64,000 bases of DNA, from the IMG/VR virus record IMGVR_UViG_3300045988_120652; one strand, given 5' to 3'. The notes under the pieces were generated by a model, which was given only the letters and a program-made list of their open reading frames with translations, made no database searches and was not told the DNA's origin. Shown piece by piece: positions 1-64,000 of the stretch. The position numbers and the translations under genes were made by a program. This stretch comes from a virus. How positions within the stretch are numbered: the first letter of the stretch is position 1; each line of letters begins with the position of its first letter.

Positions 1-113
1 TATCCATTTTTGAGTTGTCAGAACAGCGTGAACTGCGCTTGCTCCAACTTGATGCGCTTACAAGCCTTGTCGTAATACTCCTTGTTGAGCTCGAAGCCGA
101 TGAAGTTGCGCTT
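1..113. repeat. Inverted-repeat arm, partner 39979..40091
   Basis: The reverse complement of 39979-40091 matches 1-113 with only a few mismatches. It covers the last ~30 codons plus 17 nt of 3' flank of both beta-class MTase genes. The repeat reaches the window edge, so it may extend further left. Confidence 0.85.
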
Positions 114-920
114 GGTCTGTACGCAGCCTACCTGCGTTGTTCCCACTCCCGAAAACGGGTCTAAGACAATATCACCTTCGTTACTGCTGGCTTTTATCAG
201 TCTACGGATTAGCTTTAACGGCTTTTGAGTGGGATGGATATGTTTTTCTTCATAAAAGTTAATATCAGACCACACGTCAGTAACTCCTATTTGCGGATTG
301 AATGTCTGAGCGACTTTTTCATACGGACAATCAAAGGAGAGTACATGGGAAAGTTTGTCCCAGAGCTCCTTCGTAGGAAATTGCTCACATACGTTATTGC
401 CGGTGTAAATACTCCACATGCCACCGCCATTAGACTTAACCCCCAACGCTTCATTGATTTGCTTGGCAGTCAGTCCTAATGCTTCTTGGCGTTCTTTGAG
501 GAATGGCTTTACAAATTTCTTGTTGTCTTTGATTATAAAGAGTACGCTTTCCGTTACGTTAGGAAACATCTTGTATCTTCGTGTAGCCCGTCCGCTTACG
601 ACACGCATACCCTTATCAATAACAATTTGCTGTCTTAATTCAAGTCCAAGTGATTCAAGGTAAGGAATGAGCAAGACTAAGATTCTGAAATAACCAAAGC
701 AGTAGAATGTTCCACCTATACGCAAAACTCGCGCAACCTCCTTCATCCATTTAATGCACCATTCCACATAATCGCTCTCAGTTCTCCATTGATAATCCCA
801 TTGCTCGTCAATTACTTTCCAGTAAGGAGGGTCTGCAACCGCAAGGCCTATGGAATTATCTTGAATGGCTTTCATCCCTTCCAGGCAGTCTTCATTATAT
901 ATCTTATTCAGTTCTATCAT
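18..920 (-). CDS. DNA methyltransferase, beta-class amino-MTase (N6-adenine or N4-cytosine)
   Basis: 300-aa ORF. Motif IV (VADPPYW) lies near the N-terminus and SAM motif I (DPFSGVGTT) near the C-terminus. Confidence 0.85.
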   Translation of the reverse strand: MIELNKIYNEDCLEGMKAIQDNSIGLAVADPPYWKVIDEQWDYQWRTESDYVEWCIKWMKEVARVLRIGGTFYCFGYFRILVLLIPYLESLGLELRQQIVIDKGMRVVSGRATRRYKMFPNVTESVLFIIKDNKKFVKPFLKERQEALGLTAKQINEALGVKSNGGGMWSIYTGNNVCEQFPTKELWDKLSHVLSFDCPYEKVAQTFNPQIGVTDVWSDINFYEEKHIHPTQKPLKLIRRLIKASSNEGDIVLDPFSGVGTTQVGCVQTKRNFIGFELNKEYYDKACKRIKLEQAQFTLF

Positions 921-926
921 TCTCTA
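871..926. repeat. Inverted-repeat arm, partner 39297..39352
   Basis: About 56 nt, including a 45-nt identical core (aggcagtcttcattatatatcttattcagttctatcattctctat). It covers the start codon region and the first 17 codons (MIELNKIYNEDCLEGMK) of both MTase genes. Confidence 0.85.
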
Positions 927-939
927 TTGTTTTTTTCTA

Positions 940-1533
940 TCAGTTAAACCATTTTACGGTTGTCTCGCCCTCATATCCTTTCTCCCACACGAACCAGGCG
1001 TAAGCCGCAGCGCTGCCGCCGTACTTGTCGAAGTCGCCATTCATAGCGCATTTCAGTCTTGACGAGCTTACCCAAACACGAATGGGGGGGGTAGAACGGA
1101 AGAGAGCGCGTCGAGCCTTGCCTTCGAGGAAAGTCAGCTTCAGGAACATCGCCACCTTCTTTCCTTCGGGGATGATGCTCAGAGCCTTTTCCACAAACAG
1201 CAGCGCATATTTGTAGGGAGGATTGGTAACGATGTTGCCGTCCCATTCCATATTGTCAATAGAGAGAAAGTCGGCCACCTCGCCGTAACCTCTATCTACA
1301 AGGTCGCGGCTCACCACCTCATACCCTGCTGTCTCCAACACTCTACTCATGTGTCCCTCGCCACACGACGGCTCAAGAATCCTGCCCTCAAACCGCTCCA
1401 GCTTGCACAGCCATTCCGTCGCCTTCGGCTCAGTGGCATAGTAATCCTCACGCTGCCTGTCCCCATCAGCATGATTACTCGCGCCTAATGTCTTGAACAC
1501 CGCAGCCGAGCCACCCACCCAGTCTTTAGCCAT
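940..1533 (-). CDS. N6-adenine DNA methyltransferase (NPPY type)
   Basis: ORF 940..1572. The SAM-binding-like ILEPSCGEGHM precedes TNPPYKY. The start is placed at MAKDW because that ATG overlaps the upstream stop by 8 nt. An in-frame G8 run lies at 1084-1091. Confidence 0.75.
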   Translation of the reverse strand: MAKDWVGGSAAVFKTLGASNHADGDRQREDYYATEPKATEWLCKLERFEGRILEPSCGEGHMSRVLETAGYEVVSRDLVDRGYGEVADFLSIDNMEWDGNIVTNPPYKYALLFVEKALSIIPEGKKVAMFLKLTFLEGKARRALFRSTPPIRVWVSSSRLKCAMNGDFDKYGGSAAAYAWFVWEKGYEGETTVKWFN

Positions 1534-1753
1534 TGTCAGTCTCCTTTCCTTGAAGTTCGCACAACGTGACATATTCGTTTTGCTGAGTAAACGGATCTTC
1601 CTCGGTAATCATAAAGTTGGTTTTCCTCTCCTTAAAGCCGAGAGCGTCGAGCATTTCATAAATATCCTCGTTCTGCATACCCTTTGTCACATCCTCCGTA
1701 TCATTGATGATGGAGACCGTTCCGCGACTGTAATCTAAGATTGATATATACAT
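1526..1753 (-). CDS. Hypothetical small protein (75 aa)
   Basis: Internal Met (MYISILDY...) of ORF 1526..1846. This start sits 15 nt after the end of the frame-Z tail of the upstream gene, so the operon packs tightly. Confidence 0.5.
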   Translation of the reverse strand: MYISILDYSRGTVSIINDTEDVTKGMQNEDIYEMLDALGFKERKTNFMITEEDPFTQQNEYVTLCELQGKETDNG

Positions 1754-1952
1754 AGTGTTTTGTGTTTTTAAAAATCGCCCAAATCCAGTTTCATCTGCTT
1801 GAACTTCTCGACATACCATTGTTTGTATGATTTGCCCGAAATCCACCAGTCGTAGATATTTTCCGCTATTTCGTTTTCTTGCTCCTCTGTCAAGCGGTCA
1901 GAAGAGGAGTTGGAAAACCCTGGCGCTGTGAGATTCCATACACCTCTGTTTC

Positions 1953-3041
1953 TTATCCCCAGTTGTCGTTGGTTCGTATCCATTGTTTGCAGATGCGGAA
2001 TGTCGGCATAGCTGCTCCTCGTATTCTTGAGATTTCTCCCCCCCCCCAGTCCGACTGTTTGTAGAATCGTGCCGCGTCCAGTGTCCCGGGTCTGGATTTT
2101 TGATGTAGTCGCCTGTGTCCTGAGCAATCCTCTGACGTTTCTGAGAGGCATCCAGTCCTTGCGGATGTTCCACCAGATATATTCTCTTTTGAATACCCCC
2201 CGTTTCGGATAGCCTTGATAGCCCTTATCCAGTTGCGCTTGATATGCGGATAGCGTTCATTCTCGATGCGCTTCTGCTTTGCAGACGACATAGGGCAGCC
2301 GATGCAGCCTATGCGATGCCTGCCTTCGTCGTAGAGCGAGCAATGAGGGACCTTCACCACATCATTAAGAAACTCCCATACGTCTTGCTCGGTCCAATAG
2401 ATGATGGGTGAAATCAAAAGACTCTCTTTGCCGTGTATGCAACCTAACGTCTGTTCTTTATCAGCGTTAGTGATATTCACGCCCTGCTCTTTAGATTTAC
2501 GGCGAGCACGTTTTGCCCTCTGCTCCTGTCGGTATTCGTCCAACCCGTCGAGGTCGCCGCTAAACTTTCGGTTGTTTATCTCCACCTCATTGCGCTTTGC
2601 TCGGCGCGTGCTTTCTGCCTTGCGAATACCAATTAGCGTGACCTTGCCGGCACCTGCCGTTTCCTTGTATTCCTTGCAACACCAACGCACACGCTTTGTT
2701 GGCAAAATTTGCTTCTCAACAGCGTGCTGGAAAATTGATTTGCCAGGCTTTATAAGTTCCACTTCGGGATAGTTCTTCTTTACGAAGCGTATCACTTCGG
2801 GAGGGTCAACGCTCGTAAGGTTCATGTGACTCTGGAACCTCACTCCCGCCAACTGCGTCATGTGGTAAAGAGCCTGAGAGTCCTTGCCACCACTAAATGC
2901 CAGGTAATAACCTTGCTCTGCATCATAGTTGAGAGCAATCGTTTCCGCCTTCTGCAACAGTTCCACCGAGTGAAGCATCTGCTTCCGCAATCGTGCCGAA
3001 GCTCGTTCTAATGCTTCAGCAAGTGTAATGTCTATATTCAT
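1953..3041 (-). CDS. PAPS-reductase-family protein (3'-phosphoadenosine 5'-phosphosulfate sulfotransferase-like ATP-PPase fold), apparently frame-disrupted near its C-terminus
   Basis: N-terminal P-loop-like YLAFSGGKDSQALYHM. After the coding-strand G10 run (2038-2047) the protein-like sequence continues in another frame (ORF 1768..2151, ending ...LTEEQENEIAENIYDWWISGKSYKQWYVEKFKQMKLDLGDF). Confidence 0.7.
   Translation of the reverse strand: MNIDITLAEALERASARLRKQMLHSVELLQKAETIALNYDAEQGYYLAFSGGKDSQALYHMTQLAGVRFQSHMNLTSVDPPEVIRFVKKNYPEVELIKPGKSIFQHAVEKQILPTKRVRWCCKEYKETAGAGKVTLIGIRKAESTRRAKRNEVEINNRKFSGDLDGLDEYRQEQRAKRARRKSKEQGVNITNADKEQTLGCIHGKESLLISPIIYWTEQDVWEFLNDVVKVPHCSLYDEGRHRIGCIGCPMSSAKQKRIENERYPHIKRNWIRAIKAIRNGGYSKENISGGTSARTGCLSETSEDCSGHRRLHQKSRPGTLDAARFYKQSDWGGGEISRIRGAAMPTFRICKQWIRTNDNWG
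2038..2047. repeat. C10 (G10 on the coding strand) homopolymer inside the PAPS-reductase-like gene
   Basis: Counted directly. G11 would join frame X (1953..3041) to frame Z (ends at 1768), giving one 424-aa product. Confidence 0.9.
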
Positions 3042-3053
3042 AAATTGATTAAA

Positions 3054-3818
3054 CTAACTATTGGATTCTTCACTCTTCGTTCTTCCCTCTTCACTTTCCG
3101 TTTCCATATATTCGAAGTAATCTGGCTCCTCCGGTTTTCCTTCACTCAGCAGTTCCTCGTCCTCTATCTCCTGCAGGTTTTTTGTAGTAAGACCATACTT
3201 GCGGGCCATGCGCAGCTTCTCCTCCTCGGTGTAGTTGATGCGATCGCGCTTCACGATGCTCACGTCCTGCGTGATGGCAATGCGGCTCATATCCGGCATC
3301 TCGTCTGTAGCGTCCTTCTCCTCCTGGAAGTTGCCATACACATTAGCTAAGGCTTGCATACCCTTGTCCACTGCACGGTCGTTGTTCTGCTGTTTACCCG
3401 TGCGTATCAACCACTCGGCACTGCTCAGATACATAGCCTTATGGCGCGGGCTCTCGTCGGTCTGAAAGAAACGTATAAGATGGTTGCACACCAACACGTC
3501 GTTGTTGAGCTCCGTGACAGTACGCGGACAGATGTTACCCTCGTCGTCGAGCGTAATCTTCAGCGCAAGCACATACTCCTGCGCCTCCTTGTTGCCCTGC
3601 GCAGCCTGGTTGAAAAACATTTCATAGTCGCGCCGGGCGATATTGCGGCACACCGTCCGTGGGTCGATGTCCTTGTTTTGCACCCATCGTTTGTAAAACT
3701 CCGAGCATATCTGCATACGGTAGCGTTGCTCCAGCTTGGGGAACGCCGTCTGCATACTCGTGCCGTAGGAGAGCCACTTGTCGATGCGGGCTAATGTGTT
3801 TTGCGTAATTCCTGACAT
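3054..3818 (-). CDS. Hypothetical protein, first gene of the minus-strand operon
   Basis: 254-aa ORF with an acidic C-terminus and no motif I recognise. Confidence 0.6.
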   Translation of the reverse strand: MSGITQNTLARIDKWLSYGTSMQTAFPKLEQRYRMQICSEFYKRWVQNKDIDPRTVCRNIARRDYEMFFNQAAQGNKEAQEYVLALKITLDDEGNICPRTVTELNNDVLVCNHLIRFFQTDESPRHKAMYLSSAEWLIRTGKQQNNDRAVDKGMQALANVYGNFQEEKDATDEMPDMSRIAITQDVSIVKRDRINYTEEEKLRMARKYGLTTKNLQEIEDEELLSEGKPEEPDYFEYMETESEEGRTKSEESNS

Positions 3819-3866
3819 AGTTTTGTGTTTTTTATATAGCCAAAGTTACAATATTCCCCGTACCCC

Positions 3867-4017
3867 GTGCGGACATGAGTTTAAGTGAAGAGTGAAAAGT
3901 GAAGAGTGAAAAATCCAATAGTTAAGTGAAGAGTGAAAAGTGAAGAGAACACATGGATTCTTCACTCTTCGTTCTTCACTCTTCGTTTTTTACTCTTCCC
4001 TTAAACCCATGTCCGCA
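3867..4017. promoter_or_regulatory. Large imperfect palindrome with GTGAAGA/GTGAAAA heptad repeats in the divergent intergenic region
   Basis: The left arm gcggacatgagtttaagtgaagagtgaaaagtgaagagtgaa pairs with the right arm ttcactcttcgttcttcactcttcg...cttaaacccatgtccgc. It lies between the divergent starts at 3818 and 4089. Confidence 0.6.
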
Positions 4018-4088
4018 TTGCGGAGCAGTTTATCAGTAACTTTGTTGTAGAAAATTCAGGATAACAACACAAAAACAACAACACAACT

Positions 4089-4613
4089 ATGCAGAACCCT
4101 TTTTATGTTTCGCGAGCCATTGCCGCAGTGCTCGGCTTGCTCTGGTGTCTCATTGAGCCATCAATCAATTTCATCACGGTGTGCTTTTTCGCCCTAATCA
4201 TCGACTGCTACACCGCCTGGCGTTGCAACCGTCGTATATACGCCAAGTATCGAGAGGAGATAAAACGCAACCCGAAGTGCAAGATGGACGGGAAGTTAAA
4301 ATCCAAGAAGATGGCGAAAATGTTGAAGATGTTTTCAGGCCTCGTTTTGTGTATAGCACTTGCTTCATATCTCGACCGTCACGTTCTGAATTACATGAAC
4401 ACCCACCTCGCTAATCAACTCACCGCCATATTCTGCCTGGTGCAGTTTGTCAGCATACTCGAAAATGAGAGCACATGCAACGGAGCGGCTTGGGCAAGAG
4501 TGCTTCAAAAGATTGTGGCAGACAAGACCGAGCGACACTTCAACGTGAAGCTGAAAGAGCTGATGAAGGATAAGGAGGAGAAGGAAGCTTCGGAGGAAAC
4601 AGCGAAAGAGTAA
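4089..4613 (+). CDS. Holin-like membrane protein (phage_holin_4_1-like)
   Basis: Contains TM segments. LIIDCYTAW and QFVSILENES resemble the D..TG..KA and SILEN signatures of the LL-H/toxin-secretion holin family. Confidence 0.5.
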   Translation: MQNPFYVSRAIAAVLGLLWCLIEPSINFITVCFFALIIDCYTAWRCNRRIYAKYREEIKRNPKCKMDGKLKSKKMAKMLKMFSGLVLCIALASYLDRHVLNYMNTHLANQLTAIFCLVQFVSILENESTCNGAAWARVLQKIVADKTERHFNVKLKELMKDKEEKEASEETAKE

Positions 4614-4615
4614 AC

Positions 4616-4734
4616 AACTACAGAGGACACTGAGAACACAGATGTATTCATTGATAAGAACATCTGCCTCCCTTGTTTTCCATAAACATCTACATGAGCA
4701 AAAAAGATCTGTGCTCTCTGTGTCCTCTGTAGTT
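4616..4734. terminator. Long hairpin of the AACTACAGAGGAC family, followed by a T-run
   Basis: The arms aactacagaggacactgagaacacagat and atctgtgctctctgtgtcctctgtagtt are complementary with 2 mismatches, followed by tttttt. Confidence 0.6.
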
Positions 4735-4758
4735 TTTTAATATAAAATCAGCAGTACT

Positions 4759-5352
4759 ATGACAATAAGCAATATTCTTGAGCATTGGGCTTCCATCTAC
4801 AAGCCCCTATCTCATAACCCCGAAAGCGAACGCCTCGAAGACCAAAGTTTCTTCCGCATCCGCTACATTGACCTTGAGAACATCTTTTCTCGTAACGCCA
4901 ACATCGTTCACTCGCCGTGTATGCTATACAGCGTACTGATCACCGGCGAACTCGTTGACGCAAAGAAGGCATCTGTCTCTCACCAGGTGTGGTTTCTCGC
5001 CAAAGTGAAGGACACGCCGCAGACCCTTGGCCGTTACGACGGCAACAAGATAGAGCGCACGGCCAACGACCTCACCGACTACTGCAAGGACCTCATAGCC
5101 TGGCTTCTTGAGGTGAAGCGCACAGGTCGCTGTCCCGTCACAAAGCGCAGCTTTGCCGATGATGCCGTGGTGATGGCAGAGCTGCAAAGCATCGACACCA
5201 GTTCCATCTCCTTCGGCATGGTGGGCGACATCTATGCCGGACAATGGCTCGTGGTGGGCATGGACTGGAAGAGCCTGCAACCGCTATACAACTTCGCATG
5301 TGGCAGCAACGGCAAGTATATCGTGCCGAAAGAGGATGACGTAAAAGGATAG
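4759..5352 (+). CDS. Hypothetical protein
   Basis: 197-aa ORF upstream of the tape measure gene. A tail-assembly-chaperone role is possible from position only. Confidence 0.55.
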   Translation: MTISNILEHWASIYKPLSHNPESERLEDQSFFRIRYIDLENIFSRNANIVHSPCMLYSVLITGELVDAKKASVSHQVWFLAKVKDTPQTLGRYDGNKIERTANDLTDYCKDLIAWLLEVKRTGRCPVTKRSFADDAVVMAELQSIDTSSISFGMVGDIYAGQWLVVGMDWKSLQPLYNFACGSNGKYIVPKEDDVKG

Positions 5353-5363
5353 GAGGGTAGGGC

Positions 5364-5891
5364 ATGGCAAAAGCTATTCAGTCGCCCGCCTTCGATTTTC
5401 AGGACACTGCACGATGGTATCTTGGCGACGTGTTGCGTCAGCTCAAGATAAATACCGAGACACAATGTATTTACCCGAGGGAAATCTATAGCGGATTCAG
5501 AGCCGTCAATGCAGCTCGTGCGGCACGCGGACAATGGCACGCCGAAGGTGAGGGCGTTAATTCGTTCCAGGGCAGAATCGTCAATTCCACCCCCGAAGGA
5601 TGGACGTATGAGTTCACCTATAACGACTATATGCGTTTCGTCGATATGGGTGTGGGTCTTGGCACTAAGTATAACGACGTAGACAGTGCACGCAAGGCCC
5701 ATTACGCCAGACGCTACGTTAAATCATGGAAACGATATGGAGCAGGCCGCTCTCAACGTCCTGCCATTATGATGGAGCTTCGCCATCTGAAAACGCGAAT
5801 GCAAAACTATCTCGTTGACTTCTACGGATTCCAGGGTGAAGCACAGATAATTAAGGCTTTCGAGGATTCGGATATTCATATCACACTCTAA
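5364..5891 (+). CDS. Hypothetical protein
   Basis: 175-aa ORF immediately upstream of the tape measure gene. Confidence 0.55.
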   Translation: MAKAIQSPAFDFQDTARWYLGDVLRQLKINTETQCIYPREIYSGFRAVNAARAARGQWHAEGEGVNSFQGRIVNSTPEGWTYEFTYNDYMRFVDMGVGLGTKYNDVDSARKAHYARRYVKSWKRYGAGRSQRPAIMMELRHLKTRMQNYLVDFYGFQGEAQIIKAFEDSDIHITL

Positions 5892-5911
5892 CAACACAAA
5901 ACAGTAAAACA

Positions 5912-8900
5912 ATGGCAACACAAAAATTAGCAAAAGTAGTAATCACGGCCAATGCCTCTACAGCCAAGAAGGTATTGGAAGAGATTGACGCTCTTGTGCA
6001 GAAATATACTGCCGACATTCAGAAGATGACTGCCGCAGGACAGGCTAATACGGCTGAATGCAAGCAAGCAGAACGCACGCTAAAGGCTCTCTCGCAAGTA
6101 CAGCGTGACAATATCGAGGACACGAAGCGATTGGGCGAGGTGGTGCAAGACCTTGCCAATACTAAACTGCGTGATCTTCGCCGTGCTATGGGTTCGGGCA
6201 AGTCGGCTCTCGCAGGTCTTACTGGCTCGGATGCCGACCTAAAGAGGGCAGAGCAGATACGAAGCGAGATGAAGCAGGTGGGCGACCAAATGCGCCTTAT
6301 CGAAGGTCAATACGTCAAGATTGCCGACGGACTAAAGAACGTTTCCAATCAGTCAGACCAGTGGCTCGACAAGGCTATCAAGCAACAGCGCGACCTTGTT
6401 GGTTCATTGGAGAAATCGGATGCCGGTTATCAGAAGAACCTCTCTATACTGAAGCAGCTGGAAGCTGAGGAGGATAGACGCAAGGGCAAGATGGGCATTG
6501 TGGAAGCTCGTCAGACCGTAACCAGTCAAAACGCTTCGGCATCCGATTTGCGCCGAGCCAAGACCACGCTTACTGAGGCTCGTGACAATACTCCTACAGC
6601 AAATACTGGCGACATTGCGCAATACAACAAAGAGCTCCAGGAGATAGAGAAGCGGCTGGAGGCTGTGTCGGGTAAGACTCAGAAAGCATCAATGAGCTGG
6701 AAGCAGATGAAGCAGGTATTGGCTGAGCCTAACAAGGCTTCGGGCGAAGACATCAAGCGCACGATGGAAGTGATACAGCAGAAGATACAGCAACTTCCTG
6801 CTGGCAGCAAGTATGTGGCTGACCTCCGTCGCCAATACTCGATGCTTGAACAGACTCTCAAGGGTACCCGTATGTCGCAGAGCGCTCTCAACGACATTCT
6901 CGCCCGTAGCAAGCAAGGCAAGGCTTCCCTCGATGAACTGCGTCGTGCCTACAAACAGCTTGAAGAGGAACTGAACCAAATCAATACCAAGAGCAAGGAG
7001 TTTGCTGATAGACAGAAGTCTATGAAGGAGCTAAAGAAGAACATCGACGAGGTGACGGGCGCAGCCAACAAGCAGGGCGGAGCATGGCATACAGCCCTGA
7101 AGAACCTCACGGCATACGTTGGATTGTTTGCGATGTTCAACAAGGCGAAAGACCTTGTGACGGGTGCCATCAAGAAGAACTTGGAGTATTCAGGTTCGTT
7201 GACCGACATCCGTAAGGTTTCTGGCTTGACGATGGAGCAGGTAAAGCAACTATCTACTGAGTTGGCCAAAATAGACACCAGAACAAGCGTGGATGGACTG
7301 GCACAGCTCGCGTATGAGGCATCTAAGCTCGGCGTAGGAAAGTACGGAGTGGAAGGTATGGCTCAATTTGTAAGAGCCGCCGATAAAATTAACGTAGCAA
7401 TCGGCGAGGAAATGGGAGAAAAGGCCCTCCCCTCATTGCTGAAGATGACGGAAGTGTTAGGTCTTATTCCGAAGATGGGACTTGAGAAATCCATTGAAGC
7501 TGTAGGATCTTCCATGTTTAAGTTGGCTTCTACATCTACCGCAACGAGCAACGACATTACCGAGTTTGCAAAGCGATGTACGGGTGTGGCACGAACAGCC
7601 GGAATTACAACCGACCAGTTGCTTGCCCTTGGTAGTGCGTTCAGCGCACAGATGGCTTCGCCCGAAGTTGCAGCCACCGCCATGTCTAAGTTTATCGTGG
7701 CGTTGCAGAAGAACCATAACTTAATAGAAAAAGACCTTGCCATCCCTGCCGGAACCATCAATAGCATGTATCAGGCAGGTAACGCAATGGACGCTATTGT
7801 CCTTATCCTTGAGAAGATGAAGGAGAAGGGTAATATGAACGCCCTTGGCGAAATTTTCAAAGACGTAGGCGGCGACGGTCAACGACTCATTTCTTCTATG
7901 GTTACTATGGCAAAGAACGTGGATATGCTGAAAGACCATCTCTACGAGTCACAAGAAGCCTTCAGGGAAGCCACCGCTGTAGGCAAGGAATACTCGATGC
8001 AGCAGATGAGCGCAATAGGCATTCTCGAACGTGCCAATAACCTTTGGGAGAAGGCTTTTGTCAATCCCGATGGCGTGGACGCGGTAAAGGGTATGGCAGA
8101 ATGGTGGTATGAGATGTCGAAGACCATGACAAGCAGTCCACTGCTGAAAGGTACGCTTCAAATCGCTCTGCAAATGGTATTATGGACATTGAAGGGTGTT
8201 GCAACATTACTACCAGTTATCATAGGCTACATGGCTTCGCAGGGTGTTTACTCCGGATTGAGACTTCTGTATCAGTATTTAGCGGCACTCGGTATGGCTG
8301 GAAAGGCCATGTTCCAATACGTAAGAGCTCTTTTCGCGGCTAACGCAGCGCAAAGCACGTTGAACAAAACGATGAAACTGAATCCGTGGATAGCCCTCGC
8401 GAGCATCATTATCGGTGTAGCAGGAGCTATATATGGATATACGCAACGGGCAAAGGAAGCGGCTGCGGCAGCAAAGGAAGCGCAGCGACAAGCTAACGCA
8501 TGGCGCGAAACTCTCGGACAGGCAGCGGTAGAAACGGAAAACTTAAAGGAAAAGCTCAAGAATTACAAGCGAATGATGGGCGAGGAGAACCTTTCGCAAA
8601 AGGAACGTCAAGGCCTTATATCGCGTTTCAACAGGGATTTCCGTTCGTACATCGACAACCTTGGCATTGAAATCAAAAATGTCAAGGATTTGCGCGACCA
8701 TTACTCTGAGTTGGCACAGGAGGCTGAAAAGGCTACTTACTACCGTATGCGTGAGCAAGCAAAGCAGCAGGCATTGCCTAAGTTGGACAATGACGTAAAC
8801 ACTGCGTCCAATGCGGTTATGGCGAATGTAGAGAAGTTAGGTTTGGATAAACTTGGCGTAAAGTTTGAGGATATATACCGGTGGGTAAAAGCAGGAATGA

Positions 8901-11900
8901 GTGCCAAAGACATTACTATGAAACTGGCAAAAATGCTACCAAAGGACAAGTCGGGTTTGTTTGATGGATTTAACTGGAAAATAGGAAAACATGGATATAT
9001 CTATCGTGATACCTACGACAAAAACAGAAAGGCGGGTCCTGCTTCGGATTTTCAGACACAACAGCAAATCGCCCAAATGTATAGTGATAACCTTTGGTTT
9101 GTCAATGCGTACAGAAGAAGAGGCAATACATTAAATCAAATCAACAAGGCTTACAAAAACTTTGTGGATGAAGACTACCAGTCGACTCCTCCCGAAACGC
9201 CTGGCACTCTTGACAACAACGCCAAGGATAAAGACGCAATAGCCGAAGAGAAACGAAGGGAGAACGATCAGAAACGTGCTTGGCGCGAGGATTTACAGCA
9301 GAAGCAAGACCAGGCGAAAGCTATCATGGACGATGTGGATAACTACTACGACCGTCAGATTAACGCTAAGATTGCTCAAGCCATATCTCTTAATATGGAC
9401 GAAGCCGAGCAGAAGCAGTTTGTCCTTCCCTTGAAGCAAAACAGAGAAATAGTCCGTTCGCAGGTGCGTCTTGCTGTGGCTGGCAAGGAAAACAAGTGGG
9501 AGGATGCGAAGAAGATGATGGCTGCTGATATGGTGGAGCAAGCGGACGAAACAGGTGTGAACCTTTCAAAGGATTTGCTTGACGGCATCTTAAACAACAA
9601 CATTGAGGGCCTGCATAAGCTCATGGGGGTCTTGGGCAAAAATCTTGGCATGTCAATGAGTTCCATTACAGCGCAGATTTTTGCAAAATCCACTCGTAGC
9701 GAACAGGAACTTCTGAAGATGCAGTTCAAGCAGATGGAGGCTCGCCGTAAGATTGCTATGGAGCATGACTTTACGGGCATTGTTCAGCAGAACTCGTATG
9801 ACAACTTCAACGAAATGGGGTATGCCGCGCCTACAAAGGAGGAGACTACTGTCACAAAGAAAATGGTAGACGGCAAGGAAGTTCTCGATACATCTGCTTT
9901 TGATAAGCGCAGGAAAGCCATCAAGGATATGTACGAGACAGCTCGCAAGAGTCTCGCCCAGCTCTATACCATTGATGTTTCAACAACGGATGGCAAAGGT
10001 ATGCTAATGAAGATGCTGTTCGGGGATGACCCCGACGGCATGGCTGCTCGAATTAAAGCGTCGTTGGGCGAAAGCGAAGAAAGCTGGAAGGCGTTTTATC
10101 TGAATCTTATCCAGTATTCTGACGACTATGCCGCAGCCGAGAAGAAAAAATATGACGAAGCTAAGAGAATCACTGATTTTTGGTGGTCTTCCAATAAGCG
10201 CAATCTTGCCCAACAGGAACGCATACGCAAGATGCAGAACGAGAGCAATCTTTTCGGCAAGCGTACAAACCTCCTCTCTAATCTCGGTCTTGCCAATCTT
10301 ACAGCCGACCCCGAGATAGAGCTGATGAAGGCTCGTATGCAAGCTGCCGAAGACTACTATGCCTTTGTGGAACGCAACACGAAGAACAAGCAGCTAATCG
10401 ACGAGGCAGAACGTGCCCGTCAGGAAGCCGAGCTTGCTTATGTTAATCAGATGGCTACAGCAATGAAGTCGCGTCTCTCACAGATGAAGGAACTCGTGCA
10501 GCCTATCGAGAATTTCGGTGCTGCCGTAGGACAGGCTCTCGCAGAAATGCGCTATGATGCCGAGAGCGCAAACGACGCTATCAAATCTGCCCTTAAATCC
10601 ATGCTTGAATCATGGGGTAAGATGGCTCTCAACGATGTCAACACACAGATGTGGAAAGCCATTAATGACGCAGCAGCCAAGCGAGGTAAGGATAAGGCAC
10701 AGCCCGATATTGAAGCAGCTCGTGCGAACGCAAAAGTCAATTATACCGACTTCAGCGGTATCGACTGGCATAATTTTGGCACAGAGTCTAATCCGTTGTG
10801 GGTACGCTGGACTGGTGACCATTACGAGAATAAATCGGGCGATGCTGTCTATACCAAGGAGGATGGCACACCGTTGCCTAACCCCGATGGCAGTGTTCCT
10901 CAGTCTAACGAACCTCCAAGAGCATGGAAAAAACGCCATCCCGACGGAACCATTGACGACTATAACAAGGAAATAAAAAGCCTTGGCGGGCAGATGGGCA
11001 CGTCGATGGCAGAACAGACTGGCACTGCCGTAGCCGGTGCCGTTACCGGAAATAGTGGTTTTGGCGATGCTGCCGCTGGTATTGCCATGAGTGGTGCGGA
11101 TGCTCTTCTTAACGCTCAGATTAAAAAACCTTCAAAGAGCGAAAAAGAAAAGAAGAACCAACTCAAGGAAGAGAAGAAACATCAAAAAGACCTTACCAAG
11201 GAAACAAAGAAAGGTCTCTCTGACCGTGAGAAGGCTACCGACAAGGGAGTTAAGAATATCACAAAGACAACCGAGCAGGGCAATGACGAACAAAGCAAGG
11301 GTACGGAGTTGGCGCAAAAAGGATTGCTTGCAGGAACGGAAACCTTCTTGAACACTTCTTTCCAACTGAAACAAAAGAACAATAACGAACAGGCAAAGGC
11401 TGATGCGGATCTTGCAGAACAGCAGATGACGTTCTCTATAGCTGGTGCTATTGGTAAGTGTTTCCAATTCTTAGGTCCGATTGCAGGACCTATTGCAGCA
11501 GCTGTAGTAATGTCAACCCTTACGGGATTGATGCAGTGGGCATTAAGTTCGGCTTTCAATAAGAAGAAAAGTTCGTCCAAAGGTCCAAATACGAAGGTTG
11601 TTTCCGGTATGCTCACCTACGATTCCGGCAACGTGCAGGACCTCCGTCCGTTCGTAGGCAACGATGGCAGTCTCTATTGGGCAACCGAGGACAACAAGCC
11701 ACACAACGGTGTGTCGCTCCTCACACAGCCTACGGCCACTACCATTAACGGGCATCCGTCCCTGGTAGCCGAGAATGGTCCCGAGCTGGTAATCGGACGT
11801 GAGACCACGCAAGCAATGATGATGAACAATCCTCAGTTGCTCAAGGCTCTCGTAAATTACGACCGCAACTATTCCGGTCGCCGAGCTTATGACAACGGCA

Positions 11901-12115
11901 ATATTGCGGAATCATCCGCCACAATCGCCCCACAGCTGTCCGCAACTGATGAAATGTTATCTGCACAAGCCAATACTAATATTGCGCTCCTGCAAGCCGT
12001 AAACACGCTCCTGCAACGCTTGGAGCAGCCTATCGAAGCCAAGATTGATATGTATGGCCGTGGCAAACTCTACGACAGCATGACAAAGGCTAATCAGTTT
12101 ATGAAGAACAAGTGA
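5912..12115 (+). CDS. Tail tape measure protein
   Basis: 2067 aa with long coiled-coil stretches, a TP901-type core (..LKMTEVLGLIPKMGLEKSIEAVGSSMFKLASTS..ITEFAKRCTGVARTAGITTDQLLALG..), central TM helices and a C-terminal AENGPELVIGRE. Confidence 0.85.
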   Translation: MATQKLAKVVITANASTAKKVLEEIDALVQKYTADIQKMTAAGQANTAECKQAERTLKALSQVQRDNIEDTKRLGEVVQDLANTKLRDLRRAMGSGKSALAGLTGSDADLKRAEQIRSEMKQVGDQMRLIEGQYVKIADGLKNVSNQSDQWLDKAIKQQRDLVGSLEKSDAGYQKNLSILKQLEAEEDRRKGKMGIVEARQTVTSQNASASDLRRAKTTLTEARDNTPTANTGDIAQYNKELQEIEKRLEAVSGKTQKASMSWKQMKQVLAEPNKASGEDIKRTMEVIQQKIQQLPAGSKYVADLRRQYSMLEQTLKGTRMSQSALNDILARSKQGKASLDELRRAYKQLEEELNQINTKSKEFADRQKSMKELKKNIDEVTGAANKQGGAWHTALKNLTAYVGLFAMFNKAKDLVTGAIKKNLEYSGSLTDIRKVSGLTMEQVKQLSTELAKIDTRTSVDGLAQLAYEASKLGVGKYGVEGMAQFVRAADKINVAIGEEMGEKALPSLLKMTEVLGLIPKMGLEKSIEAVGSSMFKLASTSTATSNDITEFAKRCTGVARTAGITTDQLLALGSAFSAQMASPEVAATAMSKFIVALQKNHNLIEKDLAIPAGTINSMYQAGNAMDAIVLILEKMKEKGNMNALGEIFKDVGGDGQRLISSMVTMAKNVDMLKDHLYESQEAFREATAVGKEYSMQQMSAIGILERANNLWEKAFVNPDGVDAVKGMAEWWYEMSKTMTSSPLLKGTLQIALQMVLWTLKGVATLLPVIIGYMASQGVYSGLRLLYQYLAALGMAGKAMFQYVRALFAANAAQSTLNKTMKLNPWIALASIIIGVAGAIYGYTQRAKEAAAAAKEAQRQANAWRETLGQAAVETENLKEKLKNYKRMMGEENLSQKERQGLISRFNRDFRSYIDNLGIEIKNVKDLRDHYSELAQEAEKATYYRMREQAKQQALPKLDNDVNTASNAVMANVEKLGLDKLGVKFEDIYRWVKAGMSAKDITMKLAKMLPKDKSGLFDGFNWKIGKHGYIYRDTYDKNRKAGPASDFQTQQQIAQMYSDNLWFVNAYRRRGNTLNQINKAYKNFVDEDYQSTPPETPGTLDNNAKDKDAIAEEKRRENDQKRAWREDLQQKQDQAKAIMDDVDNYYDRQINAKIAQAISLNMDEAEQKQFVLPLKQNREIVRSQVRLAVAGKENKWEDAKKMMAADMVEQADETGVNLSKDLLDGILNNNIEGLHKLMGVLGKNLGMSMSSITAQIFAKSTRSEQELLKMQFKQMEARRKIAMEHDFTGIVQQNSYDNFNEMGYAAPTKEETTVTKKMVDGKEVLDTSAFDKRRKAIKDMYETARKSLAQLYTIDVSTTDGKGMLMKMLFGDDPDGMAARIKASLGESEESWKAFYLNLIQYSDDYAAAEKKKYDEAKRITDFWWSSNKRNLAQQERIRKMQNESNLFGKRTNLLSNLGLANLTADPEIELMKARMQAAEDYYAFVERNTKNKQLIDEAERARQEAELAYVNQMATAMKSRLSQMKELVQPIENFGAAVGQALAEMRYDAESANDAIKSALKSMLESWGKMALNDVNTQMWKAINDAAAKRGKDKAQPDIEAARANAKVNYTDFSGIDWHNFGTESNPLWVRWTGDHYENKSGDAVYTKEDGTPLPNPDGSVPQSNEPPRAWKKRHPDGTIDDYNKEIKSLGGQMGTSMAEQTGTAVAGAVTGNSGFGDAAAGIAMSGADALLNAQIKKPSKSEKEKKNQLKEEKKHQKDLTKETKKGLSDREKATDKGVKNITKTTEQGNDEQSKGTELAQKGLLAGTETFLNTSFQLKQKNNNEQAKADADLAEQQMTFSIAGAIGKCFQFLGPIAGPIAAAVVMSTLTGLMQWALSSAFNKKKSSSKGPNTKVVSGMLTYDSGNVQDLRPFVGNDGSLYWATEDNKPHNGVSLLTQPTATTINGHPSLVAENGPELVIGRETTQAMMMNNPQLLKALVNYDRNYSGRRAYDNGNIAESSATIAPQLSATDEMLSAQANTNIALLQAVNTLLQRLEQPIEAKIDMYGRGKLYDSMTKANQFMKNK

Positions 12116-12220
12116 CCTTGCGCAACAAGCAGTCCACGTCAAGCGGACTGCGATACATATCTTCCGCAAGCAATCTTTTCAAGTGACAAAGCATATATTC
12201 TCAAGCAACAAATCATTTAT

Positions 12221-12255
12221 TAGGTCGTCGCGCCGTTAGGCGTGGCGACCTTTTT
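12221..12255 (+). terminator. Rho-independent terminator after the tape measure gene
   Basis: The stem aggtcgtcgcgcc / ggcgtggcgacct with loop gtta is followed by ttttt. Confidence 0.65.
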
Positions 12256-12289
12256 CTATCATTCTTTTATTGTTTTCTATCATATAAAG

Positions 12290-12990
12290 AATAAACTTCA
12301 GTCCCCAAAAGTCCAAAATCTCGAATTTTCGTAACTACCTAATAATCATGGACTTTATCTGAAGTCTACTCTTCAAAAGTCCAAAAATCTACTAATTCAG
12401 GCTACTACTATATATAAATTTCGCCAATTTTCTTTCTTTCCTATTTTCAAAACTCCCCAACCCTAACAATATAATTAGTAGCATTAATGCCTATGGCGTA
12501 AATAGTTGATATTTAATAAGTTAAGGGGTATGAGAAAAGGCAACTAAGCGAGAGAAACACTATAAAAATGGCCTTATTTCTACTATTCTTTATATATTTT
12601 TTGTTCTTTGCGCTCGTATAAGTATATAAAAAATTACCCCGTTTTTAAACTTTTAATAGATAAATAGCGGAAAATCAGAAAGTTAAATCACTTTTTGAAA
12701 AATTCATTGGGGGGTCACGATGTGGATTTTGGGTGGACAGTAGAAGCGTTTTTCAAAATTACGAACTTTTCAGTTTTCGGCGTTTTTTTGGAAAATGGAC
12801 TCAAAGTTTAAAATTTGGACTTTTGGAGGCTGTAAAGTTCAAAACTAAACTTCAGACTTTGTACAGTTAAACAACGGTAAGAATTGTTGATAAATAAAAT
12901 AAAAGTTAATAACAATAGTAAGAATTGTTTTTATCAATTATAATTATTAAATTTGCAACGGTAAAATACAATGGTTACTAATTATATAAA
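12290..12990. promoter_or_regulatory. AT-rich non-coding region with iteron-like repeats (candidate replication origin)
   Basis: No ORF in this stretch. CCAAAAGTCCAAAAT occurs twice direct (12303, 12373) and once inverted (12812). ACTTCAG/CTGAAGT words recur, GTAAGAATTGTT occurs twice and CAACGGTAA twice. The region lies directly upstream of the primase-like gene. Confidence 0.4.
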
Positions 12991-12992
12991 AT

Positions 12993-14093
12993 ATGTTCGA
13001 CGAGATATGCTCCATATATCAAGATGCGCATGATGCCAAGGGAAAGTTTGTTGACCAAGAAACTGGCGAGTGCATCACGCAGATGTCTATCCGTGAGTTC
13101 TGCTTGACGGATAGATGGAAGCCCTATGTGCAGCATCTTCGCGCTATGCGCAAGGAGTATGGCAGTAAGGCGAAGCAGATGCCGGAGTATATCAAAACAA
13201 AGAAAAAGTTACCTGGTGCCACTCTTAGCGGCTTGTTCGCTCTATATGAAGATGACAGCCTTACACATCCAGGACAGCGGGTAATGGTGAGCCGTCGGGA
13301 GACCCACTTGAAGCAACATACCGGCTGGCTCGCCATCGACATAGACCTCGACGACAACAAGCACCTTACTCAGTTCGATAATGTGCGTTTTGTATGCCAA
13401 TATCGCCCTGAGATAGCCTTGCTGATGCGGTCATGCTCTGGCAGCGGATATTTCGGTCTTGTGCGCTTGGCTTATCCAGCCAGGCATAAAGACCAGTTCA
13501 AGGCCCTGTTGAAGGATTATGCTGCTTGTGGCATTACGCTTGATAGGTCGTGCGGTAATATAGGTCGTGTACGTTTTGCGTCATGGGATGATCCTGAGCA
13601 TATATATATCAATGAGAAGGCAACTGCCTATACGGGACTAAATGACCAAGTGGTGATGCCTCTGCCTTTGTCTCGCTTACATCATTCATCTTATGCGGAA
13701 ACTCGCCATGGATCTTCAGCTAAGAATGGTGTTGTCATTGGCGATTGGCATGATGACACCCCCGAAATAGTTTACCGTAAGGTGAAACGACTTGTTGAGA
13801 AGGTAGAGCAACAACATGTAGATTTGATGGCAGGACACGATGCTGGATATATAGAGTGGGTGTATTGTGGAATGTCTCTTTATCATCTGGTAGGGCAGGT
13901 TGGTTACGACTTCTGGAAGCGTGTATCGCGATTCCGTCCGGCGGATTCTACTTGCGGACACCATGAGAGCGACTTCGCTAAGAGGTGGCCGTCGTTTGCC
14001 CAATACTCCAATACAAAAAATTTCTTCTTCAAGCAGTGTATGGATAAAAAAATCACATTGACGAGGGATGATTTGTTGGAGATATACGGATAA
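12993..14093 (+). CDS. Primase-like / replication initiation protein (AEP- or BT4734-like), tentative
   Basis: 366 aa. WLAIDIDLDD, SCSGSGYFGLVR and GNIGRVRFASWD resemble AEP primase motifs I-III. Confidence 0.35.
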   Translation: MFDEICSIYQDAHDAKGKFVDQETGECITQMSIREFCLTDRWKPYVQHLRAMRKEYGSKAKQMPEYIKTKKKLPGATLSGLFALYEDDSLTHPGQRVMVSRRETHLKQHTGWLAIDIDLDDNKHLTQFDNVRFVCQYRPEIALLMRSCSGSGYFGLVRLAYPARHKDQFKALLKDYAACGITLDRSCGNIGRVRFASWDDPEHIYINEKATAYTGLNDQVVMPLPLSRLHHSSYAETRHGSSAKNGVVIGDWHDDTPEIVYRKVKRLVEKVEQQHVDLMAGHDAGYIEWVYCGMSLYHLVGQVGYDFWKRVSRFRPADSTCGHHESDFAKRWPSFAQYSNTKNFFFKQCMDKKITLTRDDLLEIYG

Positions 14094-14246
14094 AGAACCT
14101 AAGATTTCAACGAAACACTTTTTCACAAGCGTTAAATCGAAAACTCGAAAAGCGGCTAAAACACCCCGATTTTCGCAAAAAGCGAAGCCTATGCGAAGCT
14201 TACGCATATTTTACGGTTATTTTACGATCCTTTACTGATTGCTCAA

Positions 14247-14771
14247 ATGTTAAAATTCAAACAAAAACGAGATATGAAATTAATAACAATTACCGGTCCG
14301 AGTGGTGCAGGAAAGGACACTGTGGCTCGGATGCTTTCCGACTTGGGCGGCTATAAAGTGATATGTTCTTATACCACCCGTCCGAAGCGTGAAGGCGAAA
14401 TTGACGGTGTGGAACATCACTTTGTGGAGAAGTGTGCTGTGCCGCACGACAAGATGCTGGCTTATACGCAATATGGCGGCTATGAGTATTGGACCACCGT
14501 AGAGCAGGTGGGCGACAAGGCTATCTATGTCATTGATGAAGACGGATTGAAGTCGCTTTGCAAGAAGTTTCCTGATATAGAGCTGTTCAAGATTTGCGTG
14601 TCGGCAAAAGAGCGTACACGTCTTCGCCGAGGCGTTACTCCTGAACGTATGGCACGTGACAAGCAGCGCAAGTGTCTGCCGTTATCGTTCTTCAATGCGG
14701 TAATCTTCAACAACGATTCGCCAAGCGATTTACAGGAAGAAGTGCAGCGTGTGAGATACATGATTGTGTAA
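14247..14771 (+). CDS. Guanylate kinase-like dNMP kinase
   Basis: P-loop ITGPSGAGKDT and the guanylate-kinase signature YTTRPKREGEIDGVEHHFV. An alternative start is at MKLITITG. Confidence 0.6.
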   Translation: MLKFKQKRDMKLITITGPSGAGKDTVARMLSDLGGYKVICSYTTRPKREGEIDGVEHHFVEKCAVPHDKMLAYTQYGGYEYWTTVEQVGDKAIYVIDEDGLKSLCKKFPDIELFKICVSAKERTRLRRGVTPERMARDKQRKCLPLSFFNAVIFNNDSPSDLQEEVQRVRYMIV

Positions 14772-14826
14772 GCATCGAGAATGAGAATGCACTATCTATT
14801 AAATAATCAACTAAAATTCATAAGCA

Positions 14827-15723
14827 ATGAAATTCACCGAGCCACAAGTAGAATGGTGGCAGCAGACCTCTCTTGCACAACATATAGCAAGAGTGGGCAG
14901 AATATGCTACAAGACTAAGGGCAAGCAGCCAGAAGAAGGAATGACCGAAGAGGAGGTGGAAGCCTTCATTCAGAAGCGCGACGAGGAACGCTGCAAGGGC
15001 TTCTGGGAAAGCGGACATCGCTCGATGTATCGTCACGGCACCGTCTACTTTTTCATGCCCAGCGAAAAGGGTCTTCCTAACTACATCTGGGCGTATCTGA
15101 ATGCTTCGCCTTACATCGACTATGCCACAAAGAACCATAAGGTATGGATCAGCACTAACATGCAGTTCATGCTTGAGAACAAGAATCTTATGGACGCGCT
15201 TAGTCCGTATGGTGTCAGCGAGGACGAGTTTATTGAGAAGGCTCAGAAGTACGAGTGTGAGGAGGCATTCTCCATTATCCGCATGACGCTGGTAGTAACC
15301 ACGCAGATAAGCACATCGCGCGAGCTCAACCGCACATCGCCCAACAGCATAGCCGAGCAAAGCACGCGCTACTGTAATATGGAGAAGAAGGGAGGCGTAC
15401 AGATAGCACGTCCGCATTGGTACGATGAAGGCACTCGTTGGCAGCGCATGGTGTATGGCTTTGTATGCCGAGTATGCGAGTGGGGCTACAACCGATTGCT
15501 GAAGGCGGGATTGAAGCCGCAGGATGCACGAGGTGTTTTGCCTCTTGACACCTATACCGTTGTGGCATATACATACACTATTGCCGACTGGAAGCATATT
15601 CTTGACTTGCGCTATCACGGCAAGACCGGCACACCGCATCCCAATGCAAAGATTGTTGGCGAGAAGATACGCAACATCATCCTTGAGCGTATGCGCCAAT
15701 ACTTTGCGGTGTTTGACATTTAA
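14827..15723 (+). CDS. thyX: Flavin-dependent thymidylate synthase-like protein (divergent ThyX)
   Basis: TSRELNRTSPNSIAEQSTRY aligns to the ThyX motif RHRxxSxxxxSxRY, but reads RTS where RHR is expected. Preferred over the antisense ORF 14818..15699. Confidence 0.5.
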   Translation: MKFTEPQVEWWQQTSLAQHIARVGRICYKTKGKQPEEGMTEEEVEAFIQKRDEERCKGFWESGHRSMYRHGTVYFFMPSEKGLPNYIWAYLNASPYIDYATKNHKVWISTNMQFMLENKNLMDALSPYGVSEDEFIEKAQKYECEEAFSIIRMTLVVTTQISTSRELNRTSPNSIAEQSTRYCNMEKKGGVQIARPHWYDEGTRWQRMVYGFVCRVCEWGYNRLLKAGLKPQDARGVLPLDTYTVVAYTYTIADWKHILDLRYHGKTGTPHPNAKIVGEKIRNIILERMRQYFAVFDI

Positions 15724-15747
15724 TCATCAATATAAACTATATATATC

Positions 15748-16137
15748 ATGGCGAATTTAACATTAAACGAATATCAGAACAAGGCAATGAGTACTTGTAT
15801 GCCTGAGAGTGACAATCTCTTCTATATGCTTGCTAATCTCGTAGGCGAGGTCGGCGAGTTTGCAAGCAAAGCCGGCAAGCACATGCGTAAGGGCAAACTG
15901 CATATAACTACAACACAACGCGACGAAGAAGGCAAGATCTTGCATACACAGGTGTGGAATGTATCTGACGAGGAACGTCATCTTATGCTTTCAGAAATCG
16001 GCGACATTCTCTGGCAGACTGCAGGACTGGCAAAAGTAATGGGCGTTACGCTCGAAGATGTGGCAGAAGAAAACCTCGCAAAACTTGCCTCTCGCAAGCA
16101 GCGAAATGTCATTGCTGGTGATGGTGACGAGCGTTAG
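15748..16137 (+). CDS. mazG: MazG-like nucleotide pyrophosphohydrolase
   Basis: LNEYQNKA, LVGEVGEFASKAGK and EIGDILWQTAGLAKVMGVTLEDVAEENLAKL match the all-alpha NTP-PPase pattern. Confidence 0.75.
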   Translation: MANLTLNEYQNKAMSTCMPESDNLFYMLANLVGEVGEFASKAGKHMRKGKLHITTTQRDEEGKILHTQVWNVSDEERHLMLSEIGDILWQTAGLAKVMGVTLEDVAEENLAKLASRKQRNVIAGDGDER

Positions 16138-16180
16138 TATTTTACTTCGATAATCGACCTTATGATAAATAGCACAAATT

Positions 16181-17137
16181 ATGGCTAAATCAAATCCTAT
16201 CAAAGCGCGAGAAGAACTGGTGCGCAGTCAGCCCACCATCTACTCTTTCAACTTCCGTGATGTGCCTTCAAGCAAGTATGTTGAGACACTGGACGTGCTT
16301 TTTCATAATCCGGATTATAGCGAAGCCGTTGAGAAGCGCAATCGACTTGTAAAGTCTGCCGAACGTCTGCGTACTGGTTCAAGTGAAATGGCAAATCTTG
16401 TGCGTACCATCCAGCAGCATGACCGCAAATTGGCGGACACCATGTATGCCTCCATCGTGCAGACAAATCTACATTCAGAGGTTAGCTATGATTTTCTTTC
16501 GTTCGGCACTCTACTGAAGTACTACGTTGATTACAAGAAGGACGGTATGCGTGAGCGTGTTGACCGCATGGCAGCTAATCTTGATAAGGTTACGTTCCTC
16601 GCCGACATGCTTGAGAGTATTGTTACTGACGTGAAAGCCGATATGCGGGAGGTGTTTGATGGCAGCATTGAGTTCAATCAGTTTGATGCGGTACTGCAGG
16701 TCCTTACTCAATTAAGAGGATTCTTTAAGTCTGCCCGACGTGGCGATGCTGATTCGCCCGAAGCCCAACTTTATTTCGATTACTCCGACTCCATCAACGA
16801 GTATATCGAGAAACGACTGAAAACGTACACTGCCAAATATCGCAAGATACATCCTGTGGCTAAGGTCTACACCGAAGCCGACCTTGTGGAAGGTCTCAAT
16901 CAGTTCTTTGGTCGTAATGATAAGTTCGACATGAGCGTTATCGGTCATACCGAGTCAGGAGGTTGCTATATTGACTTGGCGCAGCTCTGTCTCCGTCTTA
17001 GTCGTAATGACATCGAGAAGATAGAAAAAGTGGTTGGAAAGATGCAGTCTAACAACATGACCGATGCCGCATTGCGCTACAGCTTCAATGCCACTGATTT
17101 AATTATGAGTCAATACAAACGGCCCAAACCAAAATAA
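16181..17137 (+). CDS. Hypothetical protein
   Basis: 318-aa ORF in the operon. Confidence 0.6.
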   Translation: MAKSNPIKAREELVRSQPTIYSFNFRDVPSSKYVETLDVLFHNPDYSEAVEKRNRLVKSAERLRTGSSEMANLVRTIQQHDRKLADTMYASIVQTNLHSEVSYDFLSFGTLLKYYVDYKKDGMRERVDRMAANLDKVTFLADMLESIVTDVKADMREVFDGSIEFNQFDAVLQVLTQLRGFFKSARRGDADSPEAQLYFDYSDSINEYIEKRLKTYTAKYRKIHPVAKVYTEADLVEGLNQFFGRNDKFDMSVIGHTESGGCYIDLAQLCLRLSRNDIEKIEKVVGKMQSNNMTDAALRYSFNATDLIMSQYKRPKPK

Positions 17138-17145
17138 TAACCATT

Positions 17146-17880
17146 ATGCCTAACATTTACCTTCGCCTACCCACCAGCCGTTGCCAGTTTTTCCGCAATC
17201 GTGAGCCTAAGCACGTGCTTGCCAAGGACGAGCCGTTGGTGTTTAGTCCGTATATGCCTCACCACTTCGTACTGCGCAAGTATATAACCAACATTCCTGC
17301 CGTTGCACAAAAGGTGAACCCGCAATGCTTCTCACATCAACAATGGCGTAACATGATGCAAGGCAAACACCCCAACGGTGGTGAGATTGTCACAAAGCGC
17401 GATTCGCATGAATATTTGTCTTTTGACGAGGTGCAACGGTTTTATGGAATACAGGAATACTCTAAAAGTGACAAAGAAGACTATTTGTGTATAAAGCTAC
17501 CTTCGGAGGTAGAGGTGATAGACGTGGTTCGTCAGGTCACGCCGGCATGGAATCTGAGTACGCGCGGCATCCGTCAGTTGCTTATCATGCTGAACGACGA
17601 TTTTAAGCGTAGTGTCGTAGAATGGGCTTTAGCCACATTCGACTATTGCACATCCAACAAGCGTATAATTTGCCGTCGTCAGACAGCCATGCTTGAGCGT
17701 TTCTTGATGCGCTATGGCATAGACCAGAACGAGAACGAAAAAGACACCATGCGTCGCATCATCAATCGATGGCTAAGCTCGGATCATAGCAATTTCAAAG
17801 CCTATTCATGCGCTGATATGCAGTACATAGATGAAAGCGAGAAGGTTTACTTCGTAGATGATGTATTGTTCGATGATTAG
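17146..17880 (+). CDS. Hypothetical protein
   Basis: 244-aa ORF starting 8 nt after the previous stop. Confidence 0.6.
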   Translation: MPNIYLRLPTSRCQFFRNREPKHVLAKDEPLVFSPYMPHHFVLRKYITNIPAVAQKVNPQCFSHQQWRNMMQGKHPNGGEIVTKRDSHEYLSFDEVQRFYGIQEYSKSDKEDYLCIKLPSEVEVIDVVRQVTPAWNLSTRGIRQLLIMLNDDFKRSVVEWALATFDYCTSNKRIICRRQTAMLERFLMRYGIDQNENEKDTMRRIINRWLSSDHSNFKAYSCADMQYIDESEKVYFVDDVLFDD

Positions 17881-17949
17881 GGCAATGTAAACAAGAGTTA
17901 AATTGAAGTTTAAAACAAGTTAAAAAACAACCATTTTAGGTGTACAAAA

Positions 17950-18441
17950 ATGCAACTACCCAATAAATGCAAAGAATTGTTCCTTGATGGCATTACCGAT
18001 GTAATGTTTTATCCAATGGAAGAGTGTGTAATCCCTGTGCCGTTCAATATGGCACAAGTGTTATATATCAATAATTGTAGTTTGCCTGCCGAGCCTGCTT
18101 TGCGCTTGGCTACGAGTGGCGAAAACTACGTTATTGTAGAGAATCTTAAAGTGAAGATGACGCTCGCCAAACAGGGCAATGGCACTATATATACCTATGA
18201 TATTAGTGCTAATGTGGTAAATGGAGGCGAAAATGTGCGTGAAGCCTACAGAAATATGCGCGATAAGGAGTATTATGTGGTGTTGCGCAAGCTGGACGGT
18301 TCGTTGCAGTTATGCTACACCCTACCCCATACATTCGGTATTGGTGGCACCTCGGATAATAGCCAGACTGAGTTGGCGCGAACCTTCACAGCCACCACAC
18401 AAGCCTTGTCGGAGCCAATACCTATCACGCTTCGAGAATAA
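17950..18441 (+). CDS. Hypothetical protein
   Basis: 163-aa ORF followed by a terminator. Confidence 0.55.
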   Translation: MQLPNKCKELFLDGITDVMFYPMEECVIPVPFNMAQVLYINNCSLPAEPALRLATSGENYVIVENLKVKMTLAKQGNGTIYTYDISANVVNGGENVREAYRNMRDKEYYVVLRKLDGSLQLCYTLPHTFGIGGTSDNSQTELARTFTATTQALSEPIPITLRE

Positions 18442-18492
18442 AAGATGTGAGCCATTTTTTTTGATACCTTATAATATAATGTTTGAGCCGCT

Positions 18493-18527
18493 ATTCGTGA
18501 GAATGGCGGCTTTTTTTGTCCTAATGT
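18493..18527 (+). terminator. Rho-independent terminator
   Basis: The stem agccgctattc / gaatggcggct with loop gtga is followed by ttttttt. Confidence 0.6.
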
Positions 18528-18625
18528 TAAAAACCTTGGTCTTTAATTTTGCATACGGATAACATAGGCAACCAGGTAAAAGGGTTGTATTCAGGATAAC
18601 ACAACACAAAACACAGATTTTACTA

Positions 18626-20317
18626 ATGAAAGGCTTATTTGAAATACTTACCGAAAAGAAGTGGATGGTCAGTCCCGACTTTGTGCATGGTATTCGCAAG
18701 TCGCTTGAGCATAATCTGAATACTCATGCGACTTTCAGCAAGCCGGAGAAGACTTGTGGCTATGTCACAGCTAAGGATAAGGATGGCAACATCTATTATC
18801 CAGAGGAATATCAGGTTTCAGAGGATGGTACACAGGTGAGAGGCAACTGGTGTCTGGGCCTCCCTGCTGATGACGAGGATGCGCAGACGTTTCCTTTCGT
18901 TTCGGTTCTTACTGTTGACGGCCCTATCACACGCAACGGCGGCTATTGTTCGTATGGTTCAATAGACCATCGCGACATGATGATGCGAGCAGCCGATCAT
19001 CCTCTTTGTCGTGGTCATGTTTTCATCATCAACACTCCTGGCGGTTCTGCTTGGGCAAAGAACGATTATGCTCTTGCCATCGACTATGCCCACTCAAAGG
19101 GTCAGAAGGTTATAGCCTTGGTTGATGGTCTTTGTGCTTCAGCTGGTATGTACTTCGCTTCGCTTTGCGACGAACGCTATTACATGAATACGAAAGACCA
19201 GGTTGGTTGCATCGGTGTAATGGCAGCGTTCTATACTCTTGCCGATGGCACGGTAAATCAGTTTACCGATGAAACTTATCACGAGCTTTATGATCCGAAG
19301 TCGTTTGACAAGAACAAGGCTTATCGCGACCTCGCTAATAAGGATGATGACAAGGAACTTATCAAGGAACTTGCTGATCTTGGTGTTGAGTTCCGTGCCG
19401 ACGTAAAGAAAGCTTGCCCTAATGCTACCGACAAACATCTGCATGGCAAGGTGTTTAATGCCGAGGACGTGAAGGGCATTCTGATGGATGGTCAGTCATC
19501 ATTTATGGGAGTGGTGCAACATGCCTTTGAACTTTATGATGGCAGAGCCGAACTTATCAACCGTGAGCAGACGGTTGAGCCACAGAACGAGCCGGAGAAT
19601 GAGCCGGAACCAGAGAAACCGGAAGCAACCAACACAAACACTAATATAAATATGGAGAAATATCCTCTTATTTGCAAAGCTTGTGGATTGCAGGCTGGCG
19701 AGATTGCCGTTACTGAGGAGGGCGCGTATATGAACGCCTCGCTTCTTGACTCTCTCGAAGCTCACATGAAGGAAGTCGAGCAGAAGGTGACTGATGCCGA
19801 GCTGAAAGCCACCACAGCGGAGAACGCTCTCGCAGAATTGCAGGGCAAGTTTGATGAACTCTCCGCCAATGTAAACGCAGCCAACGAAGCAAAAGCAGTC
19901 GCGGAGACCGCACTCGCCCAGGCTAACGAGGCTCACAGTACAGAACTAAGCGACCTTAACGCACAGCACACCGAGGCTCTTGCCAAGAAGGACGACGAGC
20001 TGAAAGCTCTCGCCGAGGCAAAGGGCAAGGAGATTGCCCAGCTCACAGCCGACAAGACTGATGCCGAGGCAAACCTTCAGACTGCTAAGGACGCACTCGC
20101 CACAGCCGAGCAGTCGCTTGCCGACAAACAGGCTCAGATAGCTGCCCTCACCAATGAGGCTGGCGAAGAGCTAAACAGCGGCGAGGCTCCTGAGAACAAT
20201 GGCGAGGGAGCTAACATAAAACATGCTCAGACCGGCTATCCAAAATGGAACCAAGCCGATCCCGTAGGCTCAAAGAAGGCTATCGACGAATACAAACGTA
20301 AGAACGGTATCCTTTAA
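18626..20317 (+). CDS. S49 (SppA/ClpP-like) prohead protease fused to a coiled-coil scaffold-like C-terminus
   Basis: FIINTPGGSAWAKNDY..VIALVDGLCASAGMYFASLCD matches the S49 peptidase core. The C-terminal ~200 aa are Ala/Glu/Lys-rich coiled coil. The gene lies directly upstream of the capsid candidate. Confidence 0.7.
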   Translation: MKGLFEILTEKKWMVSPDFVHGIRKSLEHNLNTHATFSKPEKTCGYVTAKDKDGNIYYPEEYQVSEDGTQVRGNWCLGLPADDEDAQTFPFVSVLTVDGPITRNGGYCSYGSIDHRDMMMRAADHPLCRGHVFIINTPGGSAWAKNDYALAIDYAHSKGQKVIALVDGLCASAGMYFASLCDERYYMNTKDQVGCIGVMAAFYTLADGTVNQFTDETYHELYDPKSFDKNKAYRDLANKDDDKELIKELADLGVEFRADVKKACPNATDKHLHGKVFNAEDVKGILMDGQSSFMGVVQHAFELYDGRAELINREQTVEPQNEPENEPEPEKPEATNTNTNINMEKYPLICKACGLQAGEIAVTEEGAYMNASLLDSLEAHMKEVEQKVTDAELKATTAENALAELQGKFDELSANVNAANEAKAVAETALAQANEAHSTELSDLNAQHTEALAKKDDELKALAEAKGKEIAQLTADKTDAEANLQTAKDALATAEQSLADKQAQIAALTNEAGEELNSGEAPENNGEGANIKHAQTGYPKWNQADPVGSKKAIDEYKRKNGIL

Positions 20318-20373
20318 AACACAACAACACAAGACAATTAAAAGCACAACCAACACAAAAATTAAACAAGACT

Positions 20374-21663
20374 ATGGCAACACCTAAAGACTTTATTGGT
20401 ATCAGCGCACTTCAGGAAGTGGCTAATCAGGTATTCGCAAGTGTAGTACAGGGTCCTGCTTTTGCTAATCCCGAGGAGATGAAGCGACTCGGCATCAAGA
20501 CTATTAGCGGAGTCCAGTACAAGCGCACAATGAACGTGTTCGTCCGCAAGGGTGGCACTACTCGCCGTAAGGACATGAACCCGACCATGAACGGCACAAT
20601 CGGATTCCTCAAGGAGCGTGTTTTGACAGCTAAACTCGCCTGGTTTAAGGGTACTGACAATATCGACCGCTACTGTGAGACAGTATTCGGCGTAAACGCA
20701 CAGGGTGCTTATCCTCTCTCTACCGTGGCAGTGGAAGCAGTAATCAAGACTCACGCCGACGACCTTTACAACAACCTCTGGTGGGGCGACATCGACAACG
20801 ACGTGCCAGGTGCATCGGAGGAGAAGAAGGCAATGGGCCTTTACGACGGTTTCATCACTTGCATCAAGCACGACATCGAGGACGGCATCATCAGTGAGGC
20901 TAACCATAACCTCATTCACTGTGAGGCAATCTCGGCTCCTGCCGACGCTACTGACTCATCGGCTTACAAGAACTTCCGTGAGGCTTATATGAGCCTTGAT
21001 CCACGTCTGCGTCGTCAGAAGGTTTACGCCTATATGACTCCCGAGACTGCCATCAACATTGCTGACGGCTACGCTCTTCAGTCATACGGCACACACAAGC
21101 TCAATGTTGTGGACGGTGGCAACTACGTCATCCCCGAACTGCCTAAGCTCACCATCGCGCCGGTTGAGGGCATGGGCGCAGGCGACCGCATCATCTTCTC
21201 AGTAGAGGGCAACCTTATCTATGCTGTTGACACCGAGAGCAACCAAACTTTCGTTGAAGTGGCTCTTGGCTCTGACAACGATTTGAGAGACGTTGTTTTT
21301 CAGTGTCAATCAATACAGGGATCAATGGTGGCCTCTACGCTGGCTTCCTCGTTTGCCGTCACAGACGGTTCGCTTGAGAGCACAGACTTCCAGTCGGGCG
21401 ACTACACCCACTCTAACCTTGTCGTTACTCTTGCTCATTCTGACTCAGACACAGGCAAGATTGACGCAAAGGTTAAGGTGGACGGCGTAGAATACAAGAC
21501 TCCGATTGAGACGACTCCAAACCAGATTATCTCTCTCGTAGCTGAAGACAGCACAACTTACAAGTTTGTGTCATGGAGCAACGGCAAGACCGATAAGACA
21601 ATCCAGCTTACCGCTTCCGGTATGAACATGGGCTTGACAGCCTTCTTCAAGAAGAACGGCTAA
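20374..21663 (+). CDS. Major capsid protein candidate with a C-terminal B-repeat/Ig-like add-on
   Basis: 429 aa, placed after the protease/scaffold gene and preceded by a strong A/C-rich leader. The tail YKFVSWSNGKTDKTIQLTASGMNMGLTAFF resembles divergent InlB B-repeat domains. Confidence 0.5.
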   Translation: MATPKDFIGISALQEVANQVFASVVQGPAFANPEEMKRLGIKTISGVQYKRTMNVFVRKGGTTRRKDMNPTMNGTIGFLKERVLTAKLAWFKGTDNIDRYCETVFGVNAQGAYPLSTVAVEAVIKTHADDLYNNLWWGDIDNDVPGASEEKKAMGLYDGFITCIKHDIEDGIISEANHNLIHCEAISAPADATDSSAYKNFREAYMSLDPRLRRQKVYAYMTPETAINIADGYALQSYGTHKLNVVDGGNYVIPELPKLTIAPVEGMGAGDRIIFSVEGNLIYAVDTESNQTFVEVALGSDNDLRDVVFQCQSIQGSMVASTLASSFAVTDGSLESTDFQSGDYTHSNLVVTLAHSDSDTGKIDAKVKVDGVEYKTPIETTPNQIISLVAEDSTTYKFVSWSNGKTDKTIQLTASGMNMGLTAFFKKNG

Positions 21664-21787
21664 TCTTTCAACGGAGTTTCTTTCACTCTATATTTTCAAG
21701 GGCGATGGTCGTGGCTGACCTGACGGAATATGCGAACCCGTCGCCCTTCTTTTTAATCAACACAACAACACAAAAACTTATAAGAAT

Positions 21788-22351
21788 ATGGCAGTAACAG
21801 CAACATGTCCTGAGATTAAGGACGTTCTCGCAGCTAATGAATGTCTTGAGAACTTTGGTGGTCTTGGTGTCAATGTCTACGTCTTCAATAAGGCAGACCT
21901 TAAAGCTCCCTTGAAGGCCGAAAAGAACATCTACCCTGCATTGACCTCTGAGTCGTTCAACACTGGTAAAGGTCTTTACAAATTCGAGTGTAAGGAGAGT
22001 AGCCAGGGTCACTCTTTTGAGTCACTTGGCCGAAGAGGCGGTTATAAACAGACGATTGACTATGTACTCGAAAGCGTAAACGCAGAGTCGGCAGAAGTGG
22101 CACGTGCTCTGAACAACCTCGATCTTGGCTACATCTTCCAGGATGGTGAGAAGAGCATCATCGTGTATGATTCTCAGCATAAGGTGGAGTATGCCTCTGG
22201 TGGCATTAAGGGCGACACGGGCAAGAAATCTGACGATGACCGTAGCGTTGTTTGTAGCGGAACTCTCCAGCCTACAGCCTACGGACGTTATGAGATTCCA
22301 GAGCCTGAGACCGGCGGTTGGGACTCGCTTCTCGCTTCAAAAAAAGAGTAA
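21788..22351 (+). CDS. Hypothetical structural protein
   Basis: 187-aa ORF with an A/C-rich leader, after the capsid gene and its hairpin (about 21698-21760). Confidence 0.5.
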   Translation: MAVTATCPEIKDVLAANECLENFGGLGVNVYVFNKADLKAPLKAEKNIYPALTSESFNTGKGLYKFECKESSQGHSFESLGRRGGYKQTIDYVLESVNAESAEVARALNNLDLGYIFQDGEKSIIVYDSQHKVEYASGGIKGDTGKKSDDDRSVVCSGTLQPTAYGRYEIPEPETGGWDSLLASKKE

Positions 22352-22508
22352 GCGATATTGACGCACAGAGCGAGGACAATATCGCAAAAGAAGTGCTCGA
22401 CGATGCCGATTCTTCTTTTTTCAGCACAAGTGACGAAGAGGAAGGAACAACGGCAAAGAAGAGCAAGAAATAATCGCTCATACGAGGAAGGTTTTTCATC
22501 ATACGACA

Positions 22509-22560
22509 AAATCCCTGCATCAATCCTTTATATAAAAGGTATTGATGCAGGGATTTTTTA
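22509..22560 (+). terminator. Rho-independent terminator
   Basis: aaaatccctgcatcaatcc...ggtattgatgcagggatttttt. Confidence 0.7.
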
Positions 22561-22719
22561 TTATACACATATTAGTATTTTGACAAAATAATACTAAAAT
22601 TAGTATTTTTAATACCAAAGCGAAACCAAATACGATAAATGTCTGTAATTTTGCAATTAAGAAAGATTTTTTGATTATGTTTTGTTATAAGCGTAGTATA
22701 ACTAAAACTTATAGGATTT

Positions 22720-23646
22720 ATGGAACTAAGACATTTGCGTTCGTTTGTAAACGTAGCTGAAACCAAGTTATTTAGTATGGCAGCCACACGTTGTTGCGTT
22801 ACCCAGTCGGCGGTAAGCCAGCACATTCGTGCCCTGGAGGACGAGTTGGGCTGCAAATTGCTTATCCGCACATCACACGGCATTATGCTCACCGAAAGCG
22901 GCGAAGCCCTGTTGCCTCGTGCAAAAGAAATACTGAAACAGACCGAGGACTGCAAAGAGCAAATCTATGCCCTCAACAACTGCATGACGGGCGAACTGCG
23001 TATAGGCGTAGGCTCGTTTATATCTCCATACATCCGCATGGCAGCATTGATATTCATGGAGAGATATCCAAACGTCCGTATCAATGCCGACTTCACCAAA
23101 GCCTACCTTCTCAACCAATCACTAAGGGCGCACATGTTAGACCTCGCCTTCACCATGAACATGGCATACAGCCACGAAGGTATAGAGACTATACCCTGCA
23201 TACCTTTTAACGTATATGCCATCATGCGCGACACCCATCCGCTTGCCTCGCTCTCAAAGGTGTCGTATGAGGACATTCTGAAGCACCCAATCATCATGCC
23301 CGACATAGGCGAACGTGCCATTGAGACTTTTCATCAATACATACAGCGCGACCTATATAAGCTCAACATTAAGTGCATCATCAGCGACCCCGACGAAGCC
23401 CTTGCCTCGGTGGAAGAAACCAAGTATATAACCTTCATGCCTAAGCTCTACCTGCGCAACCACCCTACCCTTGTGGCGCGTCCCATCGTCGGACTCGAAC
23501 AGCAGTTGATGAGCAACGCCCACTGTATGCAGGACGTACCTAAGAAGCGAGCTGCACAACTCTTCCTCGACATCATCCGCGACGAGGTAGTGCCATACAT
23601 TTCCGTAGCCGAAGAGTCGCAAGGGAAGTTCACACCGCCACCTTGA
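22720..23646 (+). CDS. LysR-family transcriptional regulator
   Basis: N-terminal wHTH MELRHLRSFVNVAETKLFSMAATRCCVTQSAVSQHIRALEDELGCKLLIRT plus a ~200-aa co-inducer-type domain. Confidence 0.85.
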   Translation: MELRHLRSFVNVAETKLFSMAATRCCVTQSAVSQHIRALEDELGCKLLIRTSHGIMLTESGEALLPRAKEILKQTEDCKEQIYALNNCMTGELRIGVGSFISPYIRMAALIFMERYPNVRINADFTKAYLLNQSLRAHMLDLAFTMNMAYSHEGIETIPCIPFNVYAIMRDTHPLASLSKVSYEDILKHPIIMPDIGERAIETFHQYIQRDLYKLNIKCIISDPDEALASVEETKYITFMPKLYLRNHPTLVARPIVGLEQQLMSNAHCMQDVPKKRAAQLFLDIIRDEVVPYISVAEESQGKFTPPP

Positions 23647-23675
23647 TAGTCATTAGATTTTCTTATAATGAACCG

Positions 23676-23705
23676 AGCCTCACGTTAGCAGCGTGAGGCT
23701 TTTTA
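23676..23705 (+). terminator. Rho-independent terminator after the LysR gene
   Basis: The stem agcctcacg / cgtgaggct is followed by tttt. Confidence 0.65.
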
Positions 23706-23810
23706 ATTTTAGTATTAGCCGAAATTATATGTTATCCCATAGCAAGAACACTTAATAAGAAACTCTTCGCCCCCACCACTTTCTCCCATACCTTTGCAAT
23801 AAGTTCAATA

Positions 23811-24356
23811 ATGAACGAAACCAACCAAACACAAACAACTATGCAGATTAAAACTAATGACGGCAACTATGATGTTGCCAGCAAGGGACTCGGCAACACA
23901 GCCTTGGGTCTCGGCATCGCAGGCTTGGCAACGAGCCTATTGGGAGGCAGCGCCTCGCTTCTGGGCATTGGAAGGAACAACGGCATGACAGCCAACCCGT
24001 CCGACCCTGACGCGCGTTTCGTAACTAAGAGTGAGACTAACCTTATCCAGGAGAACAGCACTCTGAAGACCGAACTCGCCATTCAGAAGAGCGAGAACTA
24101 CACCGACAAGAAGCTCGTGGAAGTGACACAGTATCTCGACGCGAAGTTGCGCCGTGTGGAAGACAAAGTGGATGCAAACAAGGATGCGCAGCAAGCCGTC
24201 AACGCACAGCAGATGGCTTACAATGCGGCTGCTAACGCCAGCATCGACGTGCTCAAGTCGCAGGTGGCATCGTTGTCGAGCGTAACCAAGCTGTTCATCC
24301 CTTCAACCAACGTATGCCAGACCGGTTGCGGTTGCGGTTGCGGATGCAATCAGTAA
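23811..24356 (+). CDS. Hypothetical membrane/coiled-coil protein ending in (Gly-Cys)4
   Basis: Gly/Ala-rich TM segment LGLGIAGLATSLLGGSASLLGI, a central coiled coil and the C-terminus CQTGCGCGCGCNQ, which is encoded by tandem ggttgc hexamers (24324-24347). Confidence 0.55.
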   Translation: MNETNQTQTTMQIKTNDGNYDVASKGLGNTALGLGIAGLATSLLGGSASLLGIGRNNGMTANPSDPDARFVTKSETNLIQENSTLKTELAIQKSENYTDKKLVEVTQYLDAKLRRVEDKVDANKDAQQAVNAQQMAYNAAANASIDVLKSQVASLSSVTKLFIPSTNVCQTGCGCGCGCNQ

Positions 24357-24382
24357 GAGAATGACGTAATCCAGTTATATAT

Positions 24383-24805
24383 ATGGAATACAAAAACTCA
24401 CAGATCTTGGCGGCAGTCGTGTCCGAATGGGCACGACCCGCCATTTCGCAGATAGCTGCAGGCAACCTCATGCGCCTACCTATGCTTCAGTCTCTGCAAG
24501 CCACCATCAGCTCGTTAGGCATTGTCAGTGGCAACTATGCCCTACAGAAGGACATCGAACCACTCATTCAGCCCATCGTCAACTCGCTCGTCGCACCTAT
24601 GCTTGCCCGATATTTCGGTCAGATACCCGAAGAGAGCATACCGCAGATGGCACACGACTTAGTGGAGAAGATGCGAGGTAACGGACCGCTGTCGGTGCTC
24701 GAAGGCATGGTGACGTTTGAGGAGGAAGACCTCAACGAGCTTGCCGATCTTCTTGACAAGAACCTTCCCGTAGAGCAGACGCAAGGCTATCAGGTAAAAC
24801 ATTGA
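24383..24805 (+). CDS. Hypothetical protein
   Basis: 140-aa ORF. Confidence 0.55.
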   Translation: MEYKNSQILAAVVSEWARPAISQIAAGNLMRLPMLQSLQATISSLGIVSGNYALQKDIEPLIQPIVNSLVAPMLARYFGQIPEESIPQMAHDLVEKMRGNGPLSVLEGMVTFEEEDLNELADLLDKNLPVEQTQGYQVKH

Positions 24806-24863
24806 ACAGAGTAACAAACCAAGCGGCGGCAAGCATCGTCGCTATAATAAAACAAAAACGATT

Positions 24864-25292
24864 ATGAACAAACGTACCATTCCGGCTATCATCATAGCCA
24901 CACTTGCGGCAGGTGCAACCGCCGCCGCACCCTATTATGATGTCAACATCACACAGCAGCTCTGCACACCGGCTTGTGTAGACGAGACACCCGTGTTCGC
25001 TCCGAAGTTTTCCGTCAAGAGCATTGCCAACGTAGGCACATCACAGTATATCATCGTCATTCACGTTGAGGGCGTAATAAGCTACATCCCTTGCAACTGC
25101 GGCTCGTGCTGCACACGCTCACAAGTGGTGTCGCAAGACTTCACCATACCCGTGTTCAGCGCCACCGCCATCAATTCGGCAACAATAGCAGTGGGAACCG
25201 TCCAGAACGGCATTGCACGCATATCGTGCTGCAACTGCTCCAAGACTTTTGTTTCCGACTGTCCCGTAACGCTCACCATTGTAACTACATAA
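24864..25292 (+). CDS. Hypothetical secreted Cys-rich protein
   Basis: Signal-like N-terminus MNKRTIPAIIIATLAAGATAAA and Cys clusters PCNCGSCCTRS and ISCCNCSK. Confidence 0.55.
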   Translation: MNKRTIPAIIIATLAAGATAAAPYYDVNITQQLCTPACVDETPVFAPKFSVKSIANVGTSQYIIVIHVEGVISYIPCNCGSCCTRSQVVSQDFTIPVFSATAINSATIAVGTVQNGIARISCCNCSKTFVSDCPVTLTIVTT

Positions 25293-25296
25293 AGCC

Positions 25297-25596
25297 ATGA
25301 TAGTTCTGATAGCTATAGCCACCATGATAGCCGCCACGCTCGCCCAACACCTCGGACTGGCCGAAGCCATTGCCCGTGTTGTTGACAAGGTGGCATCGTG
25401 CCCTCAGTGTTTCACCTTTTGGGTTACAATGTCGGCATTGCTCTACCTCGGCCACGATGTCTACACATCGGCATTGGCGGCTATTGTGGTGGCGTATCTG
25501 TCAAACTGGTTTGTGTTGTTGCTGCTTATTCTTCAACGAAAATTCACAAAGCTATATGAAAAAGAAAGACACACAACCGACCGCCTCGACCATTGA
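25297..25596 (+). CDS. Hypothetical small membrane protein
   Basis: 99 aa with three hydrophobic segments, starting 4 nt after the previous stop. Confidence 0.5.
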   Translation: MIVLIAIATMIAATLAQHLGLAEAIARVVDKVASCPQCFTFWVTMSALLYLGHDVYTSALAAIVVAYLSNWFVLLLLILQRKFTKLYEKERHTTDRLDH

Positions 25597-25728
25597 GGCA
25601 AAGGCAGAAAGCAAGCCCGAGGCGCAGACATTCTTTCCTATATTGCATGTCTCTGTGCAAAAAAGTCTGATTGTCCCACATTTTCGGGGCATTTGTCCCA
25701 CATGTTAAACATATAAAACTCAAACAAA

Positions 25729-26232
25729 ATGAATTACAAACAGATGATTGAACAGGCTCGTGCCAATGGCATGGCTACCGAGAAGAAGATGTGGGCAGCA
25801 GTAGAAACTCTCTCTACCGACCTCCTTGCGCTTGAGCAGACCGACCCTAAGCTCTACTGGCACATCCTGCGCCGTCAGCACGCTGTTCTCTACGGACGGC
25901 ACTACTCTGAGAAGATGGCCAACCACGATGTGAACGCCCTCGTCTATAGCGGCATGTACGATGAAGAGGGTATGCCAACCGACGGAGGCGCACACTGGAC
26001 CCGTCTCAAGGTAGACGAGCTGACTAAGGGCATGAAGTTTCACGCTAACGTCAACGCATGGGACAAATATGTCGCCTTCAACTCTATGTATGCCGACCTT
26101 TGTGCTTGCATGAGCGAGGAAGAGATAATCAAAGCCGCCTACGCTTTCTACTTTTGCGATGACGACTGGCAACCATGCGAAGATGATTGCACTAAGGTGT
26201 GGGACTATAACGCCCTACACGCCACCCTCTAA
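25729..26232 (+). CDS. Hypothetical protein
   Basis: 167-aa ORF. The antisense ORF 25720..26172 is rejected. Confidence 0.55.
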   Translation: MNYKQMIEQARANGMATEKKMWAAVETLSTDLLALEQTDPKLYWHILRRQHAVLYGRHYSEKMANHDVNALVYSGMYDEEGMPTDGGAHWTRLKVDELTKGMKFHANVNAWDKYVAFNSMYADLCACMSEEEIIKAAYAFYFCDDDWQPCEDDCTKVWDYNALHATL

Positions 26233-26454
26233 CACTCGGCTTTTACATTTGTTTTTAAGCCAATGGAAAACTCGAAATTAACAGAAAATTTGCACTCTTT
26301 TCTGTTTCTTTTGTGTATTCTGTTGGCTTATATTTTTTCGTGCAATTAGCGAAATTCGTTGTTTCTCCCCTCCGTTGTCCGCTTTCGATGTCCGCCTCAC
26401 CAAAATAACTTCCCCTATCTTTGTCCTCGGAAAGTTTAATTAATTTATTGTTTT

Positions 26455-27537
26455 ATGTTCAACACACCCGATACCCGAAGCATCGACCTGCGTATGCCCC
26501 GTTCGTGGAACGAGTGCTCCACCACGCAGCTTGAGCTAATCTCCCGCGTCATGCTTGAGCAGATACAGCGCGTAGACCGCTATCATCCCTTTGACATGCG
26601 CAACGTGAAGATAGCTTGTTTCTTCCTGCTTGCCGAAGTAGATATAGTGAAAGGTCCTGACGAGTCGCTGCCCATCGAAGACCAGTACTATCTGTGCCGG
26701 ATGGCATCCGACCGTCCTCGCCGCATACGTCTGCCCCGCAAGAGCGATGACGAGAAGGTTTTCCCTATTTATCTCTGGCAGCTCAACCATTGGCTCACGG
26801 CCAAGCCCAAGACCGACGACCGCAACTCGCCCGAATACATTGCTGCAGGAGCTGGCACACTCGACTGGATGGATAGCGAGAAGGACAGTCCGCTCACGCG
26901 TTTCCCCTACCCCACGCTTCGCCTACGCAATCCGCAGCACTGGTTACGCAAGCGCACCGAGTTCTCCGGTCCGGCACCCGACATGGACGGATTCTCATGG
27001 CAGCAATACCGCTTCGCTACCGACCTCATGGGCCAATACACCCAGCTCTCCAACAATCTCATTAAGATGAAGATGGGTAAGTTCACGGCCGAGCAGATGC
27101 AGTTGCAAGCTGACAGCGTAGACCAGGCACGCTCCATGTTCCTCGCCACCATCTTCAACCAACGCATCCCCTACCTCGACCCGAACACCTCGCTGCGCAC
27201 CGTAGACTTCCATTACGACACCCGTCAGTTCAACGACAACGCAGCCTACTTCCGTCGCTTCCCCGACTACCAATGGCAACCCATCCTCTTCTGGTGGACC
27301 GGCATGATGCACACCCTCTCACGGCGTTATCCTCATGTGTTCAAGGTGCAGAAGATCGACCGCACACAGCGACCCTCCACCCCACTTGAGATATACACTG
27401 CCACCATCGCCACCATGCAGAAATACGCTTCGCTCACCGAAGACCAGGTGAACAACCAGTCGTACTCGCTTGTGCTGGAGCATCTGGAGCGACTCTCGAA
27501 GGAGAATGAGGAGATGGAGAAACTACGGAAGAACTGA
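26455..27537 (+). CDS. Hypothetical protein
   Basis: 360-aa ORF. Confidence 0.6.
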   Translation: MFNTPDTRSIDLRMPRSWNECSTTQLELISRVMLEQIQRVDRYHPFDMRNVKIACFFLLAEVDIVKGPDESLPIEDQYYLCRMASDRPRRIRLPRKSDDEKVFPIYLWQLNHWLTAKPKTDDRNSPEYIAAGAGTLDWMDSEKDSPLTRFPYPTLRLRNPQHWLRKRTEFSGPAPDMDGFSWQQYRFATDLMGQYTQLSNNLIKMKMGKFTAEQMQLQADSVDQARSMFLATIFNQRIPYLDPNTSLRTVDFHYDTRQFNDNAAYFRRFPDYQWQPILFWWTGMMHTLSRRYPHVFKVQKIDRTQRPSTPLEIYTATIATMQKYASLTEDQVNNQSYSLVLEHLERLSKENEEMEKLRKN

Positions 27538-27656
27538 TAGATATTATTGTCATCGGATGAAACGGATTTTTGTTCATCATCGAATGAAGTAAATGAGACA
27601 AACTGAGAAATCCGTGAAATCCGATGTTAAGTAAAACAACGAAAATATAGAGAATC

Positions 27657-28040
27657 ATGGGAAGATATGCAACAAGGGCGACATTAAGGTATTATTGCGC
27701 CCAAGCCGACATCACGCTCTACCCCCATCGGCTCGATGGTGTCTCCTATCAGTATTGTGCCGGAGGATATGTCGTGAATGGCTATTTGGGACGTAGCAAG
27801 TCATGGTCTGATTTGAAATATTGTATGCAGCAAAAACTTATCTTTTTGCTAAAGTATGGCTCTGATGACAATCCTACGATATACAGCGATGGAACAGTTA
27901 TAGAGTGGCACAAAGAGCCGCACGCAATTCTGCCGTTAGCCCAACCTCTTATCGACAACAACGGCATGAAGATACGCACACTTTGGCCACCCGAATGTGA
28001 CGAGGAATTACAGGATTACTACAATCTTCTTAAATCATAG
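27657..28040 (+). CDS. Hypothetical protein
   Basis: 127-aa ORF. Its leader aacgaaaatatagagaa is repeated upstream of the next gene. Confidence 0.55.
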   Translation: MGRYATRATLRYYCAQADITLYPHRLDGVSYQYCAGGYVVNGYLGRSKSWSDLKYCMQQKLIFLLKYGSDDNPTIYSDGTVIEWHKEPHAILPLAQPLIDNNGMKIRTLWPPECDEELQDYYNLLKS

Positions 28041-28077
28041 CAAGCGATAAAGTATTAACGAAAATATAGAGAACATT

Positions 28078-28587
28078 ATGAGAACATTCAAATTCAGAGG
28101 CAAGTGTACAGATCCTAAGTACGATGGCAAAACGGCATGTGGCTCGCTGCTTTCTTTCCCCAATGGAGAGACAAAGATTTTTGAGCACGACCACGACAAG
28201 ACGTTCAACTATTTCGGTGTTGACCCCGCGACCGTCTGCCAGTTCACCGGTTTCCTTGACAAGAACGGCAAGGAGATTTATGAAGGCGACGTGTTGCGGT
28301 CAGACGAATATCCTTATAGCTGCATCGGAGATAAAAAACGCGACAACTATTATGCCGTAGTTTATTACTGTGAGGAAGGAGCTTGCTTTGGCACTGTGAC
28401 GGCCAAGAATCCCAGTTCTGACGTAAGAGGCATTTCAGACGGCATACTTGATGATGTAGAGCGAGAGAAAATGAAGACCTTCGAGGTTGTCGGCAATATC
28501 CATGAAGAGAAGTGGCAACAATACGGCGAATATTTTAAGACTGAAGAAGAAAAGGAGGCAGACAATGATTTATGCAGAAGACCTTAG
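28078..28587 (+). CDS. YopX-family protein
   Basis: FTGFLDKNGKEIYEGDVL and FEVVGNIHE match the YopX pattern. Confidence 0.6.
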   Translation: MRTFKFRGKCTDPKYDGKTACGSLLSFPNGETKIFEHDHDKTFNYFGVDPATVCQFTGFLDKNGKEIYEGDVLRSDEYPYSCIGDKKRDNYYAVVYYCEEGACFGTVTAKNPSSDVRGISDGILDDVEREKMKTFEVVGNIHEEKWQQYGEYFKTEEEKEADNDLCRRP

Positions 28588-29026
28588 AATAGGCGACATT
28601 GTGCAGATAAACAAAGACTGCATGTTTCCGAAAGACACGTTGTGCATCGTTACCGAAATCCATCCCGACCGACAGTATGAAGACAAGAAGGGAGTTGTCA
28701 GTCTGAAGGCTGTCAACGACGACGATGACGGACCATGGGGGGCTTGGTGCTGTAATATTGAAGGCGTGCCCGTCACGCCCGAAATACTTCGCAATAATGA
28801 CTTTAAGGAAGAGGTCGAGGGCAAGTACTTCACAAGACCAATTAAAGCCAGATTTGGCAGTTCCCTTGCCAGATATTTGGTTGTAGAACGGAAAAAATAC
28901 GCTTGGGCAATATTCATAAAGTATTACAACGTGACAGGCTTTGCACTCTTATGTCATATAAAGTACGTTCACGAACTACAGCTCGTCCTCAAGATAATGA
29001 AATTTAGTCCGGAAATTAAAGTATAG
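28565..29026 (+). CDS. Hypothetical protein
   Basis: Internal ATG (MIYAEDLRIGD...) of ORF 28487..29026. It overlaps the YopX gene end. Confidence 0.5.
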   Translation: MIYAEDLRIGDIVQINKDCMFPKDTLCIVTEIHPDRQYEDKKGVVSLKAVNDDDDGPWGAWCCNIEGVPVTPEILRNNDFKEEVEGKYFTRPIKARFGSSLARYLVVERKKYAWAIFIKYYNVTGFALLCHIKYVHELQLVLKIMKFSPEIKV

Positions 29027-29030
29027 CTCT

Positions 29031-29137
29031 ATGAAAGCAAAAAACAAGGTGCTGCTTGACAGAAACGAGAGTTCTCGCCCGCCCTTCTAGCCACCGACTA
29101 CAAATGCCTACACTGTATAATGATTGAATATGATTAA
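29031..29137 (+). pseudogene. TRD-like minigene C1, frame-disrupted
   Basis: The ATG frame gives MKAKNKVLLDRNESSRPPF*. A 1-nt shift gives ..EFSPALLATDYKCLHCIMIEYD*, homologous to C4. Confidence 0.5.
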
Positions 29138-29264
29138 GCAGCATCCATTCGACGATTTTCATCAGCGCATCTATTGGAGCGGAACCTGTATAGGAACCGT
29201 AACTCAACAATGGGGTAATCCTGCGCCTCGTCACGGATGGAGATTAATGATTGAATATGACTGA
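29130..29264 (+). CDS. TRD-like minigene C2 (44 aa)
   Basis: MIKQHPFDDFHQRIYWSGTCIGTVTQQWGNPAPRHGWRLMIEYD. QRIY..G...T.T...G resembles the M.HhaI-type TRD GERIYSTRGIAITLSAYGGG. Its ATG overlaps the C1 stop by 8 nt. Confidence 0.55.
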   Translation: MIKQHPFDDFHQRIYWSGTCIGTVTQQWGNPAPRHGWRLMIEYD

Positions 29265-29574
29265 CCCTCACTACAAACGCGGCACCATCCGCAAGGATGG
29301 CAAGCTGTATGGCCGCTATCCCGACGGATCGCTCTACCGCATCTACTCCTCCACCGACCTACCTTTCCTACAGTTGGTGGACCGAGCGGGCGAGACGTTC
29401 CTACGCATACGCCAAGCCACCGAGCTGGGCTACACCGACTGTCCCTGCCCTGGAGCCGCCGACCTAAGTTATCCGTCCTCGGCTCTGAGGCGTAGTCGCA
29501 CAGTCGGGAGGGGTAAGCTCGTAAACGCTCTGACCGCTGCAAGTGGCGGAATTTGCGTGTTTGTTGAATTATAA
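29257..29574 (+). CDS. TRD-like minigene C3 (105 aa)
   Basis: ..RIRQATELGYTDCPCPGAADLSYPSSALRRSRTVGRGKLVNALTAASGGICVFVEL. This matches the EATKKGY...P.S.TRRGRVG...TLT type of C5-MTase TRD. It is ORF-track 29251..29574 with the ATG at 29257. Confidence 0.6.
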   Translation: MTDPHYKRGTIRKDGKLYGRYPDGSLYRIYSSTDLPFLQLVDRAGETFLRIRQATELGYTDCPCPGAADLSYPSSALRRSRTVGRGKLVNALTAASGGICVFVEL

Positions 29575-29589
29575 AAGGAGAAATAAATT

Positions 29590-29961
29590 ATGATTATAAC
29601 GAATGATTGGCGGCTCTGGCTCGCATCAATGTTGTTTACGTTTGTCGTAACAATTTTGTTTATGGCTTACATTTGGTGGACAGAGCGAAAGCTAAAGAAA
29701 GAGATAAAAAATGATAGAGAAATAGACTATCAGAATTGTGATGGGTATTTCTTGTGTGTGTTTACCAAAGGTGGTGGATGCGATTTGCACAGAGCCTCGG
29801 ATGTCAAGCAGGTTGTTTCGTCTGTAAATAAAGATTACATCAACGTAATAATGACAGATGGTGAAGTAACGCATTATGAAGATGTCGTATCGTATGAGTT
29901 CAAACACGTTTTAGATTTGTCCTTGTATAATTTGAATACAGTAAAAAGAGTAGCTGAATAG
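29590..29961 (+). CDS. Hypothetical membrane-anchored protein embedded in the cassette array
   Basis: 123 aa with an N-terminal TM helix, AT-rich relative to its neighbours. Confidence 0.5.
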   Translation: MIITNDWRLWLASMLFTFVVTILFMAYIWWTERKLKKEIKNDREIDYQNCDGYFLCVFTKGGGCDLHRASDVKQVVSSVNKDYINVIMTDGEVTHYEDVVSYEFKHVLDLSLYNLNTVKRVAE

Positions 29962-29990
29962 GCTTGTAGAACATTTAACTAATAAAATTT

Positions 29991-30362
29991 ATGAAAAGAG
30001 AAAAACGACTGCCCGATGTGCTGTTAATGTCGGCTAAAGCATCCACCTTAATGTCAAACTCAACCAAGGACGCTTGCATCTGCGTCGAGTCTGACGAACA
30101 AAGTGTAAGTTTTAAGGACGAACCGTCGGAAGGTGTAACGATGGATATTACAGCCGAGTATCGCAACATCGTTCAGTTGTGGCACCCTGCCACAGAAAAG
30201 CCTCATTGCATAGGTCAACTTCTCTGTTGGTGTTACGACAGAACATTCTTCGTACACAACCATTACAGCCATGACGATGAAAATTGGCATTTATTCATCA
30301 GCACTAACAACATAAAGCGTTATTGCTATATTTCCAATTTGGAACCCGAATGGTTTATTTGA
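29991..30362 (+). CDS. Hypothetical protein embedded in the cassette array
   Basis: 123-aa ORF. The C4 ATG starts 1 nt after its stop. Confidence 0.5.
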   Translation: MKREKRLPDVLLMSAKASTLMSNSTKDACICVESDEQSVSFKDEPSEGVTMDITAEYRNIVQLWHPATEKPHCIGQLLCWCYDRTFFVHNHYSHDDENWHLFISTNNIKRYCYISNLEPEWFI

Positions 30363-30363
30363 G

Positions 30364-30495
30364 ATGACTGACATTAAGATATCCGTGCATCCCGTTAGCC
30401 ATCGGCTCGAATGGCGAGGATGGGGTGATTTCTCGCCCTCCCTTCGAGCCACCGACTACAAATGCCCACACTGTATAATGATTGAATATGACTAA
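30364..30495 (+). CDS. TRD-like minigene C4 (43 aa)
   Basis: MTDIKISVHPVSHRLEWRGWGDFSPSLRATDYKCPHCIMIEYD. It carries the SPTL(R/T)A.DYK.P signature of C5-MTase TRDs. Confidence 0.6.
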   Translation: MTDIKISVHPVSHRLEWRGWGDFSPSLRATDYKCPHCIMIEYD

Positions 30496-30616
30496 TCTTG
30501 ACTTCTACCAATATCCTCGTGGCAAAAACGGGGGGGTACTAAACACTATGATTTGTCCGACCGTTACTATATCTTCATGGCAGCACAACTATTTTCTGAT
30601 TGAAGAATATGATTGA
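30488..30616 (+). CDS. TRD-like minigene C5 (42 aa)
   Basis: MTNLDFYQYPRGKNGGVLNTMICPTVTISSWQHNYFLIEEYD. It contains a G7 run (30530-30536) and has an 8-nt overlap with C4. Confidence 0.55.
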   Translation: MTNLDFYQYPRGKNGGVLNTMICPTVTISSWQHNYFLIEEYD

Positions 30617-30749
30617 CATCCAACCCTTAAATGTCTGTATGGGAGGAATAGCAGTAACACTGAATACACGATACGAGCGACTTTGCATTGAGCATTTGAT
30701 GTCACTTGCCCACTTTCCGAGGACAGGCGTAATGATAGAATACGAATAA
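30609..30749 (+). CDS. TRD-like minigene C6 (46 aa)
   Basis: MIDIQPLNVCMGGIAVTLNTRYERLCIEHLMSLAHFPRTGVMIEYE. It ends 10 nt before the core gene ATG. Confidence 0.55.
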   Translation: MIDIQPLNVCMGGIAVTLNTRYERLCIEHLMSLAHFPRTGVMIEYE

Positions 30750-30759
30750 CAGTAACTAT

Positions 30760-31197
30760 ATGATCACAAAACTCAATTTCACCGACCGCACCATCAAGAG
30801 CTATGCCATCCGCAAGCTCACGCCCAAGGAGTGTTTCCGCTTGATGGGCGTTCGCGACAACGTAATCGGCACGATGCAGAGCAGCAATGCCCAGGCAGCC
30901 GAACGTCTGCCCGACTGGAAGGGCAAGGGTAAACCCGAAGACATGGCTATATCTGCATCACAGCAGTACAAGCAAGCTGGAAACAGCATCGTGGTGGACG
31001 TGTTGGCCCACATCTACGAGCAGCTTTTCTACCCCGCCCCGCCCAAGCCTCGCCCTGGCGAACAGCTCACGCTCTTCGACGACCTCGAAGACTCGCTGCC
31101 CGCTTTGCCGCCCCCCCCGCAGCCGACAAGAACGAGGAGAAGATATTCCTCACCACGTTCTCCGGCTACGACTCTCAGCTCATGGCAGCCGACGTGA
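30760..31197 (+). CDS. C5-cytosine DNA methyltransferase core, part 1 (motifs IX and X plus Pro-rich linker)
   Basis: IRKLTPKECFRLMGVRD is motif IX and YKQAGNSIVVDVLAHIY is motif X. The linker is PAPPKPRPGEQLTLFDDLEDSLPALPPPP. The frame is lost at the C8 run. Confidence 0.8.
   Translation: MITKLNFTDRTIKSYAIRKLTPKECFRLMGVRDNVIGTMQSSNAQAAERLPDWKGKGKPEDMAISASQQYKQAGNSIVVDVLAHIYEQLFYPAPPKPRPGEQLTLFDDLEDSLPALPPPPQPTRTRRRYSSPRSPATTLSSWQPT
31111..31118. repeat. C8 homopolymer in the poly-Pro linker of the C5-MTase core
   Basis: Counted directly. C9 would read ..LPALPPPPAADKNEEKIFLTTFSGYDSQ.. and fuse 30760..32072 into one 437-aa chain. Confidence 0.9.
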
Positions 31198-32072
31198 TAC
31201 GCGAGTGGCATCCCGACTTCCGATGGACGTGCAAGGGATGGAGCGACATCGACAAATACGCCTGTCAGATGCACAACCTCGTCTTCCCTCAGTTTGCCGA
31301 CTGCGCCCTGGGCGACATCACCAAGATTGACTGGCACGAGGTGAAACGCTCGCTCAAAGGCCGCGAGGTTGACCTCTTCACCTATTCCTCGCCCTGCCAG
31401 GACATCAGTCAGGCTGGCAAGCAGATGGGTTTGCAGGAGGGCAGCGATACCCGAAGCGCACTGCTTTGGCGTGTGGCGGATGCCGTGGAGGTGCTTCGCC
31501 CGAAGTATCTCTTGCAGGAGAACGTGGCGGCACTGGTAAGCCAGAAGTTCATGCCCGACTTTCAGAAGTGGCTCGACAAACTCTCCTCGCTCGGCTATGT
31601 CTCTCGCTGGGCTCGTCTTAACGCCAAGAACTACGGTGTGCCGCAGAACCGCGACCGTGTGTTCTGCCTCTCCATGCGCCGTGACGTGGCCTTCGACTAT
31701 CAGTTTCCCGAACCCTTCGAGCTGCTTATCCGACTGGAGGATGTGCTCGAAGAGGAAGTGTCCGACCGCTATTTCCTCAAGGATGATGCCGTGAGCAAGT
31801 TCCTCAAGGCAAACGACTCTGACAATGCCTTATTCCTTCAATTCGACCTGCCACCGACACATGAGGCGGCAATGTTCCTCAAGACATGGCTCACGCTGCG
31901 CATGAACACTTTCAACGGATGGGAGAGGGATTTGGACGAACTGCGCGATTGCATCGAGAACGAGCGAGATGTATTAAACAGCGATTTTGCAAGTTTCAGC
32001 GAGTATCATACATTCCCTTGCGAAGGTTTTGAGGAATTGTTTAAGGAGAATATGAAGAGGAAGAAGGAATGA
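31182..32072 (+). CDS. C5-cytosine DNA methyltransferase core, part 2 (motifs I-VIII, no complete TRD)
   Basis: The frame is open from 30933 and protein-like from about 31119. It reads IFLTTFSGYDSQ (motif I, upstream of the first ATG), TYSSPCQDISQAG (IV), LLQENVAAL (VI) and GVPQNRDRVFCLS (VIII), then FPEPFEL..LEDVLEE..SDRYFL, the usual N-terminal stub of a TRD. Confidence 0.8.
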   Translation: MAADVIREWHPDFRWTCKGWSDIDKYACQMHNLVFPQFADCALGDITKIDWHEVKRSLKGREVDLFTYSSPCQDISQAGKQMGLQEGSDTRSALLWRVADAVEVLRPKYLLQENVAALVSQKFMPDFQKWLDKLSSLGYVSRWARLNAKNYGVPQNRDRVFCLSMRRDVAFDYQFPEPFELLIRLEDVLEEEVSDRYFLKDDAVSKFLKANDSDNALFLQFDLPPTHEAAMFLKTWLTLRMNTFNGWERDLDELRDCIENERDVLNSDFASFSEYHTFPCEGFEELFKENMKRKKE

Positions 32073-32260
32073 GAACTGACAACCCACCCGACCGTGTAAT
32101 CCGTATCATAGCTGATATGATTAGGGGTGGTAGGTTGCTCACCTGCCCTGCCTCGATGTTCAGCGCAGAACGTTTCAACGGAGCATTTCACGGCATAGCA
32201 ATAACCATCATGTCGCGCACCGATTGCAGCGACGTATTCTTTGTAGCAGTAGAATTATGA
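32069..32260 (+). CDS. TRD-like minigene C7 (63 aa)
   Basis: ..SAERFNGAFHGIAITIMSRTDCSDVFFVAVEL, compared with ERIYSTRGIAITLS in M.HhaI. An ATGA overlap joins it to the core stop. Confidence 0.55.
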   Translation: MRTDNPPDRVIRIIADMIRGGRLLTCPASMFSAERFNGAFHGIAITIMSRTDCSDVFFVAVEL

Positions 32261-32403
32261 TACTCCCATTTAACACAGAATCCGATGGTACATCACACAC
32301 TATTAAATCCCAATATTTCAAAATGGGAGCAGCGAATGTGCTCGCCATTTCGTTTGACGGTGCCAACTTCAAAGCCACTGGCGCAATCGTGATATATGAA
32401 TAA
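32257..32403 (+). CDS. TRD-like minigene C8 (48 aa)
   Basis: MILPFNTESDGTSHTIKSQYFKMGAANVLAISFDGANFKATGAIVIYE. An ATGA overlap joins it to C7. Confidence 0.5.
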   Translation: MILPFNTESDGTSHTIKSQYFKMGAANVLAISFDGANFKATGAIVIYE

Positions 32404-32548
32404 CAACCCTCGCCCCATTATCCTCGGCTCCTACAGCCCCTCGCAGAACGGCATCATCGTGTCGCCACACGGCATAGCCTTGTGCATAGTCGGGGGAGGT
32501 AAGGGTCACGACGTGGATAAACCGAAAATATTGATAGAGTATGATTAA
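32396..32548 (+). CDS. TRD-like minigene C9 (50 aa)
   Basis: MNNNPRPIILGSYSPSQNGIIVSPHGIALCIVGGGKGHDVDKPKILIEYD, with an 8-nt overlap. Confidence 0.55.
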   Translation: MNNNPRPIILGSYSPSQNGIIVSPHGIALCIVGGGKGHDVDKPKILIEYD

Positions 32549-32667
32549 TCGTTCCGTCCTCGTCCAACTACCGCACCGAGGAAGCCAAAGCCTTCCGTCA
32601 AGAGCATGGCGACCGAGGAGGGTGTAAATACGGCGACAAGTATCACCGCCCAAGTCCGTGGCCGTAG
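32541..32667 (+). pseudogene. TRD-like minigene C10, frame-disrupted
   Basis: The ATG frame gives MINRSVLVQLPHRGSQ...*. The neighbouring frame gives ..SSSNYRTEEAKAFRQEHGDRGGCKYGDKYHRPSPWP*, the same RTEEAK..R TRD type as C11. A third frame carries the tail VAVEQFD. Confidence 0.4.
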
Positions 32668-32705
32668 AGCAATTCGATAACAACAGTAACAAAAGACAAC
32701 CTATT

Positions 32706-32882
32706 ATGCTTAACATTCATCTGATACACGAAGCCAGAACCGAACACGCGAAAGCCGTGCGTCGCTTAATCGGCACTAACGACTTCCGTGATAAGGAATG
32801 GCATCTGCGACAAGGATGTTGGATGCAATGTATAGGTACTTCCCTCACCACTGACAATCTGATTGCAATATGTTACGATTAA
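32706..32882 (+). CDS. TRD-like minigene C11 (58 aa)
   Basis: MLNIHLIHEARTEHAKAVRRLIGTNDFRDKEWHLRQGCWMQCIGTSLTTDNLIAICYD. It lies within ORF-track 32658..32882. Confidence 0.55.
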   Translation: MLNIHLIHEARTEHAKAVRRLIGTNDFRDKEWHLRQGCWMQCIGTSLTTDNLIAICYD

Positions 32883-32909
32883 TAGTACAAATAATAAACA
32901 AAAAGAAAT

Positions 32910-33203
32910 ATGAGTCTTTACGCAGAAAAAATAATAGTCAGAGACCACGAACGTAATGAAGATGTTGATGTGGCTTTCGGGCACAACACTATTTGCGACT
33001 GTGTTACTATCCGCCGAGGAGAAGATACTGTTTGTTTGTCGGACGACGAGTTCGATGCCCTTGCAGTGTTGATGATACGCGACTTTGTATCGAGGGAGAG
33101 TATCGAAAACGCAATAGAGCTAACCAGTACAGACAAGAAGAACCCATATCGCATATTCATAGCACGAACTGTGGATGATGAAAAATGGAATGGGGATGAT
33201 TGA
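32910..33203 (+). CDS. Hypothetical protein embedded in the cassette array
   Basis: 97-aa acidic ORF. Its stop overlaps the C12 ATG by 8 nt (ATGATTGA). Confidence 0.5.
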   Translation: MSLYAEKIIVRDHERNEDVDVAFGHNTICDCVTIRRGEDTVCLSDDEFDALAVLMIRDFVSRESIENAIELTSTDKKNPYRIFIARTVDDEKWNGDD

Positions 33204-33367
33204 CTTTCGCATAGCAGCCTTCCGAGGCCGTGCCCCCGATAATCCGTCCAACCGCAAGCATCCCTCCAACGGACGCTTCTTTCAGCGAATGGAGATAAAC
33301 GGGGGGTACAACCAACACCCTCACATCAGTAGGCAAAGACAATATGGTATTGATAACGTATGATTAA
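33196..33367 (+). pseudogene. TRD-like minigene C12, frame broken at a G6 run (33301-33306)
   Basis: As sequenced it reads MIDFRIAAFRGRAPDNPSNRKHPSNGRFFQRMEINGGYNQHPHISRQRQYGIDNV*. With G5 it reads ..QRMEINGGTTNTLTSVGKDNMVLITYD*, the classic RGR.P.NPS.R...NTLT..KDN TRD. Confidence 0.55.
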
Positions 33368-33508
33368 ACAAATCCCTTTCGTACAACGCATATCCCAGCT
33401 CTGCCCACGTCGGGGTATTCCACGGCATTGTCCGCCCGCTACGACGGATGGGCAGGGCTCTACGATGAACACGGACAGCACGCCATTGTATTGATAGAAT
33501 ATGAATAG
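33360..33508 (+). pseudogene. TRD-like minigene C13, frame-disrupted
   Basis: The ATG frame MIKQIPFVQRI.. parallels the C2 N-terminus. After about 33393 the protein-like frame changes to ..PALPTSGYSTALSARYDGWAGLYDEHGQHAIVLIEYE*. A 1-nt insertion in cgcatatccc would restore QRIxPALP. Confidence 0.5.
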
Positions 33509-33641
33509 GCATACACTAAATTGTCCGTCCGGCATCTGCTGCGTCCTGACATCGCATTACGCAAGAGAAGGATGGGCGAATATAGCAAGCAATACAACAT
33601 CACAATGCAAAGCACCCGCAGTATTGATAGAATATGATTGA
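33501..33641 (+). CDS. TRD-like minigene C14 (46 aa)
   Basis: MNRHTLNCPSGICCVLTSHYAREGWANIASNTTSQCKAPAVLIEYD. Confidence 0.55.
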   Translation: MNRHTLNCPSGICCVLTSHYAREGWANIASNTTSQCKAPAVLIEYD

Positions 33642-33804
33642 CAAGTATTACATCGGATGGGTACGCAGCGGCAAGGGCCTCGTAAAGAGACTACCGCGCA
33701 AACGGATAGCCAATGCCGTGACAACATCGCCACCAGGCTGCTTTGCCGACCCTCGCGATGGACTGGGCAACACCACACCGCATATAGTATATGAATATGA
33801 ATGA
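33634..33804 (+). CDS. TRD-like minigene C15 (56 aa)
   Basis: MIDKYYIGWVRSGKGLVKRLPRKRIANAVTTSPPGCFADPRDGLGNTTPHIVYEYE. Confidence 0.55.
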   Translation: MIDKYYIGWVRSGKGLVKRLPRKRIANAVTTSPPGCFADPRDGLGNTTPHIVYEYE

Positions 33805-33961
33805 CACCGCACGCATCTTCGTAGTCGGCATGATGCAGACACCACCCTACGACCGAATGTTTGAGCAGAGCTGCCGCGTGTATTCCGCAAAAGGAATATC
33901 GCCTACGCTGCATACGCAAGGGGGGGGGGATAGAGAGATAAAGGTATTAGTGGAACTATAA
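33797..33961 (+). CDS. TRD-like minigene C16 (54 aa)
   Basis: MNDTARIFVVGMMQTPPYDRMFEQSCRVYSAKGISPTLHTQGGGDREIKVLVEL. It has a textbook RVYS..G.SPTL...GG TRD core, and an in-frame G10 run (33920-33929) encodes GGG. Confidence 0.65.
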   Translation: MNDTARIFVVGMMQTPPYDRMFEQSCRVYSAKGISPTLHTQGGGDREIKVLVEL

Positions 33962-33973
33962 TACACAGAAATT

Positions 33974-34117
33974 ATGGAAGAAATGTTATTGAGCGACTAT
34001 ATCGCTATGCTCCAGAAATTAAAGGAACAGCATGGCAACATAATAGTGAGAAGTGATAGCGGATGCGATTTGTCCGCTTACTATTCTGACTGGGATGATG
34101 TGATAGTAGTGAATTAG
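33974..34117 (+). CDS. Hypothetical small protein (47 aa)
   Basis: MEEMLLSDYIAMLQKLKEQHGNIIVRSDSGCDLSAYYSDWDDVIVVN. Below the ORF-track cutoff, so tentative. Confidence 0.35.
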   Translation: MEEMLLSDYIAMLQKLKEQHGNIIVRSDSGCDLSAYYSDWDDVIVVN

Positions 34118-34137
34118 CAAAAAACAAAAGATTGAAC

Positions 34138-34506
34138 ATGAGAGAATTTGTGAGAAAGGCATTGCGAAACTACGGCTACCGATTTCTTGGGTATCAGAGC
34201 GGTAGCTACATTTTTGGCAAACCGCTTGGCTACGGCATACTTAGTGCGGAAATGCGCGAGGGTGAAAACTCCGTAAGTGTCATGCTGATGGTTAAAGGAA
34301 ACATGAAGGACGGCAAGCGCCCGAATCTGCTATGGCAGGAGACAAGCCGGGACTTTCCCGAAGAACATGACGAACAGAAGATGTACGAGGCGTTGGTGCA
34401 AGCTGTTGCCGACTGTGAGGCAGACATCTTCTCTAAAACGCCTGTGGCTTGGTTGCAAAACCGAGACGTGAGATACGACTTCGAGGAGAATGTCCATATC
34501 GAGTAA
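34138..34506 (+). CDS. Hypothetical protein
   Basis: ORF 34132..34506 with the ATG at 34138. Confidence 0.55.
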   Translation: MREFVRKALRNYGYRFLGYQSGSYIFGKPLGYGILSAEMREGENSVSVMLMVKGNMKDGKRPNLLWQETSRDFPEEHDEQKMYEALVQAVADCEADIFSKTPVAWLQNRDVRYDFEENVHIE

Positions 34507-34556
34507 AAGGAATAATCTACCTTTGCCCATAGTAGAACCAACCGCTAAAAACGTGA

Positions 34557-34610
34557 GGTTCGAACCTTTGAATGAAAAGGTTCGAACGAATTGAGCAAAA
34601 CGTTCGAACC
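34557..34610. promoter_or_regulatory. Three phased GGTTCGAAC(C) palindromes (candidate operator array)
   Basis: The palindrome centres fall at 34561.5, 34583.5 and 34605.5, exactly 22 bp apart. The last lies 30 nt upstream of the HU-like gene. Confidence 0.55.
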
Positions 34611-34640
34611 CATGTGGTTTGCTCATAAAACTTAATAACT

Positions 34641-35177
34641 ATGGCGATTAAAGCTAAAGTGATAGTAAGAAGCAATTCTATCACGAAAGAAAAGGTTGCA
34701 AGTGCCAACATCGTTGACTTGCAGCCGATGTCATTCACCGAGTTTTGCGACTACATGGCGCAGGACTCTACAGTAGGCGTGGCGGACGTGATGGCCGTGA
34801 TGACGCAGTTGGAGAAGAAGTTGCCGCTTCTGCTCGCTCTGGGCACCAAGGTGCAGGTGTCTGCCGAGGGCATGGTGGTACGCCCTACCGTTAGCGGCTC
34901 GCTCACTCAGAGCCAGCTCAAGGCGAAGCTCGAAGCTCGCAAGGCAGAGGGCGAGGATGTTGACGTGAACCGCGAGATTACCGCTGCCGACCTCACCACT
35001 AAGGACCTCACAGCAGGCGTGGCCATCGACTTCTCAAGGAAGTTCAACGCTGCCTTCGCACAGCACGGAATGTTCAAGCGTGTGGGCGACGCTGCTGCAA
35101 CGAACGCTCCGTCGGCTCCCGGAACAGGTGGCGAGCAGAAGCCGGATGGAACACCGGGCGGCGAGGTGGACGCATAA
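34641..35177 (+). CDS. HU-like (HU-HIG type) DNA-binding protein
   Basis: MAIKAKVIV...MSFTEFCDYMAQDSTVGVADVMAVMTQLEKKLPLLLALGTKVQV resembles the Bacteroidales histone-like DNA-binding proteins. The C-terminal tail is low-complexity. Confidence 0.5.
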   Translation: MAIKAKVIVRSNSITKEKVASANIVDLQPMSFTEFCDYMAQDSTVGVADVMAVMTQLEKKLPLLLALGTKVQVSAEGMVVRPTVSGSLTQSQLKAKLEARKAEGEDVDVNREITAADLTTKDLTAGVAIDFSRKFNAAFAQHGMFKRVGDAAATNAPSAPGTGGEQKPDGTPGGEVDA

Positions 35178-35184
35178 TATTCGG

Positions 35185-35271
35185 AACTACAGAGAACACA
35201 GAGAACACAGAGACAGTTTTTACATCGGATTCTTCGGATTGAACTCCGTGTCCTTTGTGTCCTTTGTAGTT
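35185..35271. terminator. Long hairpin of the AACTACAGAG family
   Basis: aactacagagaacacagagaacac pairs with gtgtcctttgtgtcctttgtagtt, with G:U-type mismatches. Confidence 0.5.
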
Positions 35272-35428
35272 CTACTTCCCACTTATCCCGAAGGCCAAGG
35301 GACCGTACTCAGTGAGCCGCATGTCGCCACTCCGTTCAACGTATCTAACGGGCTCTGGTGCAGACGAGCGAGGAGAAGGAAAACTCAACCACTGCACATT
35401 TCTTTCATTAACGGATTTATAGAGAACA

Positions 35429-36052
35429 ATGAACACATTTATATCTACTTTTTTAGGATGGGCATTCTTTCTTGCTGCCATCTTCGGCTGGACGTTTTTT
35501 CTCGCCTTTGTCGTTTGGCGTGTGCGGATAATGCACAAGGAACGTCTTGCAAAGAAAAGCCAGCGGAAGAGAGAGGAGAAGCGGAAGACCGACTCTGACG
35601 ACATGCCTGTGCTCCTCAATCCGAAAGAGCGTCGCGAATACATGCTCAACCACATCGAGGACGGACGTTTTTACGCAATCTCCTCGCTCCGTGGCTCTGA
35701 CACCACCATTGTATGCGCCAAGCCGTATGATGCCGAAGAACAAATGCTATCTTGCTACGCTTACCTCTGGATAAGCGGGCGTGGTGTGTATAATCTGCAC
35801 GTTAGTGACCCTCGCGGTATATTAAAATTTCGTGATTTTTTTGGCAACAAGGCCCTGCGCATCGACTTCGACCGTAATCCTCACCTTGTTGTCTTTGAAG
35901 AAGAGAACATTTCTCAGTATATCGTAGATAGAGACTACAACGACTTCGTGCAAAGCTTGCAAAAGGCAGGATTCGACTGGAAGATTGAGAAGGGCGAAGA
36001 TAACGGACTGGGCTCTTATAAATATCTCTTGAAAGAAACAAGAACAAAATAG
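35429..36052 (+). CDS. Hypothetical membrane-anchored protein
   Basis: 207 aa with the N-terminal TM helix FLGWAFFLAAIFGWTFFLAFVVW. Confidence 0.55.
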   Translation: MNTFISTFLGWAFFLAAIFGWTFFLAFVVWRVRIMHKERLAKKSQRKREEKRKTDSDDMPVLLNPKERREYMLNHIEDGRFYAISSLRGSDTTIVCAKPYDAEEQMLSCYAYLWISGRGVYNLHVSDPRGILKFRDFFGNKALRIDFDRNPHLVVFEEENISQYIVDRDYNDFVQSLQKAGFDWKIEKGEDNGLGSYKYLLKETRTK

Positions 36053-36091
36053 CAAGCAACAATTCAATAAAACAATTAAATTTCATTTCTT

Positions 36092-36910
36092 ATGAGAAAA
36101 TTATTTTCAATTCTTTTTGCGTTTGTCGCAGTAGTGATGTTATCCTCGTGCCGTTTTGTGTCGCCCGATGCCGACGAGGAAGCCGTGTTGGTGAAGAAGC
36201 CTTGGTTCTTCGGACACGGAGGAGTAGACAACGACCCCGTTCAGAGTGGTCTGACATGGTGTGCCATGAGCACACGTGCCGAGACGTTCAAGATTGTTCC
36301 GGTACGCCATGAGGTTGTTCTTGACGACATCTTCTCTGACGACAACACACCGCTTGACTTCCATTCTGTCATAGTCACTCAGGTGGAGCAAGGCAAGTCG
36401 CCCGTGCTGTTGCAGAACTATGGACGCGACTGGTTTAACACCAACCTCTACAACTACTTCTGCAATCTTGTCAGAGACCATATCTCGCAGTATAGTCCGT
36501 TCGACTTGATGTCTAACCGTCAGGTATTGAGCACCATCGACAAGAAGATTCTGAAGCAGATGCAGGAGTACGTTGCTGCCCTCTCCAAGCACAAGCCGAT
36601 GCCCGTCATCATCAAGGACGTTATCATCGGCAAGGCTACACCCAACAAGGAACAGCTTGCCGAAATGAACCGCACGGCAAAGATGGTACAGGCCAAGCAG
36701 ACGCAGGAACGTGAATATGAGGTTCAGGTGGCTCGCGAGAAGGCCGAGCGCCAAAAGGCTGTGGCAGACAAGGCGTATATGAGCGAGATGAATCTTAGCC
36801 CGCAGCAGTTTATTCAGCTTAAATGGGTGGAGACGGTGGCTCAGAAGCAGGGCGCAAACATAGACGTGCTCGTAGGCCCGGCTGAGCACATGTGGAATAT
36901 CAAACGATAA
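36092..36910 (+). CDS. SPFH/band-7 domain lipoprotein
   Basis: Lipobox signal MRKLFSILFAFVAVVMLSSC plus a prohibitin-like body and a C-terminal coiled coil. Preferred over the antisense ORF 36140..36922. Confidence 0.55.
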   Translation: MRKLFSILFAFVAVVMLSSCRFVSPDADEEAVLVKKPWFFGHGGVDNDPVQSGLTWCAMSTRAETFKIVPVRHEVVLDDIFSDDNTPLDFHSVIVTQVEQGKSPVLLQNYGRDWFNTNLYNYFCNLVRDHISQYSPFDLMSNRQVLSTIDKKILKQMQEYVAALSKHKPMPVIIKDVIIGKATPNKEQLAEMNRTAKMVQAKQTQEREYEVQVAREKAERQKAVADKAYMSEMNLSPQQFIQLKWVETVAQKQGANIDVLVGPAEHMWNIKR

Positions 36911-36939
36911 AAAGTATATCAATCAAAAATAAAATAATC

Positions 36940-37353
36940 ATGAATATCATTTTTTCAACACTCATCGTGATTCTCATCATCCTGCTGTTCACCATCTTTG
37001 CAGCATGGATAGACAAGTTCAACGCAAAGCACAAGGAGGCTTTCATTGAGGAAACTCTCGACCGTAAGGAGGCGTTCATTGAGAAAGCCATTGACAAGGT
37101 TTCATCGCTCCTTACTTCCAAAATCGCCGTGGTGATGGATCAGTACAAAGCTGGTCCGTGGTATCTTGTGGTATATACCAAGGAAGCCAACCACCCTATA
37201 TGGATCTCTAACAACAATATCCGCAGCGTACACCCCGACCCGAAGAACCGCAAAATCATTATCAAGCAGTTCTGTAATGAGGATATGGTGATTGAGAACG
37301 TGGAGAACTACGAGTTGTGCTCTGCCAACGAAATGTGCGACTACGACATGTAG
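36940..37353 (+). CDS. Hypothetical membrane-anchored protein
   Basis: Internal ATG (MNIIFSTLIVILIILLFTIFAAW) of ORF 36892..37353. Confidence 0.5.
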   Translation: MNIIFSTLIVILIILLFTIFAAWIDKFNAKHKEAFIEETLDRKEAFIEKAIDKVSSLLTSKIAVVMDQYKAGPWYLVVYTKEANHPIWISNNNIRSVHPDPKNRKIIIKQFCNEDMVIENVENYELCSANEMCDYDM

Positions 37354-37412
37354 GCAACGAATACTTCATACTTTGACTGGATGTTTCATACGGAAATGTT
37401 AACTTTTGCTTT

Positions 37413-37446
37413 AGCTCTGCCGTCCGTGAGGATAGCAGGGCTTTTT
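37413..37446 (+). terminator. Rho-independent terminator
   Basis: The stem agctctgc / gcagggct is followed by ttttt. The loop ccgtgaggata resembles the terminator at 59451. Confidence 0.55.
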
Positions 37447-37520
37447 CTATGTCCGCACCTTCTCCCCGTCTTTCCTTAACTTTGCGCTATAGACATTCAA
37501 CAAAACACATATTCAACACA

Positions 37521-39281
37521 ATGACAACAGTTAGCAACTTAAACGAGCTCCAACAACGTAGTGAGGAGCTTCAGTCGCAAGGCTACGAGGCCGTTCTGCC
37601 TGGCGCGTTCTGTGCGCCCAAGCAGGGAGGCAGCAGTGTGTGTTCATGGGGCGATTACGTTCACCAGAAGCTCACGGCTTCGGCCACCATGACCGGAGCG
37701 GAAGGCAATGCGGCAAGACGGGAGATTTCTGCCGTGTTCGGCTCGTCGGGCGGCGAGAACAAAGCCAAACCCGAAGGTGTGGGCACTAAGGGATTGGGCT
37801 TTATGGAGTGGGGATTGGACAACCGACTGCCTAACCTCATATATCTGCTCTCCAAGATGTCGCCCTTTCCGGCAGCGGGAGTTGACTTCGTGAAGAAAAT
37901 CCTCGTGGGCCGTGGGCCGTGCGCCAAGTATCACTATACGCAGTATGTCGGTGGCAATATCACCGAGAAGTCTATTTCCTACCCTTCGGCTGGCACCTTG
38001 CTCCGCGGGCAGATAGCCGACCTCAAGGCTAAGGAAAAGCAAATGTCAGAATCGGAAAACCAATCTTCACAATCGGATAACCAATTCACAAAATCGGTTA
38101 ATCAACTCTCACAATCGGCAAACAATTCTGAGAGTGAAGACAGCGAGGAAATGAAGTCGTTGAAGGCAGCATTGGAAGAATGGAAGCGCACCAACGAGGA
38201 GTTGCAAGCCTTCATCGAGAACAACGACCTCCACAAGACCTACCTTGAGATGGCAGGCGATATGTCGCTCATGTCGCAATGCTTCTGCGAGTTGCAGCTC
38301 AATCAACGCCAGTTGGACGAAAACGGCCGTCCCGTGCCTACGTCGCAGTGGAACCCGAAGATTGTGGGCATAAAGCCTCGCTCGGTGTTCACCACCCGAC
38401 TGGAGCGCATGGACAGTCAGTATCGCATCAACTATGCCTACCTCTCTAACCAGTGGCTCGACTCCACGCAGACGCTCGCCGAAACCGACCGTCGCATTGC
38501 CGCCGTGCCTTATCTCGCAGCCGACACAGCCGTAGCTGATCTCAACCGCCATGTGCGTGAGGCTCGTCAGCAGCGTGTGAGCCGCAAGAACCGCCCAACA
38601 CGCTTCATCATGTCGCCACGCGACTTTGGCGGTCCTTACTATGCCGATGCCATGTGGCACAGCATCTTTGCCGGAAGCATCTTCGAGTATGCCTTCACCA
38701 TCATCGACGACCGACTCACTCGCAAGCGCAACAGCAACATTATCGGTCGTGTCATATACATCCATCAGGAATACCTCAAGCAGCTCTACACGCAGCAGGG
38801 CGAGAACAAAAGCAAGACGATGGCTCAGATACAGCAGGAGGTGTTCACCGACATCAACCGCTGGCTCTCCAATCCCGACAATGCAGGTCAGGCTCTTATC
38901 TCTGCCGTGTTTACCGGACTGGACGGCAAGGAGCACAAGGCATGGGAGATTGTGGAGATTGAGAGCAAGGCCAACTCGCAAGCGCAAGCCGAGAAGACCG
39001 AGCTTCAGGAAATATCTTCCATCATCTTCTTTGCCATGGGCTTGGACTCGAAGCTCATTGGCAACACCCCAGGCGACGCTACATCATCGGGCGGCACCGA
39101 CCTCCGCGAGCGTTTCCTTGTAAAGCAAATTCAGTTCGCCCCATTGCAGCAGCTCATGCTCCGACCGTTGGAGGTGATAAGCAAGTTCAATAAATGGGAC
39201 TCGCACCTTGTGTGGCAGATAGACCGCGAAGTGCTCACCACGCTGGATAACTCGAAAACAGGGGTGACGATGCAGGAATAG
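37521..39281 (+). CDS. Portal protein candidate
   Basis: 586 aa from MTTVSNL (ORF 37449..39281). The call rests on size, an acidic/Ser-rich insert and a TSSGGTDLRE-type segment, so it is tentative. Confidence 0.4.
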   Translation: MTTVSNLNELQQRSEELQSQGYEAVLPGAFCAPKQGGSSVCSWGDYVHQKLTASATMTGAEGNAARREISAVFGSSGGENKAKPEGVGTKGLGFMEWGLDNRLPNLIYLLSKMSPFPAAGVDFVKKILVGRGPCAKYHYTQYVGGNITEKSISYPSAGTLLRGQIADLKAKEKQMSESENQSSQSDNQFTKSVNQLSQSANNSESEDSEEMKSLKAALEEWKRTNEELQAFIENNDLHKTYLEMAGDMSLMSQCFCELQLNQRQLDENGRPVPTSQWNPKIVGIKPRSVFTTRLERMDSQYRINYAYLSNQWLDSTQTLAETDRRIAAVPYLAADTAVADLNRHVREARQQRVSRKNRPTRFIMSPRDFGGPYYADAMWHSIFAGSIFEYAFTIIDDRLTRKRNSNIIGRVIYIHQEYLKQLYTQQGENKSKTMAQIQQEVFTDINRWLSNPDNAGQALISAVFTGLDGKEHKAWEIVEIESKANSQAQAEKTELQEISSIIFFAMGLDSKLIGNTPGDATSSGGTDLRERFLVKQIQFAPLQQLMLRPLEVISKFNKWDSHLVWQIDREVLTTLDNSKTGVTMQE

Positions 39282-39296
39282 TAACGAATAAATGAT

Positions 39297-39352
39297 ATAG
39301 AGAATGATAGAACTGAATAAGATATATAATGAAGACTGCCTCGAAGGAATGA
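39297..39352. repeat. Inverted-repeat arm, partner 871..926
   Basis: See the 871..926 entry. Confidence 0.85.
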
Positions 39353-40074
39353 AAAGGATTCCAGACGGGAGCGTGGATTGCATCGTATGCGATTTGCCGT
39401 ATGAAGTTCTGAACAAAGGCAATGAAAAGGCACGATGGGATAACATTATCCCGATGGAGCCTCTATTCAAGGAATACTGGCGAATAGCAAAAACTAACGC
39501 TCCTATTATTCTCTTCGGTCAAGGAATGTTTACGGCACAGCTAATGATGGCAGAACCTGACACATGGCGATATAATCTGATTTGGCAAAAAGACAGACCA
39601 ACAGGATTTCTCAATGCGAAGCGGATGCCTATGCGGAGCCATGAGGATATTGCTGTGTTCTATCGTGCGCTACCTACATACAATCCACAAATGAGACAAG
39701 GTTTCCCCTCTCACACACGAGGGCATAAACACGGAAAAGCAAAGGGTAATGTCTGTTATGGCAACTATAATATTGAGACCTACTCAAAAGAAGTAACAAC
39801 AGAGAAATATCCTATATCTGTATTGTTCTTCGACAAAGAAAAGAATCTTGATATGCACCCCACTCAAAAGCCCGTAGCTCTTATTCAGTACCTCATTCGC
39901 ACTTACTCCAACGAGGGCGACACCATCTTAGACAACTGTATGGGTAGCGGAACCACCGCCATTGCAGCCATCCGCGAGAAGCGCAACTTCATCGGCTTCG
40001 AGCTCAACAAGGAGTATTACGACAAGGCTTGCAAACGCATTAAGTTGGAGCAAGCGCAGCTCAAGCTGTTCTGA
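39304..40074 (+). CDS. DNA methyltransferase, beta-class amino-MTase (N6-adenine or N4-cytosine)
   Basis: Motif IV variant VCDLPYE and motif I LDNCMGSGTTAIAA. Its termini are shared with 18..920 but the central ~200 aa differ. Confidence 0.85.
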   Translation: MIELNKIYNEDCLEGMKRIPDGSVDCIVCDLPYEVLNKGNEKARWDNIIPMEPLFKEYWRIAKTNAPIILFGQGMFTAQLMMAEPDTWRYNLIWQKDRPTGFLNAKRMPMRSHEDIAVFYRALPTYNPQMRQGFPSHTRGHKHGKAKGNVCYGNYNIETYSKEVTTEKYPISVLFFDKEKNLDMHPTQKPVALIQYLIRTYSNEGDTILDNCMGSGTTAIAAIREKRNFIGFELNKEYYDKACKRIKLEQAQLKLF

Positions 40075-40091
40075 CAACTCAAAAATGGATA
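39979..40091. repeat. Inverted-repeat arm, partner 1..113
   Basis: See the 1..113 entry. Confidence 0.85.
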
Positions 40092-40143
40092 ATTCCTAAT
40101 CGCCAACGGCGACAATTCAAAATTCAAAACTCAAAATTCGCAC

Positions 40144-41181
40144 ATGATACTATCAACCACCAAGGAGCTTCGGCTCCACATCCCCAGCAACGCCATTGAC
40201 GACATCAGCTATCTTCAAGGCATACTCGACAACAGCGAGAAAGATTTTCTGCGCGACAAGTTGGGCGACTCGCTCTACAACCGTTTGTGCGAGTATTATC
40301 ATACCGTTTCGCCCGACGACTTCTACATGGCAGTCTGTAACGGAGAGCACACACAGCAGCCCTGGATGCAACTCCTGCTTATGGCACAGCGCATGGTGAC
40401 ATACGATGCCATGTCGCGCTTCGCCTACACACAGGCCCTCTCCATCAACGGCACCGGCATCAACGTGGCTTCAAGCGAAGACTACGGCACGGCATCCAAA
40501 GACCTTCTCGACAAGGGAGTGCAAGGCTACAAGCGCGAGGCAATGGTGTCGCTCAACCAAATGCTTGTGATGCTCGAAGGTTGGGCTAAGAAGATGGCTA
40601 CACCCGCAGCCATTGCCGAAGCCGACTCCACCGACCCACCGACCACCGAACCAAAGGACGAGGAGCACAAAGCCATTGAAGAGATAAGCCTATTGTGGCA
40701 GGAGAGCCAGTACTACTACGCCCACCACGACCTCCTCATTGCCACATGTGCCGACCTTCAGCACTACCTCGACATCTACGAGAGCCGTGAGAAGTTCATC
40801 CGTCTTCTGCCTGATCTCCACTTCATTCAAGACGAATACATCAGTGAGGCAATAGGCGAGCCGATGGTGCAGCACCTGCTCACCACCACCGACCCTGCCG
40901 ACAAGCCACTCCTTCGCAAGGTACGCCGCCTGATGGTAGCTCACCTCGAAGAGCGCACAACAATTCTCACTATTGACAAGGCACGCCGAGCCGCTGCCCA
41001 CAACGAAGCCATCGCCCTACGCACCTCGGTGCTCCGGCTCATGGAAATGCGCAAGGCAATGGACGCTGCCAACGCCACCCCTACCGACAAGCCCTCAACC
41101 AACACCACCGACTCAACAAGCAAAGGCTACGAGAACAACCAGCCAGACAGTAAAATATTCGTGTCGCCACTACTGTATTAG
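40144..41181 (+). CDS. Hypothetical protein
   Basis: 345-aa ORF. Confidence 0.6.
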   Translation: MILSTTKELRLHIPSNAIDDISYLQGILDNSEKDFLRDKLGDSLYNRLCEYYHTVSPDDFYMAVCNGEHTQQPWMQLLLMAQRMVTYDAMSRFAYTQALSINGTGINVASSEDYGTASKDLLDKGVQGYKREAMVSLNQMLVMLEGWAKKMATPAAIAEADSTDPPTTEPKDEEHKAIEEISLLWQESQYYYAHHDLLIATCADLQHYLDIYESREKFIRLLPDLHFIQDEYISEAIGEPMVQHLLTTTDPADKPLLRKVRRLMVAHLEERTTILTIDKARRAAAHNEAIALRTSVLRLMEMRKAMDAANATPTDKPSTNTTDSTSKGYENNQPDSKIFVSPLLY

Positions 41182-41276
41182 TATTCCCAAGGCTTAGAAA
41201 GGCCCAGTAAGGGTCATAATCCCCAAAGGCTTAGAAAGGCCCAATAAGGCCCAGTAAGGCTTAAAAATAAAAATTT

Positions 41277-42338
41277 ATGGAAGAAATAATCCGCATCCTA
41301 ACCCCTGCCCTCTCCGCTCGCATGCTCACCTCCGACCAGCGTGAAGCTTTCGAGCGTGGTCTTACTCTTCTCGAGCAGAATCCACGGGCAACGTCGTTCG
41401 TAAAGGAGAGCCGACGATTCCGCGACTACCATCGTCGTGTGCGTCAGCTCCTCACCTATCTGCAAACCATGCAGACCTCTCGTACGGAGATAAAGCGTCA
41501 CGTCGGTCGTCCCACCCGTGAGGAACAGGCACTCTATGCCGAGCAGCAGAAGGAGAAGGCTCTTGAGGAAGCGCGTCGCTCGCTCTTCCCCGACTTGCAG
41601 CCCGACCTCACCTTGCAGCCTCTCACCTACGGCGGCATCGTGGCCAACCCTAACGGTGAGACCATCGCGTCCACCATGCCCAACCTCATGCAGCTCCGAC
41701 CGTTCCTCTCCGAACGTCTGCAAGAGCAAGTCAACTCCGTGCGCTCCCTGCGCAACGAGATGGCAGCAAAGTCTGAGCAAGCCAAGACCATGGCCGAAGC
41801 CAACGAGAAGGCTGGCCTACCTATCTACACCGAAGAAGAGATTGCCCTTCTCGCCACCCGTGCCGTAAAGATAGAAAGCGAAATCCTGCCTCGTATCTAC
41901 ATCAACGTTGACCGCGAAATAGGCGAGGCATACCTTCGCCTATCCCCACGCACCGGCGACCCCGAATACATCGCCCGAATAGAGAAGGCGTGCAACGTTC
42001 CACCGCAGAACCTACGCGCCCAGTTCCGTCCCTTCTACGACAAGGCACTCGCCCGTGACCCTCTCTTCGCCCAGTCGGTAGCCGACAAGATAGCCAACGA
42101 CCGCCCCGAGGTGAAAGCCGCCCGCGATGCAGCAGCCAAGCATAAAGCCGAAGCCGACGCTCTCATCAAGTACATCATGCGCAAGGACAAGCCATCGACC
42201 AAAGCCCGCATAAAGGGCCTTACCGACCGTATCGCCAAGCTCCGCAAAGACTACGCCGACATTGTGAGCGAGGACGAACTGAAAGGCTACGAGGCTATCT
42301 TAGAGAATGTTAAGAGAAAAGTGAAAAGTGAAAAGTGA
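41277..42338 (+). CDS. Hypothetical protein
   Basis: 353-aa ORF, helical and charged. Its 3' end runs into GTGAAAA heptads. Confidence 0.6.
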   Translation: MEEIIRILTPALSARMLTSDQREAFERGLTLLEQNPRATSFVKESRRFRDYHRRVRQLLTYLQTMQTSRTEIKRHVGRPTREEQALYAEQQKEKALEEARRSLFPDLQPDLTLQPLTYGGIVANPNGETIASTMPNLMQLRPFLSERLQEQVNSVRSLRNEMAAKSEQAKTMAEANEKAGLPIYTEEEIALLATRAVKIESEILPRIYINVDREIGEAYLRLSPRTGDPEYIARIEKACNVPPQNLRAQFRPFYDKALARDPLFAQSVADKIANDRPEVKAARDAAAKHKAEADALIKYIMRKDKPSTKARIKGLTDRIAKLRKDYADIVSEDELKGYEAILENVKRKVKSEK

Positions 42339-42452
42339 AAAATCCAATAGCTAAGAGCAATCAAGTTTCACCACGGCTTAGAAAGGCCTAAAAAGGCTTA
42401 GAAAGGCCCAGTCAAAAATAAAAAGGCTTAGTAAGGCTTAAATACAAGACCC

Positions 42453-43094
42453 ATGACCTCATTCGATCAACTCAAACAAATCTGCACCACCGCCTGCCAC
42501 GACCGCCACGCTTGCGCCGAAGGCTATCGTGCCATGCTCGCCACCGAAAATATCAGTCAGCTAATGGCTGTGTGGCGAGCCAACTGGGAAGACCTCGTTG
42601 AGAGCAAATACGCCGACATTATCAACGAACTGCTTCCTGTTTTCTACCCCTCACTAAAGGAAGAAATGAACGCAGCTGGCATCTACGTCAACGAATGTCC
42701 GCAGACAGCACCCGAGTACGTCCTTGTTATTGTTACCGACTACGACCACATCGTTGAGATAAACGACTACGCCAAGTGTTACGTCATTGGAAAGGCATGG
42801 GTTCGAGCCTTGGATCACGCCCAGGTGTATAGCGAAAAAAGCAAAAGAGCCTTCATTGCTCTTTACGATTACTCCTACGGTCACGTCAGCAAAGGTAAGA
42901 CGGTAGCCTTTGGTCGATCTCGTCTATGGACCTCCACCAACGCTTCGCTTAATGGCAGCGTGACGTGCGAAGCCCACGGCGGCGAGATACATACCATCAG
43001 CTATCTGAAGATTGAAGCCTATGGCGATACCAAGGTGTTCAGCAAAACCGACCGCAATATCACACTATACGGCAACGCCAAGATAATAGTATAA
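42453..43094 (+). CDS. Hypothetical protein
   Basis: 213-aa ORF. Confidence 0.6.
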   Translation: MTSFDQLKQICTTACHDRHACAEGYRAMLATENISQLMAVWRANWEDLVESKYADIINELLPVFYPSLKEEMNAAGIYVNECPQTAPEYVLVIVTDYDHIVEINDYAKCYVIGKAWVRALDHAQVYSEKSKRAFIALYDYSYGHVSKGKTVAFGRSRLWTSTNASLNGSVTCEAHGGEIHTISYLKIEAYGDTKVFSKTDRNITLYGNAKIIV

Positions 43095-43152
43095 CAAGAA
43101 AGCCCAGTAGACCCCAGTAAGGCTCTGTAAGACCCATTAAAAAACAACCAAA

Positions 43153-45990
43153 ATGAACAGCAAACTCACAATTCTTGCCGACGGCAAGCCGCTCGCCCTA
43201 AAGGAAGACGCATCCATCAGCATAGAGTTGAGCAATCCTTTGTTCAACGACACCGAGATGTTCTCCTATCCCGTGGAGCTGCCCATCGAAGGCAACCGAC
43301 ATTTCCTAAAAAACGTGGATGATGTCAGCAGCGACATCCGTCCAGTGAGCTACGAACACACGCCGATGCAGATCATTGCCGACGGAGTGCCCTTTGCCTC
43401 CGGCACAGCCATCATTCAGGAAAACGAACGGATAGAAGACTCTCTCTCGCTCAATGTCGATGCAAGCACACAGTCGTTCTCCGACCTCATTAGCGACCTC
43501 AAGTGCAACGAAGTGCCTATACCGCAGAAATATCACGACCAGCTCTTGATAGGCGAGAAGATAGACAAGGTGGACGTGAGCGTGAAATACAACACGAGCG
43601 TTGTCATAAAATACGAAGGCAAGAAAGGCAATAAGAAGTATGGCTCGGTGGGCGAAGACAAGACCGAAGCGTCCTTTTCTCCGCAAGCTCTCGGCTTCTC
43701 TTATCCGGCGCAATGTGTGGAGGAAGGCAACAATCACGAAGCCAAGCTGAAGAAGACTTACACCTATCCGCGCGGCAACGAAGTTAAGGTGCCCGAAGTG
43801 CTGAAATCATATATCAACGTAAGCGACCCCTACCCTCTGAAGCCATACTGCAATGCCCGTGTCTGCTATAAGCATTACGATATTGACGAAAAAGGAGAAA
43901 CATCATCCGATGTAGTAAATTCTATCACCGGTCGTGATGGTGAGAACAACCTAAGCACACTGGAGCAGGAAATGTACGAAGACCGTGGTCCTGTATGGGT
44001 ATTGGATGCCGACCGCCCGCAGTCGGGCATCTGCTTCTATGTGCTGTTCTTCCTCGACTGTCTCTTTGAACATCTTGGCGTACAGTTCGACAATTCGGCT
44101 CTTACAGCCATCGGCGACTTGAACCGCTTATGCTTCTTCACCACAAAATGCGCCTACAACATCGAACCGCTTTATGCCAAGGAAACCTACAAGGAGAACG
44201 ATAAAGAGGTTATTGCCGGACTGAAAAAAAAGGGCGACGTGAAGGTTGGCTTTTTCCAGAAACAAGCCAACAGCGAAAAGGACGTTGCTAATCTGTTCGA
44301 TGATGTAAACGCATGGCTCAGTTCGCGCGGTTGTGGCGGCAAACTGAAACTTGAAAATCCGAAAGACAAGAGCGTTCAGGAGGTGAAGTATCGCAAGGTG
44401 ACGTATAAGGTAGTAGAGAAGCCGTATGATGGTAGCTTCTACAACCAAGGCGTGTTTAAGGACACCGAGGTTGTGACGGTGGAAGATGATAGTTGGACTA
44501 CCGTCACTGTAGGCACCGATAAAGTGGCAAGCATCACTTGTAAGAGCACCATCAAGTCGGCACAGATGAGTGCAAGTATCTTCCGTATGTATGCCAATGA
44601 GCAGAACTTCCCTGCTGAGTCGGTATCAGATGTTATCAACTCGCTTGAGCAGCAGTTCGGCATTAAGTTTCATTACGACTACGAGCAGAAGAAGGTAACT
44701 GCCTATCTTATCCGTGACGTGTTCCGCAAGCAGAATCCCGACCCTCGCACCTTCCATGCCGAAGTGCTGTCTATGGTGCCCATGACGGAGAAGATAACCG
44801 GTGTACGTGCCGGATATGCAGCCGAGAGTGAGGCGAAAGAGCAGAAAGACAACGTAAAGAATGCCGTTAAGGATTTCAATACCGATTACGACTATATCGG
44901 ATACCCTAAAGACCACACCGTGACGAGTCTTACATATAAAGACATCATTCATCGTGTCAAGAATACTGAAATGAGCGTGTTCGTAGACCTTCAGACGGGC
45001 AACAAATATCGTGTAAAGATAGACAAGAATTTTACTGATGCAAGCAATATGGAGCCTCGCTTGTTTGAGGTGGCAGCCATGAAGGGAGTGGAAGTAGGTG
45101 ATTGTTCGACAATAAACGAAGACTTTATTCAGGAATTTAAGTCATCGTTCGTTCCCGTTGGTATGGTGGATGCCAACTATCGCAAAGCCCTATCGTCAAG
45201 CACGGGCAGCAAATGCGCCACTGACAACACAAAGCAACCTGCCGAGGTGGGCAAGCAATACAGCGGATATGAGTTTGGCGAGATAAACGGATCTTACGCC
45301 AAGACTCAGATGGCAGCTCTCATTGACGAGGATATGGAGCATGAGTTTGTGAAGCAGTACATCAAGAATACCATGTCGTCAATGGTAGCCGACTTCTACG
45401 TTACCGAAGAACTCTCGCTGCGTGAGAGCTATGACCCCTCGAAGACCGATGACGGCAACTCGCCCCTTCAGTCATACGATTGGGGCTTGTCGGTGGCTAT
45501 CATGCGAGGTGGCGGCGTGGACTCAACACACGAAGCCTATGATTACAACTATGACGGGTTCGGTAACTCCAAATGGCGCACCAAGGCGGGCGAGTATGCC
45601 CTGACTACCGACTCCATCGACCCCTACGGCGTAGAGTACGACTACAATGGCATTGAGCCGGGCAATGGTAACGAGGAGCGTTTCTCCCTGAAGCCTCGTG
45701 CTTGGGTGCAGCCCGAATGGGCAGATGCTCCGCTTGTGGTAAACACTCCGTCGGTCAAGAACCGTGGCTATGTAGACGTGTTCCTCGTCGATTACATCTA
45801 TTTTCTCCTACATCGCAAGAAGTATTACGTCAAGTGTCTTGCCTCTGTCGCTCAGATAGCCGATATTCAGAATCATTGGAAAGAGTGGTGGACCATCGAC
45901 GGCAAGAAATGCCTTATCAACAAGGTAAATGCTGACGTATCGGCAAAGGAAGGAATGGGAGAAGTAGAGCTTGAAATTTATAGCATTTAA
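43153..45990 (+). CDS. Large virion protein (baseplate/tail candidate)
   Basis: 945-aa ORF upstream of the fibre genes. Function is inferred from position only. Confidence 0.45.
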   Translation: MNSKLTILADGKPLALKEDASISIELSNPLFNDTEMFSYPVELPIEGNRHFLKNVDDVSSDIRPVSYEHTPMQIIADGVPFASGTAIIQENERIEDSLSLNVDASTQSFSDLISDLKCNEVPIPQKYHDQLLIGEKIDKVDVSVKYNTSVVIKYEGKKGNKKYGSVGEDKTEASFSPQALGFSYPAQCVEEGNNHEAKLKKTYTYPRGNEVKVPEVLKSYINVSDPYPLKPYCNARVCYKHYDIDEKGETSSDVVNSITGRDGENNLSTLEQEMYEDRGPVWVLDADRPQSGICFYVLFFLDCLFEHLGVQFDNSALTAIGDLNRLCFFTTKCAYNIEPLYAKETYKENDKEVIAGLKKKGDVKVGFFQKQANSEKDVANLFDDVNAWLSSRGCGGKLKLENPKDKSVQEVKYRKVTYKVVEKPYDGSFYNQGVFKDTEVVTVEDDSWTTVTVGTDKVASITCKSTIKSAQMSASIFRMYANEQNFPAESVSDVINSLEQQFGIKFHYDYEQKKVTAYLIRDVFRKQNPDPRTFHAEVLSMVPMTEKITGVRAGYAAESEAKEQKDNVKNAVKDFNTDYDYIGYPKDHTVTSLTYKDIIHRVKNTEMSVFVDLQTGNKYRVKIDKNFTDASNMEPRLFEVAAMKGVEVGDCSTINEDFIQEFKSSFVPVGMVDANYRKALSSSTGSKCATDNTKQPAEVGKQYSGYEFGEINGSYAKTQMAALIDEDMEHEFVKQYIKNTMSSMVADFYVTEELSLRESYDPSKTDDGNSPLQSYDWGLSVAIMRGGGVDSTHEAYDYNYDGFGNSKWRTKAGEYALTTDSIDPYGVEYDYNGIEPGNGNEERFSLKPRAWVQPEWADAPLVVNTPSVKNRGYVDVFLVDYIYFLLHRKKYYVKCLASVAQIADIQNHWKEWWTIDGKKCLINKVNADVSAKEGMGEVELEIYSI

Positions 45991-46019
45991 ATAATAACTA
46001 CTAAATAACAACTGAAGCA

Positions 46020-47066
46020 ATGGCAAGTTTACTTAGATTACATTCAGGTTCGGTATTTAATGGCAATCCTATTGTCTTCATCGTCTGGCCTATCGCACTT
46101 AAAGAAACGCCTTCGTTTCATCGTATGATATTCGAGGTGAAGTGTCGCATGAGTGGCATGAGTGACGGCAAATACGAGACAATAAAGATGTCCGAGCCTA
46201 TAAACAACGAAAAAGGCAATCCAATAACTGTAGATATTTCGTCTGCCCTGCGCTCCTTCCGCGACTCCTATGAGTATTCGCCTGAGCCAGGTGTTATGCC
46301 AGTAGTGAAATTTAACGTTTCGGCATACGACGAGTATATGACTAATGGCGAACTGCATAAGTCGGAACCCGTGTCGTATCTCGCTGGCGAGGACGTGAAG
46401 CAAACCTTGTTCGGTGGATTCTCTGACTACGACCGACTTATGGCTACAAACGACACTATGCCCGTTAGCCGAATGACTCGCAAGCCTACCACCATACCAC
46501 AGTTGGCGTGTGTAGGCGAAACCATCATCTACGTAGAGCCATACTCTCCTGCCGTTGACTTCACAACCGCCACATGGGAAGCTCCCGAAGCCAAAGCCTA
46601 CAAAATAACGGCAGAAGGCGCACAGACCGTAGGCGGACAGCAGCTCTTTGCCCTGCCTGCTTCCGAGGCAGCACGTCGCACGGAGTTCCGCTTCATCAAT
46701 TCGTTCGGCGTATTGGAGAGCGTCAGCGTGCCGAGAGTGTATAGCAAGAAACTTGGCATTACCACCACCAACTACACCGTGACACGGAAGGAAACACTAC
46801 GCTCGTTCTCTCGGGCTACAGTACGCAAGCAGGGCAACATGGAAGGTTGGAACTATATGACCGACCCGTTGGATGAAAAATGGCTCGCTTGGTATCTTCA
46901 CGAATTGCTCATGTCCGAACACGCATGGATAAACATCAACGGCAAGTTCCTGCCTTGCACCATTACAGCCGACGAAGAAATCTCGTTTGACGATAAGACT
47001 AAGGAAACGATGCACAGTGTGTCGTTCACGGCAAAACTCGACTTCCATGGAAGCACAATCATTTAA
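46020..47066 (+). CDS. Hypothetical tail-associated protein
   Basis: 348-aa ORF. Function is inferred from position only. Confidence 0.45.
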   Translation: MASLLRLHSGSVFNGNPIVFIVWPIALKETPSFHRMIFEVKCRMSGMSDGKYETIKMSEPINNEKGNPITVDISSALRSFRDSYEYSPEPGVMPVVKFNVSAYDEYMTNGELHKSEPVSYLAGEDVKQTLFGGFSDYDRLMATNDTMPVSRMTRKPTTIPQLACVGETIIYVEPYSPAVDFTTATWEAPEAKAYKITAEGAQTVGGQQLFALPASEAARRTEFRFINSFGVLESVSVPRVYSKKLGITTTNYTVTRKETLRSFSRATVRKQGNMEGWNYMTDPLDEKWLAWYLHELLMSEHAWININGKFLPCTITADEEISFDDKTKETMHSVSFTAKLDFHGSTII

Positions 47067-47131
47067 ATTAGGAATTACGAGTTAGGAGTTTTGAGTTAGG
47101 ATTTAAGAATTGGTCGTTTGCGTATGTCCGT

Positions 47132-50100
47132 ATGAATAAAACGTTTTATACTAAATTCGCAGTAGAAAAAACTAAATATATGACATTAACAACAACTAAA
47201 GACTATTGGGTCTCGCCCACTGCCCTACACATAGAACTTAACGCTATGTCACGCCCCGACTACGTACAGGCATCGTGTACCGGTGAAGCTCAGATACTTG
47301 TGTATGTCAAGGACATCATTGACTACGATGCTGGACATAACTATCGCCGTTGGCCATTGCAGGCCTCGCCTACTGTCTTTAATAGTCATTCTGAAAAATA
47401 TGTCTATGCGGCTATACCTCGTAGTCTAAATTCGGCTGCGTCCGCATGGATTGTTTTCCCTTCCGAACAGATTGATATCTACGGCAAAAACGAGAAAGAA
47501 GAGCAGATTGGTGACGAGCGTTTTTATTATATCTTCCTGCAAGGCATTATTACTTCTTCGGGCGATAACGGTACGGTAAATCGAGATTGGAAAGTTGAAT
47601 ATTTCTCTGGCTATTTGTCTTCCGACGAAGCTATCTCATCGATCTTGAACGATTCAGTTTGGTATAGCTACAGTACAGTGTCTAATACGGTCACATTTCT
47701 AAAGAATATGACCATGAAAGCGGGTACTTGGTTTCGTGATTTTTTCGCTAAGACCGTTACTATAGTGTCAGGCGGCAGTATCACGTTCGAAGGTGACAAA
47801 CAGGCTTCGTTGTCGGGTATAGCTCACGAAAACACTTCGCTTGAAGTAGAAGACCGAATCGTGACACCTAAATATCTTGACCTGAAAGCCCTCTCGAAAG
47901 TACATGACGATGAAGCGCAGGGAATGATCCGTTTTTTGAACGGGCTGAAACTCGGGAATACGGAAAAAGGACTAACAGGAGTAGGTGACGCTGTGCTGGG
48001 CGATGTTATCGTTGACCGTGTGCATGACGTGGACTCTACTCCTGCCGACCGTGTGGTTGTGGGCGCACAGGGCTTCGACCTGTACTTGGGCAAAGACGGC
48101 AAGAGTCACCTGTATATTGACTACCTGGTGGCGAGGGTGAAGGCTTTCTTCGCACAGTTGGAGATTCGCAGGGTGTCGTACTCGGGCGGCACGACTATCT
48201 TCTCGAACGCGGGCTCGACTATAGCAAAGGTAATGGAGCTGAAAAACGGCAATGAGACAGTGGCGTACAAGTGCTATGCCGTTGCCGACGACGGCACTAC
48301 GAAAACGATGAACTGGTGGCATGTGGGCATGATGGCGCTGTGTCAGACGTTCAACGTGAAGTCGGACACGAGCAATGATGTGTCGAACCGATACTATTGG
48401 CGACTTGTGGTTGACACCGGGCAGGAGGTGCTGGCTGACGGCAAGACTTACGACTATGTTGTGTTGTCGAACTTAAAGGATTTTGACGGCAATGGTACGG
48501 TGCACGGGGATATAAGACCGTTGTCTGCTTTGTTTGAGGAGTACGAGAAAAAGACTGCTGACGATAGCAAAACCCCGGTAGCGAGCCGTAGGTTTTACGG
48601 CTACGAGGCTGTGGACGGTGGCGAGCCTGACGCTCCTGCGGAGGGTGACGTGATTGTGCAGGTGGGCGACCAGATCAGGTGGGAGTCGTATGGCAATGTG
48701 ATAAAGCTCGCTACTTCGACCGAGGATAATAACACGGGCAATGCTCCTTCTATTACGATGTATCACGGCATTGGCGCGCCTCGCATGGTGGGCACTGCGG
48801 TCACGCCTTACGTATGGCAGGAGGTGACGTGTATTCTGTCGCCGGGGAAGGTGAGAATAAATGCTGACATGTTCGAGTTGTTTTCGGCCAGTACGGGCAA
48901 TGTGATTGAGCCTTACGTGGTGTCGTATGAGCTGGTGCCTACGAGCAGGACGCTTGTAAAGCACGACGACGGCACGACGACTCCGAATGGCTTCGGGGTG
49001 GACGTGATAAAGCGTGTGGGCAGCTCGAAGACGGTGCTAAAGGCTGATGAATACACGGTGAAGGCTGAGGTGACGTATGAGGATGGAAACACGGAGACGT
49101 TTAGTCTTGCTGACCTGTACGAGAGTGTACTTCGCAATCTGACTGCCTTGAAGCTGGTAGCTTGCAGCGCAAAGGATGCTACTGATGTGCTTGCAGAGAC
49201 AGACATTGCCGTGCTGAGTGACGGCAAGAAGGGCGCTGACGGTGCAAATGGAAACGACGGTGCAAACGGTACGGACGGTGAGAGTGCGATTGATGTGATA
49301 TGGTATCCTAATCCGCTTGTTATCAACACGACGAGCGACGGCAGTGGCAATGTGTATGCTGACTGTAGCAATGCTACGGCACGAGTGAGTTTTTGGCGCG
49401 ACAACGAAAATTGGGGAGAAAGATATATCGACCAAATCTCTGTGCAGAATGAGGTAAACTGCCATGCGACCGCCGAGATTCAGAATGGCGATTTTACGGT
49501 TAAGATATTAAGCATTGAACATGATAGTATAAAAACTAAAGACGGTAAGTCGATAACGGTGCCTCGTACTACTGCGAGCGTGACGATAGCAGCCCGCTAT
49601 TGGGTGACTGCGAGCATGTTCACTCACGTATTCGCAACGCTGTCTATCAACGTCAACGTATCGGCGGTGTGGGGCGGCATCGAGATGAATATGTACGGGT
49701 TGACAAGTAGTTTCTCTGAGATTAGCAATAAATACAATGGCCTACCGCTGAAGACACAGGGCGAGCTGACGGACTATACTTCGACTATCAAGCAGACGGC
49801 ACGGGATATTTCGCTGAAGGTGAGCGAAACGGCTGTGGGCAGGAAGAATATGCTTGTGGGCTGTGCGCTGAGACGGCAGGGTGAAGGAGTGAGAATACAA
49901 ACACAAGAAGGTGGCGGTATAGAGACTATCGGAGGCGTAGGCGGTGTGAATTGCGTTCACGTAGTAGCTACAACAGCGAATCACTACTCGGGATTATTCT
50001 GGTGGGGAATCACTCCCAATGATACGAAGTGTATAAAGATTGAAAAAAACAAGACTTACACGGCATCTGTTTGGGTGAAATGCGACAGAACTGATGCTAA

Positions 50101-51913
50101 GGTTTACATCGAGGCTAAGTGGGCGGAGACTGCAACTGGTGGCGAGCGCCTTGACTCCGTGATACAAAGCGGCGACAATCTGTTTTCTGTCAAGCAGGCG
50201 AACACATGGCAGTTCTGCTCGGTGACGTTCAACACCAACGACGAGACAAAGTTCAAGGACTACATCGAAATGAACTTTTGGGTTAACAACAAAACCGAGG
50301 GAATAACTACTAATGCCTGGTTCTGTCAACCCATGTTGGTCGAGGGCGACGAATATGTAGGATGGTCTATGTCGAAGGAGGATGCTGAGTATGTTGGCGG
50401 CAACCTGCTGGATAATACTGATACGCTGAAGACTGGCGGCACGCTGACAGTGGCGACTGAGAATACGTGGCTGCATCCGACAAACGGCAGCGCGGACGAA
50501 ATTGCACGGCAGACTTATAACGGTTGCGCTACGCTCAACTCGGACGCTCGCTACTATACGAAAAACATCGACACTGTACAGTGGGATTTGGGTGATACGG
50601 GCTTTATTAAGCGAGGACAGGACTATATGCTTAGTTTTTGGGCTAAAGGCAACAAGGGCGAACGTTTTTGTGCATATCTGTATAAGGACGGCTCGCAGGG
50701 TATTTATGCAGAGGTGCTTGACCATGTTGACGGGCATAACCAGCTGACAAGCGGTGACGGTTACGCCATGGTGGAGTTTGACAAGAATTATGAATGGAAG
50801 CAGTACTGGGTGCATTGGAGAGTGGTAGACAGCAATCTGCCTAAATACGTGCTTATACGCTGTGTGCAGGGTTGTAACCTCTGCATATCTCAGCCTAAGC
50901 TGGAGTATGGCGCTACGGTGACGGACTACACCACAAGCCGCTCTATGTCGTCGCGACTGCTTGACGCTGGCATAGACATAAACAGCAAGCAGATAATGCT
51001 GACGGCAGACAAGACTAAGTTCCGCACGCAGTCTGGGGATGAGGTGGCTGTGTTTGACGATAAGGGTATTAATGCAAAGCTGCTCAATGTGGATAATGCT
51101 GTTGCTAATGTAATAAAAACCAATGAATTGACAGCTAAAAATCTGAATGTGACAGGCAGCAGTACGTTCGGAATATGGAAGATTGAGCATGACAGTACTT
51201 ATAACTGCGACATCATCACTGCCAATGTTGATACGTGGGGAGGGGTGAACATAAGCGGCAGCATGATACAGTACACCCCTGCCTTTGTGAGGAGCGGCGA
51301 CCCTTTGAGCGGATACATGCGTGTGGGCGCTTACGTGACGGAGTTCGGCTTCGGCGAGAGCAGCGGTCAGTACTATTCTGGGGTGTGGCTGGGCAGGGCT
51401 GCATATACTGTTGCTAACGGAAAGCAGAACAGCTGGGGTCTGCCTTCGGCATACAAGATGGCGGATGAGTCTGTGGACGCGACGAAATTCGTAGCTTACG
51501 TATACTCGCCTTATAGCGGCAATACGCCGTCGGTGTACATGTACAAGCCGAAGGGTGGCGTGGTGATGGAGACGAATGCAGGTATACGTGCTGCCTTTAT
51601 CAGTCATGTGCACGACACTGGCAGCGATTCGGGTGCAGGTGACAGCACTGGACTCATAGTCACTACCAACAACAGCTACAGTATCACGGTGAAGCTGCCG
51701 AATAACCCTATAGCTGGACAGCAGGTGACGGTGGTGCAGAAGGGCCGCGGCAAGGTGAAAATAAAAAGCACAACGGCGAACATACGCACAGCTGGCGAGT
51801 CTTCGGCTACGCAGCAGCGTATTAGCGACTCGCAGGGACAGATAAGTCTTTTTGTGTTTGACGGCACTGACTGGAACTGCTCTTACTTTAACAGCAGAAT
51901 GTATTCGAGCTAA
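47132..51913 (+). CDS. Tail fibre / large receptor-binding structural protein
   Basis: 1593 aa with a collagen-like G-X-Y run GKKGADGANGNDGANGTDGES (about 49216-49278) and repeated CBM-like jelly-roll-type segments. The 539-aa antisense ORF 49994..51613 is rejected. Confidence 0.55.
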   Translation: MNKTFYTKFAVEKTKYMTLTTTKDYWVSPTALHIELNAMSRPDYVQASCTGEAQILVYVKDIIDYDAGHNYRRWPLQASPTVFNSHSEKYVYAAIPRSLNSAASAWIVFPSEQIDIYGKNEKEEQIGDERFYYIFLQGIITSSGDNGTVNRDWKVEYFSGYLSSDEAISSILNDSVWYSYSTVSNTVTFLKNMTMKAGTWFRDFFAKTVTIVSGGSITFEGDKQASLSGIAHENTSLEVEDRIVTPKYLDLKALSKVHDDEAQGMIRFLNGLKLGNTEKGLTGVGDAVLGDVIVDRVHDVDSTPADRVVVGAQGFDLYLGKDGKSHLYIDYLVARVKAFFAQLEIRRVSYSGGTTIFSNAGSTIAKVMELKNGNETVAYKCYAVADDGTTKTMNWWHVGMMALCQTFNVKSDTSNDVSNRYYWRLVVDTGQEVLADGKTYDYVVLSNLKDFDGNGTVHGDIRPLSALFEEYEKKTADDSKTPVASRRFYGYEAVDGGEPDAPAEGDVIVQVGDQIRWESYGNVIKLATSTEDNNTGNAPSITMYHGIGAPRMVGTAVTPYVWQEVTCILSPGKVRINADMFELFSASTGNVIEPYVVSYELVPTSRTLVKHDDGTTTPNGFGVDVIKRVGSSKTVLKADEYTVKAEVTYEDGNTETFSLADLYESVLRNLTALKLVACSAKDATDVLAETDIAVLSDGKKGADGANGNDGANGTDGESAIDVIWYPNPLVINTTSDGSGNVYADCSNATARVSFWRDNENWGERYIDQISVQNEVNCHATAEIQNGDFTVKILSIEHDSIKTKDGKSITVPRTTASVTIAARYWVTASMFTHVFATLSINVNVSAVWGGIEMNMYGLTSSFSEISNKYNGLPLKTQGELTDYTSTIKQTARDISLKVSETAVGRKNMLVGCALRRQGEGVRIQTQEGGGIETIGGVGGVNCVHVVATTANHYSGLFWWGITPNDTKCIKIEKNKTYTASVWVKCDRTDAKVYIEAKWAETATGGERLDSVIQSGDNLFSVKQANTWQFCSVTFNTNDETKFKDYIEMNFWVNNKTEGITTNAWFCQPMLVEGDEYVGWSMSKEDAEYVGGNLLDNTDTLKTGGTLTVATENTWLHPTNGSADEIARQTYNGCATLNSDARYYTKNIDTVQWDLGDTGFIKRGQDYMLSFWAKGNKGERFCAYLYKDGSQGIYAEVLDHVDGHNQLTSGDGYAMVEFDKNYEWKQYWVHWRVVDSNLPKYVLIRCVQGCNLCISQPKLEYGATVTDYTTSRSMSSRLLDAGIDINSKQIMLTADKTKFRTQSGDEVAVFDDKGINAKLLNVDNAVANVIKTNELTAKNLNVTGSSTFGIWKIEHDSTYNCDIITANVDTWGGVNISGSMIQYTPAFVRSGDPLSGYMRVGAYVTEFGFGESSGQYYSGVWLGRAAYTVANGKQNSWGLPSAYKMADESVDATKFVAYVYSPYSGNTPSVYMYKPKGGVVMETNAGIRAAFISHVHDTGSDSGAGDSTGLIVTTNNSYSITVKLPNNPIAGQQVTVVQKGRGKVKIKSTTANIRTAGESSATQQRISDSQGQISLFVFDGTDWNCSYFNSRMYSS

Positions 51914-51945
51914 TGCTAAAAAAGTCTAACATAATTGATTGAAAT

Positions 51946-52728
51946 ATGAAAAAGATTGTAAGAGGTAATGATTTTACGCTTCGCATCCCGGTGCGTAAAA
52001 TCGTGGGTGGGCAGACGGAAAAATTTCCGCTGCCTGCCTGTGAGGAGGTGGAGGTGAACCTTGTGAATGCCTTCAGGCGCAGAAAGCTGACGTTCGCGAT
52101 TAGTGCGGAAGACGACTCGCTGATAGAGGCTACGGTGCGAAGCTCGGAAATGGCACTCGGCTCATACGCCCTGGAGGTACACGGAAAGCTGTTCGGCTGT
52201 TCTTGGCGCAGTAACGAGTATGAGCAGATTATGCTCGTGGACAATAATGCCAAGGGTGATACGGCGTTTGGCGAGGTGATAGAGGGCGAGGACTCGGTGG
52301 AGATGGACACGGCTATCGTTGTGCTGCCTCCGAGCGTGGAGCTGGGCAAGCTGATTGAGAGCGCTGGCGAGGCTATCGGCAAGGTGGACGCTAAACTGAG
52401 CGAGGTGGACGTGCGCATAGACAAGGCTGTAGGGGATGCTGGCGCTGCTACCATATCGGCTAATACCGCTGCCGGATATGCTAACGAGCAGGGCGACCGT
52501 GCCAAGGCGCTGGCTGACCATCCGAACATCATCGGTGAGGACGGATATTGGATGAAGTGGAATGAGGAGACGGGAGAATATGAAAAAACAGACAAATACT
52601 CCAAGGGTTCGTTTGATTACCCGACGTTTGACGTGGTAGAAGGTAAGCTGATTGCCTGTATCACGGAGGGCGATATGGACAGATTCAAATTGTCGGAAGA
52701 AGGACATCTGCTCGTAGCACAGAACTAA
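51946..52728 (+). CDS. Hypothetical tail-fibre-associated protein
   Basis: 260-aa ORF between the two fibre-like genes. Confidence 0.5.
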   Translation: MKKIVRGNDFTLRIPVRKIVGGQTEKFPLPACEEVEVNLVNAFRRRKLTFAISAEDDSLIEATVRSSEMALGSYALEVHGKLFGCSWRSNEYEQIMLVDNNAKGDTAFGEVIEGEDSVEMDTAIVVLPPSVELGKLIESAGEAIGKVDAKLSEVDVRIDKAVGDAGAATISANTAAGYANEQGDRAKALADHPNIIGEDGYWMKWNEETGEYEKTDKYSKGSFDYPTFDVVEGKLIACITEGDMDRFKLSEEGHLLVAQN

Positions 52729-52761
52729 TACGAAGAACGATTTTTATAATAACAAGTGAAT

Positions 52762-55455
52762 ATGGAAAAGAAGTACATTGACATGGGTAGTGTCGGCATG
52801 CACCCTAAAGGGGCATACGACGCGAGTGTGACTTACTGTAAGCTACAGCTTGTGACGCACGGCGGCAACACCTATCTGAGCAAGGCGGACGGCAACATCG
52901 GGCACGAGCCTGTGGGTGAGGACGAGTGGTGGAGCCTGCTCGTGGACGCTAAGAGCGCTCACGACGGTGCTCAGAGTGCGCAGGAGGCTGCGGAAGCGGC
53001 TAACGCTGCCGCCCAGACTGCTAATGACAAGGCTGCGGAAGCTGCCCAGGCTGCGGAGAGCGTGACTACTGCTACGGCAGGGCTACAGGCTGCTTTGGAC
53101 AAGGTGGATGCAGCGGCTACGGCTGCGACTTCGGCTTCGGCTTCGGCACAGGCTCAGGCAAGCCGTGCGCAGGAGGCTGCTGAGCAGGGCGAAGCTCTCA
53201 ACCTACAGCTTACCGACACGCTGCGTAAGGCTAAGGCGGAGGTGGATAAGGCTGTGGCTATTAACAATACGGCAACAGCTAATGAGCAGGAGCGCGTGAA
53301 GGCTGAGCATGAGCGTGCAGATGCCAGCCAGCAGGCTGTGATGAACGCTAACACGGCTGCTGATTCTGCAAATACTGCTGCCGAGAAGGCTAACGGAGGC
53401 GCAGAAAAGGTGTCTGCTGCGGTAACTGCTGCCAGCAACGTTAACGCGACTCTTGCTGACGACGGATTGCTGACTGTGACTAATCGCAACGGTGAGAGTA
53501 AAAGCGTGAAAGTAGGTGAAGGCGAGAAGGTGAACCAGCTTGTAGCGGACATGAAGGAGACTAAGGAGGCTGTGGCACAGAACGCTGCGGACATTGCCGA
53601 ACTGAAGGAGAACGTTAAGGACTACTATGTAGGCGAGAACGACGAGGTGACGGGCGACCCTCACTTCAAGAACTGCAAGGGCAACAAGGATTTCTTGGGC
53701 GAATGGCATCCGTTCCTTATCGACCATACCGACAACACTGGCGAGGCTACACACCCCGTAGGTCAGCTGATGGACAATAATCACTTCCGCTTTGTGTCGG
53801 GTGCGTTTGCGCCTACCGTTGGTATTACAGAGGAAATGCGTGCTGCGTGTGATGTACAACTCTATACCGATGCCGAGCACACTACCCCACTGACACTGAA
53901 AAATGGTGTCGTCGTTACTGATAAGGCTGGCGCACATCCTTACGATGCAACAGAGGTGTACAACTCGCTTGGTTTGGTAGACTTGTACGACGGCGAGGGT
54001 AACAAGGTGCGTCAGTTATTGCCTTGGGAGACCACAGAGACCAAGTATTCGGTGATGATTGGTCGCTACGACACCCTATATCCAGTAGACCGCCAGACAG
54101 GCGAGAGCGGTAAGGTGCTGTCGGGTATATTCAAGCGTCAGGTGCGCTACGACGGCATTGATACGGGCAAATACCCGTTGCTTGGTACGGCATTGGCACC
54201 ATGCCTGGTGACGACAGTGGGCAACAAGACACGCAACTTCTTCTTTGCGTATGCGGTAGGTGACGCTAATACTGCAAGCGGTGCGAGCTCAGCAGGCGCG
54301 GACATGTGCTCGATGTTTGACGGAGAGGACAGGACTTATCCGCGGTACAGTATTAACCAGATGAGTGACATGCAGTACGCACGAGCTAACAATGCTGACG
54401 TAAATGCACCAGTGCCGTTTGCCGAAGGCGGTTATCACGCTATCAACACCTTCACGTTGTGCATGGAACTGCTTTATGGTACAAAGTATCTGCATGACAA
54501 GAACTTGTTCGGCTCGGGAATATCGAGCAACGACTCATGTGCATCGGCGGATGACTGGATGAATAACGGTGGCGTGAGGGTGCGCGAGAAAGGCACTACA
54601 GACTGGACATATAAAAAATGGGGCGACCAAACGCCGTTTGGCGTAAAGTCGGATATGAGCAAGGTTGGTTTTTCGAACTTTGTCAATCAGGAGAAACCGA
54701 AGGAGCAGTGTATGGAGAGTCAGATGGCAGCATCGTGGGCTGTGGAATTTGGCATAGCAGAAGATACGGAGTATGAGGCATACGGACAGACGTATCGCTA
54801 CAGAAATGTGACAGGAGTAAAGGGACTGGCTGACGGCGTGATGAACTGCAAGGTGTATCGCATCAAGACAGGTGCGTGTATGGGTTATAAGGCTGCGGAC
54901 AGTAAGGTTGAGTATGACTGTGAGTTGTGTCTACGTCTTAGTCTTGTACATGGTATGAACCTAAGCGGAGACGTGTTCGGCTACTGGGGCGGCGGCATGG
55001 AAATGGTGGGCACGGGAAAGCAGCAGGAGAATACTATCCAGGACAAGATAAAGAACACCTACATAGACTTCTACCTTGAGCCAAAACAGAAGAACTGGCT
55101 CATGGAAAATAAAACCACCCTTAGCGACTTCAAGACGTTTGCATTTGAGGGCGTGTATGCCAAGATAGGCACGTTCGGACCTCCAATATTAGGCGGCGGT
55201 TACTTCAAGAAGCGTATGGGGCTAACTCCTTACAAGACGGAGAACGGCGGAAATATAGATTCTTATCAATGCTGCTACGGATGGGCAGAACCGTATTGGC
55301 TTGACCGATACGGGCAGCGCGTTCGTATAGCCGTGCGCTTTCGTGGCTTTGCGTCTGCTGCGTATTGTTCGCCTCGGTTTCTGTATGCGTACTACTCGGC
55401 TGCTCATACGTCCGTGTCTTATGGCGGTTCTGCCCAGTGTCGCATCGTGCAATAG
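52762..55455 (+). CDS. DGR target protein (tail-fibre-like, variable C-terminus)
   Basis: ORF 52756..55455 with the ATG at 52762. It has an Ala-rich coiled coil and a large C-terminal domain, and its last 38 codons form the VR. Confidence 0.8.
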   Translation: MEKKYIDMGSVGMHPKGAYDASVTYCKLQLVTHGGNTYLSKADGNIGHEPVGEDEWWSLLVDAKSAHDGAQSAQEAAEAANAAAQTANDKAAEAAQAAESVTTATAGLQAALDKVDAAATAATSASASAQAQASRAQEAAEQGEALNLQLTDTLRKAKAEVDKAVAINNTATANEQERVKAEHERADASQQAVMNANTAADSANTAAEKANGGAEKVSAAVTAASNVNATLADDGLLTVTNRNGESKSVKVGEGEKVNQLVADMKETKEAVAQNAADIAELKENVKDYYVGENDEVTGDPHFKNCKGNKDFLGEWHPFLIDHTDNTGEATHPVGQLMDNNHFRFVSGAFAPTVGITEEMRAACDVQLYTDAEHTTPLTLKNGVVVTDKAGAHPYDATEVYNSLGLVDLYDGEGNKVRQLLPWETTETKYSVMIGRYDTLYPVDRQTGESGKVLSGIFKRQVRYDGIDTGKYPLLGTALAPCLVTTVGNKTRNFFFAYAVGDANTASGASSAGADMCSMFDGEDRTYPRYSINQMSDMQYARANNADVNAPVPFAEGGYHAINTFTLCMELLYGTKYLHDKNLFGSGISSNDSCASADDWMNNGGVRVREKGTTDWTYKKWGDQTPFGVKSDMSKVGFSNFVNQEKPKEQCMESQMAASWAVEFGIAEDTEYEAYGQTYRYRNVTGVKGLADGVMNCKVYRIKTGACMGYKAADSKVEYDCELCLRLSLVHGMNLSGDVFGYWGGGMEMVGTGKQQENTIQDKIKNTYIDFYLEPKQKNWLMENKTTLSDFKTFAFEGVYAKIGTFGPPILGGGYFKKRMGLTPYKTENGGNIDSYQCCYGWAEPYWLDRYGQRVRIAVRFRGFASAAYCSPRFLYAYYSAAHTSVSYGGSAQCRIVQ
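55329..55442 (+). repeat. DGR variable repeat (VR)
   Basis: A 114-bp match to the TR. Of 19 mismatches, 18 fall at TR adenines. Confidence 0.9.
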
Positions 55456-55463
55456 GCGCAGCC

Positions 55464-55497
55464 GGGTGCAACCCAGTGCAGCGCGGTGCAACCGCGC
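55464..55497 (+). other. GC-rich GTGCAA hairpins downstream of the VR
   Basis: gggtgcaaccc (55464-55474) and gcgcgg-tgcaa-ccgcgc (55481-55497, 6-bp GC stem). Confidence 0.4.
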
Positions 55498-55684
55498 CAT
55501 GTCTTTGGCAATCAGAAACAAAATTAGTAACTTTATAGTGGTTTAAAAGATAGAATAAAATGAATCAAGACAAAATATTTCCTCAAAAACAGGACAAGCT
55601 CAGCATGAGGGCCGAAGCCTCTGAAGCCTGCATGAGAGGTGACGCTATCCATATAGATGATAGCTAAAGAGGTTGGTGTCTCCG

Positions 55685-55798
55685 AGCCGTGCGCTTTCGT
55701 GGCAATGCGAATAATGCGAATTGTTCGCCTCGGTATCTGAATGCGAACAACTCGGCTGCTAATACGAACGTGAATAATGGCGGTTCTGCCCAACGTCG
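55685..55798 (+). repeat. DGR template repeat (TR)
   Basis: Non-coding copy. In the VR frame it reads AVRFRGNANNANCSPRYLNANNSAANTNVNNGGSAQ and has 11 AAY codons. Confidence 0.9.
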
Positions 55799-56024
55799 GG
55801 CATCATAAATGATGCAGAACTAAGAACACGGGAACACCACTCTCGCTCAGGAGAAGCAGAAAATATCAAAGACAAGGGATGTGAGCGTAGCACGATGGCT
55901 GTACGTGATGCGGCGAACGTGACCGAGAGACATCCTGACGGGCAGACAGTCCCGTCAACCTTTTAAGCCCGACACTGAATATCAACAGCGGAGAAATCCG
56001 CATAAAAACATATATATAACAAAC
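55685..56024 (+). ncRNA. Putative DGR RNA (TR plus 226-nt spacer up to the RT start)
   Basis: Inferred from its position between the TR and RT. It contains the hairpin gacgggcagacagtcccgtc (about 55937-55956). The true boundaries are unknown. Confidence 0.4.
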
Positions 56025-57413
56025 GTGCATAGACCTAACTACATCCCCTTCACTGCCGACGACTACATAAAGGCTGTGTGGAGTGCCGCAAAAGGCAGAA
56101 AGAAAAGACCCGAGGTAAAGGAGGCATTGAAGGATGTAAAAGGGCTATGCGCAAGTATTGAACAACATCTCAAAGATGGAAGCTGGCATGAGGACATCAA
56201 GTACCGGAAGCTGACCAAGGTGAACAACAACAAGAAGGTGAGGCATATCGACGCGCCTACGTTCAGAACTTTAGTGTATGAACATCTGCTGAAGAACAAG
56301 TTGGAGCCGATATACCGCAGACGCGACCCGTTGGTGTCGATTAACTGCAAGGAAGGATGCGGAATAACACCATCGGCGAAGCACAAGGAACTGAAAAGCC
56401 ACTATGTGCTGCCAAGAGTGAAGCACCTGTTCTACGACCTGCGGGATATGGACTGGGTAGTGACTGCCGACCAACGTCAATGCTACGCTCACGTGAAGCC
56501 GAGCGTACTGCGCAAGGAACTGAAATATCTTATTGGCGACAAGTGGCTGATAGACTTCGCTGTGGAGCTGTGCTTTGTTGACGGGCAGTTGCCTGTAGGC
56601 ACACCTACGAGTCCGCTGGCTCACCACATACTGATGCTGAGATTCCATGAATGGCTGTGCCGAAACACCGAATGGCGGCTGTGCTATGCCGACAACTGCA
56701 TGGTAGCTTGCCGGACGAAGGAAGAAGCACAACAGATGAAGTGGCGAATAAGGCAGTATTGGTGGTATGAGCTGAAGATGAGGGCGAAGCGTACAGATAC
56801 GAAGGTTGCTAATATCAACGACGGTAGAGGGATTGACTTCTGCGGTTATAGGGTGATACGCAACGCCGACAAGAACGTGACAGACTCGAACAAGGGATAT
56901 TGCCTTATACGCAAGGGCACATTGCTGAGAGCAAGGATGTGTAACAACGACAATTCGTGGGGCAGCTACTTCGGACTGATGCGGCACACGGACGGATTCG
57001 GAGAGATGGTAAAAATAGAAAAGGAGATGAAGTTAAGAGAACTGACAAAAAAGATTCGCATAGACCGCAAGATGGACGCTCCGAATATCAAGCCTCTGGA
57101 GTTGGCACGTAGCGGACAGGCGTTCACGGTGTTCGATTACGAGATACGCAAGAGCGAGAAGTCGGGCGAGCCTAACTGGATTAAGATGCTGATAGGTATG
57201 CCGGAGGTGACCGAAGACGGCGAGCTTACGGGCAAGATTGTTGCCAGGGAGGTGCATGGTGGAATGATGGGCATTGTGGCTTGGATGGTGGCAGCGGAGC
57301 AGGAGTATGGCAAGAAGACCTTGCTGCCGTTGGAGGACGTGAGGATTGTGGACGAGTGCGGATATATCTTTGAAGGCTCGACTAATCAGATGCAGTACAT
57401 TGATGAATGTTGA
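56025..57413 (+). CDS. DGR reverse transcriptase
   Basis: GTG start. KVRHIDAPTFRTLVYEHL (motif 1/2), VVTADQRQCYAHV (motif A Asp), LPVGTPTSPLAHHIL (motif B/4), CYADNCMVAC (motif C) and GIDFCGY (motif E-like), plus a ~120-aa C-terminal extension. Confidence 0.85.
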   Translation: MHRPNYIPFTADDYIKAVWSAAKGRKKRPEVKEALKDVKGLCASIEQHLKDGSWHEDIKYRKLTKVNNNKKVRHIDAPTFRTLVYEHLLKNKLEPIYRRRDPLVSINCKEGCGITPSAKHKELKSHYVLPRVKHLFYDLRDMDWVVTADQRQCYAHVKPSVLRKELKYLIGDKWLIDFAVELCFVDGQLPVGTPTSPLAHHILMLRFHEWLCRNTEWRLCYADNCMVACRTKEEAQQMKWRIRQYWWYELKMRAKRTDTKVANINDGRGIDFCGYRVIRNADKNVTDSNKGYCLIRKGTLLRARMCNNDNSWGSYFGLMRHTDGFGEMVKIEKEMKLRELTKKIRIDRKMDAPNIKPLELARSGQAFTVFDYEIRKSEKSGEPNWIKMLIGMPEVTEDGELTGKIVAREVHGGMMGIVAWMVAAEQEYGKKTLLPLEDVRIVDECGYIFEGSTNQMQYIDEC

Positions 57414-57450
57414 GTGTTGAATTTTAAATGTTTAATGTTAATTTTTTATT

Positions 57451-58035
57451 ATGGAGAAGTATTATTTTGACGAGGCACAGCCGAGACTGACTGTTGGCGA
57501 CGGTGTCGTTCTGCTGCTTATCAACGGCAAGGAAGAGACGGAGTTTTCGGACGGTATGCCTGACGAGAACGGAATGGCGACTACCGAAGCGGTGGTGCGC
57601 AAGGTGTGGGTATATGACGGTGTGCGCCTGGAGACGGGCGGCATGACATCGGAGGCTGCGCTTACTGCTGCGGCACAGAAGATGGTGTTGGCGGAGATTG
57701 AGAAGTACGACACGTCTCCTGCTGTAAACAGCTTCATCCTTAACAGACAGCGTGTGTGGCTGGACAAGGCGACTCGTGTGGGACTGATGAACTCTACTAC
57801 TATCGCTAAGGCTATGGGACAGCCTACTACTACGCTGTGGCTTGGCGATGCGAAGCTGGTGGTGGAGTGCGACAAGGCGATACAGTTGCTCTCGGCACTG
57901 GAGATGTATGCTCTGGAGTGCTTTAATGTTACGGCTGCGCATAAGAAGGCGGTAGCGGAAATGAGCACGGTGGAGAGTGTACTGGGGTATGACTATACGA
58001 AGGGGTACCCAGAGGTGCTGACGATGAACGTTTAA
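57451..58035 (+). CDS. Hypothetical protein (possibly DUF4376-like, tail-fibre-associated)
   Basis: 194-aa ORF. The antisense ORFs 57424..57942 and 57462..57968 are rejected. Confidence 0.5.
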   Translation: MEKYYFDEAQPRLTVGDGVVLLLINGKEETEFSDGMPDENGMATTEAVVRKVWVYDGVRLETGGMTSEAALTAAAQKMVLAEIEKYDTSPAVNSFILNRQRVWLDKATRVGLMNSTTIAKAMGQPTTTLWLGDAKLVVECDKAIQLLSALEMYALECFNVTAAHKKAVAEMSTVESVLGYDYTKGYPEVLTMNV

Positions 58036-58052
58036 CTTTTAACTTTAAGAAT

Positions 58053-58526
58053 ATGGTAGTATTGAGTTTTATTGCGGCATTGCTGTTTGTAGCTTTGCTG
58101 TACATAGTGATTAATAAGTATGGAGTGCCTGACATGGTATCGTCTATCTATTACTTGATGGGCAAGAAGGGTTGGGTGTTCCAAGTGGTGATGATGCTGT
58201 TTGGTGCAATGATGATGGTGTGCTTGCTCGACAGCGGACTGGGTGTGCCGTGCCTTGCTTTCTTGGCTTGTGCAGGGCTGATGTTCGTGGGTGCTGTGCC
58301 GAGGTTCCTGGATGAGAGCGAGAGGAAGGTGCATAAGACGGGTGCTATCGTGTCGGCTGTGGCGAGCGTAGGCTGGTGTCTGACGGTGGATTGGAAGATT
58401 GTGGTTGCACTGTTGGGGTGGTATGCAGTGTTCTGGGCGTGTAGGAGCGAGGACGACCATCCGTGGTTTATGGCGGAGATAACGGCTGTATGGATGGTAT
58501 TGTTGACGTACTGGAGCGTATTCTGA
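58053..58526 (+). CDS. Multi-pass membrane protein (holin candidate)
   Basis: 157 aa with 4-5 hydrophobic segments, directly upstream of the lysozyme gene. Confidence 0.4.
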   Translation: MVVLSFIAALLFVALLYIVINKYGVPDMVSSIYYLMGKKGWVFQVVMMLFGAMMMVCLLDSGLGVPCLAFLACAGLMFVGAVPRFLDESERKVHKTGAIVSAVASVGWCLTVDWKIVVALLGWYAVFWACRSEDDHPWFMAEITAVWMVLLTYWSVF

Positions 58527-58633
58527 ATGTTGAATTTTGAATGTTGAGTTTTGAATGGTGCGCCGTTGGCGCATGTTGAATTATTCAATTATGAATTGAG
58601 TTTTTTTGTGTTAAATTTTTAACTTATAAATTT

Positions 58634-59065
58634 ATGAAAGCAAGTGACGTATTGATTGAGAAGATTAAGCAGTTTGAAGGGTATCGGGCGAAGGCGTACC
58701 GATGCCCTGCTGGGGTGTGGACGTGTGGGTATGGGCATACCAAGGGTGTGACGGCTCGCACGGTGTGCGACAAGAAGAAGGCGGAGGAGTGGCTGAGGGC
58801 TGACCTTGCTCCTATCGAGAGCTTCTTGTCTGCCGTGCCGGAGGTGTGTAAGTCGCAAGGACGCTTTGACGCTTGTGCGGACTTCTGTTTCAATCTTGGT
58901 ACGGGTGCGTTCCGTGGGGCTACGCTGTTTAAGCTGATACAGAAGAAGGCTTCGGTGGCTGCTATCCAGGCGGAGTTCTTGAAGTGGGTGTATGCCGGAG
59001 GTAGACAGATTGAAGGACTGAAGACGAGGAGACGGTGGGAAGCGGGACGCTTCGCGGAGTTTTGA
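58634..59065 (+). CDS. GH24 (T4-type) lysozyme / endolysin
   Basis: IKQFEGYRAKAYRCPAGVWTCGYGHT has the catalytic Glu followed by the Cys/Asp and Thr spacing of GH24. Confidence 0.85.
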   Translation: MKASDVLIEKIKQFEGYRAKAYRCPAGVWTCGYGHTKGVTARTVCDKKKAEEWLRADLAPIESFLSAVPEVCKSQGRFDACADFCFNLGTGAFRGATLFKLIQKKASVAAIQAEFLKWVYAGGRQIEGLKTRRRWEAGRFAEF

Positions 59066-59135
59066 ATTTTGAGTTTTGAATTAGGAATTGGTCGCCTTTG
59101 GCGATTAGGAGTTATTAATTTTTGAGTTTTGAATT

Positions 59136-59378
59136 ATGGAGAATGTTATTACAAAGCTTGTGGATAAGGTGGGTAGCGATAAGGTGATGCACGTTGAGAC
59201 GTGTGCGCTTATAGCTGTTGTGGCGAAAAGATGTTCGGGCAGTGTGGTGATAGGAGCTGCTGTTGCCCTTGGTGTAGGACTGCTTAAGGAGCTGTATGAT
59301 GTGGCTACGGGAGAGGAGTTTGACATGAAGGACGTGGCGGCAGATGCTGTGGGAGCGGTAATTGGAGCAACGATGTAA
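59136..59378 (+). CDS. Small membrane protein (lysis accessory candidate)
   Basis: 80 aa with two hydrophobic segments, downstream of the lysozyme gene. Confidence 0.4.
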   Translation: MENVITKLVDKVGSDKVMHVETCALIAVVAKRCSGSVVIGAAVALGVGLLKELYDVATGEEFDMKDVAADAVGAVIGATM

Positions 59379-59450
59379 AAAAGTAAAAGAGTAAAAAAGG
59401 TAAAAAAGTAAAAAGAGTAAAAAAGTAAAAAAGGCAAAAGGGTAAAAAAT
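59379..59450. repeat. A-rich tandem G/A-TAAAAAA-type low-complexity repeat
   Basis: aaaagtaaaagagtaaaaaaggtaaaaaagtaaaaagagtaaaaaagtaaaaaaggcaaaagggtaaaaaat. Confidence 0.7.
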
Positions 59451-59480
59451 AAGGCTGCTGTCCTCACGGATAGCAGCCTT
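59451..59480 (+). terminator. Terminator hairpin at the end of the lysis operon
   Basis: The stem aaggctgct / agcagcctt. Its loop resembles the terminator at 37413. Confidence 0.55.
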
Positions 59481-59580
59481 TAAGTTTTTAACATTTTAAA
59501 TACTTTATAGAATATGTAATTCTAATAAAATACTTGTGCAAAGGTACACATTTTTTCTTTCTCCTGCAAGACAGCTCGCA

Positions 59581-60150
59581 TTAATTGACAAGCATTGGTC
59601 CTGTATTGCGGCCTGTAAACGATATGTTGATGTCGCGGGCATAGTCGCCATTCTTTTCCGTCATTTCGTCAACGTGTAGCGTCACGCGGAACGTCTTTCT
59701 TCCATACTCGTCGCCTTTGTCGAGAGTCTTTATCTCCGCCCATGCGCCTTTGACAGGCTGGTTGTTGTCCCATGTGCTCAGTTCGTTCTTCTTGTATTCG
59801 GGCTGCCACTGCTCCTTCCATCCCCACACCGAAGCATTTACTTGCATCACTTCATAACGACCGTCGTACATGTCGTTCTGCGGAGCATTATATACTATTA
59901 TTCCTATTGTATAATAGTCGTTTTTGAAATTGCCTTCCATTGGGTCGCTATAGAGGGCGAAAAAACCCTTGCCGTAATTCTGTCCGTAACTCAACTGATG
60001 TACTGGCTTCTCCTTGAGAAGTTTTGAAAAAGCCGACTCCACCGGCACATATTCCTCTTCCTTGTCCTCGCCACTACTACAACTCGCTACACTTGCGCCC
60101 ATGGCAAGCAGCATGGCTGACATGAACAAAAAACTGAAAATCTTTTTCAT
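59581..60150 (-). CDS. Lipoprotein (reverse-strand cargo gene)
   Basis: Signal and lipobox MKKIFSFLFMSAMLLAMGASVASC. This is an isolated minus-strand gene between hairpins. Confidence 0.7.
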   Translation of the reverse strand: MKKIFSFLFMSAMLLAMGASVASCSSGEDKEEEYVPVESAFSKLLKEKPVHQLSYGQNYGKGFFALYSDPMEGNFKNDYYTIGIIVYNAPQNDMYDGRYEVMQVNASVWGWKEQWQPEYKKNELSTWDNNQPVKGAWAEIKTLDKGDEYGRKTFRVTLHVDEMTEKNGDYARDINISFTGRNTGPMLVN

Positions 60151-60190
60151 TGTGAATTTATTGTTTTTAGTTAATAATGTTATTTTTTTA

Positions 60191-60253
60191 AACTACAGAG
60201 GACGCAGAGAACACGGATTGTGGGGTATTCGTGTCCTCTGTGCTCTCTGTAGT
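60191..60253. terminator. Bidirectional long hairpin of the AACTACAGAGGAC family
   Basis: aactacagaggacgcagagaacacg pairs with cgtgtcctctgtgctctctgtagtt, flanked by T/A runs on both sides. Confidence 0.55.
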
Positions 60254-60337
60254 TTTTTTACGCCACACCCCGATGTCCGATGTTTCACGCGCCTTTTTTA
60301 TACCTTTAAAGGTGGAAAGTTCGGGGTGTCGGACTGG

Positions 60338-60391
60338 AGTGAACAATCAGTGAATAACAAGTGAATATGAAGTGAATATGCAGTGAATACG
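60338..60391. promoter_or_regulatory. Five tandem 11-bp AGTGAAYA repeats
   Basis: agtgaacaatc agtgaataaca agtgaatatga agtgaatatgc agtgaatacg, followed by three TTTTCGG words. Confidence 0.55.
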
Positions 60392-60525
60392 TTTTTGGAC
60401 GTTTTCGGCTGCTTTTTCGGTCATTTTCGGTCGTTTTCTTGCGGAATGTTTCACGGATTCTCGTTGTCGGTCCACGCTCACGTTTTCCTGTATACTTTAT
60501 GTTTAACATCTAAATCTTTTTGCGT

Positions 60526-60969
60526 ATGCCAAAGGTTAGATTTTCTTCGGACATTCAGTCCATTTCCGGTAAGTTATGCTCCCGAGAGGGCGTAATTTAC
60601 AGTGTGAACAAACAGACGGGCGAGACCTACCGTTCCGACCGTCACAGTCATCACGATGCCAACACTGCCGAGCAGCAGCAGACTCGCGCCTCCTTCAAAA
60701 AGAAGTCGCAGTTTGCGTCTTCTTGGTGGAAGCAGAACCGCCCGTCCGCAACGTCGTCCAAGGGCACGGAGGCTTACCTCGCCGTGATGAAGGCCTACAA
60801 GGCGCAGCACAAAATCGGCAACCCTTACAGCTACATGCGTTCCCTCGTCACCGATGACCTCAAGGTCATGCTTGCCGGCAACGATATCACGGGTGGCGTG
60901 AAGCCCGGCGGCTCCACCACTGAAGGTGGCGGTGGCTCAACGGGCAATCCAGGCGAAGTGGATGGATAG
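60526..60969 (+). CDS. Hypothetical protein
   Basis: ORF 60520..60969 with the ATG at 60526 and a Gly-rich C-terminus. Confidence 0.5.
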   Translation: MPKVRFSSDIQSISGKLCSREGVIYSVNKQTGETYRSDRHSHHDANTAEQQQTRASFKKKSQFASSWWKQNRPSATSSKGTEAYLAVMKAYKAQHKIGNPYSYMRSLVTDDLKVMLAGNDITGGVKPGGSTTEGGGGSTGNPGEVDG

Positions 60970-61126
60970 TCCGTCGCACACGCTAAGGCGGTCATTTCCC
61001 ACGGTAGGCACACGAGGCTTGCCGTGGGATTTTTTGTTTGCTGTAAAGTATGTAAAAGTGTTGCAAAGATACAAACAATCTTTCATAAAAACAAAGAAAG
61101 TCGAAAAGCGTTACCCCCCTATGTTT

Positions 61127-61570
61127 TTACCCTACCCCATTCTTCTCCTCTGCATACCGTGGAATGTTGGTTACGAGAAAAGCCGTGGCGCAGTTGGGGC
61201 ATACCAATACCTGACGTGCGTTTTGCGGTTCTTGTGCGAAGAGCGGACCGAGCCGTTCACGCTCGGCATACTCCTTCAGTTTCTCGAAGCTCACCTTTGG
61301 TTCTTCGATGATGGTGCCATCGGGAGCCATGCGATAGAAGAAGTCGCGAGGGTCAACGTCTATTGCCCATGCTATCTTATAGATAGTTGACATGTTCGGG
61401 TTGCCCGAAATCATTTGCGATACGGCTGCCTTGGTTACGCCCAATCGCTCTGCCACTTCTTGAAACGATACGCCACTTCGATGCAGCGTCTCCTTGATGT
61501 TCAACTCTGTCACGGGGGTATAAGGCTGTATCACCTTGCGTCCGTCCTTCTTAATCTCAATATCTACCAT
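61127..61570 (-). CDS. XRE-family HTH regulator (CI-like repressor candidate)
   Basis: SGVSFQEVAERLGVTKAAVSQMISGNPNMSTIYKIAWAIDVDPRDFF. Confidence 0.7.
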   Translation of the reverse strand: MVDIEIKKDGRKVIQPYTPVTELNIKETLHRSGVSFQEVAERLGVTKAAVSQMISGNPNMSTIYKIAWAIDVDPRDFFYRMAPDGTIIEEPKVSFEKLKEYAERERLGPLFAQEPQNARQVLVCPNCATAFLVTNIPRYAEEKNGVG

Positions 61571-61949
61571 AATACAGTGTTGTTTTGTTTGTTTGTGTTG
61601 TGTATATAATGCAAAGTTAAGGTATTTTATTTTATTGGTCGGACATACTGTGCGTTTCGGGCGTTTTTGGTTAAGTTTGTTGTAAGAAATAAGCTTTGTG
61701 AGTGTAGTTTTTAGTTATTTTTAGGGATAAAATAGCCTTGTTTTTTTTAATAAAATATACCCTAAGAACATTGTTTTATTTCCCTATGTGTAAAGAGCCG
61801 TCTTTGCGTGCAGCCTCCTGCAATCGAATCTAAGTTTCTATTTGATAGAGAATAAGTTAGCGTTTTCGATGCCGCCGCACAACGGGCAGCAACCACCGCA
61901 CTGTAACCCATTGGTTTAGTGTCGGTTAGTCAAATCTTACCATATATTC

Positions 61950-62175
61950 GGACGCACACCCCAGACGGGGCGAGGGTGCACGGCTGGGCACAGAGGGCGC
62001 ACGGCTCAGGGCGTGAGGCATACCAGACGGGGCGAGGGTGTGGCGGTCGGTGCTCGGCTCCTGATGTGTCGGCGGTGTTAGCTGTGGATCTTGTGGCGGT
62101 CGGTGGCTCTCGTTGTCGGTGCTGTGGATGCCTGAACGGTGGCGAGGTGGTGGGTGGTGGTGGTTGCCTCTCACC
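61950..62175. repeat. G-rich GC island with imperfect direct repeats
   Basis: ccagacggggcgagggtg occurs twice (61960, 62024), gtggcggtcggtg twice and gctgtggat twice, and the island ends in ggtggtgggtggtggtggtt. It sits inside an AT-rich intergenic region. Confidence 0.6.
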
Positions 62176-62307
62176 TCTTTTAATAAGCAAGCAAGAAAAA
62201 AAATAAATATACTACAAAAAAGTTATATAAAAATTTGGTTGTATAACGTTTTTGTAGTACCTTTGCAGTGTGTTAATAAAACAAATGTTTAATCAATTAA
62301 AAACAAA

Positions 62308-62490
62308 ATGAAATGGAATGAATTAAAAAGACAGGCTTTAAAACATGGTTTCGTACTTGACAAGCACGGCAGCAAGCACGATATTTATGTTAATGAAAAA
62401 ACAGGCGTTACCGTGCAACTTGAAAGACATGGAGCTGCAGAAGCAAAAAAGGGCATCGCCTTAAAGCTTCGCAAGCAAATAGGATTCTAA
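62308..62490 (+). CDS. hicA: HicA-family toxin
   Basis: 60 aa. MKWNELKRQALKHGFVLDKHGSKHDIYVN matches the YcfA/HicA pattern (G....GS.H..Y). Confidence 0.6.
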   Translation: MKWNELKRQALKHGFVLDKHGSKHDIYVNEKTGVTVQLERHGAAEAKKGIALKLRKQIGF

Positions 62491-62547
62491 CAACAAGGGC
62501 GAGGGGGTGGCACTCCTCCCCCTCGCCTTTAAAAAGATATTAAACAG

Positions 62548-62961
62548 ATGAAAGATAATAATTTTTTTGTGACCATCGAGAAAGACAGCGACGGCACATT
62601 TATAGCGTACAACGTAGACGAAAGCCCCTACACGCTCATAGGGCGAGGGGCTACAGTGAAGGAAGCAAAGGCAGACTTTGCAAACTCCATGCAGGAAGTA
62701 AAGGCAAGCGAGGAGGAAAGGGAAGGCGCAGCCGCTCCCATTCTGTCGGCTGTGCCTGTGTTTAGCTTCGATCTCTCGTCGCTGTTTGAATATTATTCGA
62801 TGCTGAACGTGAGCGCCTTTGCGCGCTATCTGGGCATTAACGAGACTTTAATGCGTCAGTATAAGAAAGGAAATACATATATTTCTGATGTGCAACTACA
62901 AAAGATTGAAGACGGTTTGCACCGTTTAGGGGCTGACTTCCTCGGGCTTCGGCTCGTGTAA
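62548..62961 (+). CDS. hicB: HicB-family antitoxin with C-terminal HTH
   Basis: N-terminal FFVTIEKDSDGTFIAYNVDESPYTLIGRGATVKEAKADF and C-terminal LNVSAFARYLGINETLMRQYKKG. Confidence 0.6.
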   Translation: MKDNNFFVTIEKDSDGTFIAYNVDESPYTLIGRGATVKEAKADFANSMQEVKASEEEREGAAAPILSAVPVFSFDLSSLFEYYSMLNVSAFARYLGINETLMRQYKKGNTYISDVQLQKIEDGLHRLGADFLGLRLV

Positions 62962-62992
62962 GGGCTGCGCCCTTTCGTTTCATTTCATTTTA

Positions 62993-63028
62993 TCCCGACA
63001 AGGTTTTCACCCTGTCGGGATTTTTTTT
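62993..63028. terminator. Bidirectional terminator between convergent genes
   Basis: The stem cccgaca / tgtcggg is followed by tttttttt. Confidence 0.65.
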
Positions 63029-63033
63029 GCTTT

Positions 63034-63381
63034 TTATTTCTTTGCTTCTTCTTCTCGCTCCAGCTTCTCAACGATAGCGCGGAGCTGCTGCACGGTGTCG
63101 GCGGTGTAGATCTCACAACCTGCACGCACAACACCCACCAAGCCACCACCGCCACCGGCTGAACGCTGCGCCCTGGCTTGCTTCAGCTCCTCCACAACGG
63201 AAGGAGGGGCGAGGAGCTGCCACGGTTCGACATCTAAGGCGGCGGCAATGCGCTCCAGGGTGGGAAACGAGGGGCGCGAAATTGTGGCGGACACACTGGG
63301 ACGCGTAACGCCTAAAAGGTCGGCTAAAGCCTGTTGCGTCATGCCCTTTTGTGTTAATATCTCTTTTATGTATGCTTTCAT
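63034..63381 (-). CDS. XRE-family HTH regulator
   Basis: MKAYIKEILTQKGMTQQALADLLGVTRPSVSATISRPSFPTLERIAAAL. Internal Met of ORF 63034..63432. Confidence 0.7.
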   Translation of the reverse strand: MKAYIKEILTQKGMTQQALADLLGVTRPSVSATISRPSFPTLERIAAALDVEPWQLLAPPSVVEELKQARAQRSAGGGGGLVGVVRAGCEIYTADTVQQLRAIVEKLEREEEAKK

Positions 63382-63550
63382 CTTTTTATTTATTTTGTGC
63401 AAAGATACACATATTATATATAAGGTAAACAAGTGTTTACGTTAATTAATGTTTAAGGTAAAGGAATATTTTCGTATATGTTTGCTTGGTAAAGATATGT
63501 TTACTATCTTTACAAGCGAAAACAAATAACAAACAAAAAAATACAAGATT

Positions 63551-63703
63551 ATGAAAGAGAAAATAAAAGATTTCGGAGAGTTCAACGTTTTTCGCGGTTG
63601 CATGGGTTTGTATTTCAATACAAAACAGCTTCGCCCCTTGAAGAAGTACGGTATAACAGCCGCTACAACGTTAGAAGAAGCATATAACATTATTAACGAA
63701 TAA
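63551..63703 (+). CDS. Hypothetical small protein (50 aa)
   Basis: MKEKIKDFGEFNVFRGCMGLYFNTKQLRPLKKYGITAATTLEEAYNIINE. Divergent from the XRE gene. Tentative. Confidence 0.35.
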   Translation: MKEKIKDFGEFNVFRGCMGLYFNTKQLRPLKKYGITAATTLEEAYNIINE

Positions 63704-63712
63704 TATAGCAAT

Positions 63713-63922
63713 ATGGATTTTAACGAACTTACAACGATTTCGGGGGCGGTTGTCTTCATCAAACGCCCCGCCCCCTGGAACTGGCAAGCTATAGACGATA
63801 AAGGCGTAATTTGTGCAGCTCCTACAAAAAGAGAGTGCCAGCGCAAAGTAAATGTAATGCGCAAGGCTGGGCGTTATTCTCCATCCTTGGATAAATCAAC
63901 GTGTAAAGGCTTCCCGCAATGA
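63713..63922 (+). CDS. Hypothetical small protein
   Basis: 69-aa ORF. Its 3' end overlaps a possible convergent ORF. Confidence 0.4.
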   Translation: MDFNELTTISGAVVFIKRPAPWNWQAIDDKGVICAAPTKRECQRKVNVMRKAGRYSPSLDKSTCKGFPQ

Positions 63923-64000
63923 GGACACACAAGGCGCACGCCTTGCCCCGTCTCTTGCGGTGTGCTGGCTGCAACCTCTTCAGGGCTGGCAAAAAGTTGC
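63874..64000 (-). CDS. Partial CDS entering from the right edge (C-terminal zinc-ribbon-like CPHCG)
   Basis: The minus-strand frame reads ..QETGQGVRLVCPHCGKPLHVDLSKDGE*. It is truncated by the window, so tentative. Confidence 0.25.
   Translation of the reverse strand, partial: QLFASPEEVAASTPQETGQGVRLVCPHCGKPLHVDLSKDGE

Follow-up and report, generated by a model that had tools for sequence, protein, structure and literature searches.

A circularly permuted phage C5-cytosine methyltransferase core among free target-recognition modules: a probable multispecific enzyme divided into separate genes

Known multispecific, permuted and split C5-methyltransferases

The multispecific C5-cytosine methyltransferases (C5-MTases) of Bacillus phages (M.SPRI, M.phi3TI, M.rho11sI and M.H2I type), together with in-line relatives that are as yet uncharacterised, are close counterparts of the locus described here, which lies in a window (i.e., the whole stretch of viral DNA analysed) of 64,000 nucleotides. 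These enzymes are likewise phage-encoded, combine one catalytic framework with adjacent short target-recognition domain (TRD) modules that all close with a hydrophobic ..(I/V)(I/V)E strand, and are presumed to provide self-protection against several restriction systems. Module families of the window occur in tandem in in-line proteins, e.g., P0295 (Q-F-L-E-D) and P0281. However, the Bacillus phage-type enzymes keep the canonical motif order and have all modules within a single chain, in the VIII-IX interval, while in the window the modules are ORFs of their own on both sides of a permuted core.

The permuted enzymes M.BssHII, M.Alw26I, M2.Eco31I, M.Esp3I and M2.BsaI ('type H') likewise place motifs IX-X ahead of motifs I-VIII, and the permutation point of such C5-MTases lies in the variable region (PMC5944983). 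Two relatives of the window core, P0278 and P0255, are 'type H'-like with a TRD at the N-terminus. While the TRD of 'type H' enzymes is part of the same chain, the window core has none. Separate polypeptides are also known from the two-subunit enzymes M.AquI (alpha/beta) and M.EcoHK31I and from artificial fragments of M.BspRI, M.BsuRI, M.HhaI and M.SssI, and both the natural and the artificial pairs, with the break within the variable region or close to it, yield active enzyme (PMC3404938, PMC5944983). In M.SssI, distal splits of the variable region (TRD to IX) complement poorly (PMC3404938); the window system, unlike these, needs a break at either end of the module, which counts against the assembly proposed below. 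Streptococcus phage Javan141 has an alpha/beta gene pair whose beta chain is colinear with a cassette plus the N-terminus of the core. Nevertheless, two-subunit enzymes consist of two fixed pieces with one specificity and with the recognition part attached to IX-X or I-VIII, whereas a window module is attached at neither end and is one of many alternatives. Type I systems follow the same logic, with a separate specificity subunit (HsdS) programming a common methyltransferase and repertoires varying by module exchange, but HsdS is not homologous to the window modules, acts with dimers of the N6-adenine enzyme HsdM, contains two TRDs per protein and often varies through invertible shufflons, which are absent at the window locus. 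The literature searched contained no description of a system such as this one.

Anatomy of the locus

The window derives from a gut phage, probably of Prevotella. All 16 TRD-like minigenes claimed in a preliminary description were found on the + strand, as cassette units of ~42-105 aa each on both sides of one C5-MTase core (30760-32072); 12 are intact and four (C1, C10, C12 and C13) are frameshifted. In correction of that description, the array also includes three unrelated ORFs, and the core and the four cassettes are broken in the assembly. The features are as follows (tails are given up to the stop codon):

29031-29137, + strand: C1, degenerate G-type; frameshifted near-copy of the C4 tail (repeat D4, 69 nt, 93% identical)
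29130-29264, + strand: C2, J family, intact; tail LMIEYD; J profile against in-line MTases E = 4e-11
29257-29574, + strand: C3, E family, intact, 105 aa; tail VFVEL; profile E = 4e-14
29590-29961, + strand: unrelated non-TRD ORF, predicted membrane protein of no family
29991-30362, + strand: unrelated non-TRD ORF of no family
30364-30495, + strand: C4, G family, intact; G profile against in-line MTases E = 1e-15
30488-30616, + strand: C5, D family, intact; D profile E = 2e-12
30609-30749, + strand: C6, A family, intact; A profile E = 4e-4
30760-32072, + strand: C5-MTase core, circularly permuted and TRD-less; PF00145 match
31111-31118, + strand: run of eight C with the core frameshift, from comparison with relatives
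32069-32260, + strand: C7, A2 subfamily, intact; tail VAVEL
32257-32403, + strand: C8, M/R-like by eye (SQYFKMG..), intact; tail IVIYE; inspection only
32396-32548, + strand: C9, B family, intact; tail ILIEYD; omega 0.07
32541-32667, + strand: C10, degenerate and frameshifted; YRTEEAKAFRQEHG.. lies in the frame adjacent to that of its ATG
32706-32882, + strand: C11 (ARTEHAKAVRR...TSLTTDN), intact; tail AICYD
32910-33203, + strand: unrelated non-TRD ORF of 97 aa
33196-33367, + strand: C12, L family, frameshifted at a G6 run (33301-33306); L profile E = 9e-17
33360-33508, + strand: C13, C family, frameshifted after ..CPRRG
33501-33641, + strand: C14, I family, intact; I profile E = 9e-9
33634-33804, + strand: C15, H family, intact; H profile matches the N-terminal fused TRD of P0278, E = 2e-11
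33797-33961, + strand: C16, F family, intact; M.HhaI-like RVYS..G.SPTL..GGG

C1 consists of a short ORF, MKAKNKVLLDRNESSRPPF, and, beyond its stop, the tail EFSPALLATDYKCLHCIMIEYD with a stop in another frame. C8 has neither a family assignment nor a profile test because the tail pattern used for clustering missed it, and a free cassette homologous to C11 is present in the related locus L087. Further G runs are found within C5 (G7, 30530-30536) and C16 (G10, 33920-33929). The three inserted ORFs recur in related loci (29590-29961 in 7/80, 29991-30362 in 22/80 and 32910-33203 in 20/80), and the stop of the last one overlaps the ATG of C12 with the 8-nt geometry seen at cassette junctions.

The core had been described as permuted and TRD-less, which is confirmed by its match to Pfam PF00145 (1e-48, in two stretches) and by its order: an N-terminal hairpin MITKLNFTDRTIKS, motifs IX and X, a Pro-rich linker, motifs I to VIII and a TRD stub. 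It starts 14 residues ahead of motif IX and has no TRD of its own. The stub downstream of motif VIII is present as claimed, but it is not the end of the protein, since a C-terminal helical extension of about 100 aa follows. In the window assembly the core is split by two extra bases (+2 nt) in the C run at 31111-31118, where relatives have CCCACC or CCCATC. With frameshifts in its core and in four of its cassettes, the window copy may be inactive or mis-assembled. Of 80 fetched related loci, 71 have the core as one intact ORF that begins with MITKLNF, none of them with a cassette fusion, and nine have a broken core; an in-frame stop lies upstream of its start at a median distance of 7 codons. 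The MITKLNF start is kept in 113 of the closest 120 protein clusters, and in 118 of the 120 the core is unfused at both ends, the other two being P0237, with a C-terminal cassette fusion, and P0178, extended at the N-terminus by a short non-cassette segment.

The cassettes share the tails (V/I/L)(L/I)IEY(D/E) or V.VEL directly before the stop, as had been noted, and the DNA repeat TAATGATTGAATATGA occurs in 8 copies. The tail codons also hold the start ATG of the next gene: across 81 loci, 121 of 169 cassette-cassette junctions are 8-nt overlaps and 32 are 4-nt overlaps; gaps of 3-50 nt also occur, and stops of all three kinds are used. The C7 ATG overlaps the core stop (ATGA), and on the upstream side 10 nt with two in-frame stops separate the C6 stop from the core ATG. 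The cassettes are under purifying selection only in the annotated frame (omega 0.07-0.41 in their own frame versus 0.8-4.0 in shifted frames, dS 0.4-1.4). Together with the conserved stop/start overlaps and the 205 stand-alone homologues of C3, proteins of about 100-130 aa, these values support the earlier claim of separate translation.

Homology to in-line TRDs, structural fit and distribution

The proposal that the minigenes are TRD modules was borne out by profile searches. Profiles from 16 of 18 cassette families match diverse in-line C5-MTases, with best E values of 2e-23 to 4e-4, and all 153 matches in canonical-order targets fall between motifs VIII and IX; reversed-sequence controls gave 0 matches, and no in-line match was obtained for C and P. 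The F profile (C16 family) matched 64 of 150 MTase representatives (best E = 2e-23), and the match of the J profile (C2 family) stops just short of motif IX. At least two cassette families occur in tandem in 46 targets, so that many of the targets are in-line multispecific enzymes. Intact members of the C12-type L family are 60% identical (tblastn, E = 1e-8) to TRDs in in-line C5-MTase genes of Streptococcus phages, and the tblastn matches of cassettes lie only within annotated phage C5-MTase genes; a tblastn query made of eight concatenated window cassettes matched nothing in GenBank phages. A cassette followed by the core N-terminus is colinear with the TRD and then motif IX of Javan141 and Javan269, and C3 can be aligned to TRD2 of the Javan269 MTase. 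The 'docking tail' of the preliminary description is common to the cassettes but is not a special tag, being the homologue of the last beta-strand in every in-line TRD module (e.g., ..NNFVVEP-YFRIRKLSP).

A covalent chimera in canonical order, core(I-VIII) + C16 + core(IX-X), was modelled with AlphaFold2 from an 88-row alignment that included in-line enzymes with F-type TRDs, so that the model bears on compatibility only. The prediction (pLDDT 86.7, pTM 0.80; cassette part 60-89) pairs the C16 tail strand with the motif-IX strand, and its best match in the PDB is M.HhaI (E = 2e-23, target TM 0.84-0.85). As modelled, core and module are structurally compatible in an M.HhaI-like fold.

The same layout is found in at least 170 related viral contigs from many samples as well as in diverged lineages, which supports that the stops are genuine and no assembly fault. 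There are at least 18 cassette families, with conserved order, presence/absence variation between loci and mosaic arrays between close relatives. In a clade set of 81 loci retrieved by core search, the cassettes adjoin a permuted TRD-less core in 81/81, and they stand beside a permuted core in most of the examined loci of other lineages. Diverged permuted cores, with 42-73% identity to the query core of each lineage, are accompanied by 3-13 free cassettes. In these, an IEY(D/E)-type tail persists also where the genes overlap in another geometry, except in one lineage, whose tail reads ..EYG(N/Q)PIKF. Natural fusions are rare; P0278 and P0255 carry a TRD N-terminal to the core and P0237 an H cassette C-terminal to it, in agreement with the positional logic proposed earlier, i.e., a TRD before motif IX or after motif VIII.

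Alternative readings and proposed mechanism

The mosaic arrays of close relatives, the conserved junction repeat of 16-23 nt at the cassette ends and the existence of the fused forms P0237, P0278 and P0255 would also suit a silent reservoir, in which only a covalently fused module is active and the free cassettes are an archive for recombination at the repeat, making fusions or swaps. We consider this unlikely: with the core unfused in 71/80 loci and 118/120 protein clusters, most phages would have an enzyme without specificity; the repeats are direct, so that recombination only deletes, and a stop and a frame change would still precede the core afterwards; the locus showed no notable inverted repeats; and every cassette has retained an ATG and a stop of its own and is under purifying selection in frame. 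This selection on separate proteins is what a role independent of the core would also predict, with the small proteins acting as site-masking DNA binders or host-enzyme decoys, or else regulating or inhibiting the core. Such a role seems quite unlikely considering that the cassettes stand beside a permuted TRD-less core in every locus of the core-search set and in most loci of other lineages, and that they keep exactly the segment missing from the core, including the strand abutting motif IX. From the M.HhaI and M.HaeIII structures, no lone TRD of 40-60 aa is known to fold or bind DNA, which also counts against it.

Recoding at the overlaps, through frameshifting ribosomes or slippage in transcription, could join cassettes and core into a single-chain multispecific enzyme, as the nearest in-line relatives are single chains that carry several of these same module types in tandem, the cassettes overlap by a few bases and G/C homopolymers are present in the locus. 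We regard this as very unlikely, since the heterogeneous junctions would need different frame changes one by one, the junctions have no slippery motif in common and use all three stop codons, neither a tRNA nor a known recoding RNA was found, unrelated ORFs break up the array, and the 10-nt gap with its two stops lies between the upstream cassettes and the core. The array could finally be a broken multispecific MTase gene, its stops being mutations or assembly errors, a reading to which the frameshifts in the window core and four cassettes (three at G/C runs) and the broken core in 9/80 relatives would point. We give it hardly any credence, because the recurrence of the stop/start architecture in >170 contigs from many samples and diverged lineages, the in-frame omega far below 1 and the MITKLNF start conserved in 113/120 clusters imply that decay explains the window copy at most, not the system.

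Overall, the interpretation given in the preliminary description held in all its computationally testable parts, and we find it reasonably likely that the locus is a multispecific phage C5-MTase broken into one core and free TRD subunits. We infer that these assemble non-covalently, in trans, into active enzymes with individual specificities and an anti-restriction role. In this reading, the core is the one catalytic chain (permuted IX-X-linker-I..VIII), from whose variable region just the proximal stub remains, and each module of 40-105 aa is one target-recognising unit, ending in the beta-strand that normally leads into motif IX. The small genes are translated singly, most of them coupled via ATGAnTGA or ATGA stop/start overlaps, and a single module at a time would dock between the C-terminal stub and the N-terminal hairpin/motif IX of the core, its tail strand pairing with the YAIRK strand so that the small domain is rebuilt. 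Different core-module complexes would methylate different short sequences and would thereby protect the phage DNA against many host Type II restriction enzymes, and gain or loss of cassettes between phages would change the repertoire. If this is true, the locus would amount to a methylation system for many restriction sites, with plug-in specificities.

The permuted core and its cassettes

From 29031 to 33961, the plus strand carries a single C5-cytosine methyltransferase (C5-MTase) gene, here called the core, together with 16 short cassette units, six upstream (C1-C6) and ten downstream (C7-C16). The core (30760-32072, plus strand) matched PF00145 at 1e-48 in two stretches, and the conserved motifs I (FSGYDSQ), IV (SSPCQDIS), VI (ENV), VIII (QNRDR), IX (IRKLTPKEC) and X (GNSIVVDV) identify its product as a C5-cytosine DNA methyltransferase. 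The order within the chain is MITKLNFTDRTIKS, motif IX, motif X, a Pro-rich linker, motifs I to VIII, a remnant of the proximal variable region (the stub, FPEPFEL..SDRYFL) and ~100 more residues. This is a circular permutation as defined for C5-MTases, in which motifs IX-X precede motifs I-VIII and the break lies in the variable region (PMC5944983). While enzymes of the M.BssHII type carry their target-recognition domain (TRD) in the same chain, the core has 14 residues ahead of motif IX and the stub with a helical extension after motif VIII, and none of our cassette-family profiles was found in it. In public annotation the core is a 'cytosine specific methyltransferase' and the cassettes are each a 'hypothetical protein'. 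In this assembly the C run at 31111-31118, where close relatives read CCCACC, has two additional bases, which split the core ORF.

Twelve cassettes are intact ORFs of 42-105 aa (C2-C9, C11, C14-C16). The other four are not intact: C1, nearly a copy of the C4 tail, carries a frameshift, C10 has degenerated, C12 is shifted at a G6 run (33301-33306) and C13 after CPRRG (near 33410). The sixteen minigenes of the preliminary description could thus all be located on the plus strand, but four of them are disrupted, the core is frameshifted and three unrelated ORFs, none with a family match, are interspersed in the array:

29590-29961: non-TRD ORF with a predicted transmembrane start, present in 7/80 related loci
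29991-30362: non-TRD ORF, present in 22/80 related loci
32910-33203: non-TRD ORF, present in 20/80 related loci

Nearly all cassettes end in (V/I/L)(L/I)IEY(D/E) or V.VEL, directly followed by the stop codon. At the DNA level this tail is a repeat, TAATGATTGAATATGA, found in 8 copies because the ATG of the next gene sits inside the tail codons (GAATATGAnTGA). The stop of the ORF at 32910-33203 overlaps the ATG of the following cassette with the same 8-nt geometry as at cassette junctions, and therefore the junctions seem to accept foreign genes. Besides, a stretch reading ..KSVAVEQ..NKRQP.. is conserved at 32628-32705, ahead of the C11 start, and at 7860-7950 of a related locus (L001), ahead of the start of its L-type cassette; it may be what is left of the tail of a cassette since lost.

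Conservation, translation and phage context

Scanning IMG/VR returned 143 loci with a core 69-98% identical to that of the window, 80 of which were fetched for locus analysis. In 71 of these 80 an uninterrupted core ORF begins at the same ATG, preceded by an in-frame stop at a median distance of 7 codons, and it is joined to a cassette in none of them. MITKLNF is the start of 113 of the 120 closest protein clusters, and 118 carry no fusion at either end. The layout is therefore conserved in related phage genomes, and the stops are not the assembly artefact that had been considered at the outset. The small ORFs with the shared tail cluster into at least 18 families, with 1-11 detected cassettes per locus (median 6). 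Family order is conserved (upstream G J E D K/A; downstream A M O R B N L C I H F), and the loci differ from one another in the presence or absence of cassettes.

Comparison among relatives also argues that the cassettes are translated. Pairwise dN/dS inside cassette families was 0.07-0.45 at a dS of 0.4-1.4, and omega was 0.07-0.41 in the annotated frame versus 0.8-4.0 in the two shifted frames. The cassette-cassette junctions (n = 169) overlap by 8 nt in 121 cases and by 4 nt in 32. All three types of stop codon end cassettes, with the following ORF in another frame, which rules out stop-codon reassignment. A protein search with C3 gave 205 matches; the best 120 of the 205 are 78-154 aa long, mostly end in VFVEL and, where named, are hypothetical Caudoviricetes proteins.

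In the window, the core and four cassettes are frameshifted, three of these at G/C runs. The runs considered were as follows:

1084-1091: G8 run
2038-2047: C10 run, at the overlap of the minus-strand ORFs 1768-2151 and 1953-3041
30530-30536: G7 run
31111-31118: C8 run, carrying the core frameshift
33920-33929: G10 run

Four runs thus reach a length of 8 or more, and two of these reach 10; estimated roughly by hand, 64 kb at 48% GC would contain ~1 run of at least 8 and ~0.1 of at least 10. The core is prematurely terminated in 9/80 relatives (L006, L022, L050, L053, L054, L066, L068, L070 and L077), and for a conserved gene a frequency of ~11% appears high. In L053 and L054 the linker region contains a C6 run. 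The homopolymer runs could be assembly errors or contingency tracts, and homopolymer assembly error, decay or switching may each lie behind the frameshifts of the window.

The window belongs to a tailed phage. Among its products are a head protease and a 2067-aa tape-measure protein, the latter ruling out a crAss-like phage. Related contigs are 90-105 kb long, and megablast of 28000-36000 against GenBank phages gave no match and no close relative. The array is flanked by a YopX-family protein (28078-28587; PF09643, 3.5e-13) and an HU-HIG domain protein (34641-35177; PF18291, 1.4e-8). As a protein typical of Bacteroidota, the latter is in keeping with the two metagenome-assembled genomes (MAGs) labelled Prevotella whose core is 94-95% identical. 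The host assignment is tentative, since the labels amount to these two MAGs and one C3 homologue labelled Alloprevotella. Three modification genes lie elsewhere in the window on the minus strand, at 18-920, 940-1572 and 1953-3041, with the following products:

DNA methyltransferase (phrog_67, 5e-66)
second DNA methyltransferase (phrog_799, 8e-67, over profile positions 179-380 only), which may be truncated
PAPS-reductase-like protein (phrog_424, 3e-35)

A PAPS_reduct gene is also found near the array of another locus (L091).

Relation of the cassettes to target-recognition domains

Pfam assigned no family to the nine cassettes searched. C16 and a C12-type cassette had only chance matches among PDB sequences, and eight cassettes joined end to end gave no tblastn hit in GenBank phages at E <= 0.1. 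The C12-type cassette, used in tblastn, matched only annotated phage C5-MTase genes (60% identity, E = 1e-8), and the weaker matches of C3 fell inside Streptococcus phage C5-MTase genes in 70/70 cases. A cassette followed by the core N-terminus is colinear with the TRD and subsequent motif IX of Streptococcus phage Javan141 (..SVQKDNYAVEL-PDYRIRKLTPKEC) and of Javan269.

A canonical-order chimera served as query in an exhaustive HMMER search that gave 150 diverse representatives, against which the 18 family profiles were run. Matches at E < 1e-3 were obtained for 16/18 profiles (best E: F 2e-23, L 9e-17, G 1e-15, K 8e-15, E 4e-14, D 2e-12, J 4e-11, H 2e-11), and reversed-sequence profile controls gave zero matches to the same representatives. 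In canonical-order targets the matches lie between motifs VIII and IX in 153/153 cases, which bears out the TRD-like character attributed to the peptides in the preliminary description. On 46 targets at least two families occur in tandem (e.g., Q-F-L-E-D in P0295), and in single-module enzymes the cassette end adjoins motif IX (..NNFVVEPYFRIRKLSP). The shared tail therefore corresponds to the strand with which every TRD module ends; the common tail proposed earlier is real, but it is not a dedicated docking tag. Taken at the sequence level, these comparisons indicate that the cassettes are TRD modules.

AlphaFold2 without an alignment gave no usable model of the core with C16 (pLDDT 31). A covalent canonical-order chimera (core motifs I-VIII, stub, C-terminal extension, C16 and, last, the IX-X-bearing core N-terminus), modelled with an 88-row alignment that held no paired cassette-core rows and included in-line enzymes with F-type TRDs, reached a pLDDT of 86.7 and a pTM of 0.80. 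In this model C16 occupies residues 318-371 (pLDDT 60-89), its tail strand runs on into MITK of the core and pairs with TIKSYAIRK, and the core C-terminal extension is helical (pLDDT 53-89). The modelled chimera adopts the two-domain M.HhaI-like fold, with M.HhaI first in Foldseek (E = 2e-23, target TM 0.84-0.85). Such a covalent model speaks for the compatibility of the pieces only.

Permuted enzymes make up 7/150 of the representatives, and all 7 end 60-107 residues past motif VIII. Two related proteins (P0278, P0255) have TRD modules fused in frame at the N-terminus; an N-terminal TRD on a permuted core is the 'type H' arrangement (PMC5944983). The P0255 locus has a free F-type cassette downstream as well. 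An H-type cassette continues in frame from the core C-terminus in P0237 (L091, 2534-4009; ..KENMERK-NMNNKQYIGW..HIIIEYD), which is alone in this respect among the 120 closest protein clusters. Permuted cores with free cassettes also occur in the P0270-type lineage (24 viral contigs, 47-73% identity to P0270), in the P0308-type lineage (6 contigs, 42-98% identity to P0308) and around P0364, with up to 13 free cassettes per locus. Tails in most other lineages are ..IEY(D/E) plus one extra residue, and that of the P0308 lineage is ..EYG(N/Q)PIKF. In a diverged lineage (L087, 2232-2519 and 1921-2232), one small ORF contains two tandem TRD modules, an L-type followed by one ending in LLVFEYA, and a DUF4406 gene is inserted in the array. 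The C5-MTase of Javan141 (L081) is encoded by two ORFs (615-1361 and 1459-1884) split in the variable region, resembling M.AquI alpha/beta, and its IX-X part is very similar to the N-terminal domain of the core. A locus of a Clostridia MAG (L099, 41% identity) was set aside, its MTase being fragmented and in canonical order.

Proposed assembly with the core and implications

Twelve intact modules of different families around one core constitute a putative multispecific set on one catalytic framework. The single polypeptide of the SPR/phi3T type, with all modules between motifs VIII and IX, was not found, each module having its own start and stop across 81 clade loci and the contigs of other lineages. 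In the best-supported reading, a multispecific phage MTase of the SPR/phi3T kind would have been broken into a permuted core and free modules, which would assemble with the core one at a time. Activity is known for the natural two-subunit enzymes M.AquI and M.EcoHK31I and for artificially made pairs of fragments (PMC3404938, PMC5944983), and module-core assembly is therefore plausible; M.SssI split in the distal variable region functions poorly (PMC3404938). The arrangement differs from that of M.AquI, whose alpha subunit holds motifs I-VIII and whose beta subunit holds the distal variable region with IX-X, whereas here IX-X and I-VIII form one chain and the module stands alone.

That the cassettes serve as a recombination reservoir is less likely, as most genomes lack a fused module and the repeats are direct. 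A shufflon, with inverted repeats and a recombinase, likewise differs from the array and its exclusively direct junction repeats; inverted repeats in 28500-34500 are weak (72-93% complementary), and no recombinase was seen among the neighbours examined. Decay could account for the copy in the window but could not account for the family, which makes it, too, less likely. Translation across the junctions by recoding is similarly disfavoured by their heterogeneous geometries and the absence of recoding signals, with no suppressor tRNA, intron or known recoding element detected in tRNA and Rfam scans. A scan for sigma-70 promoters and terminators remained at background level, a sigma-70 scan not being suited to Bacteroidota.

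Coming back to the broken multispecific enzyme, we lean somewhat towards C5-MTases that would work in a Type I-like manner, one core being programmed in trans by swappable recognition subunits of ~45 aa. Gut phages would then hold libraries of at least 18 such subunits, gained, lost and exchanged at a conserved junction to give a combinatorial anti-restriction methylome, with G/C homopolymers in the core and some cassettes perhaps also switching single specificities on and off.

Permutation, splitting and multiple TRDs are each known separately, and their combination is new; free-standing TRD genes around a TRD-less core were not found described in our literature search. For programmable or split 5mC writers, a core of ~440 aa with ~45-aa modules would offer a natural kit of parts, and module-to-motif pairs would give a compact set for decoding TRD specificity. 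Hundreds of 'hypothetical' phage ORFs of 40-100 aa could gain an annotation as TRD modules. If true, this would be the first natural C5-MTase to draw its specificity from free, exchangeable mini-subunits, changing the view of how specificity is encoded and evolves in C5-MTases, and it would offer a possible account of how the abundant gut phages of the Prevotella type deal with hosts that carry many Type II restriction systems.

Follow-up and report, generated by a model that had tools for sequence, protein, structure and literature searches.

An apparently active diversity-generating retroelement of the GxxxSP reverse transcriptase clade in a tape-measure-bearing phage

The prototype of diversity-generating retroelements (DGRs) is the BPP-1 cassette (mtd-avd-TR-brt), whose reverse transcriptase (RT), bRT, is inactive without Avd and for which RNA-primer-guided homing was proposed by Naorem et al. 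A second point of reference is the DGR of the epsilon crAss-like phage crAssE-Sib (OR575929; Babkin et al., Viruses 2024, PMC11054128). According to that paper, its RT lacks GxxxSQ, so that such elements are missed by myDGR, and motif 4 ends in SP in the majority of RTs from retroviruses, retrotransposons and group II introns. The crAssE-Sib RT carries the annotation 'retron-type'. For most zeta crAss-like phages, cassettes without Avd have been reported.

We analysed a 64,000-nt stretch of viral DNA (IMG/VR record IMGVR_UViG_3300045988_120652; the window), for which a sequence-only reading had proposed a complete DGR. Judged on the evidence below, the window very probably holds an active DGR of the non-canonical GxxxSP RT clade in a tape-measure-bearing Bacteroidales phage. 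The repeat pair of 114 bp named in that reading was recovered by a repeat finder as the sole long pair in the window (83% identity), and consisted of a variable repeat (VR) and a template repeat (TR):

55329..55442, + strand: VR; mutable body about 55329-55434, with 55435-55442 (CAGTGTCG) acting as IMH
55685..55798, + strand: TR, non-coding; contains 27 A and, read in frame with the VR, 11 AAY codons; IMH* at 55791-55798 (CAACGTCG)

The layout was that of a DGR, with the VR at the 3′ end of the target gene and the non-coding TR beside the RT gene; the distances given before, 242 nt between VR and TR and 226 nt between the TR and the GTG at which the RT ORF starts, were confirmed. A recount of the 19 mismatches between TR and VR agreed with the earlier one, 18 falling at TR adenines (hypergeometric p = 2e-13) and one at C55794. 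When read from 55686 (the VR from 55330), the TR gave AVRFRGNANNANCSPRYLNANNSAANTNVNNGGSAQR, and all 11 AAY codons were altered in the VR, to the residues originally listed (F, S, A, Y, Y, Y, Y, H, S, S and Y). Outside these, the VR differed in a twelfth codon (TAT to TTT), and the A mismatches of the mutable body were found at codon positions 1 or 2 in every case. As in BPP-1, the 3′ ends of the repeats showed an IMH/IMH* asymmetry. The single non-A mismatch had been ascribed to this asymmetry; the two 3′-most mismatches (A55793 vs G55437 and C55794 vs T55438) were identical in 12 of 12 alignable close relatives (the alignment of a thirteenth, L012, ends before these columns) and thus form one fixed IMH*/IMH difference. 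Since this fixed pair includes one A site, the mutagenesis products amount to 17 A sites, not 18.

Direct repeats 356 nt apart could also result from ordinary duplication or gene conversion without reverse transcription. However, the mismatches were adenine-specific and one-directional in the window and also family-wide, where 1240 of 1293 body mismatches (96%) in 99 unique TR/VR pairs lay at TR-A; this effectively refutes duplication. Their position within the AAY codons, and the RT gene and conserved structured RNA that always stood beside the repeats, likewise speak against it.

The window is not an epsilon crAss-like (Crassvirales) genome: among its products are a tape-measure protein of 2067 aa and a head maturation protease, and a megablast search with it returned no match to any phage record. 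Its 13 close relatives were found on viral contigs of 40-100 kb. The window and three of these relatives (L002, L003 and L004) shared an identical TR and yet carried four different VRs, the differences being located at TR-A sites. Among the VRs of the clade, 25 of the 27 TR-A positions were polymorphic, and at polymorphic non-A cells the VR agreed with its own TR in 353 of 356. As the contigs of the relatives do not represent a clonal population, the VR differences have built up over an undated span. These comparisons between related sequences show the flow of information from TR to VR to be adenine-specific and ongoing, and the DGR is real and apparently active.

The gene that receives this variation was as follows:

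52762..55455, + strand: target gene, tail-fibre-like receptor-binding protein (RBP); 897 aa from ATG, the ORF opening at GTG 52756

Counted from the ATG at 52762 the CDS has 897 aa plus stop, and from the GTG at 52756 it has 899 aa. The VR had been described as the last 38 codons of an 898-aa CDS; it does lie at the 3′ end of the gene, but the VR/TR homology stops at 55442, inside the fourth codon ahead of the stop (..C R I V Q *) and 13 nt before the stop codon, and the CDS length is corrected as above. The N-terminal part of the protein, about 225 aa, is rich in Ala and matches PHROG tail-fibre families and phrog_20680, and an RBP module of some 670 aa comes after it; residues 227-897 were 40% identical (E = 2e-148, about 680 aa aligned) to the crAssE-Sib RBP WOZ57270, and the tail-fibre-like assignment is thereby supported. 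Adenine mutagenesis of a VR that closes an RBP gene is a trait shared with BPP-1. The N-terminal region of about 225 aa is extra relative to crAssE-Sib. No Pfam domain was detected in any of 279 target homologues, and a C-type-lectin fold of the target was not reproduced in our own structure model.

The RT gene announced downstream of the TR was confirmed by Pfam, and it was the only RT in the window:

56025..57413, + strand: RT gene, 462 aa, GTG start; Pfam RVT_1 E = 3.5e-9, PHROG RT E = 2e-27
56589..56615, + strand: RT motif 4, LPVGTPTSP, IGxxxSP-type and not GxxxSQ
56685..56696, + strand: RT motif C, YADN in place of YxDD
57087..57410, + strand: alpha/beta domain at the RT C-terminus, specific to this family (about aa 355-450, about 100 aa; AF2 secondary structure confident)

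The DGR hallmark [LIV]GxxxSQ was missing from RT domain 4, where LPVGTPTSP was found in its place; compared with the IGxxxSQ of bRT, the I/V matching I181 was kept, whereas the equivalent of Q187 was Pro. An SP in motif 4 was present in 117 of 120 RT homologues and at all 115 loci (115/115), and myDGR would probably miss the DGR of the window. The RT was 45% identical, at 99% coverage, to that of crAssE-Sib, which has a GxxxSP RT of equal length and the same order of target, VR, TR and RT. Together with the homology of the RBP to WOZ57270, this places the element in the GxxxSP-type clade already published in 2024 for crAssE-Sib, of which it is a new sub-variant, apparently functional as a DGR; the carrier, however, is a different type of phage, unrelated to crAssE-Sib. 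An AF2 model of the RT (pLDDT 90) gave its best Foldseek E-value (2e-14) with a group II intron RT (GsI-IIC RT, 6AR1), a class that shares the SP ending of motif 4, and matched the DGR bRT 8UB7_A with a TM of 0.78 over the target; retron RTs were weaker structural matches. Unlike group II introns, the window had no intron RNA (no Rfam match) and no target-site insertion, and carried an adenine-mutagenic TR/VR pair instead. A retron was ruled out by the lack of an Rfam match (msr/msd) and by the adenine-biased TR/VR pair.

The catalytic YxDD box was likewise not found in the window RT. Its motif C reads YADN, whereas bRT has two catalytic aspartates there (D215 and D216) and crAssE-Sib has YADD, so that a D-to-N change might have killed the RT and left the TR/VR differences as relics; some epsilon crAss-like relatives are described as having fragmented RTs in the consulted part of PMC11054128, which would fit such a fossil. 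We regard this as very unlikely. YADN was shared by the window and all 13 close relatives (14/14) and, spread over several subclades, occurred at 32 of 115 loci, with YADD at the other 83, and wherever a TR/VR pair was detected at a YADN locus, the mismatches were adenine-biased (27/27). The RT as a whole is under strong purifying selection, judging from a dN/dS of 0.05-0.09 at dS up to 1.26, and YADN has been kept across dS > 1. The sequence-only reading had named the lack of A-restricted variation and a dead RT as the signs of a fossil; this selection and the VRs that differ at TR-A among TR-identical relatives, while still following substitutions in their own TR, argue to the contrary.

Relative to bRT (328 aa), the 462-aa RT of the active DGR proposed here carries the extra C-terminal domain, which lay outside the part covered by bRT in Foldseek. 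This domain had no Pfam match and no PDB sequence match, and gave 78 matches among 1.84 billion representatives, always at the C-terminus where the protein was about full length; its dN/dS was 0.02-0.05. No Avd was detected, in contrast to BPP-1: there was no Avd-like Pfam match among the 33 window ORFs in a search that was not exhaustive, and the cassette contained no avd or HRDC accessory gene within its two gaps. The term "complete" thus holds for this element in terms of its own clade, but not with regard to Avd and the GxxxSQ hallmark. Given that bRT requires Avd, and that the 33 ORFs were tested by Pfam alone with several small ORFs unannotated, the cassette could be functional and yet non-autonomous, with other ORFs, DNA beyond the window or the host supplying an Avd-like factor or helper. 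We consider this unlikely, although clearly less so than a fossil. More than 100 loci all showed the order target-TR-RT, and an avd gene would not fit into their gaps. In addition, the RT has acquired a further domain that is conserved and strongly selected, the cassette is at work in both crAss-like phages and tape-measure phages, which are unrelated backgrounds, and Avd-less cassettes are those reported for most zeta crAss-like phages. We infer that the cassette is independent of Avd, and the fused alpha/beta domain is possibly an RNA-binding module that has taken over the RNA-positioning role of Avd. In the consulted part of the crAssE-Sib paper (PMC11054128) neither Avd nor the C-terminal domain is mentioned, and the spacer RNA and the hairpin array considered below are not described.

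Between TR and RT, and directly upstream of the TR, we found the following RNA elements:

55669..55684, + strand: 5′ strand of the TR-closing helix, abutting the first TR base (55685) and pairing with 55829-55844
55829..55844, + strand: 3′ strand of the TR-closing helix
55800..55815, + strand: hairpin directly 3′ of the TR (GCAUCA-UAAA-UGAUGC), in the MFE and centroid folds and kept in the close clade
55837..55979, + strand: conserved spacer RNA core (covariance model R2, E = 0.0037)
55845-47 with 55855-57, + strand: P1, loop CAGGAGA
55869-73, + strand: invariant AAGAC
55876-81 with 55931-36, + strand: P2, with a 49-nt insert
55937-42 with 55951-56, + strand: P3
55967..55977, + strand: putative primer strand of the spacer (GCCCGACACUG)
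55988..56001, + strand: GNRA-tetraloop hairpin (GCGGA-GAAA-UCCGC) just ahead of the RT start

In related loci the R2 model had its matches in the TR-RT interval or a short way ahead of the RT, and it was validated by 35 of the 38 genome loci that had not gone into building it. The spacer RNA is shared with the crAssE-Sib element (L001, matched by R2 at E = 1.5e-25), and the weak score of the window clade (E ~0.004) is due to the insert in P2. No Rfam match was obtained for this RNA. In an alignment that was itself fitted to the model, 95% of the cells were paired, against 30-49% in slid controls, and 171 cells showed double changes, a number reached in none of 500 shuffles (53.8 +/- 6); by these counts the helices covary. 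The closing helix was evaluated with RNAduplex on 41 subfamily representatives, in which cognate strands gave -20.9 and non-cognate strands -12.0 kcal/mol, with 0 of 10000 permutations as good. With regard to the spacer tail, 55967-73 pairs with the TR/spacer junction (55795-55801), and 55970-77 complements the VR IMH (55435-42) perfectly but has two mismatches against the TR IMH*. The sequences thus show complementarity between tail and IMH, which was also present in crAssE-Sib; the tail-VR complement was 7.02 nt for cognate and 4.89 nt for non-cognate pairs (p < 1e-4), with many covarying classes.

These cis-acting features (covarying P1-P3, a TR-closing helix and a tail with complementarity to both TR junction and IMH) resemble those of BPP-1, where a structured spacer RNA, a duplex of TR-upstream sequence with the spacer and a fold-back primer strand are likewise found, and where the primer RNA also pairs better with IMH than with IMH*. 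The closing helix would be the analogue of the avd:Sp 'cPRT Stop' duplex, and by this analogy the spacer RNA probably provides both a primer duplex and a stop duplex. The order of the parts differs: in the window the stop strand lies 5′ and the primer strand occupies the 3′ end, whereas in BPP-1 the primer strand (Sp47-56) comes ahead of the stop strand (Sp59-70).

Directly after the stop codon of the target gene we also found an array of DNA hairpins:

55455..55497, + strand: three DNA hairpins with GCA triloops (55455-55463, 55464-55474 and 55481-55497, the last with a 7-bp GC stem)

DNA hairpins after the VR are shared with BPP-1, although the latter has one GRNA-tetraloop hairpin and the window has several with GCA loops, outside the GRNA consensus; crAssE-Sib also has the GCA-hairpin array. 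Family-wide, the density of GCA-triloop hairpins was 24.8 per kb over the 110 nt that follow the VR and 0.31 per kb upstream (80-fold), and 68 of 71 regions after the VR contained at least two. The folding energy alone of this region was not exceptional (z = -0.63).

Taken together, we propose that an RNA of about 55669-56001 would be made, holding the TR and the structured spacer, in which the helix 55669-84/55829-44 would close off the TR, the P1-P3 hairpins would serve as a protein-binding core and the 3′ tail (55967-77) would fold back on the 3′ end of the TR as the primer strand. The RT may then begin cDNA near C55790, copy the TR with misincorporation opposite adenines and halt at the closing helix, which is the 5′ boundary of TR and VR. 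The cDNA with its attached primer RNA, complementary to the VR IMH (CAGTGTCG) and not to the TR IMH* (CAACGTCG), would home to the VR, possibly helped by the hairpin array, and would replace 55329-55434, so that about 13 codons of the C-terminal tip of the tail fibre are randomised. The priming site, the stop at the closing helix and the part played by the RT C-terminal domain are the presumptive steps of this scheme. Rewriting the tip of the tail-fibre protein would be expected to switch tropism and affect host range.

For the family, we tentatively put forward a broader reading, on which we would place somewhat less than even confidence: the clade may be an Avd-independent DGR in which the C-terminal domain, possibly RNA-binding, stands in for Avd, and in which a YADN RT without SQ still mutagenises adenines. 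The covariation of the spacer tail with the VR IMH would, if true, be the first phylogenetic support for RNA-primer-guided homing.

The window carries a genuine diversity-generating retroelement (DGR) which diversifies the tip of a tail fibre, and its parts lie at the following positions:

52762-55455, target gene, encoding a tail-fibre-like protein
55329-55442, variable repeat (VR), whose 3' end is the IMH
55685-55798, non-coding template repeat (TR), whose 3' end is the IMH*
56025-57413, reverse transcriptase (RT) gene

The two 114-nt repeats were the sole long direct repeat within 52-58.5 kb, with gaps of 242 nt between VR and TR and 226 nt between TR and RT. They differed at 19 positions, 18 of them TR adenines (27 A in the TR; hypergeometric p = 2e-13), and the remaining mismatch was C55794 against T55438. 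Read in the frame of the target ORF, the TR gave AVRFRGNANNANCSPRYLNANNSAANTNVNNGGSAQR; all 11 AAY codons were altered in the VR, plus one TAT codon, and A mismatches in the mutable body fell at codon positions 1 or 2 only. The sequence-only reading had described this repeat pair, its adenine bias, the altered AAY codons and the RT ORF, all of which were recovered, and its account of the DGR held overall, except that the CDS, given as 898 aa, has 897 aa when counted from ATG. The VR had been taken as the last 38 codons, and four codons were found to separate it from the stop; the 18 A-site mismatches counted there are to be read with the last two VR/TR mismatches as a fixed IMH/IMH* difference. 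A small ORF at ~55560-55667 (35 aa) was rejected as an accessory gene, being too short and in a poorly conserved stretch.

The target protein showed 40% identity over ~680 residues (E = 2e-148) to the RBP of crAssE-Sib, an epsilon crAss-like phage with a published GxxxSP-type DGR, and had an additional Ala-rich N-terminal region of ~225 aa beyond the RBP-homologous part. Short imperfect direct repeats rich in GCTGC/GCGGC (52985-53151) encode an Ala/Gln/Glu-rich N-terminal stretch, which is absent from the crAssE-Sib RBP and looks like a coiled-coil-like shaft. Nothing meaningful was obtained with the target profile against PDB sequences, and Foldseek with a model of the target C-terminus gave no significant match, this model not being good enough for a C-lectin comparison.

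The RT is a non-canonical DGR RT. It matched Pfam RVT_1 (3.5e-9) and a PHROG RT family (2e-27), its motif 4 was LPVGTPTSP (IGxxxSP, not GxxxSQ), its motif C was YADN and not YxDD, and its 462 aa included ~110 extra C-terminal residues. No second RT was found within the window. Sequence search of the RT against PDB returned marginal matches only (weak Cas6-RT-Cas1 and LtrA). An AF2 model using 76 homologues was confident (pLDDT 90), and in Foldseek it grouped with RTs of group II introns (6AR1, 2e-14) and with bRT, the RT of the Bordetella phage prototype BPP-1 (8UB7_A, 5e-14, TM 0.78 normalised to bRT). A C-terminal alpha/beta domain, about 355-450, lay beyond the bRT end and had no match in Pfam or PDB sequences; when 1.84 billion representatives were scanned exhaustively with HMMER, only 78 proteins were hit, among which those of about full length carry the domain at the C-terminus, like this RT family. 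The modelled alpha-beta-beta-beta-alpha order may at most recall a dsRBD-like topology. RT dN/dS was 0.05-0.09 at dS 0.5-1.3, and that of the C-terminal domain was 0.02-0.05. YADN was present in 14/14 members of the window clade and in 32 of 115 loci across the family, in several subclades; a literature search on YADN in reverse transcriptases found nothing relevant. In two RT homologues (P0021, P0038), the public ORF calls join the target gene or TR to the RT, with an Asn-rich TR-encoded peptide; these 'fusion' proteins probably reflect a recoded stop codon or an artefact of ORF calling and no real fusion.

No Avd-like Pfam match was observed in 33 ORFs across the window. The bRT is inactive without Avd, which positions the template:primer duplex, and most zeta crAss-like DGRs have been reported without Avd. 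It is a reasonable, hypothetical idea that the conserved RT C-terminal domain could act as an Avd substitute.

Adenine-specific mismatches were observed in the TR/VR pairs of almost every related locus. With the last 12 columns left out, TR-A accounted for 1240 of the 1293 mismatches in 99 unique pairs, and 49% of A sites were changed (T 607, C 459, G 174). Within the clade of the window (13 contigs, RT identity 83-99%), the related contigs being diverged genomes and not one population, 25/27 A positions of the VRs were polymorphic, and non-A positions varied solely where the TR varied. At 353 of 356 such variable non-A cells the VR was the same as its own TR, and therefore TR-to-VR transfer went on after the lineages split. 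A dead RT, which would make this a fossil DGR, is very unlikely because of this tracking, the low RT dN/dS and the adenine-biased mismatches in 27/27 YADN loci in which a TR/VR pair was detected; against it also stands the identical TR of the window and three close relatives (L002, L003 and L004), which have four different VRs. Judged from these comparisons, the window DGR is most probably active.

A covariance model of the TR-RT spacer RNA was seeded on two loci and rebuilt once. The rebuilt model gave one match per related locus, between TR and RT or just upstream of RT, matched the window at 55837-55979 (E = 0.0037) and recovered 35/38 genome loci, none of which was used in model building. 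Its three covarying hairpins (P1-P3) had 95% of cells paired, against 30-49% in slid controls, and 171 double-change cells, where shuffles had 53.8 +/- 6 (0/500 as high); the alignment is model-fitted, which works in favour of the structure, but strong evidence comes from the slide control and from how many pair types occur. Compared with shuffles, the spacer also folded better (z = -3.5). With RNAalifold, a plain MAFFT alignment yielded P1 only, covariance-model realignment being required, and Rfam (E <= 1) gave no match over 50-60 kb, spacer included. P2 in the window's clade holds a 49-nt insertion with its own stem-loops (55876-55936) and retains the conserved GAG that directly precedes its 3' strand; the length at this site is 8-40 nt in other subfamilies.

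In every subfamily, a TR-closing helix joined the ~18 nt directly upstream of the TR to the part of the spacer that immediately precedes P1, in spite of unrelated sequences; RNAduplex energies were -20.9 kcal/mol for cognate and -12.0 kcal/mol for non-cognate pairs (0/10000 permutations as good). In the window, 55669-84 pairs with 55829-44, abutting the first TR base. This helix resembles the 'cPRT Stop' duplex (avd:Sp) of BPP-1, the site of cDNA synthesis termination. The element order differs from that of BPP-1, the presumed stop strand being first here and the primer strand last.

The spacer tail 3' of P3 matched the VR 3' junction as a perfect complement of 6-10 nt. This complement covers IMH bases specific to the VR and, in many subfamilies, flanking bases present only at the VR; the flanks covary.

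Spacer tail / VR junction pairs
GGCTTG / CAAGCC
AACTTG / CAAGTT
AAGCTTG / CAAGCTT
AAACTTGA / TCAAGTTT
AAGCACTTGA / TCAAGTGCTT
AGCCTGAGC / GCTCAGGCT
ACAACTG / CAGTTGT
CGACACTG / CAGTGTCG (the window)

The mean complement was 7.02 nt for cognate and 4.89 nt for non-cognate pairs (p < 1e-4). A local hairpin ('P4') was rejected for the conserved GCCCGGCTTGC tail since its pairing register varies between subfamilies, and the tail is better explained as a putative primer/IMH-complementary strand. In the window, the TR/spacer junction 55795-55801 is a further pairing partner of 55967-73. Two bases specific to the IMH*, A55793 and C55794, would be mismatched beneath the primer strand, which would account for their never being carried over to the VR. 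For BPP-1, better pairing of the primer RNA with IMH than with IMH* was proposed to set the homing direction (Naorem et al., 2017), so the idea of primer/IMH homing is not new; the cross-family tail/IMH covariation may be new supporting evidence for primer-guided homing.

Within 110 nt after the VR, 2-4 short GCA-triloop hairpins were found in 68/71 unique regions, at a density of 24.8 per kb as compared with 0.31 per kb upstream; GCA was the only triloop enriched after the VR. Those of the window are:

55455-63, GCA-triloop hairpin
55464-74, GCA-triloop hairpin
55481-97, GCA-triloop hairpin

Their DNA folding energy was no better than that of shuffles (z = -0.63), and the case for them is made by the family-wide enrichment, not by energy. 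BPP-1-type DGRs have one 7-10-bp stem with a GRNA tetraloop, in contrast to this array.

A tblastn search against 50,697 phage records gave one strong match, crAssE-Sib (RT 45% identity, 99% coverage), whose record annotates VR, IMH, TR and IMH* beside its RT; megablast of the cassette and of the window against phage records gave no match. The crAssE-Sib cassette was described by Babkin et al. (2024; PMC11054128), who emphasise the unexpected GxxxSP motif, owing to which myDGR misses the cassette, and report a normal YxDD; by term search, neither Avd nor C-terminal domain occurs in that paper. The window DGR is a member of this published GxxxSP clade in a different phage background. The window encodes a holin together with the following:

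5912-12115 (+), tape-measure protein, 2067 aa
18626-20317 (+), head maturation protease
58634-59065 (+), endolysin

Because these three are encoded, the phage is of long-tailed type; the window itself is not crAss-like. Its DGR cassette (RBP module, TR, spacer RNA, RT) nevertheless shares homology with the cassette of epsilon crAss-like phages, which implies horizontal movement of the cassette as a module.

Other genes of the window were observed as follows:

47132-51913 (+), upstream of the cassette, 1593-aa protein with CBM_4_9 carbohydrate-binding domain, probable fibre
57451-58035 (+), immediately 3' of RT, 194-aa DUF4376/tail-fibre-like protein, probable fibre
18-920 (-), N6/N4 DNA methylase
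1953-3041 (-), PAPS-reductase-domain protein
14247-14771, guanylate-kinase-like protein
15748-16137, MazG
30760-31197, short C-5 cytosine methylase-like ORF

The last five belong to nucleotide metabolism/DNA modification. Matches of the short ORF were confined to the C-terminal end of C-5 cytosine methylases, and with the overlapping ORF 31182-32072 it may be a split or frameshifted gene. Against L002, the closest relative (RT 99% identical), the blastn alignment breaks over the last ~450 nt of the target gene (54862-55315) and restarts at 55315, 14 nt ahead of the VR; identity is almost complete in the TR-RT segment and just 83-90% in the target gene body, a pattern of mosaic or recombination around the cassette.

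The RT family comprised 399 protein homologues; on viral contigs 194 relatives were confirmed and 80 loci kept. A further 38 loci in species-representative genomes were almost all from Bacteroidales (Parabacteroides, Bacteroides, Phocaeicola, Prevotella, Alistipes, Odoribacter). Three relatives on genome contigs (L099, L109, L113) came from bins labelled Fibrobacter, Pseudoflavonifractor or Limiplasma, which could be mis-binned phage contigs or a broader host range.

The basic finding, a DGR in a gut phage, is ordinary. In the literature, we did not find described for such DGRs the YADN catalytic box, the private RT C-terminal domain, the apparent Avd absence, the rearranged-but-analogous spacer RNA or the GCA-triloop hairpin arrays. 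DGRs, which are abundant in gut phages, are the main natural system of targeted hypermutation, and their surveys depend on the RT hallmarks GxxxSQ and YxDD and on Avd. The clade departs from all three, yet adenine mutagenesis appears from its repeats to be clearly ongoing, so DGRs of Bacteroidales phages are probably under-counted by standard finders, neither the SQ glutamine nor the second aspartate of motif C would be indispensable to adenine mutagenesis, and the minimal two-gene cassette (target and RT, plus an RNA of ~340 nt) could serve directed evolution as a simpler chassis than bRT-Avd. Finally, the tail/IMH covariation bears on how homing locates the IMH, a step of the DGR mechanism.
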